DNA from: Deltaproteobacteria bacterium
Lineage (GTDB): Bacteria; Desulfobacterota; Binatia; UBA1149; CAITLU01
NCBI GenBank assembly: GCA_016218925.1
Contig: JACRCR010000160.1
Location: 23,677-87,676 of the forward strand
Direction of reading: 5' to 3'
DNA length: 64,000 nt
In this document: piece after piece, positions 1 through 64,000 of the stretch
Position numbering within the stretch: the first letter of the stretch is position 1
Layout of the letters: each line of letters starts with the position of its first letter
Translations under genes and position numbers: made by a program
Notes under the pieces: generated by a model
Seen by the model: only the letters and a program-made list of their open reading frames with translations
Database searches by the model: none
What the model was told of the DNA's origin: nothing

Positions 1-159
1 AACGGAACCGCGTGCGAGCACGCCGCGATCGACGGAGGCGTGAGCGTCAGTACTACGACGACCACCACGACCACGACCACCACCACGTCGAGCACGACGA
101 CGACCTCGACGACGACGACGACGACAACCATCCGGCAGCTGCTCGGTTCCCAACGATGA
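1..159 (+). CDS. 3' end of a gene running in from the left, ending in a poly-Thr/Ser tract (partial)
   Basis: Frame +1 reads NGTACEHAAIDGGVSVS, then a ~26-residue Thr/Ser run, then IRQLLGSQR* (TGA 157-159). The ACN codon run explains the His/Asp-rich shadow ORF 12..254. Confidence 0.65.
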   Translation, partial: NGTACEHAAIDGGVSVSTTTTTTTTTTTTSSTTTTSTTTTTTTIRQLLGSQR

Positions 160-214
160 CCGCAACGCGGGTGGCGGCGCACGCACGCACATGCGCGCCC
201 TCGGTTCTTGAAGG

Positions 215-667
215 TCAGGCTTGCGTCTTGTCGGCGACGACCTCGATCTTGTAACCCGTCACGGTGGTGACGAGTTCGAGGAAGTCGTGGAACGTGACGG
301 GCTTGGAGATGAATGAACTGCCGCCGAGTTCGTAGGTCTGGTGCACGTCTTCCTCGGCTCTCGAAGTCGTCAGCACGAAGACCGGAATGTCGCGGAACTC
401 CGCATCCGCTTTGATTTCGGCAAGGCACTCGTGCCCGTTCTTCTTGGGCATGTTGAGGTCGAGAAGGATCAAGCCCGGTCGCGGTGAAGTCCAAGGCTCG
501 GCGAACTTGCCGCGTCGCTTCAGGTAGTCCATCAACTCTTCTCCGTCACGTACGAAGCGGAGTTCGTTGTCGAGGCGTCTCTCCTCGAGGGCCTCCCGGG
601 TCAGCATGCGGTCTTCTTCATCGTCGTCGGCGATGAGAATCACGATCGGGGTGCGATCAACCCTCAC
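215..667 (-). CDS. Single-domain response regulator (CheY-like receiver, Rcp-type)
   Basis: ILIADDD, LILLDLNMP, VLTTS and FISKP receiver motifs; GTG at 667 preceded by AAGGAG. Confidence 0.9.
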   Translation of the reverse strand: MRVDRTPIVILIADDDEEDRMLTREALEERRLDNELRFVRDGEELMDYLKRRGKFAEPWTSPRPGLILLDLNMPKKNGHECLAEIKADAEFRDIPVFVLTTSRAEEDVHQTYELGGSSFISKPVTFHDFLELVTTVTGYKIEVVADKTQA

Positions 668-918
668 TGGGCAGCTTCTCCTTCGAGCTGGGTGGTTTCT
701 GGCCGAGCAGAAACGCTCGCAGCATCTCGGACGAGACGGCGACTCCGAACAGCGCAGCCCATAGCACGAACCGGAACCGCTTTGTAAAGTCCGGCACACG
801 GCGCCTGGATCCTGTTGCGGGCCTCGACTTGGTCCGAGTCCTGACGCTTGATTGGCCGGTCGGGGTAGGGCTGCGAGGTCGTTGCGCCGGGTGCGGGTCG
901 CTGGCAGGGGAACTATCC

Positions 919-2121
919 ATGCTCGAGGGTATCCGAGTGGTCGAAGTCGGAGTCTGGGTGGCGGCCCCCGCGGTGGGCGGCCTGCTGGCGGACTGGGGAG
1001 CCGAGGTCATCAAGATCGAACCGCCGGCCGGGGACCCGATGCGAGCGATGTTCCAGGTGTCGATGGGAAGCGATGTTCCCGACAATCCTCCCTTCGACCT
1101 CGACAACCGCGGCAAGAAGAGCGTGGTGCTGGATCTGCGCGGCCAGGCGGGACGCGAGGCGGCGCTGCGCCTGCTCTCGACGGTCGATATCTTCGTCACC
1201 AACCTGCGCCCGGCGGCACTGGAGCGCCTCGGGCTGGGCCACGAACAACTGCTCGCGCGCTTTCCGCGCCTGATCTACGCCAGCGTCACCGGCTATGGGC
1301 TCGAAGGCGAGGACCGTGATCGCGCGGGCTACGATGTCGGAGCGTTCTGGGCCCGCTCTGGAGTTGCCGATCTCTTTCGCCTGCCCGACCAGCCGCCGCT
1401 GGCGCTTCGCGGCGGGTTCGGCGACCACGTCACCGGGATCGCGACCGTCGCCGGGATCATGGGGGCCTTGTTCGAGCGCGAACGCAGCGGCCGCGGGCGT
1501 CTGGTCGAGACCTCGCTGCTGCGTACCGGTATGTACTGCATCGGCTGGGATCTCGGCATCCAACTCGTGTACGGCAAGCTGCGGCCCACGCTGGCGCGCA
1601 CCGAGACCGACAATCCGATGGTCAACAGCTACCAGGCCGGCGACGGGACCTGGTTCTGGCTGATCGGACTCGAAGGCGACCGCCATTTCCCGGTGCTGTG
1701 CAAGGCCATCGATCGGCCGGACTTGCCGCTGGACCCTCGCTTCGCCACTCCCAGGCAGCGACGCATCAATCGTCGCGAGCTGATCCGTACTCTCGACGAA
1801 ATCTTCGTCTCGCGCCCGCGTCACAAGTGGGCTGATGCCTTCGATCGCGAAGAAGTGTGGTGGGTTCCGGTGCAGACCCCTGCGCAGGCGGTGCGTGATC
1901 GTCAGGCTCTGGCCAACGGCGCGGTCGTAGAACTGGAGGGCGGCGAGGGTGGGGAGCCGGCCCATTCGGTGGCTTCGCCGGTAGGGTTTCGCCACGCGGA
2001 TGAGGCCGCTTCGGCACCGCCGCCGCGTGTGTACGCGCCGGTCCCACGACTCGGACAGCACACGCAGGAGGTGCTGAGGGCCGCGGGTTTCAGCGACGAA
2101 GAAATCGACAGGCTCCACTGA
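919..2121 (+). CDS. CoA-transferase family III (CaiB/BaiF)
   Basis: MLEGIRVVE..LADWGAEVIKIEPP.GDP.R, NRGKKS, YASVTGYG, C-terminal PRLGQHT. Confidence 0.93.
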   Translation: MLEGIRVVEVGVWVAAPAVGGLLADWGAEVIKIEPPAGDPMRAMFQVSMGSDVPDNPPFDLDNRGKKSVVLDLRGQAGREAALRLLSTVDIFVTNLRPAALERLGLGHEQLLARFPRLIYASVTGYGLEGEDRDRAGYDVGAFWARSGVADLFRLPDQPPLALRGGFGDHVTGIATVAGIMGALFERERSGRGRLVETSLLRTGMYCIGWDLGIQLVYGKLRPTLARTETDNPMVNSYQAGDGTWFWLIGLEGDRHFPVLCKAIDRPDLPLDPRFATPRQRRINRRELIRTLDEIFVSRPRHKWADAFDREEVWWVPVQTPAQAVRDRQALANGAVVELEGGEGGEPAHSVASPVGFRHADEAASAPPPRVYAPVPRLGQHTQEVLRAAGFSDEEIDRLH

Positions 2122-2254
2122 CCGCCGCGCCGCGCGCTGCGACGTTCGACGCGCCGGCCAGTGGCGTCGCACGTTGCGTGCGCGGGTTCGGGGCGTGGCG
2201 GGGACCGCCCCGGTGGTGGAACAGCGACGCCTGCGCCGCTACCATTGCACCAGG

Positions 2255-2878
2255 ATGTGGGGTGGAGGAGGAAGCGCACGCGGCTTTGCGGTGGCCGTGG
2301 TGGCGTCGTGGCTCGTTGCGTGCAGCACCGCGGCGCCGCGCCAGGTGGACGATGCCTGCGCCATCTTCTCGGAGCGCGAAGGGTGGTACGACGACGCGCT
2401 GGACGCCAACAAACGATGGGGCGTGCCGATCTCGATCCAGCTCGCCTTCATACGCCAGGAATCGTCTTTCGAGAGCGACGCCAAGCCGCCCCGCAAGAAA
2501 TACCTGGGCTTCATACCGGGCCGGCGTCCCTCCAACGCATTCGGTTATGCGCAGGCGCTGGATTCGACCTGGGACGAGTACCGGAAGGCGACCGGCGAAC
2601 GTGGCGCCGACCGCGACGAGTTCGCCGACGCCGTCGACTTCATCGGCTGGTACAATGCCCGCAGTGCCAGACTCTGTGGTCTTCGCAAGGACGACGCCTA
2701 CGGTCTCTACCTCGCCTATCACGAAGGGCCGCATGGTTATCGGCGTGGCAGCTACCGTCACAAGCAATGGCTGATGGCCGCAGCCACGCGCGTTGCCAAG
2801 AAGGCCGAGCGCTACCGCAGCCAGCTCCAGCGCTGCGCCAAGGACCTGGAGCGCAAGAAGTTCCTCTGGTTCTTCTGA
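2255..2878 (+). CDS. Lytic transglycosylase SLT-like lipoprotein
   Basis: Lipobox LVAC; IRQESSF catalytic-Glu motif; AFGYAQA; YLAYHEG. Start uncertain (2174 or 2255). Confidence 0.8.
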   Translation: MWGGGGSARGFAVAVVASWLVACSTAAPRQVDDACAIFSEREGWYDDALDANKRWGVPISIQLAFIRQESSFESDAKPPRKKYLGFIPGRRPSNAFGYAQALDSTWDEYRKATGERGADRDEFADAVDFIGWYNARSARLCGLRKDDAYGLYLAYHEGPHGYRRGSYRHKQWLMAAATRVAKKAERYRSQLQRCAKDLERKKFLWFF

Positions 2879-2932
2879 AACCGCTCGCGACGACCGATCG
2901 ATGCGCGAAACCGCCACCGAAATGATGCCGGC

Positions 2933-3985
2933 GTGATCGAGCGACTGCGCAATACCTTGGTTGTCTCGCTACTGGGACTTCCGCGTCCGGCTCTGTCGCT
3001 GCTGGCGGGGCGCCCCATCGTGCGCGACGACGCGCCGCTGGACGTACAGGTTCAGACGATGCTGAGGCTGGTTGCCGCCGCCGGCATTCCGTCGGTCGAA
3101 ACGCTCAGTGCTGCCGATGCGCGCAAGGTCTTCGCGGCGTCGGCCGGACTTCTGGCCGGTCGTGCGCCGGTGATGTCGCGTGTCGAGAATCGGTGCATCG
3201 CAGGGCCGGCCGGTCAGATTGCGCTACGCATCTACGTCCCGCGCACCGGCAAGGCGCCACATCCGGTGCTGGTGTACTACCATGGAGGGGGGTGGGTGAT
3301 CGGGAGTCCGGACACTCACGATGTTCCAGCCCGCTGCCTGGCCGAGCGCAGCGCGTGTATCGTGATCTCGGTCGACTATCGTCTGGCGCCCGAGCACAAG
3401 TTCCCCGGGCCTTTCGAAGATGCGATGGCGTCGTTTGCGTGGGCGGCGGCCAACGCCGCCTCTTTCGGCGGCGATCCCTCGCGCATCGCGGTGGGAGGCG
3501 ACAGCGCCGGCGGCAATCTCGCGGCAGCGGTCGCACAGCAAACGAGCCTGACCGGTCGGCGCGTCCCGGACTTCCAGCTTCTGGTCTATCCGGTGACCGA
3601 TCTGGGCGCCGAGTCGCGCTCCTACGAACTGTTCGCCGATGGCTTCTACTTGACGCGGCCGCTGATGCGCTGGTTTCGAGATCACTATCTGCCCGATTCC
3701 ACGCCGGCATCGGCGTGGGGCGAGGATCCGCGCGTCTCACCGCTTCGAGCGCCGAACCTGGCGGGTCTGCCGCCGGCTTGCGTAATGACGGCCGGCTTCG
3801 ATCCGCTTCGCAATGAGGGCAAGGCTTACGCCGAGCGGTTGCTCGAAGCCGGAGTCGCCGTCGACTACCGCAACTACCCCACGCTCATCCACGGTTTCTT
3901 GTCGATGGCAGGTGTGATCGGGCCGGCGCGAAGCGCGTTCGCCGACGCGGTGTCGGCGCTGCGTGCCGGGCTCCGCACCGGCTAG
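2933..3985 (+). CDS. Alpha/beta hydrolase, HSL-family esterase/lipase
   Basis: YYHGGGW oxyanion motif, GDSAGG nucleophile elbow, DPLR and HGF catalytic Asp/His. Confidence 0.93.
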   Translation: MIERLRNTLVVSLLGLPRPALSLLAGRPIVRDDAPLDVQVQTMLRLVAAAGIPSVETLSAADARKVFAASAGLLAGRAPVMSRVENRCIAGPAGQIALRIYVPRTGKAPHPVLVYYHGGGWVIGSPDTHDVPARCLAERSACIVISVDYRLAPEHKFPGPFEDAMASFAWAAANAASFGGDPSRIAVGGDSAGGNLAAAVAQQTSLTGRRVPDFQLLVYPVTDLGAESRSYELFADGFYLTRPLMRWFRDHYLPDSTPASAWGEDPRVSPLRAPNLAGLPPACVMTAGFDPLRNEGKAYAERLLEAGVAVDYRNYPTLIHGFLSMAGVIGPARSAFADAVSALRAGLRTG

Positions 3986-4045
3986 TCGCCGGGTCCGGCA
4001 GCGTCTTTCGCAGTGCGCGAACGAATCGCGTCCGCGCCGACTTGC

Positions 4046-4513
4046 TCATCTCTCGGCAGCGAGCTCGCGTACGACCTGCAGCGCCTCGTCGACGTGCTTG
4101 GTTGCCTGGAGCTGAGAGTTGAAAACGTGTCGCACCACGCCCTTCTTGTCGATCACGTAGGTGACGCGTCCGGGAAGGATCCACATCGTGGCCGGTACGC
4201 CGTAGGCTTTGCGCACTGTATTGCCTTCGTCGGCCAGCAGCGTGAATGGGAGACGGTGGTGTTTGGCGAAGCCCTCGTGCGCAGAGATCGAATCGCCACT
4301 GATGCCGATCACCTCGGCTCCGGCGCTCGCGAAATCCTCATACGAGTCGCGGAAGCTGCACGCCTCCTTGGTGCACCCCGGGGTTTCGTCCTTCGGGTAG
4401 AAGTACAGCACTACGGCGCTCTTGCCGCGGAAGTCGGCGAGCGACACTCGTGTGCCGTCCTGGCTTCGAAGCCGGAAATCGGGCGCTATCTCGCCCACGC
4501 TCACGCTGCCCAT
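4046..4513 (-). CDS. bcp: Peroxiredoxin, BCP/PrxQ family
   Basis: YFYPKDETPGCTKEACSFRD (PxxxTxxC, CxxxxC). Confidence 0.92.
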   Translation of the reverse strand: MGSVSVGEIAPDFRLRSQDGTRVSLADFRGKSAVVLYFYPKDETPGCTKEACSFRDSYEDFASAGAEVIGISGDSISAHEGFAKHHRLPFTLLADEGNTVRKAYGVPATMWILPGRVTYVIDKKGVVRHVFNSQLQATKHVDEALQVVRELAAER

Positions 4514-4580
4514 TGCATCACTCCTCGACGGGTGTTCCGACTGCTGGCGGTAACGGTCTCGGCGGCGCGACGTCGAGCGC

Positions 4581-5198
4581 TCACGCGAGCGTCGCCGAGC
4601 CCCAATAGTTGAACATCAGTGGCCGGATCCCCGGCAGATATATCGTCTGCAGGTCGTCGACACGGAAGCCGGCGTCTTTGAGCAGCGTCGGTATGTTCCG
4701 GTTCATGTTGCAGCCGCCCGACATGAACTTCCAGACGGGATTGAGGCGGTTCTGCCACTTGCTCACGGATTCATCCGGGGCAAGTCCGTGCTCGGAGTAG
4801 TACATCGAGCCGCCGCTCTTGAGCACCCGGCGCATCTCGAGCAGGGCCGCGTGCACGTCCGGAATCGTGCACAGCGTGTAGGTGATGACGATGCTGTCGA
4901 CGGTCGCGTCGGCGAGCGGAATCTTCTCGCTCGACAGCGTAACCCAATCCACGTCGATACCGGCCTGCTCGGCGCGCTTTCGCGCCATCACCTGGAGCTC
5001 CGGGGAGGGATCGAGTCCGATTACCCTGTCGACTCTGGTCTTGTCGTAGAAGGAAAGGTTGAGTCCCGATCCTATTCCGATTTCCAGAACCCTGCCGTGC
5101 GCGAGAGGCACGACCTTGGCACGCTGGCGCATGATGGGGCGGACCCGCATGGTGGCGTCGAGGAGCGGCGCGGCGATGTACTTCTTGTAGATACCCAC
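4581..5198 (-). CDS. Class I SAM-dependent methyltransferase
   Basis: VLEIGIGSG SAM motif, TLCTIPD, EHG, GGCNMNR. Confidence 0.9.
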   Translation of the reverse strand: MGIYKKYIAAPLLDATMRVRPIMRQRAKVVPLAHGRVLEIGIGSGLNLSFYDKTRVDRVIGLDPSPELQVMARKRAEQAGIDVDWVTLSSEKIPLADATVDSIVITYTLCTIPDVHAALLEMRRVLKSGGSMYYSEHGLAPDESVSKWQNRLNPVWKFMSGGCNMNRNIPTLLKDAGFRVDDLQTIYLPGIRPLMFNYWGSATLA

Positions 5199-5339
5199 GC
5201 CGTATGTATGGAGCGCGGGTGCGGGACAGGCAAGTCGAGCGGCGGCGTTGTGTTCGAGGAGGAAGCGCCCGGTCCCTCCGGCGCGCTGGGAGGAGATGCG
5301 CGCGTCGGAGGGACCCTATCCGGTTGTCGGTTCCGGACT

Positions 5340-5741
5340 CTACTTCAGGGACAGGGTGTAGTCGGTCAGCGCTTGGATCTCGGCCGCGGAGAGCTTCTCC
5401 GTGTACGGCTTCATGACCAACTTGTCACCTTCTTTGGCCTTCACCCCCTTGGTCATCGAATCGGACACCTTGGCAGCGGTGAGGCCGGCCTTGACGGCGG
5501 CGGCTGTCAGATCCTGAACGCCCATCTTCTCGCCGGCCTTCGAGCCCTTGCCGTCCTTGCCGTGGCAGGAGGCGCAGTTCTTGGCCCACAGCGCTGCGGC
5601 ATCCGGAGCCGCGCCTTCGGCCTGCGCCGAGGTGGCTGCGAAGGCCAGCAACGCAACGACTGCAAGCGCCGACACGGTGCCCAGCGCCAAGCGGCGCTCG
5701 ATCTTCGAACCCGAGACTGTCTGTGATGCGATGGAAATCAT
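5340..5741 (-). CDS. Class I monoheme cytochrome c
   Basis: Signal peptide ending AQA, CASCH heme motif, distal Met (VMKPY), LSAAEI..L..Y helix. Confidence 0.9.
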   Translation of the reverse strand: MISIASQTVSGSKIERRLALGTVSALAVVALLAFAATSAQAEGAAPDAAALWAKNCASCHGKDGKGSKAGEKMGVQDLTAAAVKAGLTAAKVSDSMTKGVKAKEGDKLVMKPYTEKLSAAEIQALTDYTLSLK

Positions 5742-5855
5742 GGCTCTCGTTCCCTCCTAGCTGGCTTTTGCCGTTGTCCAAGGACCGCTACGCAGAGCCG
5801 GCCTCGGAGTCATCGTCGATCCGCGGTTTTTCAAAGCGGGCCGACACGGTGCTGT

Positions 5856-6074
5856 TCAGGCGCGGCGTTGTTCGAATGCGAGGGTGCCCGGCTGCGTTGC
5901 GGCCAGCGCGTGCCCGTATCCGCCAGACAGGGTCTGACTCGAGCGAGTCTCGGTCCTGGCCTTTGCGTCCCCGGTTGCGAGCGCAACGATCGTTGCGAGC
6001 GCGGCCAGGACTGCGGCCGCCATTCCGAGGCGCTGCCGCTGGCGGTCGGCAAGCGCAGCTTCTGTAACACCCAT
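5856..6074 (-). CDS. Small hypothetical exported/membrane protein (72 aa)
   Basis: GGAGG RBS before ATG; hydrophobic segment then AKA; sigma54-type promoter upstream. Confidence 0.5.
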   Translation of the reverse strand: MGVTEAALADRQRQRLGMAAAVLAALATIVALATGDAKARTETRSSQTLSGGYGHALAATQPGTLAFEQRRA

Positions 6075-6145
6075 TGGGAACCTCCAGGCCGAACCATGAT
6101 TAGTCGATCAGATGGTTTGGCGGTCGACGTTGTGGCGTTGCTAAC

Positions 6146-6160
6146 GCAAACCCCGTGCCA
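6146..6160 (-). promoter_or_regulatory. Putative sigma54 (-24/-12) promoter
   Basis: Minus strand TGGCACGGGGTTTGC matches TGGCACG-N4-TTGC with GG-N10-GC spacing, ~70 nt upstream of ORF 5856..6074. Confidence 0.65.
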
Positions 6161-6513
6161 CGTTCCGCCGCCGCGGTGCTGGTTCGTCCCGGCCGCCACG
6201 CGGGTGCGCAGCAGGGTCGCCGGAAGCTTCGGGACTCGATGTTGCAGCCGATTCGCGCCGTCCCTGCGCCGTCGGGGCGCATCGCGCCGGCCCTCGAGGT
6301 CGCCCGCGCTTTGTCAGGCCTGTGAACGAAAAAGGCGAGGTTCTTCAAAGCTGCGAACGCGGGCTTCGGCCCGGTCCCGGGCATAGCGCCGGGTGGGCCA
6401 GACGCCGCGCCGCGGGGCCCGCCCGGGCCGGCCGAGTTGGCGGGAATGGGGGGCCGGGCGGCTGCGGCGCGGGGCGTGGTTCGACTCCGCTGCGCGCCGC
6501 AGGGCGCCCGAAC

Positions 6514-8121
6514 TCAACGCCGGGGGTTGCCCGCAGCGGTCGGTTCGGTTCGGTTCAAGCGGCGATAGATCCGGCGGTTGGCTCTGTGGATCCGCAGGAA
6601 CGAGTCGTACATCTCGTCATAGATCGACCGCAGGCGCGGATCCGGCCGGTAGGTCCGCTCGACCGCGACGGCCGAGGGGATGTCTTCGAGTCGCATCCAC
6701 CCGAGTCCGATCGCGGCGACGAATGCGGCGCCGCGGGCGTTGGCGTGGATCGGGTCCGCGACGGCGTGGATCTCGCGTTCGAGAACGTCGGCGAAGATGC
6801 GACACCACAGCGCGGACCTGGCACCTCCACCGATGATGCGGATGGGGTCGAGCCGGCGGCGCAGGAATTTCTCGACGTACCCGAGACTCCAGCGCGTGTT
6901 GTAGGCCACCCCCTCCAGGACGGCGCGCGCCATGTGGTCGAGCGTCGTGCGTGGCGAGATGTTGTGAAACGCGCCGCGCAGGTGATGATCGTCGACAGGC
7001 GTGCGTTCGCCGTTGAGCCACGGCGTGAACAGCAGCTTGTCGCTGCCGGCCGGGACCGACGCGGCGATCCGATCGACCAGTTCGTAGCGCGCATCCGGGA
7101 TCGAGATCCCGAGCAGTTCGTTGCGGCGGAACACGATGTTGTCGGCGAGGAATCCGAGCGCGCCGCCGGCGAGATCCTGTTCGTTGACGCACTGGTACTT
7201 GCCGGGGATGGAGGTCGGAAAGCACGCGATGGAGTGCAGAAGATCGGTCTTCTTGAACGGCACGAGGCACTCGATCCACGAGGAAGTTCCGATGTAGAGA
7301 TGTCCCTCATAGTCGCGCACCGCACCCGAGCCGTACAGCGCGCACTGGTGGTCCGGAGAACCGACCACCACGCGCACCCCGGGGCGCAGTCCGATCGCCT
7401 CGGCGACCCGCGGGCGCACTGCACCGAGCACATCGGTCGACGCACGCAACGGCGGGAGTTTGTCCCGGTCGATGCCGATCATCGCGATGAGTCCGGTGTC
7501 GTAGTGCACGTCGTTCGGATCCCGCGTATCGGTGACCCAGAAGAGCTGCATCGAATCGTACGATGCGGCGAACTCGCCGGTGAGCTGCAGGTTGAGATAA
7601 TCCTTGCTCGGCAAGAAACGATGCGTTTGCCGGTAGATCTGCGGGAACTCGTGTTTCACCAGCAGCGCGTGCGCAGCGTCGTCCTTGCCGGACAGCGACG
7701 GGGCGCCGCCGGTCTTGGACACCCACCTCCAGCAGCGCAGCAGATTGTAACCGAAGATGCTCGGGTAACCGCCCACCACGCGGCGAACGTACGGAGCGCC
7801 ACGCGAGTCCATCCACGTGAGCGACGGCATCAGTGCATCGCCGTTGCGATCGACCGCGACCGTGCTCGAGAAGGTGCTCGACACGCACATCGCTTCGATC
7901 GCTTCGGGTGCGACTGCTGCGCGCCGAACCAGGCGCGAGGAGGCGGCGATCAGCGCCCTCCACCAGTCGTTCGGGTCCTGCTCGGCGCCTCCACCGTCGA
8001 TGAAGTTCATCGGCGTCTTCTCGAACTCGCTGTCGACGACCTCTCCGCCGGCGCGGACGAGCGCGGCTTTGATGCCGGAGGTTCCGTGGTCTATCGCCAG
8101 AACGCAGGGGTCGCCGCTCAC
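6514..8121 (-). CDS. FGGY-family carbohydrate kinase (xylulokinase-like)
   Basis: LAIDHGTSGIK, EQDPNDWW, TWMDSRG, PWLNGERTP, AVLEGVA, IGGGARS. Confidence 0.92.
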   Translation of the reverse strand: MSGDPCVLAIDHGTSGIKAALVRAGGEVVDSEFEKTPMNFIDGGGAEQDPNDWWRALIAASSRLVRRAAVAPEAIEAMCVSSTFSSTVAVDRNGDALMPSLTWMDSRGAPYVRRVVGGYPSIFGYNLLRCWRWVSKTGGAPSLSGKDDAAHALLVKHEFPQIYRQTHRFLPSKDYLNLQLTGEFAASYDSMQLFWVTDTRDPNDVHYDTGLIAMIGIDRDKLPPLRASTDVLGAVRPRVAEAIGLRPGVRVVVGSPDHQCALYGSGAVRDYEGHLYIGTSSWIECLVPFKKTDLLHSIACFPTSIPGKYQCVNEQDLAGGALGFLADNIVFRRNELLGISIPDARYELVDRIAASVPAGSDKLLFTPWLNGERTPVDDHHLRGAFHNISPRTTLDHMARAVLEGVAYNTRWSLGYVEKFLRRRLDPIRIIGGGARSALWCRIFADVLEREIHAVADPIHANARGAAFVAAIGLGWMRLEDIPSAVAVERTYRPDPRLRSIYDEMYDSFLRIHRANRRIYRRLNRTEPTAAGNPRR

Positions 8122-9341
8122 AACTCCATTCTCGTCATCGAGCCATCCGCCGCGATCGTCTCGAATATCAGCAGCGGGGGACGCTTGCCGTCGCCTGCGC
8201 GCGGCGTGCCGGCCATGACCTCGGTGGCCAGGCCGATGAATTCCATCGGATCCAGACAGGCTTCGGGCGGCAACACCCCTTTGGCGGTGATGCTCCCGCG
8301 CTGCATCAGCATCACGCCGATCGCGGCCGGGATTCCGGTGCCCTCGCCGAGCGCGCTTTCGTCGGAGCCCATGTGGACGCGCACCTCACGCGGGTCGCCG
8401 TTCTTGCGGCCCTTCACCACCACGGACATGCAACCGCGCTGCTTGCCGAAGGCAGTTTCTTTCAGGATCCGTTCGCGCTGCTGGAGCAGGAACGCGATCG
8501 AGAAATCGTACGGGACCACGTCGTGTCCGCCGACGTCGATCGGTTCCTTGCTGGTGAGTCCGAGGCGGCACAGCTCACCGGTCAGATTGTAGTACTCGAG
8601 CGGCAGTACCGATCCTCTGTTGGTCACCTGCCGCACCCGCAGGTGCTGCGGCATCGTCACCTGTTCGGGGTGAGGGTACGGATAGGTCGGCGTGGGTCCG
8701 AGGACCGGGAAGTCGAATGTCTGCCGCAGCGCGATGCCGTCCTCGCCGAAATATCTGACGGTTTTCAGCCGGCCCTCCAGAAACATCGGGATGTCGATGC
8801 TCATGCAGTGGAAGCGATGTCCGATCACTCCGGGACCCTCGGTCGGTTCGCCGCCGTGGCAGTGGAAGATGTCGATCGAGTCGGTCTCGTCCATCTGCGA
8901 GTCGGCTATGTACTTCGCGAGCAGATTGGTAGCACCGGGGGACGCGCCCATGCCGATCAGTGCGGTGATCCCCGCGCGGCTGGCCGCGTCGTTCATCGCG
9001 AGGACGTCGAGCGTCACGTCGACGTCATCGCAAATGTCGACGTAGTCGATCGCGGCGTCGATCACTGCGGCGAGGATCGTCTTTACCGTCTTGTAGAACG
9101 GGCCTACGCAGTTGAGTACGATGTCTGCACCGTCGATCGCCCTGCGAACGCTGGCCGCGTCGCCGGCGTCGGTCGCCACGAAGCGGACTCGGTCGGCTCC
9201 CAGGCCCTCGACGAGCTGGCGGGCGCGGGCCGCGTTCTGGTCACCGATCACCACCTGCGAAAATTCCGGTCGCTGCGCGAGTGTCCTCACCGCGACGCTG
9301 CCAACTGCCCCACAACCACCCAGTACGACAACCTTGCTCAT
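8118..9341 (-). CDS. Saccharopine dehydrogenase-like NAD(P)-dependent oxidoreductase
   Basis: VLGGCGAVG Rossmann motif, NCVGPFY, YVDICDD, GMGASPG, HPE, GVLPPE; 4-nt overlap with the kinase. Confidence 0.88.
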   Translation of the reverse strand: MSKVVVLGGCGAVGSVAVRTLAQRPEFSQVVIGDQNAARARQLVEGLGADRVRFVATDAGDAASVRRAIDGADIVLNCVGPFYKTVKTILAAVIDAAIDYVDICDDVDVTLDVLAMNDAASRAGITALIGMGASPGATNLLAKYIADSQMDETDSIDIFHCHGGEPTEGPGVIGHRFHCMSIDIPMFLEGRLKTVRYFGEDGIALRQTFDFPVLGPTPTYPYPHPEQVTMPQHLRVRQVTNRGSVLPLEYYNLTGELCRLGLTSKEPIDVGGHDVVPYDFSIAFLLQQRERILKETAFGKQRGCMSVVVKGRKNGDPREVRVHMGSDESALGEGTGIPAAIGVMLMQRGSITAKGVLPPEACLDPMEFIGLATEVMAGTPRAGDGKRPPLLIFETIAADGSMTRMEL

Positions 9342-9469
9342 GACTTTCTCGACCTCCTTGTGTTCCCGGGCGCCGCGGCGCCCGCGGTGTCATCGTCTCG
9401 TGTGCGCGTCGCAGGCTCGCGGCCGCCCCGTTTCGTTGCCCACTGGCTCGCGACGCGTCGCCGCCGTTC

Positions 9470-10123
9470 TCATCGCGTTTGTTTCAAGGCCAGACGGGCC
9501 AGCGCATCGAACGCGGCCAGGCGCCGCCGGTCGGTGCGCTTGTCTTGCAGTGCCACCGAGTCAATCGCGGCCGCCTGCATCGCCAGAATCAACACGTCGA
9601 ACGCGTCGTCGAAGTGGGGCGGAGCGTTGGCGCCGTAGAGTTCTCGTGCCCGCCGCAGCAGGTTGGCCTGGTGCCGCAGCGCCATCGGTCGCAGCGCGGC
9701 TCCCAGCGCGCCGTCCGAGCGTGCCGCGAGATAGACTTCGTTGGTCATCAGGTATTCGGGAGTCGTCATCACCTTCCACAGCGCCTCAACTGAGGCGGCG
9801 GCGACGTCGTCCTTCTTTCCGGCCCGCTCGATCGAACGCCTGTAGCGCGACTCGAGATCTGCGAACACCTGCTCGATCGCCGCGACGATCAGGTCGGCCT
9901 TGGTGGGATAGTGGCGGAACAGGGCTCCCTCCGACACCTGTGCCTCGCGCGCGATCGCTGCCGTGGTGAGCCGCGCGTAGCCCGAATCGACCAGGCATCG
10001 GGCAGTGGCGGCGAGCAGCCTGCGCTGCGTCTCCACGCTGCGATCCTGCTGCGCGACGCGGCGCCGGCCGAGCGCGACCGGGGCTGTGCCGGGCGAAGAG
10101 GGACGGGGGACGGGCTTGCGCAC
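9470..10123 (-). CDS. TetR/AcrR family transcriptional regulator
   Basis: HTH LTTAAIAREAQVSEGALFRHYPTK. Confidence 0.92.
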   Translation of the reverse strand: MRKPVPRPSSPGTAPVALGRRRVAQQDRSVETQRRLLAATARCLVDSGYARLTTAAIAREAQVSEGALFRHYPTKADLIVAAIEQVFADLESRYRRSIERAGKKDDVAAASVEALWKVMTTPEYLMTNEVYLAARSDGALGAALRPMALRHQANLLRRARELYGANAPPHFDDAFDVLILAMQAAAIDSVALQDKRTDRRRLAAFDALARLALKQTR

Positions 10124-10151
10124 GCGGACTTCTTACCCGGACGGCCGGGTG

Positions 10152-10173
10152 AATGCAAGTGAGCACTCGCATT
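10152..10173. promoter_or_regulatory. Putative TetR operator (22-bp imperfect palindrome)
   Basis: AATGCAAGTG-AG-CACTCGCATT, one mismatch, ~30 bp upstream of tetR in the divergent intergenic region. Confidence 0.6.
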
Positions 10174-10405
10174 TTATCCGCTTCGCCGCGGTCGGCGCGG
10201 CCAGACGGCGCGGTGAGCCGCGCAGCGGCCGGCGCGCAGCTGTCGCGCGCGTCCGTCTCGTCTTGACGGAGCGGTGGTTCGGACGGAAGATCCGCGCCGC
10301 AACTGCGAAGAATCACCAGCATCTACCACGATTCCGCGTCAGCGCCGGCGCGCAGTAGCGCGACCCGGGCGGCACACGGAAGCCCGAACCTGTCAGGGGG
10401 CCTCG

Positions 10406-11272
10406 ATGGAACTGAAAGAAGCAATTGGTCGCCGGCGCTCGATGCGCTTTCTCGCGCCGTATCGTCCGGTGGAAAGAGAGAAGATCCAGAAGATGCTCGA
10501 AGCCGCCCGGCAGTGTTCGTTCTGGGGCAACGTCAGAGCGCTGCGGGCCACGGTGATCGAGAAAGCATCGGCGCCGCAGGAGATCCTCGACGCGATCCCG
10601 GAAGGATCGGCGCTGGGCGGATTCCAACTGCGACTGGCGCCGGTGATCATCGTCTGGTGGCTCGACTGGCACGCGATCAAGGTGCAAGGCGACCGGCTGC
10701 ACGAACTGGTGGAAGCAGGTGCTGCGGGAATCGACAAGGCCGACAGTCATCGCTACCTCGACGAGAAACTCATCCCGTTCTTCGCCGCTGCCGGCGACAG
10801 CCTGAAGACCGGCGGAATGACCGAGATGGACTGCGGTCAAGGAATCGCCCATGCCACGCTGGTGGCCTTCGAGGAAGGACTCGGCACCTGCCTGCTCGGC
10901 TTGCCGGCCCACAAGAAGCTGAAGAAAGCGCTCGGGCTTCCCGAAGACTCGAAGTTCCTGTGCGTGCAGACGGTGGGCTATCCGGCCGAGCAGCCCGAGG
11001 CCGGCGGCCAGCGCCCGCGGCTCCCGTTCGAAGAGATGTTCACGCTCAACGTCGCCGCCAACCCGTTCCCGCGTGAGCAGAAGGTCGTCGACGAACTCGT
11101 GCAAGCCAAACTGATCCAGGCGCAGGCTCCGCTGCCGTGGCGCTTCGAGGAACTCCAGTACCTCGCCAAGGCTCTCGACATCGCACCGATTTTCGGCGAG
11201 GAGTCCGACGGCATCGCGGTTGCGATGATGCAGGAGATGCAAGAGGCGATGGAGAAGGGCGGCAAGTCCTGA
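10406..11272 (+). CDS. Nitroreductase-family flavoprotein
   Basis: MELKEAIGRRRSMR FMN-binding start, DCGQGI..ATLVAFEEGLGTC, VGYPAE. Confidence 0.85.
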   Translation: MELKEAIGRRRSMRFLAPYRPVEREKIQKMLEAARQCSFWGNVRALRATVIEKASAPQEILDAIPEGSALGGFQLRLAPVIIVWWLDWHAIKVQGDRLHELVEAGAAGIDKADSHRYLDEKLIPFFAAAGDSLKTGGMTEMDCGQGIAHATLVAFEEGLGTCLLGLPAHKKLKKALGLPEDSKFLCVQTVGYPAEQPEAGGQRPRLPFEEMFTLNVAANPFPREQKVVDELVQAKLIQAQAPLPWRFEELQYLAKALDIAPIFGEESDGIAVAMMQEMQEAMEKGGKS

Positions 11273-11316
11273 TCGAGGCCGGGCAGCGAACCCAGGATCA
11301 GATAGGAGAGGCGACA

Positions 11317-12450
11317 ATGGGCGATCCGTTCCCGCGCGAGGTTTTCGTGGTCGGCGTCGGCATGACGGCGTTCGGCCGGCATGAAGGCAAGACCATCCAG
11401 GATCTGGGACCCGAGGCTGTGCGAGCGGCGCTGGCCGATGCCGGTCTCGGCTACGAGGCGATCGAGACCGCCTACTGCGGCCACGTGCTGCAAGGCTCGA
11501 CAGCGGGGCAAAGGGTGCTGTACGAGCTCGGGATGACCGGCATCCCGATCTTCAACGTGGAGAACGCGTGCGCCAGCGGCACCTCGGCGCTGCGTGCTGC
11601 GGCGCTGGCCGTCGGTCATGGAATCGCCGACGTCGCGCTGGCCTGCGGCTTCGAAGTGATGGGGCGCGGTGCCATCCCCACCGGAGGGGACGCGCGCCTG
11701 GAGCGCGGCGCCCCGGCCGGAGTCGCTCCGCTTCCCGCGCTGTTCTCGGCGGTCTTCCGCGCTCACGCCGAGCGCTACGGCACCACCCTCGAACAACTGG
11801 CCGCGGTCACCGTCAAGAACCGCGCGTACGGAGCCAAGAACCCGCGTGCCCAGTTCCACGAGGCTGTCACCCTCGACGAAGTGATGGCTTCGCGCGAGGT
11901 GGCGCCGCCGCTGCGGCTGCTCATGTGCTGCCCGACCACCTCCGGCGCCGCGGCGGTGGTGGTGGCCAGCGCCGATGTCGCGCGCGGGACCCGCAAGCCG
12001 ATCCGGATCGTGGCGTCCGTGCTGCGCTCAGACCCGGCGATCGACCGAGGGGACGCGCTGGCGGGAATCACCGAGATCAACTCCGCGGCGATGCGCGCCG
12101 CGTTCGAGCAGGCCGGCGTGCGACCCGACCAGCTCGATACCGCCGAAGTCCACGACTGCTTCTCGATTGCCGAGATCATCCACTACGAGAACCTCGGCCT
12201 GTGCGCGCGCGGCGAAGGCGGCCGCTTCGCCGAGCAGGGCATCAAAGACGCCCGCGTGAAGGTGAGCACGAGTGGCGGCCTGCTCGCCAAGGGCCATCCG
12301 CTCGGCGCCACCGGCGTCGCTCAGACCGTCGAGGCCGTCGAGCAGCTTCGCGGCGAGTCGGGCGAGCGACAGGTCCAGGGCGCGCGTCTGGCGCTGGCGC
12401 ACTGCCAGGGGTTCGGCGGCGCCGCCGGCGTGCACATCTTCGCGAAATGA
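11317..12450 (+). CDS. Thiolase family protein (SCP-x / lipid-transfer type)
   Basis: GVGMTAFG, NVENACASG, EVHDCF, KGHPLGATG; GGAG RBS before ATG 11317. Confidence 0.92.
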   Translation: MGDPFPREVFVVGVGMTAFGRHEGKTIQDLGPEAVRAALADAGLGYEAIETAYCGHVLQGSTAGQRVLYELGMTGIPIFNVENACASGTSALRAAALAVGHGIADVALACGFEVMGRGAIPTGGDARLERGAPAGVAPLPALFSAVFRAHAERYGTTLEQLAAVTVKNRAYGAKNPRAQFHEAVTLDEVMASREVAPPLRLLMCCPTTSGAAAVVVASADVARGTRKPIRIVASVLRSDPAIDRGDALAGITEINSAAMRAAFEQAGVRPDQLDTAEVHDCFSIAEIIHYENLGLCARGEGGRFAEQGIKDARVKVSTSGGLLAKGHPLGATGVAQTVEAVEQLRGESGERQVQGARLALAHCQGFGGAAGVHIFAK

Positions 12451-12549
12451 GAGAAGTCGGCGCCGGTTGCTGACCCGACCCCCGGCGGCGGTGTTCACGG
12501 CGCCGCGCCCGCTGCGGGCGCTGCCGGAGCCGATTGTGGAGAAGCTACC

Positions 12550-14148
12550 GTGACGAACGATTTCGAGACCTTCGCGCGAGTGCTCGAGCAGCAGGCGGTT
12601 GCCAAGGGCGACGAGACTTTCCTGCTGTTCGAAGGCGAATGCATCGGCTACGCCGAACTCGACCGCCGCGCCAATCGCATCGCAGCGGCACTGGCGAGGC
12701 GCGGCGTCGGGCAAGGCTCGGGCGTGGCGATCATGATGAACAACTCGCCGGCCTGGCTGGAGGTTTTCTTCGGCACGCAGAAGCTCGGCGCCTACGCGGT
12801 GCCGATCAACGTTGCACTGCGCGGCGAGGGTCTCGGCTATATCATCGACCATTCTGAAGCCGCCACGCTGGTGGTCGACGCCGACCTGCTCGATGCAGTG
12901 CTGCCGATCCGCGCCGAGCGCAGCGGTCTGAGCCGCCTGATCGTCAACACTTCCTATCTGGTGGATCCCGCCACCGCGCCGCCGGTGCCTGCCGACGCTG
13001 TCACGCTGGCCGATCTGGCGGCCGAAGGCTCACCCGAGCCTCGCGATCGCGACCTGACGCCGGGAGGCAAAGCGGTGCTGCTCTACACGTCTGGCACTAC
13101 CGGGCTTCCCAAGGCGGTGGTGGTACAGCGCGGGGGCTTCAGTTGGGCGGGCGTCACCGCTCTGGCGCAGGCCGCCTACGGTCCCGGCGAAGTTCTCTAC
13201 ACCTGCCTGCCGCTCTTCCACGCCAACGCGCTGTTCCTGAGCGTCATGCAGGCGCTGCGCTGCGCACTGCCGATCGCGATCGGACGCCGTTTCAGTGCCA
13301 GCCGTTTCTGGGATGATCTTCGCAGATACGATGCGAGCACGTTCAACGCGCTCGGAGCGATGATCCCGATCCTGCTCAAACAACCTCCCAGGCCCAGCGA
13401 CCGGCAGCACCGCGTACACGTCGTGTTCAGCGCCGCCGCGCCCAAGTGGGCGTGGGAGCAGTTCGAAGAACGGTTCGGAACCAAGATATGGGAGGCCTAC
13501 GGCGCAGTCGACGGCGGTGGGTTCATGCTCTTCAACATGGGCAACGGACCGAAGGGCTCGATGGGCGTGCCGCCGCCCGGCGTGGACGCGCGAGTCTTTC
13601 GCGAGGATGGCACCGAGGCCGAGCCCGGCGAAGTCGGCGAGCTGGTCTTCAAGGTGGACGACCCGGTGGCGCGGCGCGTGGACTACTTCAAGAACGAGAA
13701 GGCTTCGGCCGCCAAGATCCGCGACGGGTGGTTCCACACGGGCGATCTCGCCTCGCGTGACGATGAGGGGTGGTTCTACTTCGCCGACCGAGCCACCGAT
13801 TCGCTGCGCCGGCGCGGCGAGAACATCTCCTCGTTCGAGATCGAGAAGATCGTCAATCAACACCCGAGCGTTCTGGAATCGGGGGCGTACGGTGTGCCCT
13901 CCGAGCTCGGCGAAGACGACGTCATGCTCGCGGTAGTGAAGAAACCCGGCATGGAAGTCACGCCCCAGGAGCTCGTCGCGTTCTGCGAGCAGCGCATGGC
14001 CAAGTTCATGGTTCCCCGTTACATCGATTTTCGCGACTCGCTGCCCAAGACCGAGACTCACCGCGTGCAGAAGGCCAATCTCAAGAAGGAAGGCGTGACG
14101 GCGACCACCTGGGACCGGGAGAAGACCGCGCCGCCGCGTCCCGCGTAG
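12550..14148 (+). CDS. ATP-dependent acyl-CoA ligase (CaiC-like)
   Basis: YTSGTTGLPK, LPLFHANA, RFSASRFW, WFHTGDL, RRRGENISSFEIE, LPKT. Confidence 0.93.
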   Translation: MTNDFETFARVLEQQAVAKGDETFLLFEGECIGYAELDRRANRIAAALARRGVGQGSGVAIMMNNSPAWLEVFFGTQKLGAYAVPINVALRGEGLGYIIDHSEAATLVVDADLLDAVLPIRAERSGLSRLIVNTSYLVDPATAPPVPADAVTLADLAAEGSPEPRDRDLTPGGKAVLLYTSGTTGLPKAVVVQRGGFSWAGVTALAQAAYGPGEVLYTCLPLFHANALFLSVMQALRCALPIAIGRRFSASRFWDDLRRYDASTFNALGAMIPILLKQPPRPSDRQHRVHVVFSAAAPKWAWEQFEERFGTKIWEAYGAVDGGGFMLFNMGNGPKGSMGVPPPGVDARVFREDGTEAEPGEVGELVFKVDDPVARRVDYFKNEKASAAKIRDGWFHTGDLASRDDEGWFYFADRATDSLRRRGENISSFEIEKIVNQHPSVLESGAYGVPSELGEDDVMLAVVKKPGMEVTPQELVAFCEQRMAKFMVPRYIDFRDSLPKTETHRVQKANLKKEGVTATTWDREKTAPPRPA

Positions 14149-14188
14149 CCGATCGGACGCCGGTGCGCCGGCGAGCAAGGAGACCGCG

Positions 14189-15436
14189 ATGCAATATCTG
14201 GATCTGGACCTCGACCTGACCGATCGCGAACGCGAGCTTCGCGCGGCCGCGCACCAGTTTGCGGCCGACGTTCTGCGTCCGGCCGCAAAGGCACTCGATG
14301 AGATGCCCGCCGACCGGGTCGTCGAGAAGAACTCGCCGCTTTACGAGGTGCTGCGCAAAGCCTATCGGCTCGGATACCACACCATCGGTATTCCCGAAGA
14401 GCTCGGCGGGCAGGGGCTCTCGCCGCGCGAGCGCCACATAGTCTCGGAGGAACTCGCCTGGGGCTGCTCGGGGCTGGCGATCGCGATCGGGGTGGCGTCG
14501 TTCCCGTCGCTGGCCGCCGCGATGTCGGGCAACCCCGATCTGATCAAGACCTACGTCACGCCGTTCCTCAGCGACACCGAAGCCAGGATGATCGGCTGCT
14601 GGGGCGGCACCGAGCCCAACCACGGCTCCGATTTCGTCGCTCTGGGAGCGGCCGAGAACAGCAATCCGGCGATCGTTCCGGACGTGCGCGCCAGGCTGGT
14701 CGGCGACGAGTGGGTCATCAGCGGCCAGAAGTCGCAGTGGGTGAGCCTCGGCACCATCGCCACCCACACGCTCGCCTTCCTGTCGGTAGACCCGAGCAAA
14801 GGCATGTCGGGCAACGGCGTGTGCATCATTCCGCTCGAGCAACCCGGCGTTTCCAAGGGGCCCGCGCTCAACAAGCTCGGCCAGCGCCCGCTCAACCAGG
14901 GCGAGCTGTTCTTCGACGACGCGCGCGCTCCGCAAGACCACATGCTGGTGGGCCCCGAGATGTACGACATGTACGTCGACGGCATTTTGGCGATGGCCAA
15001 TGCGCTGATGAGCGCGACCTTCACCGGCGTGGCGCGCGCGGCCTTCGAGGAGGCGCTGGCCTACAGCAAGACGCGCATTCAGGGCGGCAAACCGTTGTGC
15101 GAGCATCAGCTCATCCAGCGGATGCTCTTCGAGATGTTCATGAAGGTGGAGGCGTGTCGCCGGCTCTCGCGCGCTGCCTACTGTTACAACGCGGTGACGA
15201 TGCCGCCGGCCGTCGAGTATTCGATCGCGGCGAAGGTGTTCTGCACGCAGGCGTCTTTTGACGTGGCGTCGATGGCTCTGCAGATCCACGGTGGCTACGG
15301 CCTCAGCAAGGACTACGTCGTCGAGAAGCTGTTCCGCGACGCGCGCGCGTCGCTGATCGAAGACGGTACCAACGAAGTGCTCGGACTCGCCGCCGCGCGC
15401 AAACTGGTCGAGCGCTACGGGAACGCGGTGAGCTGA
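14189..15436 (+). CDS. Acyl-CoA dehydrogenase
   Basis: EELAWG, TEPNHGSD, SGQKSQW, QIHGGYG, FRDARASLIEDGTNE. Confidence 0.93.
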   Translation: MQYLDLDLDLTDRERELRAAAHQFAADVLRPAAKALDEMPADRVVEKNSPLYEVLRKAYRLGYHTIGIPEELGGQGLSPRERHIVSEELAWGCSGLAIAIGVASFPSLAAAMSGNPDLIKTYVTPFLSDTEARMIGCWGGTEPNHGSDFVALGAAENSNPAIVPDVRARLVGDEWVISGQKSQWVSLGTIATHTLAFLSVDPSKGMSGNGVCIIPLEQPGVSKGPALNKLGQRPLNQGELFFDDARAPQDHMLVGPEMYDMYVDGILAMANALMSATFTGVARAAFEEALAYSKTRIQGGKPLCEHQLIQRMLFEMFMKVEACRRLSRAAYCYNAVTMPPAVEYSIAAKVFCTQASFDVASMALQIHGGYGLSKDYVVEKLFRDARASLIEDGTNEVLGLAAARKLVERYGNAVS

Positions 15437-15444
15437 AAGCTGGA

Positions 15445-15555
15445 GGGGTCAAGTCGCGCCTTTCGATTTGCCGTCGCGACCGGTCGGAGCTGAGAGGGTA
15501 GGGGGGTCAAGTCGCGGCTTTCGATATGTCGTCGCGACCGGTCGGAGTTGAGAGG
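15445..15555. repeat. Two tandem 53-bp imperfect repeats (period 58), REP-like
   Basis: 15445-15497 and 15503-15555, 49/53 identical; each starts GGGGTCAAGTC and contains a GTCGCG...CGCGAC inverted repeat. Confidence 0.85.
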
Positions 15556-15569
15556 AAGGCGCAGGTGCC

Positions 15570-16325
15570 ATGGGCAACGTAACGATCGAACGCGAAGGTG
15601 CGGTGGCAGTCTTGCGACTGGCCCGTGCACCGGTCAATGCGCTGGAACTCGAGTTCGCCCGCGAGTTCGAAACGGCGCTGCTCGAGCTGACGCCCGCGCA
15701 AGGGGTAGGTGCCATCGTGCTGGCGGGCAGCGGCGGTTGCTTCTCGGCAGGCCTCGATCTGAAACGGGTGCCCTTCTACAGCTTCGAACAGCAGCGCGAG
15801 ATGGTCGCGACGGCCAACCGGATTCTCGCCTGGCTCTACGGGTGTCCGCTCCCGGTGGTGGCGGCGGTGACCGGACATGCGATCGCCGGCGGTCTGATCT
15901 TCGTGCTGGCTTGCGATTATCGCGTAGGCAGCGGCGCGCCGTGCAAGATCGGTCTCACCGAGGCGCAGGTCGGGATCCCGGTCCCGGCGGTGGCGATGGA
16001 GGTGCTGCGGGCGGAGGTCGCGCCGCACGTGGCACGCGTGCTGGCGCTGCGCGCGCGCAACATCGGACCGCAGGCCGCTCTCGCGTTCGGTGTTCTCGAC
16101 GAGTTGCAGCCACCCGACCGCGTCCTGCCGGTGGCGATCGAACGGGCGCATGAAATGGCGGCGATGCCCGTGCAGGGGTACGCGAAGATCAAACGCCAGC
16201 TGCGCTCCGAAGCGTTGGCCCGGATCGAGGAAATCCTCGCGGGCGGTACCGATCCGATGCTTCGGTCGTGGGTTACAGAGGGCGCCGGAGAGGCCGCCGC
16301 CGCACTGTTGCGTGGAGCGAAGTAG
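15570..16325 (+). CDS. Enoyl-CoA hydratase/isomerase family
   Basis: PVNAL, FSAGLDL, GHAIAGG, CDYR, IGLTEAQVGI. Confidence 0.92.
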   Translation: MGNVTIEREGAVAVLRLARAPVNALELEFAREFETALLELTPAQGVGAIVLAGSGGCFSAGLDLKRVPFYSFEQQREMVATANRILAWLYGCPLPVVAAVTGHAIAGGLIFVLACDYRVGSGAPCKIGLTEAQVGIPVPAVAMEVLRAEVAPHVARVLALRARNIGPQAALAFGVLDELQPPDRVLPVAIERAHEMAAMPVQGYAKIKRQLRSEALARIEEILAGGTDPMLRSWVTEGAGEAAAALLRGAK

Positions 16326-16361
16326 CACGCCGGCCCGCGGCGGCACAGAGGAGACGAAGCG

Positions 16362-17633
16362 ATGAACGAATTCATGTTGGATGAACGTGCGCGAGCGGCG
16401 CAGGACAAGACCCGCGAGTTCGTCAAGAATGAGGTCGATCCCGAGTATCTGCGGCGCATGGATCGCGACGAGATCCGCTTTCCGCGCGAATTGTACGAGA
16501 ACTACGCCCGGCACAACCTGCTCGGGCTCAGGTTCCCGAAGCAGTACGGCGGGCAGGGAATGGACTGGGTCGCCGAATGCGCCGCGATGGGCGAGATCGG
16601 CGTGCTCGGCATGGCAGCCGGCTGCGCCTTCGTGATGCCGTCGATCGTCGGCGAGGCGCTGAACACCTTCGGCACCGAAGAGCAGAAGCAGAAGTATCTG
16701 AAGCCGATGCTCGAGGGCAGGCTGGTGTCGGCAGAGGCCCTGACCGAGCCGCGCGGTGGATCCGATTTCTTCGGTGCCAGCAGCCGCGCCGAAGACCGCG
16801 GCGACCATTTCGTCGTTCGCGGCATGAAGCGCTTCATCGTCGGAGCCGAAGGCGCGGATTTCTTCCTGGTCTACGTCCGCACCAACACCGCCGACGACGC
16901 GCCGCCGCACATGCGCATCAGCGCGATGATCATCGAGCGAGGCCCCGGCGTCGAGGTGAAGTACCTCTACGGTCTGATGGGAACCCGCGGCGGCGGCACC
17001 GGTCGCGTCGTGTTCCGCGACGTCGTGGTACCCAAGGCCAATCTGGTCGGTCCGTTGCACGGCGGGGCGCTGGTCTTCAACACCATGATGATCCCGGAGC
17101 GCCTGTGCAGCGCCGCGCCGGCGCCGGGCGGCATGCGTGCGTCGCTCGAGGTGGCGATGAACTACGCCGACCGGCGGCGCGCGTTCGGCAAGCCGATCAG
17201 GAAATACCAGGCGGTGAGTTTCATGATCGCCAAGGCGCAGACATTGCTGGACGCGAGCCACGCGATGATCTTTCAGGCGGCGCGCGCGGCCGATGTCGGT
17301 GCTCCCACGGTGCGGCGTATCGTCTCGGAGACCAAGAAGTTCGTCACCGAGGCGGCCTGGGATGTGGCCAACCTGGCGATGCAGGTGACCGGAGGCATCG
17401 GCTACACCGACGTCTATCCGATCGAGCGCGCGGTGCGCGACACGCGCCTGGCGCAGATCTGGACCGGCACCAACGAGATCATGAGCGGGATGATCCAGCA
17501 CGACCTCTACGAGGAGTTCCACGCGCAGCGCGGCCGCTATCGAGACTTCGAGCGCGACGCGATGCACCCGGACGACACCGAGAAGATCTTCGACGACGAC
17601 GACATGTGGAAGGTCTTCGACAAGCAGCAGTGA
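16362..17633 (+). CDS. Acyl-CoA dehydrogenase
   Basis: LTEPRGGSD, GMKRFI, RRAFGKPI, QVTGGIGY, IWTGTNEI. Confidence 0.93.
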   Translation: MNEFMLDERARAAQDKTREFVKNEVDPEYLRRMDRDEIRFPRELYENYARHNLLGLRFPKQYGGQGMDWVAECAAMGEIGVLGMAAGCAFVMPSIVGEALNTFGTEEQKQKYLKPMLEGRLVSAEALTEPRGGSDFFGASSRAEDRGDHFVVRGMKRFIVGAEGADFFLVYVRTNTADDAPPHMRISAMIIERGPGVEVKYLYGLMGTRGGGTGRVVFRDVVVPKANLVGPLHGGALVFNTMMIPERLCSAAPAPGGMRASLEVAMNYADRRRAFGKPIRKYQAVSFMIAKAQTLLDASHAMIFQAARAADVGAPTVRRIVSETKKFVTEAAWDVANLAMQVTGGIGYTDVYPIERAVRDTRLAQIWTGTNEIMSGMIQHDLYEEFHAQRGRYRDFERDAMHPDDTEKIFDDDDMWKVFDKQQ

Positions 17634-17686
17634 GCGAGCGCTGCCAACCCAGTGCAGGACAGAGAACCGCACACAGGGAGGCCACA

Positions 17687-18046
17687 ATGAACAAGTCAGT
17701 GATGATCGCCGCCGTCTTCGTCGCCGTCAGTGCCGGATCGGCGCTTGCCCAGCTACCGGCTGCTCCGGGCGCGGTGATGCCCTCGCCCAAGGCTGTCGTC
17801 GAGGGCGCCAAGCAAGGCGCGACCGATGCGGCCGGCGCGCAGGTTCAGGGCGCCAAAGACGCCGCCGCTGCCAAGGCCGCGGGCGCGGCGAACCAGGCCA
17901 CCGGCGGCGCTGCCGCGGCGGCAGCGGACAAGGCGGCCGCTGCGCAGCAGACGGCCGATCAGGCCAAGCAGGCAGCCGACAGCGCCAAGCAGGCCGGCCA
18001 GGCCGCAGAGGGCATGGGCAACATGATGAAAGGCGTCGGTCACTGA
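17687..18046 (+). CDS. Small secreted Ala/Gln/Lys-rich hypothetical protein (119 aa)
   Basis: GGAGG RBS; signal peptide MNKSVMIAAVFVAVSAGSALA; low-complexity helical body. Confidence 0.8.
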   Translation: MNKSVMIAAVFVAVSAGSALAQLPAAPGAVMPSPKAVVEGAKQGATDAAGAQVQGAKDAAAAKAAGAANQATGGAAAAAADKAAAAQQTADQAKQAADSAKQAGQAAEGMGNMMKGVGH

Positions 18047-18083
18047 CCGGGCCTCGTTGCTGGCGTCGCGCGGCCCTTCAGCT

Positions 18084-19100
18084 TCAACGCGACCGGCCGG
18101 ATGGCGCTTCTTGCCGCGCGTCGGCGGGTGCGTACATGCTTTCCCAACCGCGCTGCTGCCAGCCAAAACCGCCGGCGGCTTTGACGCGCTGATACTCGCG
18201 CGTGCCGTGCGCGTTCTGGAACGCCCACATCGCGCGCGCCCAGGCGGGCAGATCGGGTATCCAGAAGCGCTGTGGCAGCGGCTCGGCCGGGTGCTCGGCG
18301 CCGAGCCGCACGCGCGCCAGGATCACGCCTTCGCCTTCTTCGTGCAGCCGCCGCGCCAGCAGCGACCCGTCGGCGGCGACGATCTGCGCCTCCCCCAGAT
18401 AGTGCGAGCTGTATCGCAGGAACGGTGCTCCGGGAGTCTGGCACTCGAAATGGGCGCAATGCGCCGCGTGGATTACCGGAGCTCCGACCAGACGCGCGAA
18501 CCGCGCCGGGGTCGAACGCATGATCTCACGGTTTTGCGCGTCCCAGCCCGACCACAGTGTGCGTAGCAGCGGCGCCTGCGGCAGCGTCCACCAGCACGAC
18601 CCGCCGACGATCATGCGCGCGCGTCCGCGCAGCCGCGCGACCGTGCGTGTCCGCACCAGTTCCCAGCATACCGCCGCACCTACCGGTCCGAGCGGGCTCT
18701 GGATCAGTCCGTCATCGTGGCCGCCTATGTAGTATGCGTTCTCCCACATCGTCGGTTGGTCTTTGTCGTGCTGTCCGAGCACGCCATCGGGTCCGGCCAG
18801 GACGAAGCGGTTGGTTGCATCGCCGCCGTGAGCCGTGATGAACGATCCGCCGACCACGCCGTGGTACTCGCGTGCGAGGTCGCACAGCAGGCGGGTGGCC
18901 GGCCCGTCAGGGGGCAGCGCGACGTGGCGCAGCGCGAAGTGATAGCCCACCGGGCTGGTGAAGAACTCCGGCAGCACGACCCATTGCGCGCCGCGTCGAA
19001 ACGCTTCGCGCACCAGCAGCTCCGCGCGCGCCAGATTGCCCGCCACATCGCCCAGGCGCGCGTCCATCTGGATCGCCGCCGCGGTGATCGTCTGGTCCAT
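18084..19100 (-). CDS. Carbon-nitrogen hydrolase (nitrilase superfamily)
   Basis: AAIQM, VLPEFF (Glu), HDK (Lys), AVCWE (Cys) triad. Confidence 0.88.
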   Translation of the reverse strand: MDQTITAAAIQMDARLGDVAGNLARAELLVREAFRRGAQWVVLPEFFTSPVGYHFALRHVALPPDGPATRLLCDLAREYHGVVGGSFITAHGGDATNRFVLAGPDGVLGQHDKDQPTMWENAYYIGGHDDGLIQSPLGPVGAAVCWELVRTRTVARLRGRARMIVGGSCWWTLPQAPLLRTLWSGWDAQNREIMRSTPARFARLVGAPVIHAAHCAHFECQTPGAPFLRYSSHYLGEAQIVAADGSLLARRLHEEGEGVILARVRLGAEHPAEPLPQRFWIPDLPAWARAMWAFQNAHGTREYQRVKAAGGFGWQQRGWESMYAPADARQEAPSGRSR

Positions 19101-19255
19101 TCGAGTGGTCCCCGGCCGCTGCATAGCACGACGCTTCACGAAGGCGGAACCTCCGCGGTGCGGCGCGGCGCCGGTCGGGACGACGTCGCCGGTGTGGGCA
19201 GTGTGCCGCCGCTGCGGAGGTCGCTTCGACCCCGCTCCCGGCATAATCAATAGGT

Positions 19256-20677
19256 GTGGTCGCATCGCGCGCTGATCAACCAACCGCTTCGCGGAGTGCG
19301 GCGCGCGCGGCCGCGCCGGTGGAGGGCGTCGCTGGTCCGCGACCCGAACAGATCGAAGACCACATGCGTGCTCGGATGCGAGACGTTCTCGCCTCGCGCT
19401 CGACCGCTGCGGCGTTGGTAGTCCTGACCGGAACCGGCGCATTCTGCGCGATCAAACTCTGGTTGACGCCGGGCGCGGCGCTGTCGGGGTATGCGCCGCT
19501 GCTCGGGCTCGCGTTGTTTCAGGTCGTGGTGCTGATGTGCGTGCAGCGCGGCGCGACGACCTCGCTGCTGGAGCGGGTGCTGGTTGCGGACATGGCGGCG
19601 GTCTGCGCGGCGATCGCTTGGGCAGGAGTAGTACCGGGCCGCGCCACGGGTTCGGACTTTTTCCTGATGGGCCTGGCGATGCTCGGCGCCGCGCTGGTGC
19701 CGTGGAGACCGCGATCTCAGGCGACGCTCGCCGTGGTGGCCGCCATTGCGATCCTCGCCAACGCTTATGGTGCCAACGCAGCGATGACGGGCACGGTGGA
19801 CTTCCGCACCTTCGTGCCCGCGGCGGTGCTGCTCGGCGCGTCGGTGTACACCAGTTACACGTTGCAGGCGGCCGAGCTGCAGAGCGCGCGCGCCGACCTG
19901 CTGCGGCGAAGCGCCGAAGCGGAGACCAGGGAGCAGAGCATGATGCTCGAACGCAATGTCCTGGAGCGCACCGCGGAATTCCAGGCGGCCAACGACGAGC
20001 TCGAAGCTTTCAGCTACTCGGTATCGCACGATCTGCGTGCACCGCTGCGTGCGATGGACGCTCTGAGTCAGGCGCTGCTCGAGGACTACGGGGCCAGTCT
20101 CGACATCGATGCCAGGGACTACCTGCAGCGCATCCGCGGGGAGACGGGCCGCCTGGGAGATCTGATCGACGATCTCCTGCGTCTCTCCCGGGTGACCAGA
20201 TCGATCATGACGCGAGAAGTGGTCGATTTGAGCGCCGTCGCGTCGATCGAGGCGGCGAGGCTGCGCAGTTCGTGCCCGCAGCGCGACGTGCAATTCGTGA
20301 TCGCGCCCGGCATGCACGCGAGTTGTGACGGCGCCCTGGTTCGGGTGCTGCTCGAGAACCTGCTCGGGAACGCGTTCAAGTTCACTCGCAAGACGGCGCG
20401 TGCACGCATCGAGTTCGGTTTCGAGCAGCACGACTCCGGCCGCGTCTACGTGGTCAGGGACAACGGAGTCGGCTTCGACATGGCGCACGTCAGCAAGGTC
20501 TTCGAGGCGTTCGAGCGTCTGCACAGCGCAGACGATTTCGAAGGAACAGGAATCGGGCTGACCACCGCCGACCGGATCGTCCGCCGGCATGGCGGTACCA
20601 TCACGGCACATGCGCAACCCGGCGAGGGAGCCACGCTGCGCTTCACGCTGGGGCCCGCGGGGGAGGAGATTTCATGA
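19256..20677 (+). CDS. Membrane-bound sensor histidine kinase
   Basis: Several TM segments; SYSVSHDLRAPL H-box, NLLGNAFKF, DNGVGF, GTGIGL. Start uncertain. Confidence 0.9.
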   Translation: MVASRADQPTASRSAARAAAPVEGVAGPRPEQIEDHMRARMRDVLASRSTAAALVVLTGTGAFCAIKLWLTPGAALSGYAPLLGLALFQVVVLMCVQRGATTSLLERVLVADMAAVCAAIAWAGVVPGRATGSDFFLMGLAMLGAALVPWRPRSQATLAVVAAIAILANAYGANAAMTGTVDFRTFVPAAVLLGASVYTSYTLQAAELQSARADLLRRSAEAETREQSMMLERNVLERTAEFQAANDELEAFSYSVSHDLRAPLRAMDALSQALLEDYGASLDIDARDYLQRIRGETGRLGDLIDDLLRLSRVTRSIMTREVVDLSAVASIEAARLRSSCPQRDVQFVIAPGMHASCDGALVRVLLENLLGNAFKFTRKTARARIEFGFEQHDSGRVYVVRDNGVGFDMAHVSKVFEAFERLHSADDFEGTGIGLTTADRIVRRHGGTITAHAQPGEGATLRFTLGPAGEEIS

Positions 20678-21114
20678 ACGACCCGATCGTACTGTTGGTC
20701 GAAGACAACCCCAACGACGAACTGCTGACGATTCGCGCGCTGCGCAAGGAGAACATCGCCAACAACATAGTCGTTGCTCGCGATGGCCAGGAGGCGCTCG
20801 ATTATCTCTTCGGCAACGGAGCGTACGCCGGGCGCGATTTGTCGGTCCTGCCGCAGGTGATGCTGCTCGACCTCAAGTTGCCCAAGGTCAGCGGGCTGGA
20901 GGTGCTCGCGCGCGTGCGCGCCGACGAGAGGCTGAAGGCTCTTCCTGTGGTCATCCTGACGTCGTCGGCAATGGACCGCGACATCGTCGACGGCTATCGC
21001 CTCGGCGCCAACAGCTACGTTCAGAAATCGGTCAGCGCGGAGGATTTCAGGCAGGCAGTGCAGCGGCTCGGGCTGTTCTGGCTCCTGGTGAACAAGGTGC
21101 CGAGCACGTTCTGA
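20674..21114 (+). CDS. Single-domain response regulator
   Basis: LLVEDNPND, LLDLKLPK, ILTSS, GANSYV.K; ATGA overlap with the kinase. Confidence 0.93.
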   Translation: MNDPIVLLVEDNPNDELLTIRALRKENIANNIVVARDGQEALDYLFGNGAYAGRDLSVLPQVMLLDLKLPKVSGLEVLARVRADERLKALPVVILTSSAMDRDIVDGYRLGANSYVQKSVSAEDFRQAVQRLGLFWLLVNKVPSTF

Positions 21115-21220
21115 CCTCCCTGACCGATTCGAAGCCGCCCGAGGGACTGCGAGTCCGGATCGCGGCGCGCGGACGCGGCGGCCGCGCATCGATCGAAGGC
21201 ACGACGAGGAGGACGGCGAT

Positions 21221-21880
21221 ATGGCGCCAGTTGACGTCTACGAAGCGATGCGCACCACGCGAGCGGTGCGCAGACTGAGGTCCGATCCGATTCCCGACGA
21301 TGTGCTGCGGCGGGTGCTCGAGGCCGCGACCTGGGGGCCGACCGGCGGTAACCGTCAGCCGTGGCGCGTGATCGCAGTGCGCGACGCCGCCAAGAAGAGC
21401 CGCCTGCAGCAACTCTACGAAGCACCCTGGCGTGCCTACTCAGCCGCTCACCGAGAGGCACTGGCGGCGGCGCCGTCCGACGTCAACGAGCGCGATGCGC
21501 GGATGCTCGCGGCAGCCGACCACCTCGCATCGCACCTGGGCGAGGCTCCGGTGATCCTGGTCTTCTGCTTCAACGCCAGGTTGATGGCGATCACCGACTC
21601 GGTGCTCGACCGTCCCTCGGTGGTTGGTGGAGCATCCGTGTACCCGTCGGTGCAGAACACGCTGCTCGCGTGTCGCGCCGAAGGCCTCGGTTGCACGCTG
21701 ACGACGTTGCTGTGCATCGCTGAGCCGCAGGTCAAGGAACTGCTCGAGATTCCACAGGAATGGGGCACCTGCGCATTCGTTCCGATCGGCTATCCGGTCG
21801 GTCGCGGTCACGGCCCGGTCAGCCGTCGCCCGCTCGAGACCATGGCGTACGCCGACGCGTGGGGAGAACCGCTTCGTTGA
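21221..21880 (+). CDS. Nitroreductase family protein
   Basis: TTRAVRR, PTGGNRQPW, VQNTLLACRAEGLG, PIGYP. Confidence 0.9.
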   Translation: MAPVDVYEAMRTTRAVRRLRSDPIPDDVLRRVLEAATWGPTGGNRQPWRVIAVRDAAKKSRLQQLYEAPWRAYSAAHREALAAAPSDVNERDARMLAAADHLASHLGEAPVILVFCFNARLMAITDSVLDRPSVVGGASVYPSVQNTLLACRAEGLGCTLTTLLCIAEPQVKELLEIPQEWGTCAFVPIGYPVGRGHGPVSRRPLETMAYADAWGEPLR

Positions 21881-22746
21881 GACCGGGCGGCCGACATCAC
21901 CGCGGATGGCGACTGGCCGCCCGGTGCGTCGCGACCGTCGTGCTCGCGCGGCTGGGTGTGGCGACGCTGGCGCTTGTGGATGTCGTTGCGCTCGCGTCGC
22001 TGGACATCGGTGCGCTCGCACAGACGGAGCCGCCCCGGAGCGCCGCGGCCGATGCGCGCGCCGGCGCGCTGGCACGCGAGATTCTCGATCACGTCGACGA
22101 CCTGTTTCGCGGGCAGGCCAGTCACGGGCGTGCGCGCATGAGCGTCACCACCGAGCACTGGCAGCGCAGCCTCGAGCTGGAGTTCTGGAGCAAGGGCAAG
22201 GAGCGATCGCTGATCCGCATCACTGCGCCGAAGAAGGAGCAGGACACCGCCACTTTGCGTTCGGGAAACGACCTGTGGAACTTCCTTCCCAAGGTGAAGC
22301 GCGTCGTCAAGCTACCCTCCTCGATGCTCGGTGCGTCGTGGATGGGCTCGCACTTCAGCAACGACGATCTGGTCAAAGACAGTCGCATGGCCGACGACTA
22401 CGCGCTTTCGATCAGTTTTCGTGGCGTTCGCGACGGCGCCGAGGTGATCGAGGTCACCGGTATCCCGCACCCCGACGCCGCAGTGGTGTGGGGCAAGGTG
22501 GTCGTGGAGGTACTGGCCGCCGACCGGATGCCGCGGGCTATCGGCTACTACGACGAACAGATGAAACTGGCGCGGACACTGACATACCACGACGTCGCCG
22601 CCTTGGGCGGGCGCCGCCTGCCGACGCGGATGTCGATGCAGCCGGCCGACGAGACCGCCGAGTCCACCGAGGTGCTCTGGCTCGAGATCGCCTTCGACGT
22701 CGATCTGCCGGACGAGATGTTCTCGCTGCGCAGCCTGCAGCAGTGA
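21877..22746 (+). CDS. Outer-membrane lipoprotein-sorting (LolA-like) periplasmic protein
   Basis: LIRITAPKKE, LWNFLP, SWMGSHFSNDDL, FSLRSL. Start uncertain (TTG 21877 overlapping the upstream stop, or GTG 21940). Confidence 0.82.
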   Translation: MRPGGRHHRGWRLAARCVATVVLARLGVATLALVDVVALASLDIGALAQTEPPRSAAADARAGALAREILDHVDDLFRGQASHGRARMSVTTEHWQRSLELEFWSKGKERSLIRITAPKKEQDTATLRSGNDLWNFLPKVKRVVKLPSSMLGASWMGSHFSNDDLVKDSRMADDYALSISFRGVRDGAEVIEVTGIPHPDAAVVWGKVVVEVLAADRMPRAIGYYDEQMKLARTLTYHDVAALGGRRLPTRMSMQPADETAESTEVLWLEIAFDVDLPDEMFSLRSLQQ

Positions 22747-22752
22747 CGTGCG

Positions 22753-23964
22753 ATGATACGGATGGGCTGGCGAAATCTGTGGCGCAACCGGCGGCGCACC
22801 GCATTGACGATGACCACGGTGGGTTTTGCCACCGCGATCCTGGTGCTCACGCAGGCGCTGATGCACGGGATGGTAGAAGGTACCGCGCGCAACGCCACCG
22901 ACACTTTCGTCGGTGAGGTACAGGTTCACGCGCCTGGCTGGGTCACCGACCGTTCCTTCTACAATTCGCTGGCGGCGCCGCGTCCGGTTCTGGCCGCGCT
23001 CGCCGAGGCTGGCCTGCCCGCGGCTCCCAGAGCGTACGGCTTCGGCCTGACCGCGCGCGCCAACAAATCGGCAGGCGCGATGTTCTGGGGCGTCGACCCG
23101 GCCGCCGAGGCCGGTGCGTTCGATCTGCCCGCGAGTCTGGAACGCGGCAGCTTCCTGACGGCGGCGGCCAGCCGCGAGGTGGTGCTGGGGCGCAAGCTGG
23201 CGCGCTCGCTCGAAGCTGACGTCGGCAGCGAAGTCATAGCGGTGGTCGAAGCCGGCGACGGGTCGATAGGCAACGAGCTGTTCACCGTGGTCGGCATTCT
23301 GCAGGGACTCGGCGAGACCGCCGATCGCAGCGCGGCGATCCTGCACAGCGACGACTTCAACGCTCTCTTCGTAGCCGGCGGGCGCATCCATGAGATCGCC
23401 GTCAATACACGCGGCGCGGTCGCGCCGGATCGGCTCGAAGCTCGTGTGGTCGCGCTCGCCCGCGACGCCGACGTCCGCACCTGGCGCGAACTGCTGCCGA
23501 TGGTTTCCGACATGCTCGGCGTGCTCGACGCGAGCCTGTGGATCTTCTCGTCGGTGTTCCTGCTGGCGGCGGGCCTCGGAGTGACCAACACGATGTTGAT
23601 GGCCGTCTACGAGCGCACCCACGAGTTCGGCGTGCTCAAGGCGCTCGGAACGCCGCCGCTGCGCATCGCCGCCGATGTCGCCGTCGAGGCGCTGCTGCTG
23701 GCGGTGGTCGCCACGGGTATCGGTGCCGGCGCAGGGACGGCCGGCGCGCTGGCGCTGCAACGCTGGGGAATCGACACCGCTGCCTGGGCAGGTTCGACTT
23801 CGCTGGCCGGTGTCGCGTTCGATCCGATCTGGCGTGCGAGCTTCTCGCTCGGCGCGCTGACGACGCCGGTGCTGACCATGTGGCTCGTCTGTGTGTTGGC
23901 GGCCGTGTATCCGGCCGCCTCGGTGGCCAGGCTGCGGGCTGTCGAAGCCATCGGCCGCACCTGA
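22753..23964 (+). CDS. ABC transporter permease (LolE/MacB-FtsX type)
   Basis: WRNLWRNRRRT, NTMLMAVYERTHEFGVLKALG. Confidence 0.92.
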   Translation: MIRMGWRNLWRNRRRTALTMTTVGFATAILVLTQALMHGMVEGTARNATDTFVGEVQVHAPGWVTDRSFYNSLAAPRPVLAALAEAGLPAAPRAYGFGLTARANKSAGAMFWGVDPAAEAGAFDLPASLERGSFLTAAASREVVLGRKLARSLEADVGSEVIAVVEAGDGSIGNELFTVVGILQGLGETADRSAAILHSDDFNALFVAGGRIHEIAVNTRGAVAPDRLEARVVALARDADVRTWRELLPMVSDMLGVLDASLWIFSSVFLLAAGLGVTNTMLMAVYERTHEFGVLKALGTPPLRIAADVAVEALLLAVVATGIGAGAGTAGALALQRWGIDTAAWAGSTSLAGVAFDPIWRASFSLGALTTPVLTMWLVCVLAAVYPAASVARLRAVEAIGRT

Positions 23965-23972
23965 GGAAGGCG

Positions 23973-25214
23973 ATGATCGCACGCATGGCATGGCGCAATC
24001 TGTGGCGCCGCAAACGACGGACGCTGATCACGGTGGCTTCGATCTCTCTGGGTCTGGCGTGCGTGGTGTTCTTCCTTTCGCTCGCTGAAGGTGTCTACGC
24101 GCAGCTGGTCGACGACGCGGTGCGGATGCTGGCCGGCCACGTGACGGTCGAGCACGAGTCGTACCGCGACGCACCGGCGGTCGACCTGGTGGTCGCCGAT
24201 GCCTCGTCGCTGCGACGCCGCATCGAAGGCGTGGAGGCGGTAGCAGCGACGAAGCTGCTGATCGCCGGCCAGGGAATCGCCCGAAGCGGACGCGGAGCGG
24301 TCGGCGTTTCGATAGTCGGCGTCGAACCGCAGGTCGAGGCGAAGACCTCGCCGCTGGCGCGCAAGATGATTGCGGGGCGTTATCTCGAGTCCGGCGACGA
24401 GAGTCTGGCGGTGATCGGCAGCGCACTGGCCGAGCGGCTCGGACTGACCCCGGGCAACAAGCTCGTGATTGCGAGCAACGATCGCGACGGCAACCTGGTC
24501 GAGCGACTTTTTCGTGTCAGCGGGATCTTCAAGACCGGTGCCGAAGAGATCGACGGCTATCTGGTGGAAGTGCGCCTGGCCGACTCGCGCGGGCTGTTCG
24601 GCCTGGGCGCGGACGACGTGACCCAACTCGGCGTGCTGGTCCGCCCCGGCTACGACCCCGCGCGTCTGCGCGAGCAATTGGCCGCGGCGATCGGCGACGC
24701 AGAGATCGGCCGCCTGAACCTGGCGGTGCGTCCGTGGCAGGAGGTGATTCCCGAACTCGCCGCCTTCATACGTCTCGACCGCGTGTCCGACCACACCTTT
24801 CAGGCCCTGCTGGTGGTGCTGGTGCTGTCGACGATCCTGAACACGCTGGTGATGGCGGTGCTCGAGCGCGAGCGCGAACTGGGCGTGATGCTGGCTCTGG
24901 GGACCTCGCGCGGGCGGCTGGCGACGCTGGTACTGGTGGAGGCCGCGATTCTGGCCGCGATCGGTTGCACGGCCGGACTCGCGCTCGGCGGCGCCGTTTC
25001 GGGTCTCGTACAGGTGTACGGATGGGATCTGAGCAGCCTGTATCCCAACGGGATGACTCTTTCGGGACTGGCCTTGTCGACGACGATCCATGCGCGCGTG
25101 AGCGCGCACAAACTCTTCGTCATCGGCGCGCTGGTCTTCGCCGCGACGGTGATCCTGGCGCTGTTCCCGGCCTTTCGCGCGGCCCGGGTCAGCGCCCTCG
25201 AGGGTGCGCGATGA
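23973..25214 (+). CDS. ABC transporter permease (LolE/MacB-FtsX type)
   Basis: WRNLWRRKRRT, NTLVMAVLERERELGVMLALG. Confidence 0.92.
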   Translation: MIARMAWRNLWRRKRRTLITVASISLGLACVVFFLSLAEGVYAQLVDDAVRMLAGHVTVEHESYRDAPAVDLVVADASSLRRRIEGVEAVAATKLLIAGQGIARSGRGAVGVSIVGVEPQVEAKTSPLARKMIAGRYLESGDESLAVIGSALAERLGLTPGNKLVIASNDRDGNLVERLFRVSGIFKTGAEEIDGYLVEVRLADSRGLFGLGADDVTQLGVLVRPGYDPARLREQLAAAIGDAEIGRLNLAVRPWQEVIPELAAFIRLDRVSDHTFQALLVVLVLSTILNTLVMAVLERERELGVMLALGTSRGRLATLVLVEAAILAAIGCTAGLALGGAVSGLVQVYGWDLSSLYPNGMTLSGLALSTTIHARVSAHKLFVIGALVFAATVILALFPAFRAARVSALEGAR

Positions 25215-25960
25215 TTTCGCAGTCGAGTTGCCGAGGCGCCGGTGGATCCGGCCGCGTGATGCTGCGGCTGGCGTCGGTGACGAAGGAGTATCGCGACGGC
25301 GAAGTCGTCGTCCGGGCGCTACGCGGCGTCGATCTGGAGATCGGCGCGGGCGAATTCGTGGCGATGGCGGGACCTTCAGGCTCGGGCAAGAGTACGCTGC
25401 TGCACATCGCCGGAGCGCTCGACCGGCCGACGGCGGGAAGCGTCGAAGTGGACGGCCACGATCTCGCCACGCTCAGCGAGCGCGAGCTGGCGCGCCTGCG
25501 GCGCGACCGCATCGGCTTCGTGTTCCAGAGTTACAATCTGATCCCGGTGCTGACTGCAGCCGAGAACGCCGAATACATACTGATGCTCCAGGGAGTCGCC
25601 GCAGCGGCGCGTCGCCAGCGCGTGCGTGAGCTGCTGGCGGAGGTGGGTCTGACGGGCCTCGAAGACCGCTACCCGCGCGAACTCTCGGGAGGACAACAGC
25701 AGCGCGTCGCGATCGCGCGCTCGCTGGCTTCGGGTCCGGCTCTGGTGCTGGCCGATGAGCCCACCGCCAACGTCGACACGGCCACGGCCGATTCGCTGCT
25801 CGATTTGATGGAAAGGATGCACCACCAGCGCGGCGTCACGTTTCTGTTCTCGACTCACGATCCGCGCGTGATGCGCCGCTCTCACCGCTTGCTGGGACTC
25901 GTAGACGGACGCATCGAAGGCGACGGTGCGCCAGCCGATCTGCTCGATGGCAGGCTCTGA
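25211..25960 (+). CDS. ABC transporter ATP-binding protein (LolD-like)
   Basis: GPSGSGKST, LSGGQQQRVAIAR, LADEPT, STHD. Confidence 0.95.
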   Translation: MISQSSCRGAGGSGRVMLRLASVTKEYRDGEVVVRALRGVDLEIGAGEFVAMAGPSGSGKSTLLHIAGALDRPTAGSVEVDGHDLATLSERELARLRRDRIGFVFQSYNLIPVLTAAENAEYILMLQGVAAAARRQRVRELLAEVGLTGLEDRYPRELSGGQQQRVAIARSLASGPALVLADEPTANVDTATADSLLDLMERMHHQRGVTFLFSTHDPRVMRRSHRLLGLVDGRIEGDGAPADLLDGRL

Positions 25961-27296
25961 CCCGAGCGTTACCGCCGCTCGCCGCTGCGCGTCGCTGGTC
26001 GTAGCGGGGCTGTGGCTGGCGGCGGCGACGCCCGTCGCGGCGCTGCTCGGTGACGTCGAGGGCAGCGGCGGCCTCGACGCGAACCTGCGCACGACGGTGC
26101 TGGGCATCGACAACTACCATGCACCTGCGCTGCTGGGCGACCACGACTTCGACATGGCCTCGCAGACCCTGCTGCGCGCCGTCATCGCCGGACGCCCGAG
26201 CGACAGCCTGCGCTACGAAGTGCACGCCGTGCAGTCACTGGAGCAATCGACCGCGACCGGCGGCGCGGCCGCCGGTCTGGCGTCGCCGGTTGGCCCGTCG
26301 TCGTCGAACCGTGAACTGCGATATCGCGCGCTCGACTTCACCTGGGCGCAGGACGACCGTGGTCAGTGGCGCAGCGGCCTGGTGCTGGACCGTGCCAACG
26401 CGACGTTGCGGCTAGGGGCTTTCGACGTGACCGCGGGCCGTCAGGCCATCACTTTCGGCCACACCTTCTTCTGGAGCCCGCTCGACGTGTTCTCGCCGTT
26501 CGACGCGCAGCAGTTCGACCGAGACTACAAACCCGGTGTCGATGCGTTGCGGGTGGACGGCGATCTCGGCGCTCTCAGCGGCGTCACCTTGGTGGCCAGT
26601 GCGGGGCGCAGCATCGACGCGGCAGGCCAGGCTGCGCACGGCGGCTTTGCCGACGCGTCGTGGACAGGGTCGGCGCTGCTCGCGCGTGCATTCACGAACG
26701 TGGCGGGCTGGGACCTGGAGATCCAGGCGGGCAAGGTGTACGCCGGCTGGCAAGTCGGGCTGGGCGCCACCGGTGAATGGCTCGGAGTGGACCTGCGGGT
26801 CGAGATGGCGGCGTTGCGCGCCGATTCCAGCCCGCCGCTGGTCATCGACTTGCCGGCGCCGATGCCGGATCTGGTGCGCGATGCCGAGACTCTCGTCGTC
26901 GGGGCGGGGCGTCGCTTCGATAACTCTCTGGATCTGCACGCGGAATATTTCCTGAACGGCAGCGGCGACGCCGATGATCTGGCGACCTCGCTCGCGCGCG
27001 TGTCGGGCGGTGCGTTGCTCGCCGCCAGCCGTCATCTGATCGGTGTTACCGCGGCCTACGAGCTGCTGCCGATCCTGGTCGCGCGACTGTCGTGGATCGT
27101 CTCGCTGGAAGACGGCTCGGGGCAGGTGCAGCCGGGTCTGACCTGGTCGGCCGCCGACAACGTCGAAGTGTTGCTGGGCGCCTTCGTCTCGCACGGGCAG
27201 CGTCCCGATACGCCGGACTCGGGATCGGTAGATTTCCGCAGCGAGTTCGGCAGTTATCCGAGCGTGCTGTATCTGCAGCCGAAGATCTACTTCTGA
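25947..27296 (+). CDS. Putative outer-membrane beta-barrel protein
   Basis: Signal peptide, GRQAITFG, DRDYKPGVDA, amphipathic strands, C-terminal ..KIYF. Confidence 0.75.
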   Translation: MAGSDPSVTAARRCASLVVAGLWLAAATPVAALLGDVEGSGGLDANLRTTVLGIDNYHAPALLGDHDFDMASQTLLRAVIAGRPSDSLRYEVHAVQSLEQSTATGGAAAGLASPVGPSSSNRELRYRALDFTWAQDDRGQWRSGLVLDRANATLRLGAFDVTAGRQAITFGHTFFWSPLDVFSPFDAQQFDRDYKPGVDALRVDGDLGALSGVTLVASAGRSIDAAGQAAHGGFADASWTGSALLARAFTNVAGWDLEIQAGKVYAGWQVGLGATGEWLGVDLRVEMAALRADSSPPLVIDLPAPMPDLVRDAETLVVGAGRRFDNSLDLHAEYFLNGSGDADDLATSLARVSGGALLAASRHLIGVTAAYELLPILVARLSWIVSLEDGSGQVQPGLTWSAADNVEVLLGAFVSHGQRPDTPDSGSVDFRSEFGSYPSVLYLQPKIYF

Positions 27297-27336
27297 GCGC
27301 CTCGGCGCTATCTCGTGGCAGGCGCGGAACGCGAGC

Positions 27337-28536
27337 CTACAGCATCGCAATCGCCTTGATCGCCATCACCTCGTTGGTGGCGTCCATGATCTGCAGCAGC
27401 TTGGCGTCGCGCATGTACTTCTCCAGACCGTACTCCTTGGAGATGCCGTATCCGCCGAGTACCTGAACCATCTCTACCGTGTGCTTCATCGCCATGTTGG
27501 TCGCGAAGACCCGCGCCGCCGCCGACAGCTTGAGGTCTCCGAGCGCGCTCTGCGCCAGAGTCCACGACGCTTTCCACAGCAGCCCGCGCGCCGCCTCGAT
27601 CGCCTGGAAGCACTCGAAGAAGCGAAACCCTATCGCTTCGTGCTCGACGATCGGCCTGCCGAACTGCACCCGCTGCTTGGCGTAGCCGAGCGCTTCTTCG
27701 TACGCCGCCCTCATCAAACCGACGGCGAGATAGCCGACTCCGATGTTGCCGACGGTCTTTATGGCATTGTGGATCATCGGATAGTTCTCGCTCGGCGGTA
27801 CCAGCATGTAATCGGCGGGAATGCGTGCGCCGTCGAAAGCGACCGCCGCCTGGTTGAGCGCTCTCATGCCGATCTTGTCGAGCGCGTTGCCGCGCTGTAC
27901 TTTCTCGCCGAGCGGCACCAGGAACACACCGGAGCCTGGAATCCCCTTTGACGGGTCGACGCACGCGAAAACCAGAAAGAGGTCGGCGATGCCGCCGTTG
28001 CTGACGAAGCTCGACTTCTCGCCGTCGATCCGCCAATGGCCGCCGTCGCTGGTAGCGCGAGTGGCGTGGTGCACTGAGGGATCGTGATAGTTGCTGCCGT
28101 CCGAGCCGATGTTCCCTTCCGAGCTGCCCCACGCGGTGATGAGAGCACCGGTGTCGTCTTCGCAGTAGGGCCGCACGAACCTTTCGATCATGTCCTTGCG
28201 GTCGGGCGCCAGCACGCTGACGAACAACGGTGCCACCGGTGCGGCGAGCAACGTGGCGGTGATGCCGATCCCTCCCACGGCCAGTTCTTCCCACACGAGT
28301 GCGGTGGTCAGCGGGTCCAGCCCCATTCCGCCGAACTCTTCGCGGATTCCCATCTTGCCGAATCCGAGCTCGAAGGCCTGAGCGAGGACGTCTCTGAAAA
28401 TCGCGCTGGTGAACACTTCGTCGGGGTTGGCGATCCTGTCGAGCGCGATCTCGGCCGGGCGCAGGACTTCGCGCGCGAATCTTCGCGCGAGTCCCTGGAT
28501 TTCGAGCTGCTGGCGGGTTGGCGAGAAGTCGATCAT
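27337..28536 (-). CDS. Acyl-CoA dehydrogenase
   Basis: MIDFSPT start (ATGA overlap with the upstream gene), EELAVG, GSDG, RVQFGRPI, QVLGGYG, YMRDAK. Confidence 0.92.
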   Translation of the reverse strand: MIDFSPTRQQLEIQGLARRFAREVLRPAEIALDRIANPDEVFTSAIFRDVLAQAFELGFGKMGIREEFGGMGLDPLTTALVWEELAVGGIGITATLLAAPVAPLFVSVLAPDRKDMIERFVRPYCEDDTGALITAWGSSEGNIGSDGSNYHDPSVHHATRATSDGGHWRIDGEKSSFVSNGGIADLFLVFACVDPSKGIPGSGVFLVPLGEKVQRGNALDKIGMRALNQAAVAFDGARIPADYMLVPPSENYPMIHNAIKTVGNIGVGYLAVGLMRAAYEEALGYAKQRVQFGRPIVEHEAIGFRFFECFQAIEAARGLLWKASWTLAQSALGDLKLSAAARVFATNMAMKHTVEMVQVLGGYGISKEYGLEKYMRDAKLLQIMDATNEVMAIKAIAML

Positions 28537-29303
28537 CTCTCGAATCCCCAGTCGGTGCGTGCGAAGCAGTGCGGAAGGAACGCCGACGAGTCGGCCTCGC
28601 CGACGATCTCTCCGGGAAGCATGCGGTTGGTGCTGGTGAAATAGTACGAAGTGATCGGCTGAACGCATTCGATCTCGTTCCACGGATCGAACGGCGAGGG
28701 CTGGAAGGCGATCTCGCCGGGACCCATCTCGAATGCGTGGTACTCGACCTCGGTCTTTTGTCTGACCACCAGCACCGGGCCTTCGAACCCCGGCTTCAGG
28801 TCGGCCCTCGGCATGAACTTGAACAGAAAACTCGGGCCGACTTTGAGAGGCGGCTGATCCATCTTCACCTCGAGGTTGGCCGTCACCGTGACGAACCGGA
28901 CTCCCTTCCTCTCGATCCAGCCGGTCGCGACATCGCCCTGGCGTGACAGGTGAATGTTGCCGGTCTTCTTGGGAAAACCGTAGATCTCCCTGCCGTTGAA
29001 GATCCGATCGTCGCTGCCGTCCAGAGGCATCGAAAGACAGTAGTTGCCGATCTCTCCGCGGTACTGGCAGCGCACGAAGATCGCGCCCTCGCGATATCCC
29101 GGCCCGAGGTTGGTCTCGGGGAATCTGCAGATGTAGACCAGCGCCCACGGCTCGGCGGCGGGCTCGAGCGGCGGCGGAAGCAGCCGCGAGACGATCTGCG
29201 GCCGTGTCTCGTAGAGCAGCCCGAGCATCTCGGCCCCCGGAAACTCACGCACCGCGTGCCGGTAGTAACTGTCGATTTCCTCGCTCGACTTTACGAATCC
29301 CAC
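28533..29303 (-). CDS. Acetoacetate decarboxylase family protein
   Basis: LLPPPLEP, GREIYGFPKK Schiff-base Lys motif. Confidence 0.88.
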   Translation of the reverse strand: MGFVKSSEEIDSYYRHAVREFPGAEMLGLLYETRPQIVSRLLPPPLEPAAEPWALVYICRFPETNLGPGYREGAIFVRCQYRGEIGNYCLSMPLDGSDDRIFNGREIYGFPKKTGNIHLSRQGDVATGWIERKGVRFVTVTANLEVKMDQPPLKVGPSFLFKFMPRADLKPGFEGPVLVVRQKTEVEYHAFEMGPGEIAFQPSPFDPWNEIECVQPITSYYFTSTNRMLPGEIVGEADSSAFLPHCFARTDWGFER

Positions 29304-29383
29304 TGTCGTCTCCTGGTCCGGAATCTGCGTGCAGCGGCTTGCACGAAGGCTATCCGGCGGCGGCTGGTTCGCCGTTGGTTACG

Positions 29384-31426
29384 CTACGGATTCGGCTCGC
29401 CCGCGGCGCGGAGCCGGACCCGTGGCAGCGCGAAGAAGAAGGTGCTCCCCTTCGCGAGTTGGCTGTGTGCCCATATTCTTCCGCCGTGGCCCTCGACGAT
29501 TCCCTTGCAGATGGGGAGCCCGAGACCGGCGCCATGGCGGTCGTCACGCGTGGCTTGCCAGTATCTATCGAAGACGTGAATCAGATGTTCGGGCGCGATT
29601 CCGCTCCCGCTGTCACTGACCCAGAACAGCACTTCACCGTCCTGGCTGCTGGTTCCCACTTCGATGCGGCCTCCGGCTGGCGTGAACTTGATCGCGTTGC
29701 CGATCAGGTTGGCGAAGACCTGCTGGATCCGGCGCCGGTCGACCAGTACGCAGGCGTCATCGGTGCGGACCGCCGCCGTGAGCTCCACGTCCAGCGCTAT
29801 CGCCCGCGCCGCTTCGACCGCGGCGCCGACCAGATCCGCGCAGGGGTGGGGCTGCCGGTCGTGAACCATCTGCCCGGCTGCCAGCAGCTTCTCGTCGAGC
29901 AGGTCGTCGATCAGGCGGTTCATCTCGTCGATCGATTCGTTGATCAGACGCGCCGCGCGTCTCTCGGACTCGGTCGCGGCGCGAGCTCCGAGCGTGTGGG
30001 CGGAGAAGAGTATCGCGGTGAGCGGACTGCGAAGCTCGTGGGCCACCACCTGGAGCACGTCGTCGCGCGCCGCGGTGGCATGCTGGGCGGCCTGGAACAG
30101 CCGCGCATTGTCGATGGCCATGGCGGCCTGCCGTCCGAGCGCCTCGGCGAGTTGGAGGTCTTCTTCCCCGAAGCGAACGCCTCCGCGGCATCCGAGAAAG
30201 ACGATGGCGCCGAGCATCCGGTGATGCACCGCCAGCGGGATCGTGATCGACCAGGTCGGGTCGAGTCGTTCCAGAAGCCTGCGGTCCTCGCCTTCGATCC
30301 CGAGCGCGCCGGCGAAGTCGGGCGGCAACTCCGCGCAGGACTCGGCCCGGCGCGTCTCGAACACGCGACGCACCATCGGCGGCGGTTCCCCTGGTTCGAG
30401 CGACCGTTGCAGGGCCTTGGCGATCTCTGCCTTGGCCGGATCGGAGGTCGCGACCTCGAGGCGGCGCACCTGTCCTCGTTCGTCGACGACGTCGACGATG
30501 ACGAAGTCGGCGACCGAGGCCGAGGCGAGCCGCGCGATGCTGGCGAGGGTCTTCTCGTGGTCCAGTGACGAAGCGAGCAGCGCCGCGGCTTCGACGAGAA
30601 AGCGCTGTCTGGTCTCGCGGCGCCGGCGTTTTGAAACGTCACGCAATACCGCCGCGGAGATTCGCTGTCCTCCCACCGTGAACGACGAGATCGCGATCTC
30701 GGCGGGGAACTGCTCGCCGTCGCTGCGCCGTCCGACGACCGCACGCTGCTCTCCCGAGGTTCGTGATCCGGGCTGTCGCTCGATGAATCGTTCGATGTGC
30801 CGGCGATGGGCGGGACCCGAGCCCGGCGGGAGCAAGTCATCGAGAGGCCGCCCGAGCATCTCTGCGCTCGAGCGGCCGAATATGCGCTCGGCACCTTGAT
30901 TGAAAACCGTGACATTCTGGTCGCCGTCGACGGCGATGATCGCGTCGGTGGCGAGCGTGACGATGCCGGACAATTTTTCTTCCGAAACGCGCAGTCCGTC
31001 TTCAGCTACTTTGCGCGGCGTGATGTCGAAGCCGGTGCAGAAAACGAGGTCGGTGGCGGGGCTCTCTTCTATCCGCGTCGTGCACCGCCACAGGATTTCG
31101 CGGCGCTCGCCACCCTTGGTCATCCATGAGTTCTCCAGGGTGATCGGGTCGTGACCGGCGGCCAGCGCGGTCATGTGCGCCTCCTGGATCTCCGGGCGGT
31201 AGTGCCGCAGCAACTCCGCGCGCTTGATCGGGTCGCGGACCTCGTCGAGCGTGTAGCCGGAAAGTTCCTCGCAGGCCCGGTTCCAGTACACGACCTCCAG
31301 ATCGCGATCGAGCACGACGACGAGCGAACCGACCATGTCGAAGAGGTGAAAATCGTGGCCGATCGCCGGGGTGGCTCCGGGTCCCGGAGCCGCGCTGCCG
31401 CGGCTGCGATGTCGCGGGATGCTCAC
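29384..31426 (-). CDS. Cytoplasmic PAS-PAS-GAF sensor histidine kinase
   Basis: Two PAS (WNRACEELSGY; FNQGAERIFG), GAF, VAHELRSPL H-box, NLIGNAIKF, GAGLGL. Confidence 0.92.
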   Translation of the reverse strand: MSIPRHRSRGSAAPGPGATPAIGHDFHLFDMVGSLVVVLDRDLEVVYWNRACEELSGYTLDEVRDPIKRAELLRHYRPEIQEAHMTALAAGHDPITLENSWMTKGGERREILWRCTTRIEESPATDLVFCTGFDITPRKVAEDGLRVSEEKLSGIVTLATDAIIAVDGDQNVTVFNQGAERIFGRSSAEMLGRPLDDLLPPGSGPAHRRHIERFIERQPGSRTSGEQRAVVGRRSDGEQFPAEIAISSFTVGGQRISAAVLRDVSKRRRRETRQRFLVEAAALLASSLDHEKTLASIARLASASVADFVIVDVVDERGQVRRLEVATSDPAKAEIAKALQRSLEPGEPPPMVRRVFETRRAESCAELPPDFAGALGIEGEDRRLLERLDPTWSITIPLAVHHRMLGAIVFLGCRGGVRFGEEDLQLAEALGRQAAMAIDNARLFQAAQHATAARDDVLQVVAHELRSPLTAILFSAHTLGARAATESERRAARLINESIDEMNRLIDDLLDEKLLAAGQMVHDRQPHPCADLVGAAVEAARAIALDVELTAAVRTDDACVLVDRRRIQQVFANLIGNAIKFTPAGGRIEVGTSSQDGEVLFWVSDSGSGIAPEHLIHVFDRYWQATRDDRHGAGLGLPICKGIVEGHGGRIWAHSQLAKGSTFFFALPRVRLRAAGEPNP

Positions 31427-31477
31427 GCGCCCGTGACTACGCCGTCGCGGCTGCTAACGGAAACCGGACCTGAAACG

Positions 31478-34400
31478 CTACAGTCCGGCAAGGACGTCGA
31501 GCAGGCGTTGCTGGTCGGTCCTGCCCTTGTCCAGGCACGCGGTGGCTCCAGCGGCGCGACTGCGTTCGAGTTCGTCCTGGGTGCACGCACCGGTGAGGAT
31601 GATCACCGGCAGCCGCTGCCACCGCGTCGAACGCCGGATCGCATCGGTGAGTCCGAACCCGTCCATGCCAGTCATGTTCACGTCGGTGATGACGGCGTCG
31701 ACGGTTTCGCGCTCGAGCAGGGCCAGCGCTTCTTCGCCGGAGGCCGCTTCGATCACTTGATAACCGGCTCTCGACAGCAGCCGCGCTTCCAGGACCCGCT
31801 CGTCGCGCGAATCGTCGACGATCAGGACTCGCCCCGCTCGTTCCCTACTCCGGCGTGTCTCGAGCAACTCGCGCACCTTGCGCAGCAACACGTCGGTCGG
31901 GCACGGCTTGGGCACGAATTCGCTCCCGGGTTCGAGCAGACCATGGCGCACGATGGCGTCGTCGGCGTACCCCGACATGTAGAGGATCCGTGTGCTGGGG
32001 CGCAGCGCGATCAACCGCTCGGCCAGTTGCGGTCCGCTGATCCCCGGCATCACGACGTCGGTGAGCAGCAGATCGATGTTTCCCTGGAATCGTCGAGCGA
32101 TCTCCAGGCCCTGCTCCCCATCGGCGGCGGGAAGCGTCCGGTAGCCGTGACTCTCGAGTATCCGGCGGACCACATCGCGAACCGCCGCCTCGTCTTCCAC
32201 CAGCAGGATGGTCTCCGTGCCTCCGATCGCCGTGGACGAGGACGTACGCTCGGCGGTCTCCACCGGAGCGTCGACGCGTGGAAGGTAGATGTTGAACGTC
32301 GTTCCTTGCCCTGGTTCGCTGTAGACGGCGATGTGCCCTCCGCTCTGCTTCACTATCCCGTGCACGGTGGCCAGCCCGAGCCCGGTACCCTTTCCGGGTT
32401 CCTTGGTCGTGAAGAACGGTTCGAAGATGCGCGCGAGGGTCTGCTTGTCCATGCCCTGACCGGTATCGGATATCGAGAACGACACGTACTTTCCCGGGCT
32501 GACATCGACGTGCGATCGCGCATACGCTTCGTCGAGCTCGGCTTCGCCGGTTTCGATAGTCAGCTTGCCGCCGTCCGGCATCGCGTCGAGTGCATTCAGC
32601 ACCAGATTCATCACGATCTGGTGCAATTGGTTGGGATCTACGCGAACGTGCCCGGACGGCGTTTTCGACACGATCGTCAGGTGGACATCCTCGGTGATCA
32701 GACTCGTGAGCATGCTCTCGATTCCGCGCAACTCGGTGTCGAGATCGAGCACCTTGGGTTGGAGGACCTGCTTGCGGCCGAAGGCGAGCAGCTGCGCGGT
32801 CAGCGCCGCCGAACGTCGAGCGGCATTGTGGATCTCACCGATGGGCCCCAGCATGGCAGGCTGGCCGCCGGCAGCGTCGGCAAGCAGGTCGCAGTACCCG
32901 TTGATCACGAAGAGCTGGTTGTTGAAGTCGTGCGCGATTCCCCCCGCCAGCCGTCCCACCGCCTCCATCTTCTCCGCCTGACGGAACCGTTCTTCGAGGC
33001 GCAGCCGCTCGGTGACGTCTTCCTTGATGGCGATGAAATGGCTGATGTGGCCTTCGTCATTGCGAACCGGAGTGATCGTCTGTCGCTCGGTGTACAGGCT
33101 ACCGTTCTTGCGGCGGTTGACGAGCTCTCCTTCCCAGATGTTTCCGGCCAGGATCGTGTCCCACAGGACTTTGTAGACGGAAACGTCCTGCAGGTCCGAC
33201 TTGAGAAGCTCGCGCGGGTTGCGGCCGATGGCCTCAGCCCAGCTATAGCCGCTGAGAGCGGTGAAGGCGGGGTTGACCCACTGGATCGCACCGTCGCGGT
33301 CGGTGATGACGATCGCGTTGCCCGCCGACTCCAGAGCGGAGCTCTGCAGGTGCAGCCGCTCCTCGGCCTGTTTGCGCTCGGTGGTGTCCGAGCGGATCGC
33401 GACGTATTGAAACGGCTTGCCATCGGCACCGAGAAACGGGACTACGGTGGTGTCTCCCCAGTTGATGGTTCCATCCCGGGCGCGGTTGGCGAGTTCGCCT
33501 TTCCACACCCGTCCGGCGCGCGTCGTAGCGCGTATCGAGCGCACGAACTCGGGTGAGTAAGTTCCGGGATCGATCAGGCGATAATCTTCACCGACGAGCT
33601 GCTCGCGAGCATACTTCGAGATCGCACAGAAGTTGTCGTTGACGTAGGTGATCTTACCCTTCGCGTCGGTTATCGCGACTATGGCGTGCTGGTCGAGAGC
33701 GAATTTCTGATCCCTCAGCTCGCGGACCACCGAGTCGGTGCGCGTCAGCGCGTCGTCGAGCGTGCGCGAGAGCGCACCGATCTCGTCATCTCCGGCGATC
33801 TCGCTCCAGTTCTCAGGAGCGTTCTCGTGGCGATGTTCGATGAGTTTCCCGATCTTCGCTATCGGGGCGAGGACCAGGCGGTTGAGCATCGCGTATCCGA
33901 GAGCGGACAGCAGCAGCAACGCCGAGAGCAGGGCGAGCGAGAACTCGACGGTCAGACGCCGGATCGCGGCCTGAGAGGGACGCAGATCGAGATGAACGAT
34001 TACCGCTCCATCGACCAGCGGTCCGGCCGCCAGTTCCGGCTGGCTGAGAAGCAGCGGCGACGTGAAGTCGAAACGACCGGTACCGCCGTGATAGTGGCTG
34101 GAGCTGTGCCTGGTGCGGACAGCTCTCGCGAAATCGTCTGCGGCATTGTCTACCGGCAATGTGTCAAGAGGTTCGCCGAGCCACGCCACACGCGTCGAGG
34201 CCATGATGCGAGCCGGATGGCCGCCGGCCACGATGATGAGGCTGACCTCCTTTTCCGCGCCGAGCGCGGTGACCACGCGCTGCAACTCACCCTGGCGCGA
34301 AATGCTCTCGGCCGCGTAGTTGAGCGAATTCGCCAGCAATTCGGCGCGTAGACGTACCTTGCTGATGACCAGGTTGCGCGACACCACGTAGGTACCCCAC

Positions 34401-34495
34401 ACACCGGCAAGCGACAGGGCAACGCCGACCACGATCAACGGTTGCAGGATCTTGCGCCTGAGCGAGCGCGCGACCGGGGTTGGTGCGGCCCTCAT
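31478..34495 (-). CDS. Hybrid sensor kinase (TM-periplasmic-HAMP-PAS-PAS-HisKA-HATPase-REC-REC)
   Basis: DEIGAL HAMP, AGGIAHDFNN, FEPFFTTK, GTGLGL, two receivers (LLTDVVMP; ITDVNM). Confidence 0.93.
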   Translation of the reverse strand: MRAAPTPVARSLRRKILQPLIVVGVALSLAGVWGTYVVSRNLVISKVRLRAELLANSLNYAAESISRQGELQRVVTALGAEKEVSLIIVAGGHPARIMASTRVAWLGEPLDTLPVDNAADDFARAVRTRHSSSHYHGGTGRFDFTSPLLLSQPELAAGPLVDGAVIVHLDLRPSQAAIRRLTVEFSLALLSALLLLSALGYAMLNRLVLAPIAKIGKLIEHRHENAPENWSEIAGDDEIGALSRTLDDALTRTDSVVRELRDQKFALDQHAIVAITDAKGKITYVNDNFCAISKYAREQLVGEDYRLIDPGTYSPEFVRSIRATTRAGRVWKGELANRARDGTINWGDTTVVPFLGADGKPFQYVAIRSDTTERKQAEERLHLQSSALESAGNAIVITDRDGAIQWVNPAFTALSGYSWAEAIGRNPRELLKSDLQDVSVYKVLWDTILAGNIWEGELVNRRKNGSLYTERQTITPVRNDEGHISHFIAIKEDVTERLRLEERFRQAEKMEAVGRLAGGIAHDFNNQLFVINGYCDLLADAAGGQPAMLGPIGEIHNAARRSAALTAQLLAFGRKQVLQPKVLDLDTELRGIESMLTSLITEDVHLTIVSKTPSGHVRVDPNQLHQIVMNLVLNALDAMPDGGKLTIETGEAELDEAYARSHVDVSPGKYVSFSISDTGQGMDKQTLARIFEPFFTTKEPGKGTGLGLATVHGIVKQSGGHIAVYSEPGQGTTFNIYLPRVDAPVETAERTSSSTAIGGTETILLVEDEAAVRDVVRRILESHGYRTLPAADGEQGLEIARRFQGNIDLLLTDVVMPGISGPQLAERLIALRPSTRILYMSGYADDAIVRHGLLEPGSEFVPKPCPTDVLLRKVRELLETRRSRERAGRVLIVDDSRDERVLEARLLSRAGYQVIEAASGEEALALLERETVDAVITDVNMTGMDGFGLTDAIRRSTRWQRLPVIILTGACTQDELERSRAAGATACLDKGRTDQQRLLDVLAGL

Positions 34496-35490
34496 AGCGG
34501 CGGCTCTTTACCGACGAAGATCGCGGTGAAAGCGTCACTGCGGCGATCGGCTCCTTTGATTTGTCCGCTCTGGCGCATCAGCCGGTCACAGGTGTCGATT
34601 GCGGCTGTGAGTTTTCCGCCCGGTCGCAGATAGTCGGCCTGATCGGACTCGAAGAGGCGTTTGGTGCCGCCCGTCAAAGCCTCGCGAAATTCCGCGGGCG
34701 TGATGTTCTCGCGGCCGGCCATTATCCGGTCGGCATCGTCCGGATAATGGTCTCGGTACGCGACAGCGCGATGATATGCGCGCAGCAGCTTGGCGATGTC
34801 AGCCGGGCGCCGGGCGTTGATCTCGGCCTCCACTGCGATGACGTCGAGCACTTCGCCGGGGATATCTGCAGTGGAGAAGATTTTGTGGGCCGCGCCGTCG
34901 CGCAGCAACCTGATCGAAGTTGGAGGGTAGGACACCACCGCGTCAGCTTCCCCTTTGCGAAAAACGTCGAGCATCGAGACTTGGTCCATCGGTACCGGCC
35001 TGACGTCGGCCAGCGTGAGTCCGTTTTTCTCGAGGGCGCGCCCGAGCACGTATCCGCCGAGCGACGCCGGTTCGATGGCAATGCGCGCTCCGCGCAAACC
35101 GACACCATCGGCGATGCCCGCGCGGGCCAGGATGACGTCCGCACCGTCGGAGTAGTCGACGACCTGTACGATCTGGGGCGAACGGTCGCAGTTGTCGCGG
35201 ATCTGCAGCACATCGATCACCGTCGTCGCGATGACGTCGATCTGGCCGCGTTCGTAACTACGCCGGGCATCGGACAGGCACGAAAACTCGACGATTCGCA
35301 GATCCAGCCCTTCGTCGCGGTAGAAGCCCTTCTCCTGGGCCAGATACAGGAACTCGTAGCCGGGCCACGGATTGATGCCCAGTCGCAGAGAAGGGGCGGC
35401 TTCCGGAGAACACCCGATGACGAACGAGAGTGCGGCGGTTGTCACCAACGGGCGAAGGTAGCGGGCGATCGGGTTGCGGGTCACCGGCAT
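34492..35490 (-). CDS. ABC-type substrate-binding lipoprotein (NMT1/THI5/SsuA-like)
   Basis: Lipobox VIGC, WPGYEFLYLAQEKG, DYSDGAD; 4-nt overlap with the kinase. Confidence 0.88.
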   Translation of the reverse strand: MPVTRNPIARYLRPLVTTAALSFVIGCSPEAAPSLRLGINPWPGYEFLYLAQEKGFYRDEGLDLRIVEFSCLSDARRSYERGQIDVIATTVIDVLQIRDNCDRSPQIVQVVDYSDGADVILARAGIADGVGLRGARIAIEPASLGGYVLGRALEKNGLTLADVRPVPMDQVSMLDVFRKGEADAVVSYPPTSIRLLRDGAAHKIFSTADIPGEVLDVIAVEAEINARRPADIAKLLRAYHRAVAYRDHYPDDADRIMAGRENITPAEFREALTGGTKRLFESDQADYLRPGGKLTAAIDTCDRLMRQSGQIKGADRRSDAFTAIFVGKEPPL

Positions 35491-35799
35491 TCTCCACGGC
35501 TCTCGCGCGCTGCCGCGACGGCGCGTCGATGAAGTTCACGCTGCTCGTGTCTGAGCGTCCGGCATATGCCCCAGCCGGGCGCGTGCCCCACGCATGTCGA
35601 GCCGCGGTCACTATAGTCTTCCTGAGGCGGATAATTGCAACGCTGTTCATCAAGCCGGCGCCGGACTTCCCTCACCTCGCTCGAGAGCCTATCGTTGTCT
35701 GCGTGGCAAGAGGCGAAGCGCGATCCGAGGGATACGAGAGGCGGTTATTGCAACGGAAGATCCAACGCTGATGGCCGCCGTTCCTGGGTGGGGCTAGAA

Positions 35800-37653
35800 A
35801 TGAAAGACGACCAAAGTATCAGCGGGTCTGTATCGGCGGTCCGACGTCGATTGATCGCGGATCGGAGCGGATTTCTTGTTCTGCACGTTGTCGTGCTGCT
35901 GCTTCTCGCGGCCCCCTCCGGCATCGCGCAGGAAGCGAGTCCATCTGCAAACGACGCGGGAGGCGCCGGCGCGCCGGCCGCGACGCCCGGTGCGCCGGTC
36001 GGCGCCGACATCGAAACGCTGCGAAAGCTGCTCGGAGTAGCGCCAGCCCCCAAGCCGCAGCCGGTGGTCGAGCCTGAAACGAAGCCGGAGCCTGCGGCGC
36101 CTGTTCCCGAGGCCGTGGAGCAGAAGCAAGAGGAGCCGGCCGCGGCGCCTGTGGCGGTGGAGCCTCCAGCCAAACCCGCCGAGGCCGAGGTGCAGGTGAA
36201 GGAGCCGGCCAAGGCGAAGCCCTCCAAGCCGGCGCCGTCGCGCCAACCGGCGCGGCCCGCAACCGTCAAGACCAAGCGACCGGCCCCGAAACCGGCTCCC
36301 GTTCGTCGTGTCGAGCCGGCCACGCCGAAGACAGTAGAGAAGCCGCCCGCCGAAGCGGCGGGCGGCGAAGCCGGACAACCGCAGGCCGAAGGCGCGAAGA
36401 CCGATCAGCAAGCAGCGCCGGCCCCCGCGCCGGTCGCCGCTGCGACCCCCGCTGAAGACCTGCCGTCCGAGGGGACGTTGGTGACCGGCAAGGATCTCGA
36501 GCGCTGGCGCCATCTGCTGGTGCCGGGACAGCAGTGGGCGCTGTCTCGCGGGGCGACCATGCGGGTGGTCAAGCGCGAAGTGATTCCGATGGAGCGTGCG
36601 CGCACCGAGGCCACAGAGCGCTATCACGCCCAGGTCAGCCTATCGGCGGATAGATTGCACGCAGAGAACTACGTGGCCGGCCTGCCGTTCCCGGTCGTCG
36701 ATCCGGAGGACCCCGACGCCGGCATCAAGCTGATGCTCGATTACGAGGCGCGAATCATCATTGACGACGTAGACGTGCGCAACTTCGCGTGCATGACCGG
36801 TGGGCTGGATCCGAAGCTGGGACTGCGCATCGAACGCGACTTCCGCAACGGGCACCTGCGGCGCCTCTCCTACGTCGGCCGCAACTACGTGCAGCCCAAA
36901 CCGACCTGGCACACTCCCGATGCGCTTCGCTCGCGAGAGGTGCTGCATCCGATAACGGAACCGTTCGACCTGAAAGGCGCCGGCTTCAGCTACACCCGCT
37001 TCCTGGATACCAGCCGTCCCGACGACTCGTGGTTGTACTATCCTCAGACCAAGCGGGTTCGTCGTTTGAGCACCGCGCAGCGTTCCGAGGGCGTGTTCGG
37101 ACAGGACATCGATCTGGACAGCTACGCCGGTTTTTCGGGTTCTCCGGCCTGGAGCGAGTGGCGCTTCCTCGGCGTCAAGACCGTCCTGGCCGTCATGCAC
37201 GCCGAGAATCTGCCACCGAAGTGGCTGTCGCCGCCGGCCGATTTCATGTTCGACGACGTCTGGGAGCCTCGCGAGGTGTACGTTCTGGAAGGCCGCTCGC
37301 GTCTGGCCGGGTACGCGTTCAGCCGCCGCATCATCTACCTGGACCGCGAGTCGTTCCTGATCCCGATGAACGAGATCTACGATCTCAAGGGCAACCTGTG
37401 GAAGTCCGAGATCCAATCCTGGAGGTTCGCGACCAAGCCGCGGCCGGAGGCGGTGCGGGCCGTTTACGACGACGTGCAGGGATTCATCCCGGGGATCACG
37501 ATGTTCGACATGCAGTTCAATCACGCGACTCGCTGTGAACTGCCGGCGCACGACGCGCCCGGCGAGGAAGGCTGGTACTACAACTTCGGCGACGCCGAAG
37601 GCACCACGGAGGAAGTCTTCATGGTGTCGGCTTTCATCGGTTCGGGACGTTGA
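35800..37653 (+). CDS. DUF1329-family periplasmic protein with a long Pro/Ala/Lys/Glu-rich N-terminal linker
   Basis: Signal peptide; YVAGLPFP, DDSWLYYPQTKRVRRLS, RIIYLDRE, YDLKGNLWK. Confidence 0.82.
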   Translation: MKDDQSISGSVSAVRRRLIADRSGFLVLHVVVLLLLAAPSGIAQEASPSANDAGGAGAPAATPGAPVGADIETLRKLLGVAPAPKPQPVVEPETKPEPAAPVPEAVEQKQEEPAAAPVAVEPPAKPAEAEVQVKEPAKAKPSKPAPSRQPARPATVKTKRPAPKPAPVRRVEPATPKTVEKPPAEAAGGEAGQPQAEGAKTDQQAAPAPAPVAAATPAEDLPSEGTLVTGKDLERWRHLLVPGQQWALSRGATMRVVKREVIPMERARTEATERYHAQVSLSADRLHAENYVAGLPFPVVDPEDPDAGIKLMLDYEARIIIDDVDVRNFACMTGGLDPKLGLRIERDFRNGHLRRLSYVGRNYVQPKPTWHTPDALRSREVLHPITEPFDLKGAGFSYTRFLDTSRPDDSWLYYPQTKRVRRLSTAQRSEGVFGQDIDLDSYAGFSGSPAWSEWRFLGVKTVLAVMHAENLPPKWLSPPADFMFDDVWEPREVYVLEGRSRLAGYAFSRRIIYLDRESFLIPMNEIYDLKGNLWKSEIQSWRFATKPRPEAVRAVYDDVQGFIPGITMFDMQFNHATRCELPAHDAPGEEGWYYNFGDAEGTTEEVFMVSAFIGSGR

Positions 37654-37766
37654 GACGATGACGACTCAGGCCCCGGCGCGGGCGGTGTGGCCACGGCGGC
37701 CGGCGTCACGTAGACTCGCCGCCGCATCGTCTGGGTCGACCGGACCCCGGCGCACCGGAGGCAGCC

Positions 37767-40328
37767 ATGGCCACACAGAGCGCACCGCGACCCCACCACG
37801 CCTTCAAGGAGCCGCACGGACTCTCGCCGCGCATCCAGTGGCTGCGCGACCACTACTTTCGCGGCCTGGGCCGTAGCTGGAACAACGAATTCACCTGCTG
37901 GACGACCGGTACGGCGTGGGACGTCGTCTACGACGAACTCGCCTACTACATCGTTCCCGAGACCTACGCCTTCTTTCAGACCTTCCGGTCCTCGACTCTG
38001 CAGGCGGCGCGTCCGGTTCCTCTCGAGGCCGACTTCTGGAATTGGAGTCTGCCCGAGCGGCGCGCGTGGCTGATCCGCAAGGTGATGGTCGACTGCGTGC
38101 CGCAGGAGGTGCTGCCCGGCGACCTGATAGCCGGAGCTCGGTTCAACATTCTGGTCTCGCGCGCCTGGACCAAGCGTGAGAGTGCGCGCCGCGATCGACT
38201 GGTCAACGGGCCGCACGCAATCCGCGCGGCGGTCAAGTGGTTCCACGAGCACGGCTACGGGAACAGCGGCGCCACTTCGGGTCATCTGATCCCGGGCCAC
38301 GCGCGCGCGTTGGAAATCGGCTGGAAGGGGATCCACGACGAGATCGAGAGCGCCTACGAGGCGCTGCCTGCGCGTGACAAGCGCGGCGCGAAAGGTGCCG
38401 AGCTGCGTGCGATGAAGACGGCCGCGACGATGTCTCGCGATGTCGCGGCGAAATATGCCGCGCTGTGCAGTCGCCTCGCCGATGAAGAAGCCGACCCGCT
38501 GCGCAAGTCCGAGTTGGTGGCGATGGCCGCCAACCTCGAGCGGGTTCCATGGCTGCCGCCGCGCAATTTCTGGGAGGCGCTGCAGGCACTGTGGATCAAC
38601 CACATGCTGATCATGAGCGACGAGAACTATCCGGGACCGGGCGTGAGCTTCGGCCGCATGGACCAGTACCTGCTTCCGTACTGGCAGCGCTCGCTCGCCG
38701 AAGGCATGGACCGCGAGTTCGGCAAGGAACTCCTCGAGTGTTTCTGGGTGCACGCCAACACCGCCTATGACGCGATGATCAGGATGGGCGGCAACCAGGG
38801 CATCACCGCGGGCTTCGGGCAGTTGATCAGTCTGTCCGGACTCGGCGCCGATGGGCGCGACATGACCAACGACCTCACCTACGCGATCCTCGAGGTCGTC
38901 GACGCGATGTCGCCGATCCTCGAACCCAAGCCCAACGTGCGGCTGCACCGCGGCACACCCGAAGTGCTGCTCGACAAGGTAGTCGAGATGATAGCCGCGA
39001 GTCAGGGCGCACCGTTTCTGCTCAACTTCGACGAACGCTCGATGGCCGGTATGCTGCGCGAGGCCAGGATGGCCGGCTGCGAGCACCTCATCCACGAAGG
39101 CAACGTACACGAGTACGCGTCGGTGGGTTGTCTGGAGAACACGATGGTCGGCAACGACCGATCGGGGACCGTCGATAGCAATCTCAACCTGCTGAAAGCC
39201 GTCGAACTGGCGCTGACCGGTGGCTGCGATCTGGTCCCGGCCGTGGATCCGCTCACCGGCAAGGCGGCGCGGATTACGCGCGACGGCGCGCATACGCCGC
39301 AGGCCGCTGACTTTGCCGGTTGGGAGGACTTCTGGGCGGCCTACGTCGAGCAGACCCGCGCGATCGTGCGGCGCTGTGTGGACCTCTACGAGCGCAGCGA
39401 GGCCGCGCGTGCGCAGTTCAGCCCGACGCCGTATCTGTCGTGTCTGGTCGGCGGATGCATCGAGCGCGGACTCGATATCACGCGGGGAGGCGCGGAGCTG
39501 AGCTTCACGACTATCGAGGCGGTCACGTTTGCGACCACGGTCGATTCGTTGCTGGCGATCAAGTACCTGGTGTTCGACGCCAAGAAAGCGACCATGATCG
39601 AACTGGTGCGGGCTCTGCGCGACAACTGGGAGGGGCACGAGACGCTGCAGGCGTGGGCCAAGTTCCGCGCGCCCAAGTACGGGCGCGACGACGACAGCGC
39701 CGACGCGATGGCACGCGACGTGATGACGGTGTGGACCGAGGAGACCTGGCGGCATCGCACCCGCTCTACCGGGCGCCAGTTCCGTCCGGGCATGCTGAGC
39801 TGGAACTACTGGGTGGGCGACGGCTACGTAATGGCCGCCAGCGCCGACGGACGGCCCAAAGGACGCTTCCTGTCCAACGCGATATGTCCTTCCAACGGAG
39901 CAGATACCAACGGCCCCACCGCCAACGCGAACTCGGTCGGCAAGGCGCTCGGTGGCAGGGCGCCCGCCGCCCGCGTTTCGGGCAGCGCCAAGGCCGGCGC
40001 GAAGCCCGGGGACTTCGGCGACTGGCAGGACTACGTCAACATGCTGCCCAACGGCGCCAGCCACACGATGACGTTCAGCCCGGCGCTGCTCCGGGACGCC
40101 GAGCACCGCGAGAAATTCAAGGCTTTTCTGCGCGGCTACTGCGAGAATGGCGGCACCGCCTTGCAGGTAAACGTGCTCGACGTCGAGACGCTCAAGGACG
40201 CGCAGAAACATCCCGAGGATTACCGTCACCTGCTGGTGCGCGTGACGGGCTACAATGCTTACTTCACGAGCATCGGCCGCGAGCTGCAAGACGAGATAAT
40301 CGCGCGCGAGATGCACCAGCAGATGTAA
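37767..40328 (+). CDS. Glycyl radical enzyme (PFL superfamily), subclass unassigned
   Basis: SFGRMDQYL.P, Cys loop SVGCLE (Cys455), PKYG.DD, ASADGR, Gly loop LVRVTGY (Gly828). Confidence 0.93.
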   Translation: MATQSAPRPHHAFKEPHGLSPRIQWLRDHYFRGLGRSWNNEFTCWTTGTAWDVVYDELAYYIVPETYAFFQTFRSSTLQAARPVPLEADFWNWSLPERRAWLIRKVMVDCVPQEVLPGDLIAGARFNILVSRAWTKRESARRDRLVNGPHAIRAAVKWFHEHGYGNSGATSGHLIPGHARALEIGWKGIHDEIESAYEALPARDKRGAKGAELRAMKTAATMSRDVAAKYAALCSRLADEEADPLRKSELVAMAANLERVPWLPPRNFWEALQALWINHMLIMSDENYPGPGVSFGRMDQYLLPYWQRSLAEGMDREFGKELLECFWVHANTAYDAMIRMGGNQGITAGFGQLISLSGLGADGRDMTNDLTYAILEVVDAMSPILEPKPNVRLHRGTPEVLLDKVVEMIAASQGAPFLLNFDERSMAGMLREARMAGCEHLIHEGNVHEYASVGCLENTMVGNDRSGTVDSNLNLLKAVELALTGGCDLVPAVDPLTGKAARITRDGAHTPQAADFAGWEDFWAAYVEQTRAIVRRCVDLYERSEAARAQFSPTPYLSCLVGGCIERGLDITRGGAELSFTTIEAVTFATTVDSLLAIKYLVFDAKKATMIELVRALRDNWEGHETLQAWAKFRAPKYGRDDDSADAMARDVMTVWTEETWRHRTRSTGRQFRPGMLSWNYWVGDGYVMAASADGRPKGRFLSNAICPSNGADTNGPTANANSVGKALGGRAPAARVSGSAKAGAKPGDFGDWQDYVNMLPNGASHTMTFSPALLRDAEHREKFKAFLRGYCENGGTALQVNVLDVETLKDAQKHPEDYRHLLVRVTGYNAYFTSIGRELQDEIIAREMHQQM

Positions 40329-40345
40329 GGGTCGTCGGGTCGAAC

Positions 40346-41338
40346 GTGACGGGATCTGACTGCTCCGCGCCGCTCGTCAGGACGGCAACCGTCCTGAACA
40401 TCCAGAGGATGTCGACCGAAGACGGCCCCGGCCTGCGCACGACGGTGTTCTTGAAAGGCTGCAGCCTGCAGTGTTCGTGGTGCCACAATCCAGAAGCGAT
40501 GTGCATGGGCCCGCAACTGGTCTGGCACTCGAGCAAGTGTATCGGCGCGGGAGCCTGCGAAGCCGTCTGTCCTGAAGATGCGATCGTGCGACGCGATGGC
40601 ACCATCATCGTCGATTCGGCTCGGTGCACGTTGTGCGGCGACTGCGTGGAGGGATGTCCGTCGGCGGCGATGGAGATCCTCGGGACCGTCTGGGAGCTGG
40701 ATGCGCTGGTCGCGGAGGTCGCCAAGGATCGCAGCTATTTCGACATCTCGGGCGGCGGAGTCACGATCTCGGGCGGCGAACCGGGGCTGCAGGCGCCGTT
40801 CGTCGGCGCGTTCCTCGATCGCTGCCGCGCGCTCGGGCTCGGCACTGCGGTCGACACGGCAGGGCTGATCTCGCGCACTGCGCTGGTCGAACTGGCCCGG
40901 CGCAGCGATGTCGTGCTCTACGACCTCAAGGAAATCGATTCGGGTCGGCACGCCTGCGTGACCGGTCAGCCTAACGAGCGCATTCTGGGCAATGTGATCG
41001 CACTGGGAGAACTGATGCGCGCCGAGGGATGTCCACGCGACCTGTGGATCCGAACGCCGCTGATCCCCGGCGTGACCGCGACCGAAGAGAACCTGCGAGG
41101 CATCGGCGCGTTTCTCGCCGAGCACCTGGCCGGGGTCGTCTCGCGCTGGGAACTGTGCGCGTTCAACAACCTCGCGGCAGACAAGTACGGACGTCTGGGT
41201 CTGGAGTGGCCGTTTCAGGGCGTACCGTTGCTGACCCGGCAGCAACTGCGCGACGCCGAGAATGTCGCGCGTGACTCGGGCGTGGATCCCGCCATCGTCA
41301 TCGCCACCGGACGCACCCGTGTCGGAGAAGGCGAGTGA
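40346..41338 (+). CDS. GRE-activating enzyme (radical SAM with ferredoxin insert)
   Basis: IQRMSTEDGPGLRTTVFLKGCSLQCSWCHNPE, GGVTISGGEP, RTPLIPG. Confidence 0.93.
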   Translation: MTGSDCSAPLVRTATVLNIQRMSTEDGPGLRTTVFLKGCSLQCSWCHNPEAMCMGPQLVWHSSKCIGAGACEAVCPEDAIVRRDGTIIVDSARCTLCGDCVEGCPSAAMEILGTVWELDALVAEVAKDRSYFDISGGGVTISGGEPGLQAPFVGAFLDRCRALGLGTAVDTAGLISRTALVELARRSDVVLYDLKEIDSGRHACVTGQPNERILGNVIALGELMRAEGCPRDLWIRTPLIPGVTATEENLRGIGAFLAEHLAGVVSRWELCAFNNLAADKYGRLGLEWPFQGVPLLTRQQLRDAENVARDSGVDPAIVIATGRTRVGEGE

Positions 41339-42255
41339 GCGTCGAGACGGCGACAGCACGGGAGGTGGATAGCGTGACAGCCAGCGCAGCTCTAGGCGAA
41401 GACGCCGTGCGCGCGTTCGAGAACGACGCCAAGATCGCGTTGCTCGCCACTCTCGACGCCGATGGCAAACCCCACCTCAGCCTCATCACGTCGCTGCAGG
41501 CGCGAACTCCCGGCGAACTGATGTTCGGCCAGTTCAGCGAGGGACTGAGCAAGCAGCATCTTCGCGCGGATCCGCGCGCCGGCTTCCTGGTGATGAGCAA
41601 GGACCGCCGAATATGGCGCGGGAGCGCACGGTGGACCCACGCCGCCAAGCACGGTGACGAATACGAACTCTACAACCAGAAACCGATGTTCCGCTACAAC
41701 GCGTACTTCGGCATCCACACCGTGCATTATCTCGACCTCGTCGCACTCGGTGGCGAGGAAAAGTTCGATGCGGGGTCGTTCGTGCGTGGACTGCTGACCA
41801 CCTCGCTGGTGCGCCGCCTGGTCGGCGGCAGCGCTGGCGAGCGCATCTTGACGCCGTGGGCCGAGCGGCACATCGGCCGCGCGCGCACGCTGAAGTTCCT
41901 CGCTTACGTGGGCGGCGACGGGTACCCGGCGATCATCCCGCTGGTGCCGTGTCTGCCGGCTGACAGCGCCCGCCTGGTCGTCGCCGGCTCGGTGCACCCC
42001 GGCGAGTTCGATGCGCTCGGCCGCGGGACCACTTGCGCGCTCTACGCACTGAACCTCGAAATGGAGAGCGTGCTCGTGCGCGGGCGCTGGTCGGGGGTCG
42101 GCCGCTACGCCGGTCTGCGAGCCGCGACGCTCGACATCGACTGGGTCTACAACTCGATGCCTCCGAGCCACGGCGTGATCTATCCTCCTACCGTGCTCTC
42201 TCCCGTCACCGAGTCGGACTACACAGCGGCTGATCCTCAATCCTCCGGCATATGA
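41335..42255 (+). CDS. Pyridoxamine-5'-phosphate-oxidase-like (flavin split-barrel) protein, two tandem domains
   Basis: KIALLATLDADGKPH in the N-half, LKFLAYVGGDGYP in the C-half; GTGA/ATGA overlaps on both sides. Confidence 0.72.
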   Translation: MSVETATAREVDSVTASAALGEDAVRAFENDAKIALLATLDADGKPHLSLITSLQARTPGELMFGQFSEGLSKQHLRADPRAGFLVMSKDRRIWRGSARWTHAAKHGDEYELYNQKPMFRYNAYFGIHTVHYLDLVALGGEEKFDAGSFVRGLLTTSLVRRLVGGSAGERILTPWAERHIGRARTLKFLAYVGGDGYPAIIPLVPCLPADSARLVVAGSVHPGEFDALGRGTTCALYALNLEMESVLVRGRWSGVGRYAGLRAATLDIDWVYNSMPPSHGVIYPPTVLSPVTESDYTAADPQSSGI

Positions 42256-43577
42256 CCGAGGTTCCGTCCGACCACACGTTGCCGCCGCGGGCGTTCCACT
42301 TGCTCGCCAAGCCGACCGGTGCGATCTGCAATCTCGACTGCGACTACTGCTTCTTCCTCTCCAAGGAGTCGCTCTATCCCGGCAGCCGCTTCCGGATGGC
42401 GGACGAGCTGCTCGACTCCTACATCCGCCAGCTGATCGGGGCTCAGCAGTGCCAGGAGGTGTCGGTGGCGTGGCAGGGCGGAGAACCGATGCTGATGGGT
42501 TTGGACTTCTTCCGCCGGTCCATCCAGTACCAGAACAAGTATCGCCGGCCCGGGATGACGATCTCGAACACCATCCAGACCAACGGCACGCTGATCGACG
42601 ACGAGTGGGCCGCGTTCTTCGCCGAGAACGACTTCCTGGTCGGCATCAGCATCGACGGTCCACGCGGGATGCACGATGCCTACCGGCGCGACAAGGCCGG
42701 CGAGCCGACCTTCGATCGCGTCGTTCGCGGTCTCGACCTTCTTCGCGATCACGGCGTGGAGTTCAACGCGCTGGTGACGCTGCACCGCGCCAACGCCGAC
42801 CATCCGCTCGAGGTCTACCGCTTCCTGCGAGATGACCTGGGCATACGGCACATCCAACTCATCCCGATCGTGGAACGCGTGGCCGAGAGCGAAACCGGCG
42901 AAGCGGCGGCGGGAGAGCACGGCGAGCGAGGCGCTGACACGTACGGGAGCGATCGGCCGCCGCGCACCCAACGCGGCGATGCGGTCACCGAGCGCTCGAT
43001 CACGGCAGAGCAGTACGGTCGCTTCCTGATCGCGATCTTCGAGGAGTGGGTCCGCCGCGACGTAGCGGAAGTCTACGTCGATCTGTTCGATGTCGCGCTC
43101 GCCAATTGGATGGGAGAACCGTCCGGTTCCTGCGTCTTCTCGCCGACCTGCGGGCTCGCTCTGGCGATGGAACACAACGGTGACGTGTATTCGTGCGACC
43201 ACTTCGTGGAGCCCGAGTACTTGCTTGGCAACATCGCCGACACACCGATGAGCGAGCTGGTCGCATCGACCAGGCAGCGCAGGTTCGGCCACGACAAACT
43301 CGACACGCTGCCAGACTACTGCCGTCGCTGCTCGGTGCGCTTTGCCTGTCATGGCGGCTGCCCCAAAGACCGGTTCGTCCTCACTCCGGACGGCGAGCCG
43401 GGACTGAACTACCTGTGCGCCGGATACATGGCGTTCTTCGAGCACGTCGACAGGCCGATGCGCATCATGACCGAGCTGGCGCGCCGAAGACGCGCGCCGG
43501 CCGAGATCATGCAGCTATATGCCGCCGAGGACGCCGAACGCGATGCCGCGCGCATTGCTCCCTCGACGCGCTGTTAG
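42252..43577 (+). CDS. Anaerobic sulfatase-maturating enzyme (radical SAM/SPASM)
   Basis: AKPTGAICNLDCDYC, WQGGEP, IQTNGTL, SCDHFV, C..C....CHGGCPKDR, NYLC.GY. Confidence 0.93.
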   Translation: MTEVPSDHTLPPRAFHLLAKPTGAICNLDCDYCFFLSKESLYPGSRFRMADELLDSYIRQLIGAQQCQEVSVAWQGGEPMLMGLDFFRRSIQYQNKYRRPGMTISNTIQTNGTLIDDEWAAFFAENDFLVGISIDGPRGMHDAYRRDKAGEPTFDRVVRGLDLLRDHGVEFNALVTLHRANADHPLEVYRFLRDDLGIRHIQLIPIVERVAESETGEAAAGEHGERGADTYGSDRPPRTQRGDAVTERSITAEQYGRFLIAIFEEWVRRDVAEVYVDLFDVALANWMGEPSGSCVFSPTCGLALAMEHNGDVYSCDHFVEPEYLLGNIADTPMSELVASTRQRRFGHDKLDTLPDYCRRCSVRFACHGGCPKDRFVLTPDGEPGLNYLCAGYMAFFEHVDRPMRIMTELARRRRAPAEIMQLYAAEDAERDAARIAPSTRC

Positions 43578-45967
43578 ACGCGGATCCCGAGCGCTTGCAG
43601 GAAGCGCATGCTTTCGAGCGGCGTGAAGGGCGCCGGGTCGATGTCGAAGCGCGCGCGCAGCAGCTTTCCCTGGAACGGATTGGCGCCCTTGTACAGCGTG
43701 GAGACCTGGTTGCCGAGGTCGGCCCCGAGCGAGAAGCCGTCGTAGGAAGTCACCAGCAGCACCCGATTGAAGGTGTGTTCGGCCACCTTGCGGTCGCCGA
43801 TGTACAGCGAGCCCGTGCCCTCGAATGGCCGCGCCGTCATCTTCTGCACGTACCGCACGGTGAGCGGTCCGTCCGGCAGCGTTTCGCTCGACTCGATGCG
43901 TTCGACGAACGGGACCGCGCTCTGCTCGTAGCGCAGCTTGCCGCCGTGGATGAAGAACGTGTAGCCCGCGTGCTTGGAGCCGCAGGCCAGCAGCACGCCG
44001 TCGCCGCGGCCGGGCGCGCGCTCGATGTCGACCGTGATCGTGTGGTCGCAGCCGGCGATGTACGGCGAGGTGTGCGCGGACAGCCGCTCCACCGGAGGGT
44101 GGAACTCCCACACCTTGCGCGTGCCGCGGCGCTGGCGGTCCTGCGCCATCTTGATGATCAGGTTGCGATCGTCGAGCGGGAAGGCCCCGTACTTCTCGGC
44201 GTCCTTCGTCCACCTGGCGACCATCTCGCTGACTTTGTCGGGCATCTTCGCGGCGAGGTCGTGGAGTTCGTTGGGATCCTTGGACAGGTCGTAGAGCTCC
44301 CAGACATCGTCCTCAAACGGCTTGCCGCGCTCGTGGCGGGTTACCAGGCGCCAGTTGCCGTCGAGGTAGGCGCGCTGGCCGCCCAGTTCGAAGTACTGCG
44401 AGGTGCGCGTCGGCGCCGCCGCGTCCGTGAAGGTCGCGACGATGCTCGCGCCTTCCAGCGGCTTCAGCCTGCGGCCACGGTAGACGTCGGGCCTCTTCAC
44501 TCCCACCGCCTCCAGGATCGTCGGGTACAGGTCGATCACGTGGACGAAGTTGCGGCGGACCTGTCCGCGTGCCGCGATCTGTTTCGGCCACGAGATGATC
44601 AGCGGGTCGGCCACTCCGCCGAGGTGCGTGTACTGCTTGTACATGCGAAAAGGCGTGTTCGACGCGCACGACCAGCCGATCGGGTAGTGGGGGAAGGTCT
44701 CGTCCTGTCCCATCGTGTCGTAGAACTCGGCGGCTTTCTCGACCGGGATCGGATAACCGAGCGCTGAGGCCAGTACATTCGGCGTTCCGGTCGGCGTGCC
44801 CTCGGCCGAAGCGCCGTTGTCGGAGAGCAGTACGACGAGCGTGTTCTCGCGCTCGCGGATCTCTTCGAGCGAAGTGAGCAACCGGCCGATGTTGGCGTCG
44901 AGACTGGAGACCAGGCCGGCGTAGACTTCCATGTAGCGGCTGTAGACGCGCCTTTCGATGTCAGTGAGCGTGTCCCAGGGCTCGGCGCCGGGCGACAGCG
45001 GCGGCAGCTCGCTGGTTTCGGGCACGACACCGAGTTTGCGCTGGCGCTCGAGCCTCGCCTTGCGCACTACGTCCCAGCCCTGGTCGTACATCCCGTGGTA
45101 GGCATCGCGATCGCGCGCGCGCACCTGCAGCGGCGAGTGCGCGGCGGGGTAGGCCACCTGGAGGAAGAACGGCTTGTTGGGGGTGAGCGTCTTCTGCGTG
45201 CGAACGTAAGCGATCGCGCGGTCGGTGAGGTCGTCGAGTGCGTAGTAATCGTCCTTCTCGGCATGCTCGACGGGGCTGACTCCGTCGATCAATTCGGAAG
45301 GCTTGAAGTAGTCGGTGGAGTGCCCCTGGAACCAGAATGCGCGTTCGAAGCCGCGGTTGGTCGGCCAGTTGTGGTACGGACCGACCGCGCTGCACGAGGC
45401 CGCCACGTTCATGTGCCACTTGCCGACGTGCAGCGTGGACCAGCCGGCGTCGCGCAGGACTTCCGCCGTGGTGGCCGCCTCCAAGGTGAGGTCGCCGCGG
45501 TATCCGGGGTAGCCGCTGTCGAGGTCGGCGAGCCAGCCCATGCCGGCCGAGTGATGGTTGAGGCCGGTGTTGAGCGCCGCCCGCGTGGGCGAGCACATCG
45601 CGCAGGTGCGGAAGTTCGTGTACTGCAGGCCGTCCTTGGCCAGTGCGTCCATGTTCGGAGTGCGGATCTCGCTGCCGTAGACGCCCAGGTCCGAGAAGCC
45701 GACGTCGTCGATGACGATCACCACGATGTTGGGGGCACCGGCCGGGGCCTCCAACTCGCCCGCGTAGGCTGGACGCGAGTCCGCGAACGATTCGGCGACC
45801 TCGGCGGCCTGGCCCGCGCCAACCGCCTCGGGCGTGCGCAGTTTGCGGGTCTTCTCCTGCACGGTGAGCAGGCCCTTTGCGCCGAGGGCTGTCACCACCG
45901 CGCCTCCGGTGGCGCCGATCAGGAAAGAGCGCCGGTCGATCCGTTTGCTGTTGCCGTCGTCCGCCAT
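43574..45967 (-). CDS. Arylsulfatase (Cys-type, Tat signal)
   Basis: IDRRSFL twin-Arg, PNIVVIVIDDVGFSD, CSPTRAALNTG FGly motif, GKWH, SDNG. Confidence 0.93.
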   Translation of the reverse strand: MADDGNSKRIDRRSFLIGATGGAVVTALGAKGLLTVQEKTRKLRTPEAVGAGQAAEVAESFADSRPAYAGELEAPAGAPNIVVIVIDDVGFSDLGVYGSEIRTPNMDALAKDGLQYTNFRTCAMCSPTRAALNTGLNHHSAGMGWLADLDSGYPGYRGDLTLEAATTAEVLRDAGWSTLHVGKWHMNVAASCSAVGPYHNWPTNRGFERAFWFQGHSTDYFKPSELIDGVSPVEHAEKDDYYALDDLTDRAIAYVRTQKTLTPNKPFFLQVAYPAAHSPLQVRARDRDAYHGMYDQGWDVVRKARLERQRKLGVVPETSELPPLSPGAEPWDTLTDIERRVYSRYMEVYAGLVSSLDANIGRLLTSLEEIRERENTLVVLLSDNGASAEGTPTGTPNVLASALGYPIPVEKAAEFYDTMGQDETFPHYPIGWSCASNTPFRMYKQYTHLGGVADPLIISWPKQIAARGQVRRNFVHVIDLYPTILEAVGVKRPDVYRGRRLKPLEGASIVATFTDAAAPTRTSQYFELGGQRAYLDGNWRLVTRHERGKPFEDDVWELYDLSKDPNELHDLAAKMPDKVSEMVARWTKDAEKYGAFPLDDRNLIIKMAQDRQRRGTRKVWEFHPPVERLSAHTSPYIAGCDHTITVDIERAPGRGDGVLLACGSKHAGYTFFIHGGKLRYEQSAVPFVERIESSETLPDGPLTVRYVQKMTARPFEGTGSLYIGDRKVAEHTFNRVLLVTSYDGFSLGADLGNQVSTLYKGANPFQGKLLRARFDIDPAPFTPLESMRFLQALGIRV

Positions 45968-46371
45968 GTCGATTCCTCGGGCGGACGGCCTGACAGGCGG
46001 CGTCCGCATTGCTGGTTGAGAAAGTGAAAAATTTGCCCGGGTGGCGGTCAGAGCCTGGGCTGCGTCGAGTTGCCCGAGTCCGACGCGCCCTTCCGAGGCG
46101 GCCCACCATGCCTGCGTTCCGATCGCGTGACAACGCTTCGTCGCCCGGTAGGGCGAGACCTCGATCATCCGACCCACTCGAGGTCCGTCTCGGGAGCTTG
46201 CTGCGACATCGCTCCGTGCGGTGGTTCTGCGAAGACGCCTGCCGCGGCGAGCCGGTGGCGCAGGGGCATCGCCCTCAGCCGCGACAAGCGCTCGCAAGAC
46301 AACCTCTCTCCCTGACATCGCCACCGCACCGGGATAGGATCCGAGCGAAAACGTTGGAGCGGGGTGTCGCC

Positions 46372-49300
46372 ATGAGGGGATTTCGGTGTCACGCGCACGG
46401 GGAACGTGCGAACACGTCTCGGGCCTTCGGCCGCGTGCGCCTGTTGTGGGGCGGACTGCTGTTGCTCGGTGTTCTCGCCGCGCCGGCGACCGCCGCCGCG
46501 GTTTGCGGCGACGCGATACTAGACCCTAGCGAAGAGTGTGATCCGGGCGGCGGCACCTACGTCGACGGCGACCCGGCCAACGGTTCGTGTAGTACCGGCG
46601 GCGACTGCTTCTACGAATTCAGTTGCTGCAAGTTCAACTGTCAGTTCGTCGGCGAGGGTGCGACCTGCTTCGACGACAATCCGTGCACGACCGCCGATCA
46701 ATGCGACCAGGTCGGCAACTGCGGCGGCAACAACGTACCTGACGGCGGGCTCTGCGATGACGGATTGTTCTGCACGGTCGGCGACCAGTGCACCGCCGGG
46801 GTCTGCTCGGGGCCGGCCTACGATTGCAGTGACTCCAACGTGTGTACCGACGACTCGTGCAACGAAGCCGCCGATTCGTGCTCGAACGTGCCGAACGCCG
46901 TGGCGTGCGACGATGGCCTGTTTTGCTCGACCGGCGATCAGTGTTCGGGCGGCGCCTGCTCGGGGACGGCGCTCAGTTGCGACGATTCGAACGCCTGTAC
47001 GGACGACTCGTGCGACGAGGTGGGCGACGCCTGCATCAACGCGAACAACGCCAATGCCTGCGACGACGGCCTGTTCTGTACGGTGAGCGATGCCTGCACC
47101 GGCGGCCTCTGCACCGGCCCGGCCCGCGACTGCGGCGACTCCAACGCGTGCACCGACGACTCGTGCAACGAAGCGGGGGACGTCTGCATCAACGCCGACA
47201 ACGCCGACCCGTGCGACGACGGCCTGTTCTGCACGGTGAGCGACGCGTGCGCGGGCGGCGTCTGCACCGGCGCGGCGCGAGACTGCGGCGATGCCAACGT
47301 CTGTACCGACGACGTGTGCGATGAAGGCACAGCCGCGTGCAGCAACCCGAACAATACCGCCGCTTGCGATGATGGTCTGTTCTGCACGGCCACCGATAGC
47401 TGCTCGGCCGGCGCATGCGTGGGAAGCGGCAACGGCTGCGACGATGCCAATGCCTGCACCGACGATACCTGCATCGAGGTCGGGGCTCTGTGCCTGTACG
47501 CGAACAACGCGGCGGCGTGCGACGATTCCGACGCTTGCACGACGCTCGATACCTGCTCGGGCGGCGTGTGCGTGGGCGGTCCGGCGCTGGTGTGCGACGA
47601 CGCCAACATCTGCACCGACGACTCGTGCAGCCCCTCGCTCGGGTGCGTCTTCGACGGCAACGGGATTTCGTGCGACGATGGGCTCTTCTGCACGCTGAAC
47701 GACCGTTGCCGCGCCACCGTGTGCTCGGGCGCCGCGCGCGACTGCGGCGACGGGAACATCTGTACCAGCGATTTCTGCGACGAGGCCGGCTCGGCCTGCG
47801 GCAGCGCGTTCAATACCGTCGAGTGCGACGACGGCGACGCCTGCACGGTCGACGACCGCTGCAGCGGCGGCTCGTGCGTGCCTGGCGCGGCCATGACGTG
47901 CGACGATTTCAACGTCTGCACCGACGAGGCTTGCGATCCGAGCGTTGGATGCCAGTTCTTCTCCAACTCCCTGGCGTGCGACGACGCCGATCCTTGCACG
48001 CCGGCCGATACCTGCGTGGCGGGCGCCTGCCAGGGCAGCGGCTCGCTTTGCGGCAACGGGATCGGCGACGGCGGCTGCGGTGAGACCTGCGACGACGGCA
48101 ACATCGCCGACGGCGACGGCTGCTCCGGCGCGTGTCAGCTCGAGCTTCGCGCGGAGCTGTCGCTGGCCAAGGTGGACGATTTCGACCCGGTTCTTCCGGG
48201 CGGCCTCCTCACATACACGCTGGCGTACTCGAACAGCGGCGAGGCCCCGCTGACGGGCGTTGTGGTGTCCGATCTGGTCGATCCCAGTACTACGTTCTTT
48301 GCGGCGCAGCCGGCGCCCGACGATGGCACGCAGGATCGCTGGACGATCGGCGCGCTCACACCCGGACAGAGCGGTAGCATCCAAGTCACGGTGGTCGCCG
48401 GCGCCGATCTCGGCGACGGCGACATCCTGCTCAACGCAGCCGAGATCGCTGCCGACGACGGCACGCTCGCACAAGCTACCGAGTCGACAGCGGTGTCGGC
48501 GAGCGTGAGCACGGCGCTGCTTCGGGTCGACGTCGCTCCGTATCTTGCGTCGTCGCGCGCGCCGGGATCGCTGATCTACGCGGTGTTCTATCGAAACGAG
48601 GGCTCGGACACGGCGGTGGCGGCAACGCTCGCGTTGGAGTTCCCCGCCGGCATGACTTTCGGTGGCGCCACGTTGGCGCCGGCGTCGCAATCGCAGGCGA
48701 CTGCGTCGTGGTCGCTCGGGGACCTCGAGCCGGGCGCGCGCGGGGGCTTCGTAGTTGCGGCGCGCGTGACCTCGGGTCTCGCCGCTGGCACCTCGCTGGC
48801 GGCGTGCGCGCAGCTCAGCGGTCTTGCGCCGGAGGGGGCCCTGGACGGGCCGGGTCTGCATGGCGGTTCCTGTGCGACCGCGAACGTCATCGGGCAGTGC
48901 GATCTGTGGTTCGCCAAGACGCACGAGCCGGTCGCGACCCTGCCCGGCGTAACCGGCGCGGTGTTGTCGCCGGCGGCGACCGCTCCGGTTGGTGCCGGCG
49001 GCGATGCGCTGGCGCGAGCTTCCGTCCGGGTGCTGGCGTCGCGTCTGTCGGGTAAGCAGCGGGCGCTGGTGATGCGTGCCGTCGATCCGCCGCACACGGC
49101 GACCGTCGCAGGCAACCGCAACGCGCGCGCCGGCGGCGGTGTGAGCTACTCGATCCGTTACAAGAACATCACGGTCACCAATTCTCTCGACGTCACGGTT
49201 GCGGATGCCGTCACGCTGACGCTGATCGCTCCGGCGCCGGCGTCGAGGGTGGGAAACTCGCTTCATTGGGACAACCTGGTGTCGCCGAGCGGCGCGGTGG

Positions 49301-50847
49301 CGCTTCGCGGCGTGGTCGATCCTGCAGCCGCGCCAGGAACGCTGCTGGAGGTGGCTGCGCAGCTCACCGACGATGCGGCCGCGATCGCCAGCGGCTCGTT
49401 CTCGACGCTGGTGCTCGACGATACCACGCCGGCTGCCGGCGACGGCGCGCCGCTGGTCAGCGTCGCGGGAGTGCGCAACGCCAGGGCCGCGGCGGCGGTT
49501 TCGTTCAGTGTGCGCTATAGCCACGCCGGCGATTCCAACGCGCTGGTACTCGATCTGCCGGCGGGTCTCTCCGTCTCGTCGACATCGCCGCCGGCCGACG
49601 CGACCGGCGATGCAACGCTTGCCTGGAACGACCTGCACGCGCCGTCGGGGAGCATCGCCATACGCGGCGAACTCGCTCCCGATCTCGCGCCGGGCACCGC
49701 TCTGACGCTTTCCGCCACGCTGACCAACGACGGCGGCGAGTCCGCCACTGGCGGTTTCACGACCACGGTGCTGGAGCCGCGGCCCGACACGGTCGATGCG
49801 CCGCCGACGCTGGTAGGGACCGACATCACTTACGAGCTCCGCTGGCTGGCGCCGTGCCAGGACGGCGCGACGCTCGAAGTGCGCGACAGGCTTCCAGCGG
49901 ATCTCGAACTGGTGACGGCTTCTGCCCAGCGCGGGTTCGTCAGTCGCGAAGCGGCCGGCGTCGCGATGGCGTTTCCGAGCACGCCGGCGGGTGCGCCGCA
50001 GGTCGCCCGCCTCTTCTCGCGGGTAGCTGCCGATCCGGCGCCCGGCACCCTCGTGGTCAACGAAGGTGAGGCCACTTTCGCCGCAGGCGTCAGCCGAGAC
50101 GCGGACCTGTTCGAAGTGCCCGACCTCGGTGGCGTCGATGCGACGCCCAGGATCGACATCCTCGGTCGTACGACGGTTCGTGATGGCCGTGCGATCACAC
50201 TCAGCGTTCGCGCCGCTGGACTCGCGCCCGGCGCGCGTGTGGTGGTCGCAGTTCCGGCCGAACTGGTTCCGACGTCGATCCAGCCGGAGCCGAGCGAGGT
50301 GGCCGGGAACGTCTTTACCTGGACGAATCTGCAAGAGACGGCGGTCTCGCTCCGCGTGCGAGGCGATATCGTGCTCGGCGACACGCCGGCGCTCGCGGCC
50401 TACGTTACGACTACCGCTGCCGTGCGAAACCCCGACGGCAAGCAAGCCACCACCGAGTTGCACACGCTGGCCACGATTCTTCGCAAGCCGCCCAAACCGC
50501 CGGTGGTACGCCCGGCGAGGTTCTCGCTGAGCGGCCAGCGGTGGGTCACCGACGGTGGGCGCGTCACTCTCGTTGCGCGCTACCACAACGTGGCCGGCAG
50601 CGCGGCGATCGAGATGGCGCTGCCCGAGCAGTTCGTCGCCGACGCCGTCTACCCGGAAACCGGTACCGTCAACGGCAACATCATCCGCTGGCCGGCTACC
50701 AGCGGCGCCTCCGGCAAGGTCTCCGCGCTCGTGCACGTCGATTTCGCCGGGGACTCTTCGGAGATCGACGTGGTGACGTCCACCGCGACGCTGACGCTCG
50801 AGAGCGGCGAGGTTCTGAGCCGCTCCCGCGGCTTCCTGGTGCGTTGA
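46372..50847 (+). CDS. Large secreted Cys-rich repeat / DUF11 (Ig-like) surface protein (~1490 aa)
   Basis: Signal peptide, myxococcal-type CGDAILD..EECD and CGNG..ETCDDGN..DGDGCS..CQ.E repeats, Cys-rich tandem block, ELSLAKVD..PV.PG..LTYT DUF11 domains. Confidence 0.85.
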   Translation: MRGFRCHAHGERANTSRAFGRVRLLWGGLLLLGVLAAPATAAAVCGDAILDPSEECDPGGGTYVDGDPANGSCSTGGDCFYEFSCCKFNCQFVGEGATCFDDNPCTTADQCDQVGNCGGNNVPDGGLCDDGLFCTVGDQCTAGVCSGPAYDCSDSNVCTDDSCNEAADSCSNVPNAVACDDGLFCSTGDQCSGGACSGTALSCDDSNACTDDSCDEVGDACINANNANACDDGLFCTVSDACTGGLCTGPARDCGDSNACTDDSCNEAGDVCINADNADPCDDGLFCTVSDACAGGVCTGAARDCGDANVCTDDVCDEGTAACSNPNNTAACDDGLFCTATDSCSAGACVGSGNGCDDANACTDDTCIEVGALCLYANNAAACDDSDACTTLDTCSGGVCVGGPALVCDDANICTDDSCSPSLGCVFDGNGISCDDGLFCTLNDRCRATVCSGAARDCGDGNICTSDFCDEAGSACGSAFNTVECDDGDACTVDDRCSGGSCVPGAAMTCDDFNVCTDEACDPSVGCQFFSNSLACDDADPCTPADTCVAGACQGSGSLCGNGIGDGGCGETCDDGNIADGDGCSGACQLELRAELSLAKVDDFDPVLPGGLLTYTLAYSNSGEAPLTGVVVSDLVDPSTTFFAAQPAPDDGTQDRWTIGALTPGQSGSIQVTVVAGADLGDGDILLNAAEIAADDGTLAQATESTAVSASVSTALLRVDVAPYLASSRAPGSLIYAVFYRNEGSDTAVAATLALEFPAGMTFGGATLAPASQSQATASWSLGDLEPGARGGFVVAARVTSGLAAGTSLAACAQLSGLAPEGALDGPGLHGGSCATANVIGQCDLWFAKTHEPVATLPGVTGAVLSPAATAPVGAGGDALARASVRVLASRLSGKQRALVMRAVDPPHTATVAGNRNARAGGGVSYSIRYKNITVTNSLDVTVADAVTLTLIAPAPASRVGNSLHWDNLVSPSGAVALRGVVDPAAAPGTLLEVAAQLTDDAAAIASGSFSTLVLDDTTPAAGDGAPLVSVAGVRNARAAAAVSFSVRYSHAGDSNALVLDLPAGLSVSSTSPPADATGDATLAWNDLHAPSGSIAIRGELAPDLAPGTALTLSATLTNDGGESATGGFTTTVLEPRPDTVDAPPTLVGTDITYELRWLAPCQDGATLEVRDRLPADLELVTASAQRGFVSREAAGVAMAFPSTPAGAPQVARLFSRVAADPAPGTLVVNEGEATFAAGVSRDADLFEVPDLGGVDATPRIDILGRTTVRDGRAITLSVRAAGLAPGARVVVAVPAELVPTSIQPEPSEVAGNVFTWTNLQETAVSLRVRGDIVLGDTPALAAYVTTTAAVRNPDGKQATTELHTLATILRKPPKPPVVRPARFSLSGQRWVTDGGRVTLVARYHNVAGSAAIEMALPEQFVADAVYPETGTVNGNIIRWPATSGASGKVSALVHVDFAGDSSEIDVVTSTATLTLESGEVLSRSRGFLVR
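46753..47976 (+). repeat. Eight in-frame 153-bp (51-aa) Cys-rich tandem repeats
   Basis: Consensus CDDGLFCT..D.C..G.C.G....C.D.N.CTDD.C.E....C....N...; unit starts fall exactly 153 nt apart from 46753 to 47977. Confidence 0.9.
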
Positions 50848-51026
50848 CCGCCACGAAGAGTCGCAGCGCGTGAGGGCGCCTCCGCGCCACGACGTTCACC
50901 GTTCTGGAGCAGTGCCCGCAGACTGGGGCGGCCTGCCGGCAGAGGGCGGCCTCGACGCCGGCACTCCGGTCAGGCCAGGCTCGCCGCGCCCGGTTTGACG
51001 CCAGCCATCGGCTCGCGCTAAAAGAG

Positions 51027-51040
51027 AACGAATGTTCGTT
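51027..51040. promoter_or_regulatory. Putative TetR operator next to a sigma70-like promoter
   Basis: Inverted repeat AACGAA-TG-TTCGTT; TTGACG (50995) and TAAAAG (51019) upstream. Confidence 0.6.
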
Positions 51041-51985
51041 TTGCATAGCGTGGCGCCGCGGGCGAGCCGCACGGCGCAGTTCATGGCCCTGTTCCGGGCG
51101 CTCGAATCCTGCCGGCCGGCCACCCAGCGTCTGTTCTGCGACCCGTACGCAACCCTCTTCTTGCCGCCGTCGCTGAGGCTGGCGGTGTGGGTCGCAAGCC
51201 TTCCGCTGGTCGGCGCGCTGGTCCCGTGGTTCATCGACCGCCGCTGGCCGGGCGCCAGATCCTCGGGTGCGGCGCGTACGCGATTGATCGACGACGAGGT
51301 AGGCGCGGCTTTGCGGCGCGGCATCGCTCAGGTCGTACTGCTCGGCGCCGGTTTCGACGCACGCGCCCATCGACTACCCGGCATCGAGCGCGCCCGCGTC
51401 TTCGAGGTCGATCGTTCAGCGACCATGGGCGCGAAGCTCGCGGCTCTGCGTTCACGCATGGAGCGGCTGCCCGACCACGTCGTGCCGGTCGAAGTGGACT
51501 TCGAGCGTAACGACCTGCAGCAGGCGCTGGCGGCGGCGGGCTTTCGCCGCGAGGTACCCGCGATGGTCGTCTGGGAGGGAGTGACTAACTATCTGACCGC
51601 CGAGGCGGTTGACGCCACGCTGCGGGCGATCGCCGAGCTGACCGCACGGGGAAGCAGGCTGCTCTTCACTTACGTTCATCGCGGCGTGCTGGACGGCTCG
51701 ACGTCTTTTGATCAGACACGGCGTCTGTCGGCGACACTGCGCAGGGTTGGTGAGCCGTGGAGATTCGGCCTGGATCCCGCCGAGGTCGGCGCCTACCTGG
51801 CGGCGCGCGGTTTTGAGTTGCTGGCGGACCAGGGCGCGCGGGAATACCGAGCCAGGTATTTCGGCGAGCCCGGGCAAGGCTACGAGTTCTATCGCGCGGC
51901 GCTGGCCGAGCGGGATCACCGCGGCGCCGGCGCAGCGAGCGAGCGCGAGGACGACTCGAGGACCAGACAGCCATGCCCAAAGTAA
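51032..51985 (+). CDS. SAM-dependent methyltransferase (LCM/Ppm1-like)
   Basis: ASRTA, RALES, DPYA, RTRLID, QVVLLGAGFDARA, FEVD, WEGVTNYL. True start may be GTG 51050. Confidence 0.9.
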   Translation: MFVLHSVAPRASRTAQFMALFRALESCRPATQRLFCDPYATLFLPPSLRLAVWVASLPLVGALVPWFIDRRWPGARSSGAARTRLIDDEVGAALRRGIAQVVLLGAGFDARAHRLPGIERARVFEVDRSATMGAKLAALRSRMERLPDHVVPVEVDFERNDLQQALAAAGFRREVPAMVVWEGVTNYLTAEAVDATLRAIAELTARGSRLLFTYVHRGVLDGSTSFDQTRRLSATLRRVGEPWRFGLDPAEVGAYLAARGFELLADQGAREYRARYFGEPGQGYEFYRAALAERDHRGAGAASEREDDSRTRQPCPK

Positions 51986-52596
51986 GCGATACGCATCGCG
52001 CCGCGCGGCGCCGGCAAGTCCTGGACGCGGCCACCGAATGCTTCGCGCGGCAGGGATTCCACCGCACGACGATGCAGGACATCGTGCGCGAGGCCGGACT
52101 CAGTGCCGGCGCGGTCTACGGATACTTCGCCGGCAAAGACGACATCATCGAAGCGATCTCCGCCGAGCGGCACGAGCGCGAACGAGAACTCATCCGCCAG
52201 GCACGCGGCCTGCCCGCGGCGGAGGTCCTGCGGCGACTGGCGCGCGACTTCCTGGGAAGCCTGACCGAGCGCGACGAACAGAAGAGGCGCCGGGTAGGCG
52301 TGCAGGTCTGGGCCGAGGCGCTACGCGAGCCGCGAGTGATGCGCCTGGTTCGCCGCGGCATCGACGAGCCACTGCGCTTGCTGACGCAGGTGATCGAGCA
52401 GGCACAGGCGCGCGGCGAGATCGCGCCGGGGCTCGACGCGCAGGCGGTCTCGCGCGCGATCGTCGCGCTCTTTCACGGTTTCGTGCTGCAGCAGAGCTGG
52501 GATCCGCGCGTCAAAGTCGCGCCGTACCTGGCCGCTATCGAGGCGGTGATCGACGCCTTGCTCGCGCATCGAGGCGCCGCGGGCAAGAAAGCGTGA
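51973..52596 (+). CDS. TetR/AcrR family regulator
   Basis: MPKVS..CFARQGFHRTTMQDIVREAGLSAGAVYGYF. Confidence 0.93.
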   Translation: MPKVSDTHRAARRRQVLDAATECFARQGFHRTTMQDIVREAGLSAGAVYGYFAGKDDIIEAISAERHERERELIRQARGLPAAEVLRRLARDFLGSLTERDEQKRRRVGVQVWAEALREPRVMRLVRRGIDEPLRLLTQVIEQAQARGEIAPGLDAQAVSRAIVALFHGFVLQQSWDPRVKVAPYLAAIEAVIDALLAHRGAAGKKA

Positions 52597-53261
52597 CGCG
52601 CTCGGGCGTCCTGTTCGCACTGCTCGCGGCCGCCGTGGTGCTGGCAGTCCTGGTGTTCGGTTCGGCACTGCGCGAGATCGATGCCGAGGCTGTAGCTGTC
52701 CGCGTGCGCGCCGCAGGTCCGCTCGGACCCGCCGCGTTGCTGCTGCTGCTGGTGCTCCAGTGCGTGGTCGCCCCGCTCCCGTCGGAGCCGGTGATGGTCG
52801 CGGCCGGGTTCGTCTACGGCCCGGTGTTCGGCTTCGCGATCTCCTGGCTGGGTGTCGTGCTGGGGGCCGGCGTCTGTTTCGGTCTCGCGCGTCGTTTCGG
52901 GCGCCCGCTCGTGTTGCGCTTCGTTCATGCCAGGCACCTCGATGCGCTCGATGCCTATGTCGCCGATCGCGGCGTGGGTGCGGCCTTCGCGTTGGTGCTG
53001 TCGATCCGCCTGCTCGCGTTCATGTCGTTCGACATCGTCAGCTATGGCTGCGGGCTGACCGGCTTCCCGCTGCGCTGGTTCGTGCTGGCCAGCGGCCTCG
53101 GCGTCGTGCCTAAGGCTTTCGCGTTCACGTACGCGGGTGCCAGTGCCGCGTCGCGGCCCGGTTGGCTCGACGCCGTGATCCTCGCCGGCAGCTTCGGAGT
53201 GGTGTTTGCGGTCCCGTGGTTGGCGCGGCGCCTGTCGCGGCGCCGCGCGACCGGCGACTAA
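52593..53261 (+). CDS. TVP38/TMEM64 (DedA/VTT) membrane protein
   Basis: APLPSE, AGFVYG, F.LARRFGR, RLL..FDIVSYG.G; GTGA overlap. Confidence 0.88.
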   Translation: MTRSGVLFALLAAAVVLAVLVFGSALREIDAEAVAVRVRAAGPLGPAALLLLLVLQCVVAPLPSEPVMVAAGFVYGPVFGFAISWLGVVLGAGVCFGLARRFGRPLVLRFVHARHLDALDAYVADRGVGAAFALVLSIRLLAFMSFDIVSYGCGLTGFPLRWFVLASGLGVVPKAFAFTYAGASAASRPGWLDAVILAGSFGVVFAVPWLARRLSRRRATGD

Positions 53262-53758
53262 CGCCGTGCAGCAAGACGCCCGCTGCGCGCGGCCAGCGCG
53301 AGTTGCAGAACTCGGCCGGCGGCGCGCGGCGACGCAGGCCGGCACGGTGGCGCTGGGGATGAGTCGATCTGCGGAGCCGGCCAAATGGCCATTCTCTCCT
53401 TGCCAGGATCCGGCCATGAGGGGTAGATTGCGGCCGCACTGCGTCGGCTGATCATCCGTCTTTGTCGGCAACAAGGAGGGGTCCGATGGCGGGATGATCC
53501 CAACTGCGGTTGCTCAGCGGCCCGAGTGGCCGCGCCGTTCAGCGGAGAAGGCGCGGTCGCTCGCGACGGCTGCATCTTGCTGCTCCTGGTAACTCCGAGT
53601 TCAAGTTGGCCGGCTTCGTCTCGTCGGAACCGTGACCGTGCTGTTGGTGCAATGCACGATCGGCGTCGCCGCGGCGCCGAACCAGCTCAGTGCGGGTGGT
53701 CGATCGTGACGGGGTCGGCGTGATCGCAACCAAGCAAACCGAGAAAGGGAGGTGTCTC

Positions 53759-54241
53759 ATGCCAAGAGTCGGGTCAGGGAAAGTGGCTGTCGCTCTGGGT
53801 GCGGTGCTGCTTTTCGCCAGTCAGGGCTGGGCGTTCAATCCTCAGCCCGAACCGCCGGGGATATTCGGCGTGGTGAGTAGTCAGAGCATCGGTGTGAACA
53901 TCGTGAACGTCGGCGGCAAGCGCAACGAGACCTGTGACGTCAAGCTTCAGCTGCTGGATAGCGCCGGCGCGGTCGTGGAAGAACTTCAAGTCCGCGATCT
54001 TCAGGTGGCACGGTCCAGTTTGCTGGTGGTCGACGCCGGCCGGTTCGGTCTCGCGCCGGGGCAGCGCAAGCAGCTTCGTGCGGTGGTCGTGCCGCTCATT
54101 TCGCCGGCGCTGGGCCGTAGCTGCAACAGCCTGATGCTGCCTACTGTCGAGATCTTCGACACCACGACAGGAGAGTCCGGGTTGATCTTGAGTCCGGCGG
54201 TCTTGAAGGGATTCAATCCGCAGCCGGAACCTCCGGGGTGA
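53759..54241 (+). CDS. Secreted hypothetical protein with FNPQPEPPG at both mature termini (160 aa)
   Basis: AGGGAGG RBS, signal peptide ending GWA, motif at residues 26-34 and 152-160. Confidence 0.85.
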   Translation: MPRVGSGKVAVALGAVLLFASQGWAFNPQPEPPGIFGVVSSQSIGVNIVNVGGKRNETCDVKLQLLDSAGAVVEELQVRDLQVARSSLLVVDAGRFGLAPGQRKQLRAVVVPLISPALGRSCNSLMLPTVEIFDTTTGESGLILSPAVLKGFNPQPEPPG

Positions 54242-54480
54242 TGCCTGGCGGCGCGGGCGCCGGCGAGGCCGGCGGATGCCATCCCATGCCGTTGACAGCC
54301 TCGAGACAGAAGGAAGAAAGTGGCGCGCCAAGCTCGCGGTGCCGGTGCCGCTCGCCGTGCGCGATCGTCGCCACACGTTCCGGTGTTTGACTGGAGGGGA
54401 GGCTCTCGAAGGTGTGACGTCTTCATCGACAACCGGCAGCCCCACGCGAGATCGCGCGTGGCTGCCAAGGGGAACCAGCA

Positions 54481-54966
54481 ATGAGAACGGTGAGTGTGGG
54501 TTTGTTGATCCTGCTGTTTGCGGCCACCACCGCGAATGCGGCAGGCTTGGGGCCGCGCAAAGCCAGTGACCTCGTGATGATCACCGCTTCGAACACCGAT
54601 TGTCCCTTCGGCGGAGAGGCGATCGACCTGAGGTTCGCCGCCGATGGAACCACCAGCGCGCTCGTGATTCCGGCAGGGCAGGCGCTGGTGGTACAGAGCG
54701 TCCAGTGGCGGACGTTCGGTATCGTGGCGTACGAACATATCGAGCTTCTGCTGAGTCTGCAGACCGCCACCGGAGTCGCCACCGCAGTGGCCGGTGACGG
54801 CAGCATCTCGGATAGTCTGGGCGGCAACGCGGGGAGTATCCAGATCACTCCTGGGGTGATCGTTCGTCCCGGTCAGACACTGTGCACTACCTGCACGTCC
54901 GCGTTTTCCTCTCAGACGGTTCAATGCCTCGGCACTGCGCAGGGTTTTCTTACCAAGGACAAGTAG
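54481..54966 (+). CDS. Secreted hypothetical protein (161 aa)
   Basis: Signal peptide ..ATTANA, beta-rich body with four Cys; AAGGGG upstream. Confidence 0.75.
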   Translation: MRTVSVGLLILLFAATTANAAGLGPRKASDLVMITASNTDCPFGGEAIDLRFAADGTTSALVIPAGQALVVQSVQWRTFGIVAYEHIELLLSLQTATGVATAVAGDGSISDSLGGNAGSIQITPGVIVRPGQTLCTTCTSAFSSQTVQCLGTAQGFLTKDK

Positions 54967-55039
54967 CCGGCGGCCTGAGCCCGAGTAATGCCTCGCAGTT
55001 CCAGTCCGGCGAGAGCCTCGGCCCGGCGGCGGGCCGCGG

Positions 55040-56737
55040 TTACTTGCCGGAACCGGTAAGGAAGTAGCGGACCGCGAGCAACGCGGCGATGGCGTAGAAG
55101 CACGACGAAACGACCGGGAATCCCACCACCGTCCAGGTCTGGAAGTCCAACGCGAGCGTCCCGCACAGCGCGGCTGCGGCGATCATCAGCGCCAGCCGGT
55201 TGCGCTCGTTCACGCGCGCGTAGCTGCGCTGGATTTCCTCGATGTGGTTGATCTCGACGCCGAACTGAGCGCGGCCTGCACGTACGTCCTCGAGGATGGC
55301 ACGCGAGGTATCGGGCAGGCCGCTGAGGGTGTCGGACAGGTCGCGGATCGCGTCGTAGGCGCTTCGCGCGAGCCGGCGCGGGCTGTAGCGCTCGGCCAGC
55401 AGCGCCGCGACGTAAGGCTGTACGGCCGCGGTGATGTCCATGTCGGGGATCAACTGCTTGGCCACGCCTTCCATCGTGATCACGGCCTTGAACGTCATCG
55501 TGTAGTCGGCCGGCATCCGGATGCGATGCTTCAGCGCCATCGCCACCAGATCGGTGAAGAACGCGCTGAACTCGATCTCGCTGATCTTCTTTCCGCCGAA
55601 GCGATGTTCCATGCACTCGACCACGTCGGCCTCGAAAGGCTCGTACAGGCGAGTCGACTCCTTGCCGTGTACGCCGATCTTCCAGAACGTGCGCGCGACG
55701 GCGGGGAAGTCCTGGCTCACAAGCGCCGTCAGCAGATCGGCGAGGTGGTCGCGCTGGCGCATCGAGAGACTTCCGACCAGCCCGAAGTCGATGAAGCACA
55801 GCGTGTTGTCGTCGCGGACGAAGAGATTGCCTGGATGCAGATCGCCGTGGAAGAAGCCGTCGGCGTGGATCATCTGAAGGACCGCGTTCAGCGCGGTGCG
55901 GACCACGCGATCGACGTCGAAACGATCCGGCGTGATCGACGAGATCTTGGTGCCGTCGATGAATTCCATCGTCAGCACGCAGGCGGCGCAGCGGTCGCGG
56001 TACGGGATCGGGAAGTGGACGCCGGGCTGGTCGCTGAAGTTGCGACGGAAGCGCTCGATGTGATCGAGTTCGTTGCCGAAGTCGATCTCGCGGCGGATCG
56101 CCCGCTCGAACTCGGATACGACGCCGACCGCCGAGTAAAGGCGCGCGTCGGGAAAATTGGCTTCCAGCGCGCGGGCGAGGAAGCCCATGATCTCCACGTC
56201 GGCTTCGATCTGCTTCTTGATGCCGGCGCGCTGGACCTTCACCACGACCTCGACGTCGCGGCCGCGCAGGCGGGCGCGGTGAACCTGGGCTATCGACGCA
56301 CTGGCCAGGGGTTCGGGACGGAAATCGTCGAAGAGATCCTCGATCGTGCCGCCCAGTTCCGCCTCGACGATCTTGCGGACGTCGTCGAACGGCATCGGCG
56401 GGACCGCGTCCTGCAGCGTCTTCAGTTCGTCGATCCACTCGGGCGGGAGCAGGTCGGGCCGGGTGGACAGGATCTGTCCGAGCTTGACGAATGTCGGCCC
56501 CAGTTCGTGGATGGCCAGCAACACGCGCCGCTGGATCGGGAGGTGTTCGTCGTCGCCGGCGCGCAGCTCGAACAGTTTCTTGACCAGCCACTCGTCGCGC
56601 AGGCTCAGTTGCTGCAGGAACGCGCCGAACCCGTGCCGTGCCAGTACGGCGACGATCTGGCGGAAGCGGCCTACGTCGCGGAACACGGCTTCGCCGCTGC
56701 GCAGATTCTCGTAGGCTCGCTGTAGGGTCGTTGACAT
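55040..56737 (-). CDS. AarF/ABC1/UbiB family atypical kinase
   Basis: LGPTFVKLGQILSTRPDL, ASASIAQVH, VKVQR, FFHGDLHPGN, IDFG. Confidence 0.93.
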   Translation of the reverse strand: MSTTLQRAYENLRSGEAVFRDVGRFRQIVAVLARHGFGAFLQQLSLRDEWLVKKLFELRAGDDEHLPIQRRVLLAIHELGPTFVKLGQILSTRPDLLPPEWIDELKTLQDAVPPMPFDDVRKIVEAELGGTIEDLFDDFRPEPLASASIAQVHRARLRGRDVEVVVKVQRAGIKKQIEADVEIMGFLARALEANFPDARLYSAVGVVSEFERAIRREIDFGNELDHIERFRRNFSDQPGVHFPIPYRDRCAACVLTMEFIDGTKISSITPDRFDVDRVVRTALNAVLQMIHADGFFHGDLHPGNLFVRDDNTLCFIDFGLVGSLSMRQRDHLADLLTALVSQDFPAVARTFWKIGVHGKESTRLYEPFEADVVECMEHRFGGKKISEIEFSAFFTDLVAMALKHRIRMPADYTMTFKAVITMEGVAKQLIPDMDITAAVQPYVAALLAERYSPRRLARSAYDAIRDLSDTLSGLPDTSRAILEDVRAGRAQFGVEINHIEEIQRSYARVNERNRLALMIAAAALCGTLALDFQTWTVVGFPVVSSCFYAIAALLAVRYFLTGSGK

Positions 56738-56797
56738 CCGGAACGAGTACTCACCGACACAGTAACGGCGGAAGCGGTTCGCGTCTACCGCGCTTGA

Positions 56798-57694
56798 TCA
56801 TGGCGACGGCTTCTGCGTGGCGTTCCTGACCATCGAAAGGAACACCCCGGCCGCTGCGCTGAGACGTACGTCTTTGCGATAAAGCACGAACAGTTCTCGC
56901 GAGATCTGCATGTTCTGCGCTTTCACTACGGCGAGGCGGCCCGCCTGCACTTCCCAGTCGACCGCGATACGCGAGACTGCGGCGATGCCCAGGCCCGCGG
57001 CGACGGTGTGCTTGACCGCTTCGACGGAATCCAGCTCGAGATAGGGCTGCCAGCTCGCGCCTCGTCGAACGAGCCACTGATCGAAAGCTCGCCTGGTTGC
57101 GGAGCCCTCCTCCCGGGCGATGTACTGGTCGTCGAGGATCTCCTGGATGGGCACCGCCCGCCGGCGCGCGAGGCGATGCGTCGGTGCAGCGATGAGACAG
57201 ATGGCATCGTTCGCGAATACCTCGGTCGTCGTATGGTTCGTGTCGACGCGCTCTCCCACAAAGCCGAGATCGAGCTCGCCACGAACCACTTTGCCTTCGA
57301 TCGCGCGCGAGTTGGCGATCTCGTAGCGAAGGTCCACGCCAGGATACTCGCCATGAAACGCGGCGAGCGTTGGCGGAAGCATGTACGTCCCGGGCGTGGA
57401 GCTGGCGCCCACGCGGATCTCGCCGCGGCGCAGTTGGCCCAGATCCTCGAGCGCGGCGCGCACGCTGCGGACCTGCCCGATCAGCCGCGCGCCCTCCTCG
57501 AGCAGCAGTTCTCCCTGGGCGGTCAGCCGCACGCGACGCCCAGCCTGCTGGAACAGCTTCACCCCGAGGTCTTCTTCGAGGCGCTGTACCTGCCGCGAGA
57601 CGGCGGGCTGCGTGAGATGACGGACGGCGGCGGCCTCGGTGAAGCTGGCGGCGCGGGCCACGGCGAGAAAGGTCTCCAGATAATCTATATCCAT
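56798..57694 (-). CDS. LysR family regulator (CysL / selenium-associated type)
   Basis: SFTEAA...LTQPAVS.QV..LE HTH, IRVGASSTPGTYMLP, REEGSATR; divergent from the tauE-selD operon. Confidence 0.92.
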   Translation of the reverse strand: MDIDYLETFLAVARAASFTEAAAVRHLTQPAVSRQVQRLEEDLGVKLFQQAGRRVRLTAQGELLLEEGARLIGQVRSVRAALEDLGQLRRGEIRVGASSTPGTYMLPPTLAAFHGEYPGVDLRYEIANSRAIEGKVVRGELDLGFVGERVDTNHTTTEVFANDAICLIAAPTHRLARRRAVPIQEILDDQYIAREEGSATRRAFDQWLVRRGASWQPYLELDSVEAVKHTVAAGLGIAAVSRIAVDWEVQAGRLAVVKAQNMQISRELFVLYRKDVRLSAAAGVFLSMVRNATQKPSP

Positions 57695-57707
57695 GCCGGT
57701 TTGTCAT
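57693..57707. promoter_or_regulatory. Putative LysR box (T-N11-A)
   Basis: ATG-CCGGTTTGT-CAT dyad overlapping the lysR start, followed by an AT-rich tract. Confidence 0.45.
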
Positions 57708-57767
57708 CCGAAGGATAGAAACAATTCATTTGTAGCATAGTGCCCTGAGCCCGTATGGTGCAAGCGG

Positions 57768-58580
57768 ATGCACGTCATGGATGGAAGCGCACCCGCGAGC
57801 CTCTTGATGTTGGTCGCCGGACTCGGATTCGGAGGCGGCGTGCTCTCGGGCCTGCTCGGCATCGGCGGCGGCATCCTGATGACCCCGCTGCTGCTCTTCG
57901 TCCCGGTGGCTTGCCGACTACCCGCGTTGGACATGCAGACGGTAGCCGGCCTGACGATCGTGCAGAGCCTGTTCGCCGGCCTGTCAGGACTCGCTTCGCA
58001 CCGCGAACGCGGGAACGTCCATTTCGGCCTGGCCCTGTGGCTCGGCGGCACGATGGTGGTCACGGCGTTCGGTGGCGCGTGGTGGTCGAGGGACGTCAGC
58101 TCGGAAACGTTGCTCGCGCTCTTTGCGGGTCTTGCAGTAGCCGCTGCCTGCTTGATGCTCGTCCCGGCCGCCCACGCCGACGAAGAGCGCGGCGCGGATC
58201 GCGTCTCGTTCGGCAGAGCGCGCGCTGTCGCAGTCGGGATCGTGATCGGCTTCACCGGCGGTATGGTCGGCCAGAGCGGGGCTTTCATGGTGGTGCCCGC
58301 GACGATCCACTTCCTGCGGGTCCCCGTGCGAACGGCGATCGGCACCACGCTCGCCGTGGTAGTGCTGGCGGCGCTGGCGGGAACCGCAGGCAAACTTTCA
58401 ACCGGGCAGGTCGTTCTGCCGCTGGTGCTGGCGCTCGTGCCTCCGACGATGATCGGTGCACGCATCGGCGCGCGGTGGAGCGGACGTCTGCGGCCGGATG
58501 TTCTGCGACGTGTGCTCGCGCTCGTCATCGCGGCTGCCGCGATGCGGATCTGCTACGAACTTCTCACTCGCGCGACGTGA
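57768..58580 (+). CDS. Sulfite exporter TauE/SafE family membrane protein
   Basis: SGLLGIGGGILMTP and the repeated GMVGQSGAF..P half; AIGTTL; ~8 TMs. Confidence 0.9.
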   Translation: MHVMDGSAPASLLMLVAGLGFGGGVLSGLLGIGGGILMTPLLLFVPVACRLPALDMQTVAGLTIVQSLFAGLSGLASHRERGNVHFGLALWLGGTMVVTAFGGAWWSRDVSSETLLALFAGLAVAAACLMLVPAAHADEERGADRVSFGRARAVAVGIVIGFTGGMVGQSGAFMVVPATIHFLRVPVRTAIGTTLAVVVLAALAGTAGKLSTGQVVLPLVLALVPPTMIGARIGARWSGRLRPDVLRRVLALVIAAAAMRICYELLTRAT

Positions 58581-58597
58581 CGAACAGGAGGACTGTG

Positions 58598-59692
58598 ATG
58601 AGCACCGAAGACAACCTCGACACGAAGACGATGACCGCCGCCGATGCGCCCGCAGCGTGCAGGCTCACGGAGATGAGCCACGGCGGTGGTTGAGGGTGCA
58701 AGATAGGGCCGGCGGCCCTACACGAAGCACTCAGCCATCTACCGCTCATCACCGATCCGCGCGTGCTGGTGGGAATAAATACGGGCGACGACGCAGCGGT
58801 GATCCGCCTGCGTGATGACCTCGCGCTCGTCCTGACGGTGGATTTTTTCACGCCGGTGGTGGACGACCCCTACGATTTCGGTCAGGTCGCGGCGGCGAAT
58901 TCACTCAGCGACGTCTACGCGATGGGAGGAGTTCCACTCTCCGCGCTTTCGATCATCGGTTTCCCCGCTACGAGCACACCGCTCGACGTGATGGGACGCA
59001 TTCTTCGGGGCGCGGCCGACAAGGCCAAGGAGGCCGGCATCGAGATCGTCGGCGGCCACTCGGTAGAGGATCCGGAGCCCAAGTTCGGTCTGGCTGTGAC
59101 GGGGACGATCCATCCGGACCGGATACTAGCCAACCACGGGGCGCGGCCGGGCGACGCGTTGTTTCTCACCAAGCCTCTCGGATCCGGCGTTCTGACGACA
59201 GCGATCAAGCGCGGCCTGCTCGACCATGCCGAGATCGCTGAGGTCACGCGCGTGATGGCGACGCTGAACGCGGCAGCTTCCGAAGCAGCGCTCGGCGCGC
59301 AGGCGCACGCGTGTACCGACGTGACCGGCTTCGGGTTGCTCGGACACGTGCGTGGCATGCTCCAGGGTCGTGGTCTCGGTGTCAGCCTCGGCGCCGGCGC
59401 GATCCCGCGGCTCGGACGCGTCTCCGATCTCTTGCGCGACGGCGTGTGGCCCGGCGGAACGCAGCGCAATCTCGACTACTACGGCCCTTGGTTGCGGCTC
59501 GAACCCGGTGCGCCGCAGGACACGAGGCTCCTCGTCGCCGACCCGCAAACTTCCGGCGGGCTGCTGATCGCGGTCGCACCGGATCGGGCCGGCGAGCTGG
59601 CCGATCGTTTGCGAGACCTCGGTGTCGAGGGTTGGGCCGAGATCGGCCGGGTCACCGAAGAAGCCGGCGAAACGATATCGATCACAGCGTGA
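58598..59692 (+). CDS. selD: Selenide, water dikinase (selenophosphate synthetase), selenocysteine at codon 32
   Basis: AGGAGG RBS; RLTEMSHGGG-TGA(58691-58693)-GCKIGP stays in frame with DDAAV, TVDFFTPVVDDP, ANSLSDVYAMGG, TDVTGFGLLGH, DPQTSGGLL. Confidence 0.95.
58694..58732 (+). promoter_or_regulatory. Putative bacterial SECIS element
   Basis: Directly after UGA: lower stem GGGUGC/GCACUC, internal loop, upper stem UAGGGCC/GGCCCUA, G-containing apical loop. Confidence 0.75.
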
Positions 59693-59703
59693 CGGAGGAA
59701 TCC

Positions 59704-60513
59704 ATGGCAAGAATCGCGGTATTGGCGTATGGGACGAGCGCGTATGCGCTGTTTCTCGGGACGTTTCTTTACCTGATCGGTTTCGTCGGGAACCTCGTAG
59801 TGCCCAAGTCCATCGACTCCGGCGCCGGCGCAGGCACGCTCGCCGCGTGGATCGTCGACGCCGGATTGCTGGGTCTGTTTGCTCTGCAGCACAGCGTGAT
59901 GGCGCGTCCGGGCTTCAAGCGACGGTGGCTGCGCATCATTCCGATTGCCATCGAGCGAAGTACCTTCGTACTGCTCACCAATGTCATCCTCTGGTTGCTG
60001 TTCTGGCAGTGGCGGCCGATCGCGACGACCTTGTGGCAAGTACCGGGCGGCTTGGGGACAGCAGCCGTCCAGTCGATCTTCGTCGTTGCCTGGATCGTCG
60101 TCCTGCTCGGCACATTCATGACGAACCATTTCGAATTGTTCGGACTGCGACAGGTCTGGCTCCATTTCCGGGGAACCCCGTACGCGCCCATCGCGTTCAC
60201 CACGCGCGGGTTCTATCGCTACGTCAGGCATCCGCTCATGGTCGGGTTCCTGCTCGCGTTCTGGGCAACACCCCGGATGACGGCTGGCCACTTGATGTTC
60301 GCGTTCACGATGACCGCGTATGTTCTGTTCGGCATCCGCCTGGAAGAGCGCGATCTCGCCAAGGTCCTCGGGAAGTCGTACGAAGCCTATCGAGCTTCGA
60401 CCCCGGCTCTTCTTCCGCGCGGTCGATCGACGCGCGACGGTGCTCGAAGACCGCGTTCGAGTCGTCAACGACACGGCCGCATCCGGACCGAGCCGGTCGG
60501 ACGAGGAATCTAG
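59704..60513 (+). CDS. mddA: Methanethiol S-methyltransferase MddA-like membrane methyltransferase (ICMT/PEMT family)
   Basis: GFVGNLVVPKSIDSG, LFALQHSVMARPGFK, ERSTFVL, WQWRP, NHFELFGLRQV, YRYVRHPLM.GF..FWATP.MT.GHL, EERDL; GGAGG RBS. Confidence 0.85.
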   Translation: MARIAVLAYGTSAYALFLGTFLYLIGFVGNLVVPKSIDSGAGAGTLAAWIVDAGLLGLFALQHSVMARPGFKRRWLRIIPIAIERSTFVLLTNVILWLLFWQWRPIATTLWQVPGGLGTAAVQSIFVVAWIVVLLGTFMTNHFELFGLRQVWLHFRGTPYAPIAFTTRGFYRYVRHPLMVGFLLAFWATPRMTAGHLMFAFTMTAYVLFGIRLEERDLAKVLGKSYEAYRASTPALLPRGRSTRDGARRPRSSRQRHGRIRTEPVGRGI

Positions 60514-62552
60514 CTCCACATCGCACGTAGCCGGGCGCCGACGTCCACCCGCACGCTGCCTCGAGCAGTACCCGAACGATCCACGTCTCGGTTGCCGCAA
60601 TGCGTGCGCCGTTCGAAGCGGTCGAGGATCGAATCCGGGATGAAGCGTGTGCGCGGCGCGTAGACGTGGCGATCACCGTAGCGGTGCTGCTCGCGGGTGA
60701 AGAAACGCTGCGGGTGGATCAGGTACAGGTGATCGCGCGCGCGGGTCATCGCGACGTAGAGCAGGCGCCGCTCTTCCTCTATCTGGTCGCGGCTTCCGGT
60801 CGACATGTCGGATGGAATGCAGCCGTCGACGGCGTTGAGCAGGTAGACGACATCCCATTCCCTGCCCTTGGCCGAGTGGATCGTCGAGAGGATCAGGTAG
60901 TCCTCATCCAGGTGCGGAGACCCCGCCTCGTCTCCGCTCGCGCTCGGCGGGTCCAGTGTCAGCTCGGTCAGAAAGCGCTCGCGCGACGGATAGCCGGCTG
61001 CAATCTGTTCGAGCTGATCGAGGTCGCCGCCGCGCGCGTGCGCCGCATCGTAAAGCCGCTCGAGGTGCGGCTGATACCACTCGCGCACGGCGCCCATCTG
61101 TCCGTGCCACGTAGCGGCTCGGTGCAAGCCGGTGAGCAGGTTGCAGAGCGAGGGCCACTCTTCGGCCGCGGCCGGCGGGGCGCGGAATCCGTGCAGCGCG
61201 CCGAAGTCGAAACCCTGCGCGTCCAGCACCGCGATCGCGCGCCGCGCGTTACCCGGCCCCATGCCGGGCAGCAACTGCAACACACGAAACGCCGCGAGCG
61301 AGTCGTGAGGGTTCTCGACCCAGCGCAGGATGCACAGCAGATCCTTGACGTGCGCGGCTTCGAGGAACTTGAGGCCGCCGTACTTGATGAAAGGGATGTT
61401 GCGTCTCGCCAGCTCTACTTCGAGCTGATCGCTGTGGTGCGCGGTTCTGAAAAGGACCGCCTGCCGCTGTAGCGCTATGCCGGCCTCGCGATGCTCGAGG
61501 ATCCGTTCGACGACGTAGTCGACCTGTGCTGTCTCGTCCTCTGCGGTGACCAGTATCGGCCGTTGCTGTGATCCCCTGGTCGAGAACAGGTTCTTCGCGA
61601 AACGCTCGCTCGCCAGTGCGATCACCGCGTTGCAGGCGTCGAGGATCGGCACCGACGAGCGGTAGTTCTGCTCGAGCGTGATCACCGTGGCGGGCGGAAC
61701 GAAGCGGCTGGGGAAGTCCAGGATGTTGCGCACCGTCGCGGCGCGAAACGAGAAGATCGACTGGGCATCGTCGCCGACTACGGTCAGTCCCAGCCCATCG
61801 GGCCGCAGGCCGAGCAATACCGCGGCCTGCAGCGCGTTGGTGTCCTGATACTCGTCGACCAGCACGTGGTCGAAGCGTTCCCGTACCGCCTCGGCCAGCG
61901 CCGGTTCTTCCATCATCTGGTGCCAGTAGAGCAGCAGGTCGTCGTAGTCGAGCACGTTGCGCGTCTGCTTGGCCTCGACGTAGGCGCGAAACAACGCGCG
62001 AAGCTCATCGCTCCACGACTGGCACCACGGGAAGGCTGCGGCCAGCACTTGTTCCACCGAGCTCTGCGCGTTGACCGCGTGTGAGTAGATGGCCAGGCAG
62101 GTCGCCTTTTTCGGAAAGCGTCGCGTCTTGCGCGAGAGCCCCAGCTCGTCGCGCAGCAGGTTGATCAGATCCTCCGCGTCGGGGCGGTCCAGCACGGTGA
62201 ACGACGGTGCCAGGCCCACCGACTCGGCGTGCAGCCGCAGCAGGCGGTTGGCGATGCTGTGAAACGTTCCCGCCCAGCGCAGCGGTTGCGTGCGTGTCTG
62301 CGCGCAGATGCGCTGTGCGCGACGGGTCATCTCCTGCGCCGCGCGCCTGGTGAACGTCAGCAGCAGGACCCTGTCCGGGTCGGCCCCAGCGGCGATCAAG
62401 TGCGCGACCCGATGTGCCAGCGTCTTGGTCTTTCCGGCTCCGGCGCCGGCGATGATCAGCAGCGGCGGTGCGGCGGTGGCGCTGCCGTGCTCGACCGCGG
62501 CGCGCTGCGCCGGGTTCAGTTCCTCTACCAGCCTGCTCGGTTCCACCGCCAC
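60510..62552 (-). CDS. ATP-dependent DNA helicase, UvrD/Rep family
   Basis: LNPAQ, AGAGAGKT, LTFTRRAA, GTFH, VDEYQDTN, VGDDAQSI, NYRS, TIHSAKG.EW, EERRLLYVAMTRA. Confidence 0.95.
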   Translation of the reverse strand: MAVEPSRLVEELNPAQRAAVEHGSATAAPPLLIIAGAGAGKTKTLAHRVAHLIAAGADPDRVLLLTFTRRAAQEMTRRAQRICAQTRTQPLRWAGTFHSIANRLLRLHAESVGLAPSFTVLDRPDAEDLINLLRDELGLSRKTRRFPKKATCLAIYSHAVNAQSSVEQVLAAAFPWCQSWSDELRALFRAYVEAKQTRNVLDYDDLLLYWHQMMEEPALAEAVRERFDHVLVDEYQDTNALQAAVLLGLRPDGLGLTVVGDDAQSIFSFRAATVRNILDFPSRFVPPATVITLEQNYRSSVPILDACNAVIALASERFAKNLFSTRGSQQRPILVTAEDETAQVDYVVERILEHREAGIALQRQAVLFRTAHHSDQLEVELARRNIPFIKYGGLKFLEAAHVKDLLCILRWVENPHDSLAAFRVLQLLPGMGPGNARRAIAVLDAQGFDFGALHGFRAPPAAAEEWPSLCNLLTGLHRAATWHGQMGAVREWYQPHLERLYDAAHARGGDLDQLEQIAAGYPSRERFLTELTLDPPSASGDEAGSPHLDEDYLILSTIHSAKGREWDVVYLLNAVDGCIPSDMSTGSRDQIEEERRLLYVAMTRARDHLYLIHPQRFFTREQHRYGDRHVYAPRTRFIPDSILDRFERRTHCGNRDVDRSGTARGSVRVDVGARLRAMWS

Positions 62553-62870
62553 TCCCGGTCTCCTGTGCGCGCCTGTGCCGTGCGATCCGAAACGCGAGGG
62601 TGCACCGTACCATCGGCGAAGGAATGGCGAAAGTCAGAGGCGAAAGCGCCCGGCGGCGATCGCGACGAGCGCCGGCTGGCGAGCCGCCAGCCCCGCAAAA
62701 CCGGCCTTTATCATGTCGATGCGTGCCGAGTGCCACTTTCTCCCATCCGACCGTTCGGTAGACTCGGCGCCCAACGGAATAACAAGACTATCGACAGCCG
62801 ATGACGCGCGGCGTTTCGCAGCGGCAGCGGGCGAGGTCGAGTGACACGAGTGACACGGAGGAGCGCACAA

Positions 62871-64000
62871 ATGACGCAGACCAAGGGCAAGTGGGCCGAC
62901 GCGTATCGAGGCAAGTGGACCTGGGACAAGGTGACTTGGGGCAGCCACTCGGTCGACTGCTACCCGGGCGGTTGTTCGTGGCACGTCTACACCAAGGACG
63001 GCAGGATCGTCCGCGAAGAACAGGCGGCAGTGCTTCCGCCGATCGAAGCCGGCATCCCCGACATGAACCCGATGGGCTGCCAGAAGGGTGCATCGTGGAG
63101 TCACTGCCACTACTCGCCCGACCGCATCACCCAGCCGATGAAGCGCGTGGGCGAGCGCGGTGAAGGCAAGTTCGAGCCCGTCTCATGGGACGACGCACTG
63201 ACCGACATCGCCGACTCGATGCTCGATGCGATCGCCGACCAGGGCGGCGAATCGATCCTGACGCTGCTCACTCCCGAAGTCGGAGCGATCCCGGCACGCA
63301 TGTTCGCGTACCTGCTCGGCACCGCATCTACCGACGGCAACGCCGAGTTCCAGGATTTCAGCCCCGGTTGGCACATCACCTGGGGCCTGTTCAATCCGAC
63401 CTCGACGATGGACGACTGGTTCCTGGCCGAGCTCACGCTGATCTGGCACGCCAATCCCGTCTACACCAACATTCACTGGTACCACTACCTGGCCGAGTCC
63501 CGCTACAACGGCGGCGAAGTGGTGACGATCGCGCCCGATTTCAGTCCTTCGGCGATTCACGCCGACCACCACCAGCCCATTCGCATCGGCACCGACGCGG
63601 CGCTGGCACTGGCGATGTGCAAGGTGATCATCGATGCCGGGCTCTACAAGAAGCAGTTCGTGCAGGAGCAGACCGACCTGCCGTTGCTGATCCGTACCGA
63701 CAATGGGCGTTTCCTGCGCGGTAGCGACGTGTACGAAGGCGACCGCGAAGACCAGTTCTTCTGGTGGGATCGCCTGACCAACCTGCTCACTCCGGCGCCG
63801 CGCCACACGCTGGCTACGACCGGCGTCGACCCGGTGCTCGACGGAACTTACAAAGTCACGCTGCTCGACGGCACGACCGTCGAAGTAGAGCCGGTGTTCG
63901 CGAAGTTGCAGCGGCACCTCGAGGACTACACGCCGGAAAAAGCCGGCAAGATCTGCCAGATCCATCCCGACAACATTCGCAGCCTGGCGCGCAAGGTCGC
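62871..64000 (+). CDS. Molybdopterin oxidoreductase alpha subunit, DMSO-reductase type II (EBDH/S25DH/NarG-like), 3' partial
   Basis: Not in the ORF track because it has no stop. GGAGGAG RBS; MTQTKGKWADAYRGKWTWDKVTWGSHSVDCYPGGC..REEQ..PDMNPMGCQKG (FS0), PMKRVGERGEGK, IAPDFSPSAIHAD, GTDAAL, EQTDLP. Confidence 0.92.
   Translation, partial: MTQTKGKWADAYRGKWTWDKVTWGSHSVDCYPGGCSWHVYTKDGRIVREEQAAVLPPIEAGIPDMNPMGCQKGASWSHCHYSPDRITQPMKRVGERGEGKFEPVSWDDALTDIADSMLDAIADQGGESILTLLTPEVGAIPARMFAYLLGTASTDGNAEFQDFSPGWHITWGLFNPTSTMDDWFLAELTLIWHANPVYTNIHWYHYLAESRYNGGEVVTIAPDFSPSAIHADHHQPIRIGTDAALALAMCKVIIDAGLYKKQFVQEQTDLPLLIRTDNGRFLRGSDVYEGDREDQFFWWDRLTNLLTPAPRHTLATTGVDPVLDGTYKVTLLDGTTVEVEPVFAKLQRHLEDYTPEKAGKICQIHPDNIRSLARKV

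Follow-up and report, generated by a model that had tools for sequence, protein, structure and literature searches.

The closest described relatives of the glycyl radical enzyme (GRE) encoded at this locus fall into four groups. Among solved structures, the sequence of trans-4-hydroxy-L-proline dehydratase HypD (PDB 6VXC/6VXE) matched it best (E 6e-82), and equivalents of HypD Cys434, Glu436 and His160 are kept. PFL2/PflD of Archaeoglobus fulgidus (PDB 2F3O), an enzyme of debated function that is also an orphan, was second best (E 4e-79). It has the same E-N-Y stretch before the beta-1 loop, and is no closer to the GRE than the eliminases are; to our knowledge it has no split-barrel partner. 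The C-S lyases IseG/IslA and HpsG share the CXE class and show comparable overall similarity (5YMR, E 4.7e-79). In fold searches the top ranks were taken by the B12-independent glycerol dehydratase (GD) of C. butyricum (DhaB1/DhaB2, PDB 1R8W) and by propanediol dehydratases (PD; 5I2G, 9RCO-9RCR), which have a common fold with the GRE (Foldseek TM 0.67-0.73) at 21-30% identity. They resemble it in the single Cys of a G-C-x-E loop, the Glu of that loop, the His at GD position 164 and the two-cluster activase encoded directly downstream. In contrast to GD and PD, the cassette described here includes a split-barrel partner, and most cassette loci are without microcompartment genes and without a dhaT-type context. 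The features of the locus are listed in Table 1.

Table 1. Features around the GRE gene in the window, the whole stretch of 64,000 nucleotides that was analysed
Feature	Position	Strand	Basis and remarks
Divergent sensor block: PAS/GAF histidine kinase, hybrid kinase-receiver, NMT1/SsuA-like binding protein	29384..35490	-	Pfam
DUF1329/LolA-like protein, directly upstream of GRE	35635..37653	+	Pfam; local neighbour
GRE, 853 aa; key residues Cys455, Glu457, His173, Gly828	37767..40328	+	ORF, Pfam and alignments
Lineage-private Ala/Gly/Lys-rich insertion in GRE, about 14 residues (about 737-750)	39975..40016	+	Family alignment
GRE-activating radical SAM enzyme (activase), CX3CX2C and two ferredoxin-like Cys clusters	40346..41338	+	Pfam, TIGR02494
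Tandem split-barrel (PNPOx-like) partner	41374..42255	+	Pfam, hhalign, AF2, Foldseek; alternative start GTG 41335
Anaerobic sulfatase-maturing enzyme (anSME; radical SAM/SPASM)	42252..43577	+	TIGR03942, Pfam; ATGA-coupled to partner gene
Convergent Cys-type sulfatase	43574..45970	-	Pfam Sulfatase, E 1e-51

Active site of the GRE

The original prediction had described a GRE with a single-Cys loop and an RVTGY glycyl loop, and all of these elements are present in the open reading frame. Its ATG lies 7 nt downstream of GGAGG, and the product matches the Pfam profiles PFL-like (E 4e-115) and Gly_radical (E 2e-24). The Cys loop, SVGCLE, occupies residues 452-457 (Cys455 codon at 39129-39131, with Glu457 in the same loop), and the glycyl loop residues 825-829 (Gly828 codon at 40248-40250). 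The activase starts at GTG 40346, which verifies the predicted distance of 17 nt from the GRE stop codon, and with 277 bits its product passes the TIGR02494 cut-off of 174. With its C-terminal glycyl radical domain, RVxG motif and Cys loop, and with a cognate radical SAM activase encoded beside it, the protein belongs to the GRE superfamily. As judged from these features, the GRE, an oxygen-sensitive radical enzyme, is intact and has a full radical relay, consisting of Gly828, Cys455 and a dedicated activase.

Across 63 sequences of the core family, 236 of the 853 positions are identical, and RVTGY and GCLE are invariant. His173, Cys455 and Glu457 are found in 63/63 core sequences and are kept in a sister family (see below), with Cys455-Leu-Glu457 present in all 14 sister sequences. 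His173 aligns with GD His164 and HypD His160. The GRE thus carries both marks of the eliminase/isomerase class, the Glu of CXE and the His of the dehydratases, and by alignment Glu457 and His173 form the acid/base pair of 1,2-eliminases and isomerases. The Ala/Gly/Lys-rich stretch noted earlier (GGRAPAARVSGSAKAGAKPGDFGDW, residues 729-753) does exist before the glycyl radical domain, but the insertion proper is smaller: about 14 residues here and 11 in the nearest relative (locus L001), and missing from the other 61 aligned family members. It lies in the linker preceding the glycyl radical domain, where AF2 confidence is low; the entire linker is short in sister-family GREs.

Comparison of a structure model with known active sites succeeded at the level of fold, where GD and PD ranked first. 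The active-site elements of the AF2 model (residues 289-291, 333-351, 454-468, 679-724 and 823-853) have pLDDT below 50, so residues were mapped from sequence alignments at about 30% identity. The GRE scored far below all curated NCBIfam cut-offs for GRE families. Against the HypD model NF043068 it scored 358.9 bits (cut-off 1100), and all six Hyp-binding residues are replaced (D278, S334, D339, F340, Y450 and T645 by P291, G345, F350, G351, N472 and W679). The PFL2-3 subfamily model TIGR01774 gave 392.3 bits against 678.2. The diol-binding residues of GD, which we take to be H281, S282, Y339, D447 and Y640 (numbers checked against the C. butyricum sequence), correspond to P291, G292, G351, V469 and L677, and GD F333 to G345. 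For the sulfonate C-S lyases (NF048011, NF048009) the scores were 335 (HpsG) and 344 bits (HpfG) against cut-offs of 1000. Their sulfonate-anchoring Arg/Gln/Arg, IseG R187, Q191 and R676, is replaced by Ala169, His173 and Gly675, the first two placed by gap-free extrapolation beyond the printed alignment; this replacement argues against hydroxysulfonates as substrates. The choline TMA-lyase CutC model TIGR04394 gave 297.1 bits (cut-off 1050). By these comparisons the GRE belongs to no characterised family, and the substrate-binding sets of HypD, GD and IseG/IslA are absent. This supports its reading as an uncharacterised single-Cys, CXE-type (eliminase/isomerase-like) enzyme; the original prediction had named an uncharacterised eliminase/lyase-type GRE.

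Conservation of the cassette and its surroundings

Gene neighbourhoods were compared at 79 loci of related GREs, from Desulfobacterales, Smithella, Binatia, Myxococcota, Spirochaetota, Leptospirales, Chloroflexota and others. The activase gene adjoins the GRE gene in 66 loci and the partner gene is present in 61, always in the order GRE, activase, partner; where at least 2300 nt follow the GRE gene, the partner is found in 54 of 56 loci. One locus (L070) has GRE and activase with no partner nearby, and another (L062) has only the GRE. Among 401 genomes from the same phylum, core GRE matches (1490 bits or more) and strong partner matches (339 bits or more) fell in the same 26 genomes, one of which has two copies of each. 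In the wider clade the GRE was found in 50 of the 401 genomes, the partner in 47 and both in 46. All these co-occurrence counts overstate the support because kin are not independent. A further 20 loci were fetched around weak partner matches, and 18 of them hold a sister-family GRE 43-50% identical to this one; the remaining two end at contig ends. In two sister loci (L089 and L091) the partner gene directly follows the GRE gene, and the activase is neither between them nor elsewhere in the locus. The genome studied here has at least six PFL2-type GREs and one partner match only. An HpsG-like GRE is also encoded elsewhere in this genome (900.6 bits on a partial gene).

In the tree, core and sister GREs group together (SH-aLRT 100, stem length 0.94) to the exclusion of HypD, GD, YbiW and the GRE paralogues of the same genome. 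The core family comprises more than 120 clusters at 69-88% identity; its members are mostly labelled 'formate C-acetyltransferase' or 'pyruvate-formate lyase' in databases, and our literature searches found no description of it. On this evidence the GRE is a member of a large, uncharacterised clade, the 'GCLENT / SWNYW' clade, and the GRE, activase and partner genes have been passed on as one set with a constant gene order in many phyla. The conserved unit is limited to these three genes, and the window holds one copy of a widespread, self-contained cassette. Small-subunit genes have no room inside it, as the gaps are only 17 nt and at most 35 nt. Nor was any microcompartment or small-subunit family detected by Pfam among 48 ORFs of the window, as originally predicted; in related loci, the small-subunit search covered clustered ORFs of at least 90 aa.

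A GntR/FadR-type regulator gene lies upstream of the cassette in 42 of 71 loci. It is absent upstream here, and one query of the genome (94% complete) found no cassette-type GntR. Its place is occupied by the divergent sensor block, which is common to L001, the closest relative (GRE 89% identical; hybrid kinase 59% and NMT1 protein 65% identical). The NMT1/SsuA-like protein scores 104 bits against SsuA_fam, below the cut-off of 163.5. The DUF1329 gene occurs in 0/79 related loci, and in L001 no such gene separates the NMT1-like gene from the GRE gene. A beta-oxidation-type cluster lies at 11-17.6 kb of the window, and TauE-type exporter genes lie at 57768-58580, and after the cassette in locus L058.

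Downstream, the anSME scores 485.6 bits against TIGR03942 (cut-off 349.45) and has the Radical_SAM and SPASM domains of its family. In the long ORF of the sulfatase, which runs to 46324, Met119 is followed by a Tat signal (RRSFL); the protein also has the FGly motif C-S-P-T-R and a C-terminal extension that carries no functional assignment. The neighbourhood comparison that upheld the GRE, activase and partner genes did not extend to this pair: an anSME homologue stands beside the GRE in 0/79 related loci, and a weakly similar sulfatase (24-29% identity) is near it in four. In L001 the next gene after the partner encodes UvrD, whose counterpart here (86% identical) is at 60510-62552; the sequence from 42252 to 60500 (about 18 kb), including the anSME and sulfatase genes, is therefore a local block. 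Comparison of these loci indicates that anSME and sulfatase form a functional pair of their own that came to lie next to the cassette in this lineage, and are recent neighbours of it. The anSME is likely to serve the convergent, Tat-exported sulfatase as its client. Its ATGA coupling to the partner gene makes local co-expression with the cassette likely, but not a functional link, and its earlier placement as a functional member of the operon does not stand.

The split-barrel partner

The partner gene is assigned a start at GTG 41374, where GGAGG lies 6 nt upstream and where a 293-aa database call (P0124) also begins. Both flanking junctions had been described as 4-nt overlaps. The partner/anSME ATGA overlap was verified; the activase/partner GTGA overlap holds only with GTG 41335 as partner start. 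The predicted tandem split-barrel architecture was borne out. The two halves of the protein aligned with each other in hhalign (97.7% probability, E 1.8e-12), indicating an internal repeat, and the AF2 model contains two barrels (pLDDT 88, pTM 0.85). Foldseek matched it to single PNPOx, FMN, F420 and haem split barrels (target-normalised TM-score, TMt, 0.7-0.79; probability 1.0 to 2HTD, HupZ, F420 and FMN proteins) at 13-20% identity, and Pfam PNPOx_N was found on the N-terminal half (32.8 bits, GA 28.1). The protein thus has the split-barrel fold of the PNPOx-like family, and the modelled fold is of the flavin type. An RYNxY motif (R120-Y124, numbered from 41335) is invariant in 47 homologues. 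The only polar residues invariant across core and sister families are R120, Y121, N122 and Y124, a set in which no conserved flavin site can be made out.

The accessory subunits of other GREs (BSS beta and gamma, HPAD gamma, MASS delta) are likewise small extra proteins, each dedicated to a single radical enzyme and encoded alongside it. The GRE subunits described in the review sections covered are small and of Fe-S or rubredoxin-like type (PMC13450708); the partner is instead a 280-aa tandem split barrel, whose binding to the GRE is only putative. PhdC, a split-barrel cofactor maturase of PNPOx fold that serves a partner enzyme, is among the Foldseek matches. Most likely the GRE itself is what the partner acts on or works with, be it as an accessory subunit, as carrier of a cofactor or in handling the product; a role as general electron donor is less likely.

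Proposed chemistry and alternatives

We consider it probable that the GRE, activase and partner form a self-contained cassette with eliminase-type chemistry, separate from the anSME-sulfatase pair. A different role for the partner is possible but doubtful: it could be a dedicated low-potential electron donor, substituting for flavodoxin, that feeds the two auxiliary [4Fe-4S] clusters of the activase and touches neither the GRE nor its substrate. Its gene directly follows that of the activase, whose two ferredoxin-like clusters would suit such a donor, and its fold is a flavin/F420/haem-type split barrel with similarity to Desulfovibrio FMN-binding protein. In one natural fusion protein (P0244, 624 aa), a 25-residue linker connects a complete activase and a complete partner, an arrangement that suggests the activase, rather than the GRE, as the partner's target. 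The fusion is, however, represented by one single-member cluster and could reflect a lost stop codon. Few polar residues of the partner are conserved, at least five other GRE/activase systems of the same genome do without such a partner, L070 keeps the activase with no partner, and L089 and L091 have the partner in loci without an activase.

Other readings concern the GRE. PflD-like GREs of Archaeoglobus reportedly have been proposed to activate hydrocarbons, and an X-succinate synthase or alkane-related GRE might be envisaged from the hosts, which include Smithella and Desulfosudis oleivorans MAGs, from the beta-oxidation-type cluster and from the LolA-like DUF1329 gene upstream. By description, DUF1329 and the partner parallel the LolA-like LssQ and the expressed 'putative PNPOx' LssP of the limonenylsuccinate synthase operon, to which that paper assigns no roles (PMC12583861). 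Single-Cys GREs of Hermodarchaeota have also been interpreted as Ass/Bss (PMC8163825). We nevertheless judge this reading improbable: the CXE Glu and dehydratase His are invariant, the BSS and MASS structures were the weakest sequence matches (E 1.7e-41 and 2e-47, against 6e-82 for eliminases) and came last in the fold search, the cassette has no space for beta and gamma subunit genes, and DUF1329 is not conserved at related loci. It is very improbable that the GRE uses what the adjacent sulfatase releases (a desulfated alcohol or a hydroxysulfonate), with the anSME a genuine member of the pathway operon. The ATGA coupling, the convergent sulfatase, the SsuA-like binding protein and the TauE-type genes speak for this idea, but the neighbourhood data largely refute it, since the pair is not conserved and the entire block is missing from L001. 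In addition, the sulfonate anchor is replaced and the genome already has its HpsG-like GRE. A Cys-type sulfatase in an anaerobe requires an anSME in any case. Least probable of all is a pyruvate or 2-oxoacid formate-lyase, as the database annotations would have it. Strong conservation across phyla does suggest a central metabolite, and 2-oxoacid-formate lyases have been invoked for the Asgard archaeon MK-D1 by Imachi et al. 2020 (PMC7015854). Against this, Gly454 replaces the first Cys of the Cys-Cys pair in 63/63 sequences, TIGR01255 gave 90.9 bits against a cut-off of 994.2, and both this model and the PFL structures matched the glycyl domain only.

For the favoured eliminase-type GRE, the activase would generate a radical at Gly828, which would move to Cys455, and the Cys455 thiyl radical would take hydrogen from a hydroxyl-bearing carbon. 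Glu457 and His173 would deprotonate the substrate hydroxyl and protonate the leaving group on the adjacent carbon. Cleavage of a C-O bond (a C-N bond is less likely) would give a carbonyl product, aldehyde or ketone, once the hydrogen was returned. Three conserved residues and analogy with the class make beta-elimination the likeliest chemistry, on a hydroxylated substrate that exceeds a C3 diol in size. Four bulky pocket residues of GD (H281, S282, F333 and Y339) are Gly or Pro in the GRE, and the alignment places its invariant Arg673, Trp679, Tyr681 and Phe350 at those points of the strands where other GREs hold their substrates. Together these suggest a larger substrate that is probably anionic or carboxylated, which the usual FadR/GntR-type regulator of the cassette would fit. 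Aldehyde-handling genes occur near the cassette in about 7 of about 71 loci, whose neighbourhoods are mostly unrelated. The sole recurrent metabolic neighbours among 118 downstream ORFs scanned were a same-strand aldehyde:ferredoxin oxidoreductase (five loci) and an Fe-alcohol dehydrogenase (four of those five), and an aldehyde dehydrogenase lies upstream of the cassette in L038; these neighbours are consistent with a carbonyl product.

Active-site residues of the glycyl radical enzyme

All the sequence features listed in the original prediction were found. The 853-aa glycyl radical enzyme (GRE) has SVGCLE at residues 452-457 and RVTGY at 825-829, and its gene is separated from that of the radical SAM activator (activase) by 17 nt, as claimed. 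The two gene overlaps fared differently. The partner gene, encoding a tandem split-barrel protein, and the gene for the anaerobic sulfatase maturase (anSME) do overlap at ATGA, but activase and partner overlap only if the GTG at 41335 is the start codon. An alternative GTG at 41374 has GGAGG upstream, and the 293-aa database entry for the partner begins at this codon. The predicted Ala/Gly/Lys-rich insertion is present as a stretch at residues 729-753, but relative to the family only about 14 residues (approximately 737-750) are inserted. As only the window enzyme and its nearest relative contain it, the insertion was rejected as a family feature. The gene layout is shown below.

Features of the window, with positions in nucleotides
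Feature	Position	Strand	Remark
FGGY-family kinase and saccharopine-dehydrogenase-like genes	6514-9341	-	the two genes overlap by 4 nt
Beta-oxidation-type cluster with TetR regulator	11137-17633 and 9470-10123		thiolase, acyl-CoA synthetase, two acyl-CoA dehydrogenases, enoyl-CoA hydratase
Second LolA-like protein and MacB/FtsX-type permease	21760-25214		
Acetoacetate decarboxylase-family gene	28533-29303	-	adjoins sensor-kinase block
PAS/GAF histidine kinase	29384-31426	-	
Hybrid kinase-receiver	31478-34495	-	
NMT1/SsuA-like binding protein	34492-35490	-	
DUF1329/LolA-like protein	35635-37653	+	
GRE	37767-40328	+	
Activase	40346-41338	+	
Tandem split-barrel protein (partner)	41335 or 41374-42255	+	
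anSME	42252-43577	+	
Sulfatase	43574-45970	-	ORF extends to 46324
DUF11 protein	46009-50847	+	1612 aa

The window has a G+C content of 63-71%, and its contig, C54, is one of 245 in a genome of 4.66 Mb that is 94% complete. Sequencing runs matching its DNA were groundwater metagenomes; the run search returned DNA metagenomes only, and no RNA runs containing the window.

NCBIfam scores of the GRE were far under every curated cut-off. Its best solved relatives were HypD (hydroxyproline dehydratase), A. fulgidus PFL2, the C-S lyase IseG, propanediol dehydratase and CutC, at approximately 30% identity, and structures of BSS, MASS and PFL were much weaker matches. A fold search gave the same ranking and did not discriminate the eliminases from each other. 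Active-site residues were mapped using HMMER alignments and a MAFFT alignment that included the C. butyricum enzyme, with which the glycerol dehydratase numbering agreed at all 10 positions checked. The radical relay and acid/base set is kept (H173, C455, E457 and G828). The specificity residues of HypD (from passages of PMC7077986), glycerol dehydratase and the C-S lyases (from section 5.6 of the review PMC13450708) are all replaced, so that none of these sets is retained, in line with the uncharacterised eliminase- or lyase-type enzyme that had been proposed. In the GRE, Gly or Pro takes the place of several bulky pocket residues, and R673, W679, Y681 and F350 are invariant in its family; R673 may serve as an anchor for an anion. 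The AF2 model was poor exactly at the active-site and pocket elements, and no reading of the pocket was therefore taken from it. These comparisons show intact catalytic motifs in an enzyme outside the known families. We infer that it carries out elimination chemistry, that the product would be a carbonyl, and that the substrate would be larger than a C3 diol and probably anionic.

The same genome holds at least five further PFL2-type GREs, on contigs C193, C130, C207, C107, C227 and C128 (loci L080-L086). Four of these were also under every curated cut-off. Another is split over two contig ends and resembles the C-S lyase HpsG, scoring 900.6 bits over 691 of 821 positions; its activase is on C128.

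Conservation of the three-gene cassette

Relatives 69-88% identical to the window GRE formed more than 120 clusters in the protein collection (90% identity clustering), most of them labelled formate C-acetyltransferase at source. Scanning one genome per species yielded 79 loci from many phyla, across which the family is highly conserved (64-89% identity). One of the loci, L035, carries the label Desulfosudis oleivorans. Neighbours were counted by tblastn with the window proteins across these loci. The activase had a match in 66 and the partner in 61 of the 79; the NMT1-like protein was matched in one. DUF1329 was matched in none, and was rejected as a cassette member. The gene order GRE, activase, partner was invariable among the related loci, and the partner was present in 54 of the 56 loci whose sequence 3′ of the GRE runs to 2300 nt or more. 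At the other two (L062 and L070) it was absent, with no visible remnant. The cassette is inherited as a unit, and the window carries a genuine, intact representative of a GRE cassette family that is uncharacterised.

Of the 71 loci whose upstream sequence extends to 1000 nt or more, 42 have a GntR/FadR-type regulator gene immediately before the cassette, on its strand. In the window and in L001, the locus of the closest relative (GRE 89% identical), a divergent sensor-kinase block replaces it, and one GntR query found no match in the window's own genome (94% complete). The surroundings of the cassette are otherwise variable. The sole recurrent metabolic neighbour was a same-strand aldehyde:ferredoxin oxidoreductase gene downstream of the cassette at five Desulfobacterales-type loci (L034, L044, L051, L052 and L055), joined at four of them by an Fe-alcohol dehydrogenase gene. 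Apart from these two, no conserved transporter or pathway gene was found among 118 downstream ORFs and 45 upstream ORFs of loci lacking GntR, or when the ORFs of the 79 core and 20 sister loci were clustered. The plasmid collection contained no relative above 31% identity.

At one delta-proteobacterial MAG locus (L078, 7935-12647), a single open frame of 1570 codons spans the regions of GRE, activase and partner. The GRE match there is broken, covering residues 1-647 only, and the locus resembles a decaying, fused copy.

The sulfatase and the adjacent 18-kb block

The original prediction had the GRE possibly acting on a product released by the adjacent sulfatase. The sequence of this sulfatase includes a Tat signal, and its C-S-P-T-R motif is of the Cys type. 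A Cys-type sulfatase in an anaerobe requires an anSME, so the maturase and sulfatase genes explain each other without the GRE. Across the 79 loci, tblastn matched anSME in none and the sulfatase in four, at 24-29% identity. In L001 a UvrD helicase gene is located directly 3′ of the partner gene, and its window counterpart, 86% identical, is at 60510-62552; approximately 18 kb (42252-60500) is therefore absent from L001. This block could be either an insertion in the window or a deletion in L001; besides anSME, sulfatase and the DUF11 protein, it includes a dozen further genes. Given the counts and the missing block, the proposed link to sulfatase chemistry does not stand. The sulfatase pair is independent of the GRE cassette, and that it adjoins the cassette is a coincidence of the local gene arrangement.

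Other genes of the block encode an LCM-type methyltransferase, an ABC1 kinase, a LysR regulator with a TauE-type exporter, and an AIR-synthase-related protein. In the extended sulfatase ORF (43574-46324, minus strand), approximately 200 C-terminal residues (about 700-916) past the Sulfatase and SGSH_C domains had no family match.

The split-barrel partner and a sister family

Profiles of the partner and then of the GRE were searched in the same 401 genomes of the window's own phylum. With the partner profile there were 27 strong matches, spread over 26 genomes, and approximately 20 weak full-length matches. The core GRE was confined to exactly the 26 genomes with strong partner matches, and second-tier GREs (430-957 bits) were found in 24 further genomes. 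With both tiers taken together, 46 genomes contained both GRE and partner. A GRE without a partner was found in four genomes; all four belong to the second tier, for which the partner model performs weakly. The single genome with a partner and no GRE had only a partner fragment of 51 bits.

Loci were fetched around 20 weak partner matches. Eighteen carry a GRE 43-50% identical to that of the window, in most cases in the order GRE, activase, partner, and the remaining two are cut by contig ends. Two loci of this sister family (L089 and L091) have the partner 56-100 nt after the GRE, with no activase found within the locus. Median identity to the window protein was 68% in the core and 46% in the sister family for the GRE, 52% and 44% for the activase, and 45% and 26% for the partner. 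Core and sister GREs have the signature motifs GH, (D/A)E(N/S)YPGPG, NQGI..FGQL, VGCLENT, LSWNYW and RVTGYNAYF in common; the sister GRE is without the linker before the glycyl domain. In a quick IQ-TREE phylogeny of 39 rows (LG+G4, PflB outgroup), which included four characterised references and falls short of a full network analysis, core and sister GREs formed one clade (SH-aLRT 100, stem length 0.94). This clade stood apart from annotated HypD, from C. butyricum glycerol dehydratase and E. coli YbiW, and from the other four GRE paralogues of full length in the same genome.

The description of the partner as a tandem split barrel was borne out, the duplication being genuine by hhalign (E 1.8e-12) and visible as two barrels in the AF2 model (pLDDT 88). 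Foldseek matches to this model were PNPOx-like, HupZ, F420 and FMN proteins; the fold is of the flavin type, and the partner may bind a flavin. Against PDB sequences the partner profile gave marginal matches only (Rv2991, E 0.007; HupZ, E 0.03), and a protein-atlas search returned only its own family. Clustered at 50% identity, this family has 441 clusters, and the proteins in nearly all of them are 270-300 aa long. The only invariant polar residues among 47 partners of both tiers were R120, Y121, N122 and Y124. The partner probably acts together with the GRE. We consider it rather unlikely that it represents a new, obligate type of GRE subunit, docking via the invariant RYNxY loop and providing the enzyme with a cofactor of flavin type or with a bound co-substrate. 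If it did, the GRE could catalyse a reaction other than a redox-neutral one, or use a large, cofactor-like substrate, and a cofactor-coupled class, found from sediment bacteria to Asgard archaea, would be added to the superfamily.

In its available text, the June 2026 superfamily review (PMC13450708) lists six C-O eliminases, CutC, three C-S lyases and three isomerases, names no flavoprotein-like or split-barrel GRE partner, and describes entire GRE clades as still unannotated. No account of this GRE family, or of any GRE with a split-barrel partner, was found in the literature outside subscription-only papers. Expressed PNPOx-like (LssP) and LolA-like proteins are reported, with no role assigned in the available text, from the limonenylsuccinate synthase operon (PMC12583861). 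Single-Cys GREs of Asgard archaea are read as Ass/Bss or 2-oxoacid formate-lyases in the accessible portions of PMC8163825 and PMC7015854. Annotations routinely and wrongly present this family as pyruvate formate-lyase, hydroxyproline dehydratase or alkylsuccinate synthase, and this puts a wrong reaction into the metabolic models of anaerobes from sediments, of syntrophs and possibly of Asgard archaea. Identifying the substrate and the role of the partner would yield a new reaction or a new architecture.

One database entry (P0244, 624 aa, on a contig of 8263 nt) is the lone natural fusion of activase (residues 18-324) and partner (350-622), both complete. It may be a real fusion or the result of a lost stop codon.

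What the first reader, a model, noticed from the sequence alone, without database searches (positions are those of the whole stretch)
56798..60513. LysR <> tauE-selD(Sec)-mddA: candidate selenide partitioning and volatilisation operon
Seen: tauE, selD and an mddA-like gene are co-oriented with 17- and 11-nt gaps and strong RBSs before selD and mddA, divergent from a LysR gene with a T-N11-A dyad at its start. Established: SelD makes selenophosphate from selenide; MddA is a membrane SAM-dependent methyltransferase that converts methanethiol/H2S to dimethyl sulfide; TauE/SafE proteins move sulfur oxyanions. Inference: this MddA may methylate excess selenide or methylselenol to volatile dimethyl selenide, so one regulon would couple transport, assimilation and methylative detoxification of Se. 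No selA, selB, selC, selU or yqeB/C partner is in the window. I do not know of a described selD-mddA operon.
Basis: partly seen in the sequence, partly recalled or inferred. Interest (0 to 1): 0.8.

Follow-up and report, generated by a model that had tools for sequence, protein, structure and literature searches.

The report
Selenium operon with added MddA methyltransferase
A groundwater bacterium carries a regulator-permease-SelD selenium gene cassette that recurs in many relatives. Only in this lineage has it gained a gene for a sulfide/methanethiol methyltransferase, which may also turn surplus selenide into volatile dimethyl selenide, but that activity is untested.

Summary
LysR (56798-57694, -) is divergent from tauE (57768-58580), selD (58598-59692, in-frame UGA at 58691-58693) and mddA (59704-60513). 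The gaps are 17 and 11 nt, each with a Shine-Dalgarno site.

- **Family calls:** SelD, TauE and MddA pass their curated cut-offs. The LysR scores best against the selenium-associated LysR model, just under its cut-off.
- **Recurrent core:** LysR<>TauE+SelD is a recurring cassette. 15 of 20 TauE-ortholog loci in 401 sampled genomes of the phylum have selD adjacent. This scan had already noted selD-linked TauE permeases on other DNA (e1-1169376, e1-2446777).
- **Rare addition:** Of 201 other MddA loci, one has selD beside it. That is metagenome contig L096, the closest relative, with the same gene order, dS about 1 and dN/dS about 0.2.
- **Accessory status:** The operon lies at the edge of an 18-kb region missing at this site from the same-genus genome. 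The genome also has a separate selA-selB-selD(Cys) cluster.

MddA here looks canonical. Selenide methylation is chemically plausible but untested, and I found no paper linking MddA to selenium. Verdict: a real, lineage-restricted variant of a selenium cassette; the volatilisation idea is a testable hypothesis.

The parts
56798..57694 (-). LysR-family regulator of the selenium-associated type (LysR_Se-like), divergent from the operon
   Evidence: HTH_1 plus LysR_substrate domains. The best NCBIfam hit is NF040786 at 245.6 bits, against a cut-off of 250 and 52 bits above the next family. LysR genes of the same type sit beside 11 of 20 TauE-ortholog loci.
57719..57733 (.). Conserved intergenic box AAACAAT-N2-ATTT(GT); candidate operator or promoter element
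   Evidence: One match in the window against 0.05 expected. Invariant in 6 of 6 aligned LysR<>tauE intergenic regions, which come from 3 taxonomic families.
57768..58580 (+). TauE/SafE (TSUP) family permease of the selD-linked subfamily
   Evidence: PF01925 at 159 bits. Orthologs at E<=1e-35 are adjacent to selD in 15 of 20 loci.
58598..59692 (+). selD, selenide water dikinase, selenocysteine form (U32)
   Evidence: TIGR00476 at 400 bits; translation with TGA=U.
58691..58693 (+). In-frame UGA (Sec codon) of selD
   Evidence: The same codon is present in L096.
58694..58732 (+). SECIS-like hairpin directly after the UGA
   Evidence: MFE -20.9 kcal/mol, z -1.84. The 101 nt around the UGA are 95% identical to L096. 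Only 2 of 16 identical-residue codons in codons 33-50 carry a synonymous change, against about 40-55% elsewhere in the gene.
59704..60513 (+). mddA, membrane SAM-dependent methanethiol/H2S S-methyltransferase, with a roughly 30-residue Arg-rich C-terminal tail
   Evidence: NF045656 at 315.8 bits against a cut-off of 270, full model length. It holds all 58 invariant columns of a 29-sequence MddA alignment. It forms a clade with L096 and P0005, SH-like support 99.

Best explanation
A LysR_Se-type regulator controls, from a shared 73-nt intergenic region, one transcript: tauE-selD(Sec)-mddA.

The first two genes plus the regulator form a recurrent selenium cassette. A TSUP-family permease moves a selenium species across the membrane; I think uptake for assimilation is the more likely direction. 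SelD activates selenide to selenophosphate for the genome's selenocysteine machinery (selA, selB, tRNA-Sec elsewhere).

In this lineage a canonical MddA, acquired from outside the phylum, was joined to the 3' end. It is therefore made whenever the cassette is on. I propose that it methylates free chalcogenide anions at the membrane, HSe-/CH3Se- as well as its known substrates HS-/CH3S-. Selenide not captured by SelD would then leave the cell as volatile dimethyl selenide, an overflow valve.

Shown: gene identities, spacing, the Sec codon with its hairpin, recurrence of the cassette, and persistence of the three-gene order under purifying selection. Inferred: co-transcription, direction of transport, regulation by selenium status, and any activity of MddA on selenium.
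For: - Anatomy: gaps of 17 and 11 nt with Shine-Dalgarno sites, and no predicted + strand terminator.
- Cassette: 15 of 20 TauE-ortholog loci, in 15 of 19 genomes from 9 families with locus GC from 32 to 70%, have selD adjacent, and 11 of 20 have the LysR. In 8 of the 14 other genomes the TauE-linked selD is the only selD found. That fits supply for assimilation better than detoxification.
- Regulatory box: a conserved intergenic box is present.
- Persistence: the three-gene order is kept in L096 at 74/74/66% amino-acid identity. dS is 0.74, 1.04 and 1.26, and dN/dS is 0.24, 0.16 and 0.20 for tauE, selD and mddA.
- Clade: the two selD-linked MddAs, plus P0005 of unknown context, form one clade among 201 MddA rows with support 99.
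- Rarity in the phylum: true MddA is found in 2 of 401 genomes of this phylum. Its arrival inside a selenium operon is therefore not a by-product of MddA being common there.
- Chemistry (established knowledge, recalled): selenide and selenols are stronger nucleophiles than their sulfur analogues. The bacterial thiol methyltransferases bTPMT and MmtA are reported to produce DMSe and DMDSe (passage in review PMC11422209).
- Known MddA role: methylation and detoxification of H2S and MeSH (passages in PMC11445057 and PMC12904073).
Against: - No general link exists between MddA and selenium genes: 0 of 80 genome loci, 1 of 80 metagenome loci, 0 of 40 Acidobacteriota loci and 0 of 1 (G297) have selD nearby.
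- 0 of 60 Acidobacteriota selD loci have an MddA-like gene within 5 kb.
- The other 14 cassettes have no methyltransferase neighbour.
- The link counts as one evolutionary event, since the window and L096 share ancestry.
- The MddA shows no departure at any invariant or near-invariant family position, so nothing signals a new specificity.
- The genome encodes dsrAB, so MddA's ordinary substrate, sulfide, is probably abundant in this cell.
- If the cassette is induced by selenium scarcity, methylating selenide away would be counter-productive.
- No RNA data are available.
Confidence: 0.4

Rival explanations
1. Hitch-hiker. mddA does its ordinary job here, methylating H2S and methanethiol to DMS in a sulfide-producing bacterium. 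It landed behind selD during horizontal acquisition of this variable region. The operon position gives it a promoter but reflects no selenium function.
For: - The MddA is canonical.
- dsrAB is present.
- selD adjacency occurs in 1 of 201 other MddA loci.
- The cassette works without any methyltransferase in 14 other genomes.
- The operon sits at the edge of an 18.3-kb stretch (42218-60509) that is missing at this site from the same-genus genome G234. Synteny resumes exactly at the mddA/uvrD boundary.
- mddA has a lower GC content (0.62) than the genome (0.66).
Against: - The linkage has survived synonymous divergence of about 1 substitution per site with dN/dS of 0.20.
- It has been re-spaced, 11 nt here and 45 nt in L096, without being lost.
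- Placing a sulfide-detoxification gene under a selenium-type regulator would mis-time its expression.
- Few of the roughly 4000 genes in a genome act on chalcogenide anions, so chance placement of one next to the selenide-using enzyme is unlikely (inference).
- MddA is rare in this sulfidogenic phylum, in 2 of 401 genomes, so sulfide detoxification by MddA is not the phylum's habit.
Confidence: 0.35
2. Sulfide clearing for SelD. MddA is functionally tied to the cassette but acts on sulfur. It lowers local HS-/MeSH at the membrane so that the permease and SelD handle selenium rather than the far more abundant sulfur analogue.
For: - The known substrates of MddA are H2S and MeSH (passages in PMC11445057).
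- The organism has dsrAB.
- The operon linkage is conserved.
Against: - No evidence shows that sulfide limits SelD or the permease.
- The specific activities reported for MddA are low (passage in PMC12904073), which makes bulk sulfide removal in a sulfidogen implausible.
- The 14 other cassettes in equally sulfide-exposed relatives lack such a gene.
Confidence: 0.1
3. Not one unit. mddA is transcribed separately, or the TGA in selD terminates translation, so the apparent operon has no joint function.
For: No RNA run holds the stretch, so co-transcription is unproven. The hairpin z-score is modest at -1.84.
Against: - The 11-nt gap leaves no room for a promoter plus a terminator.
- selA, selB and tRNA-Sec are present.
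- The UGA and the following roughly 50 nt are almost invariant between the window and L096 although the genes are 26% diverged in protein.
- Most of the 150 selD matches listed for this phylum carry one in-frame TGA.
Confidence: 0.05

Closest known systems
LysR_Se / selD neighbourhoods (Lin et al. 2015, PMC5322559; NCBIfam NF040786)
   Same: A LysR-family regulator of the selenium-associated subfamily sits next to selD in a Sec-decoding organism (passages read).
   Different: The main text of that paper mentions no TauE/DUF81 permease and no methyltransferase (0 occurrences); its supplements could not be opened. The regulator here scores 4.4 bits under the curated cut-off.
selD-linked TauE/TSUP permease cassette
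   Same: The permease subfamily and SelD(Sec) are adjacent. I reproduced this independently in this phylum, in 15 of 20 loci.
   Different: Here the cassette has a LysR rather than an ArsR partner, a conserved intergenic box, and an extra mddA gene. I found no publication describing the cassette. The 2022 review says that no high-affinity selenium transporter is known.
MddA, methanethiol/H2S S-methyltransferase (NCBIfam NF045656; Carrion et al. 2015, recalled and not held in the library; described in PMC11445057)
   Same: Full-length match above the curated cut-off, with all family-invariant residues.
   Different: Its genomic context. Described mddA genes are not reported next to selenium genes, and in my survey 200 of 201 other loci are not. 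No selenium substrate has been reported for MddA in the papers I searched.
Bacterial selenium-volatilising methyltransferases bTPMT (tpm), MmtA and TehB (passage in review PMC11422209)
   Same: The proposed chemistry is the same: SAM-dependent methylation of reduced selenium to DMSe and DMDSe as detoxification.
   Different: Those are soluble class I methyltransferases unrelated to the membrane ICMT-like fold of MddA. None is reported inside a selD operon or under a selenium-type regulator.

Membership tests
SelD (TIGR00476) | Score above the curated cut-off, with AIRS N- and C-terminal domains | tested here: met
   400.1 bits against a cut-off of 125; PF00586 and PF02769 both present.
SelD (TIGR00476) | N-terminal glycine-rich loop with a Sec or Cys residue, and means to decode UGA | tested here: met
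   Motif HGGG-U-GCK with the UGA at 58691-58693 and a hairpin after it. selA, selB and tRNA-Sec are in the genome.
MddA (NF045656) | Equivalog score above the curated cut-off over the full model | tested here: met
   315.8 bits against a cut-off of 270, model positions 1-238 of 238.
MddA (NF045656) | Family-invariant residues, including the C-terminal R-H-P and E-E motifs shared with ICMT-like enzymes | tested here: met
   All 58 invariant columns of 29 aligned MddA proteins are kept, for example R175 H176 P177 and E214 E215. The assignment of these motifs to SAM binding is recalled, not tested.
MddA (NF045656) | SAM-dependent methylation of MeSH/H2S to DMS; proposed here also of selenide | not testable with these tools
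   Needs an enzyme assay. There is no solved relative in the PDB by sequence.
TauE/SafE, TSUP family (PF01925) | Pfam score above the gathering threshold over the full model | tested here: met
   159 bits against 32.6, model positions 2-236 of 237.
selD-linked TauE subfamily | Orthologs sit directly beside selD | tested here: met
   15 of 20 loci at E<=1e-35 in 401 genomes. 0 of 60 Acidobacteriota selD loci have it, so it is not universal.
LysR_Sec_metab (NF040786) | Score above the curated cut-off of 250 bits | tested here: not met
   245.6 bits, the best hit by a 52-bit margin. Five LysR genes beside other cassettes score 255, 231, 204, 196 and 180, so 1 of 5 passes. I therefore call it LysR_Se-like rather than a member.
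LysR_Sec_metab (NF040786) | Located next to selenium-utilisation genes in a Sec-decoding organism | tested here: met
   Divergent from tauE-selD; the Sec machinery is present.

The most novel reading that the evidence does not exclude
This MddA clade is a selenium-regulated selenide/methaneselenol methyltransferase. Together with a LysR_Se sensor, a dedicated TSUP selenium permease and Sec-SelD it would form the first genetically defined bacterial module that takes up selenium, assimilates it, and vents the excess as dimethyl selenide. By extension, the very abundant soil MddA enzymes would be an unrecognised source of volatile selenium.
Probability: 0.27. Interest if true: 0.75.

Novelty: new variant of a known kind. 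Interest (0 to 1): 0.5.

Why it matters
Two questions become testable with cloned genes.

First, which enzymes make volatile selenium in nature? The list in the 2024 review I read holds bTPMT, MmtA and TehB but not MddA. Yet mddA is reported in 5-76% of soil bacteria (passage in PMC11445057). If MddA accepts selenide, it could matter for selenium fluxes from soils and groundwater. This operon is the only genomic hint of such a role that I could find.

Second, the 2022 review states that no high-affinity selenium transporter has been identified. The LysR-TauE-SelD cassette seen here, with its conserved operator-like box, gives a candidate permease, a candidate sensor and a DNA site for direct assays.

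If the hitch-hiker reading is right, the finding is only a curiosity of operon evolution.

Tried and rejected
- **Expression data:** no RNA holder was listed for 57600-60600.
- **Contigs from four groundwater runs:** pieces 85-95% alike from a second study cover tauE and selD, with little cover over mddA. Contigs cannot show absence and no contig joins across the gap, so I draw nothing from this.
- **Rfam:** no family match in 56000-61000 at E<=1.
- **Inverted repeats:** none of 6 nt or more in the intergenic region. The single sigma-70-like hit overlaps the LysR start and was ignored.
- **PDB sequence search with MddA:** 0 hits.
it reported an MddA-like gene upstream of selD in an acidobacterium. 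This was not reproduced in my Acidobacteriota samples. 0 of 40 MddA loci have selD within 5 kb, and 0 of 60 selD loci have an MddA-like hit at E<=1e-3. Those 60 were picked from the top of the 150 listed rows out of 305 matches, skipping a genome flagged unpublished and loci at contig ends.
- **Other recurrent neighbours of the cassette:** ThiI, Amt, P-II, a histidine kinase and TetR each occur in one or two lineages only.
- **Rejected ideas:** the second selD does not serve selenouridine or the selenium cofactor, since selU, yqeB and yqeC were not found. I did not test for selenoneine genes.
- **Wasted or failed look-ups:** the word-start search 'seld'+'taue' matched 'seldom' and was useless. 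Carrion et al. 2015 is not held in the library.
Full report
**1. What is there**

The ORF list and the raw sequence confirm four genes:
- LysR, 56798-57694, minus strand.
- tauE, 57768-58580.
- selD, 58598-59692.
- mddA, 59704-60513.

The last three are on the plus strand. They are separated by 17 nt (containing AGGAGG) and 11 nt (containing GGAGG). A convergent UvrD-like helicase gene (60510-62552, minus strand) overlaps the mddA stop.

selD has an in-frame TGA at 58691-58693 within HGGG-U-GCKIGP.

- SelD: TIGR00476, 400 bits, cut-off 125.
- MddA: NF045656, 315.8 bits, cut-off 270, full length.
- TauE: PF01925, 159 bits, cut-off 32.6.
- The LysR scores best against NF040786, 'selenium metabolism-associated LysR', at 245.6 bits. 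This is just under the 250-bit cut-off and 52 bits ahead of the next family.

No + strand terminator is predicted in 57500-60800.

**2. The Sec codon is credible**

- The 39 nt after the UGA fold into a hairpin (-20.9 kcal/mol, z -1.84).
- The 101 nt around the UGA are 95% identical to the only other copy of the operon (L096), although the proteins are 74% identical.
- Among codons 33-50, only 2 of 16 identical-residue codons carry a synonymous change. Elsewhere in the gene the figures are 17 of 43, 32 of 83 and 65 of 115.
- The genome has selA and selB (contig C149) and a tRNA-Sec (contig C104).

**3. The genome already has a 'housekeeping' selD**

On C149, selA, selB and a second selD lie in a row on one strand. 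That SelD has Cys at the Sec position and is 51% identical to the window's SelD.

selU, yqeB and yqeC were not found in this 94%-complete assembly. Selenocysteine is therefore the only selenium trait detected.

**4. The operon is accessory**

- The same-genus genome G234 and the same-family genome G038 have one selD each, without TGA and 48-49% identical to the window's. Neither has mddA or a TauE ortholog.
- G234 contig C28 matches window 37688-42217 and then, 79 nt later, window 60510-63749, at 82-83% identity.
- Window 42218-60509 (18.3 kb) is therefore absent at that site in G234. The stretch 42249-46008 lies elsewhere in G234. The right-hand break falls exactly at the mddA/uvrD boundary.
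- The variable stretch also holds a radical-SAM/SPASM maturase, a sulfatase, a 1612-residue DUF11 protein, an LCM-type methyltransferase, a DedA/VTT protein and an ABC1 kinase. It holds no tRNA, and I saw no integrase among the ORFs scanned.

**5. LysR<>TauE+SelD is a recurrent cassette**

I searched 401 genomes sampled from the window's phylum with the TauE protein at E<=1e-35. This gave 20 loci in 19 genomes.
- selD is directly adjacent in 15 of the 20 loci, in either order.
- A LysR of the same type is adjacent in 11 of the 20.
- The 15 genomes come from 9 families, and locus GC ranges from 32 to 70%.
- In 8 of the 14 other genomes the linked selD is the only selD found.
- Five such LysR proteins score 255, 231, 204, 196 and 180 bits on NF040786.
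- Other neighbours differ from lineage to lineage (ThiI, Amt, P-II, a kinase, TetR), and none is a methyltransferase.

Two earlier notes of this scan (e1-1169376, e1-2446777) reported the same selD-linked permease in other phyla. My count is an independent reproduction. The cassette is not universal: 0 of 60 Acidobacteriota selD loci have such a TauE or LysR.

In the papers I could read I found no description of the cassette:
- Lin et al. 2015 (PMC5322559): passages read, 0 occurrences of TauE, DUF81 or methyltransferase in the main text.
- The 2022 review PMC9312934: 0 occurrences of TauE or TSUP, and it states that a high-affinity selenium transport system 'has not been identified'.
- Further searches found nothing.

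**6. A conserved intergenic box**

I extracted the 11 LysR-adjacent intergenic regions. The box AAACAAT-N2-ATTT is visible in 6 of them: the window, G365, G332, G021, G308 and G282. It is invariant when those 6 are aligned. They represent three families, four of the six belonging to one family, so independence is limited.

In the window the box is at 57719-57731. It is the only match in 64 kb allowing 1 mismatch, against 0.05 expected, and 5 of 100 shuffles reach one match.

**7. How often is mddA next to selD?**

- Best 80 MddA relatives in one-genome-per-species contigs (47-57% identity): 0 of 80 have selD, or the window-type TauE, within the flanks held. That scan was cut at 600 pattern matches, so it is a sample.
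- Best 80 in metagenome contigs: 1 of 80, namely L096.
- Acidobacteriota: MddA at E<=1e-50 in 39 of 371 sampled genomes, giving 40 loci, of which 0 of 40 have selD within 5 kb.
- Own phylum: MddA above the cut-off in 2 of 401 genomes, G000 and G297. In G297 mddA and selD are on different contigs.
- Overall: 1 of 201 other loci. At least one locus (G402/L041) was counted twice. 169 of the 201 have at least 1 kb upstream of mddA, and 146 have at least 1 kb on both sides.

The tallies include three genomes flagged unpublished (G452, G555, G427).

**8. The one other copy**

L096 is a 2759-nt metagenome contig. It carries:
- tauE, 24-827.
- selD, 844-1938, after a 16-nt gap, with a TGA at 937-939.
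- mddA, 1984-2721, after a 45-nt gap with an RBS.

Amino-acid identities to the window are 74, 74 and 66%. By the Nei-Gojobori method:

| Gene | dS | dN/dS |
|---|---|---|
| tauE | 0.74 | 0.24 |
| selD | 1.04 | 0.16 |
| mddA | 1.26 | 0.20 |

All three genes have therefore stayed functional and linked over a long divergence.

In a FastTree of 201 MddA rows, the window, L096 and P0005 form a clade with SH-like support 99. The rows were 199 loci plus the window and P0005; 2 loci were dropped for short or interrupted matches. P0005 is 88.6% identical to the L096 protein and its context is unknown. The sisters of this clade are unresolved, and G297's MddA (51.5% identical) is not close.

The selD-linked MddAs thus form one small clade, which counts as one evolutionary event.

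**9. What the MddA looks like**

It keeps all 58 invariant and 21 near-invariant positions of a 29-sequence MddA alignment, and it has no solved relative by sequence. Nothing marks a changed specificity. It carries a roughly 30-residue Arg-rich tail that relatives lack.

**10. Literature on MddA and selenium**

- Full-text search for 'MddA' plus 'selenium' gave 15 papers. By the titles and abstract openings listed, none is about selenium methylation by MddA.
- A six-term search with the selenium species listed no paper containing MddA among the 15 shown of 399.
- The MddH paper (PMC11445057) and the MddM paper (PMC12904073) have 0 occurrences of 'selen' in their main texts. Both describe MddA as an H2S/MeSH methyltransferase with a detoxifying role (passages).
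- A 2024 review of microbial selenium cycling names bTPMT, MmtA and TehB as selenium methylases and has 0 occurrences of MddA.
- The original MddA paper (Carrion et al. 2015) is not held and is cited from memory.

**11. Interpretation**

Solid points: this is a selenium cassette of regulator, permease and SelD, acquired as an accessory unit by a Sec-using, dsrAB-carrying groundwater bacterium. It was extended at its 3' end by a horizontally acquired, canonical mddA, almost certainly on the same transcript.

The open question is why mddA is there.

For a selenium role:
- MddA's substrates are the sulfur analogues of SelD's substrate.
- MddA is rare in this phylum, yet it arrived precisely here.
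- The link has survived long divergence.

Against a selenium role:
- It is a single event.
- Neither the MddA family nor the cassette family shows the association elsewhere.
- The enzyme looks ordinary.
- Sulfide is probably plentiful in this cell.

I put the overflow-valve (selenide methylation) reading at about 0.4, the hitch-hiker reading at about 0.35, sulfide clearing at 0.1 and 'not a unit' at 0.05.

**12. Verdict**

This is a new variant of a known kind of selenium gene cluster. It is worth an enzyme assay because a positive result would bear on the whole, very abundant MddA family. On present evidence it is a hypothesis resting on one conserved gene linkage.

Noticed in passing
window 42218-60509: An 18.3-kb stretch is absent at this site from the same-genus genome G234; 42249-46008 lies elsewhere in G234. 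It holds a radical-SAM/SPASM maturase plus sulfatase pair, a 1612-residue DUF11 surface-type protein, an LCM-family methyltransferase, a DedA/VTT membrane protein and an ABC1/UbiB kinase. No tRNA or integrase was seen.
   Followed up: partly
window 57719-57733; L195, L197, L199, L200, L207 intergenic regions: The box AAACAAT-N2-ATTT is conserved between LysR and tauE in 6 of 11 cassette intergenic regions from three families. It is a candidate LysR_Se operator. The other five regions (G002, G048, G284, G334, G136) have different AT-rich sequences.
   Followed up: partly
L206 (G098), L209 and L212 (G061), L210 (G281): The TauE-ortholog matches that are not next to selD each carry one in-frame stop (TGA in L209 and L210, TAA in L206 and L212).
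   Followed up: no
L213 9133-10299 and L215 8888-10054 (G002, G048): In two low-GC relatives a ThiI (tRNA 4-thiouridine sulfurtransferase family) gene follows selD by 10 nt in the LysR<>tauE-selD cassette. An ammonium transporter and a P-II gene lie further downstream.
   Followed up: no
G000 contig C149 9554-13846 (L267): The canonical selA-selB-selD cluster has a Cys-type SelD. The reading frame upstream of its conserved core is open and encodes Lys/Ala/Thr-rich repeats, so it may be an N-terminal extension or just intergenic read-through. selA is cut by the contig end, and its first part seems to lie on C131.
   Followed up: no
Acidobacteriota selD matches (e.g. G595:C33, G519:C37, G482:C11): Several of the highest-scoring selD matches without TGA lie in open frames of 735-817 residues, suggesting fused SelD proteins. 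These may be the known oxidoreductase-SelD fusion type.
   Followed up: no
window 60418-60513: The MddA here ends in a roughly 30-residue Arg-rich tail absent from its closest relatives (245 residues). Its stop overlaps the stop of the convergent uvrD-like gene exactly where synteny with G234 resumes.
   Followed up: no
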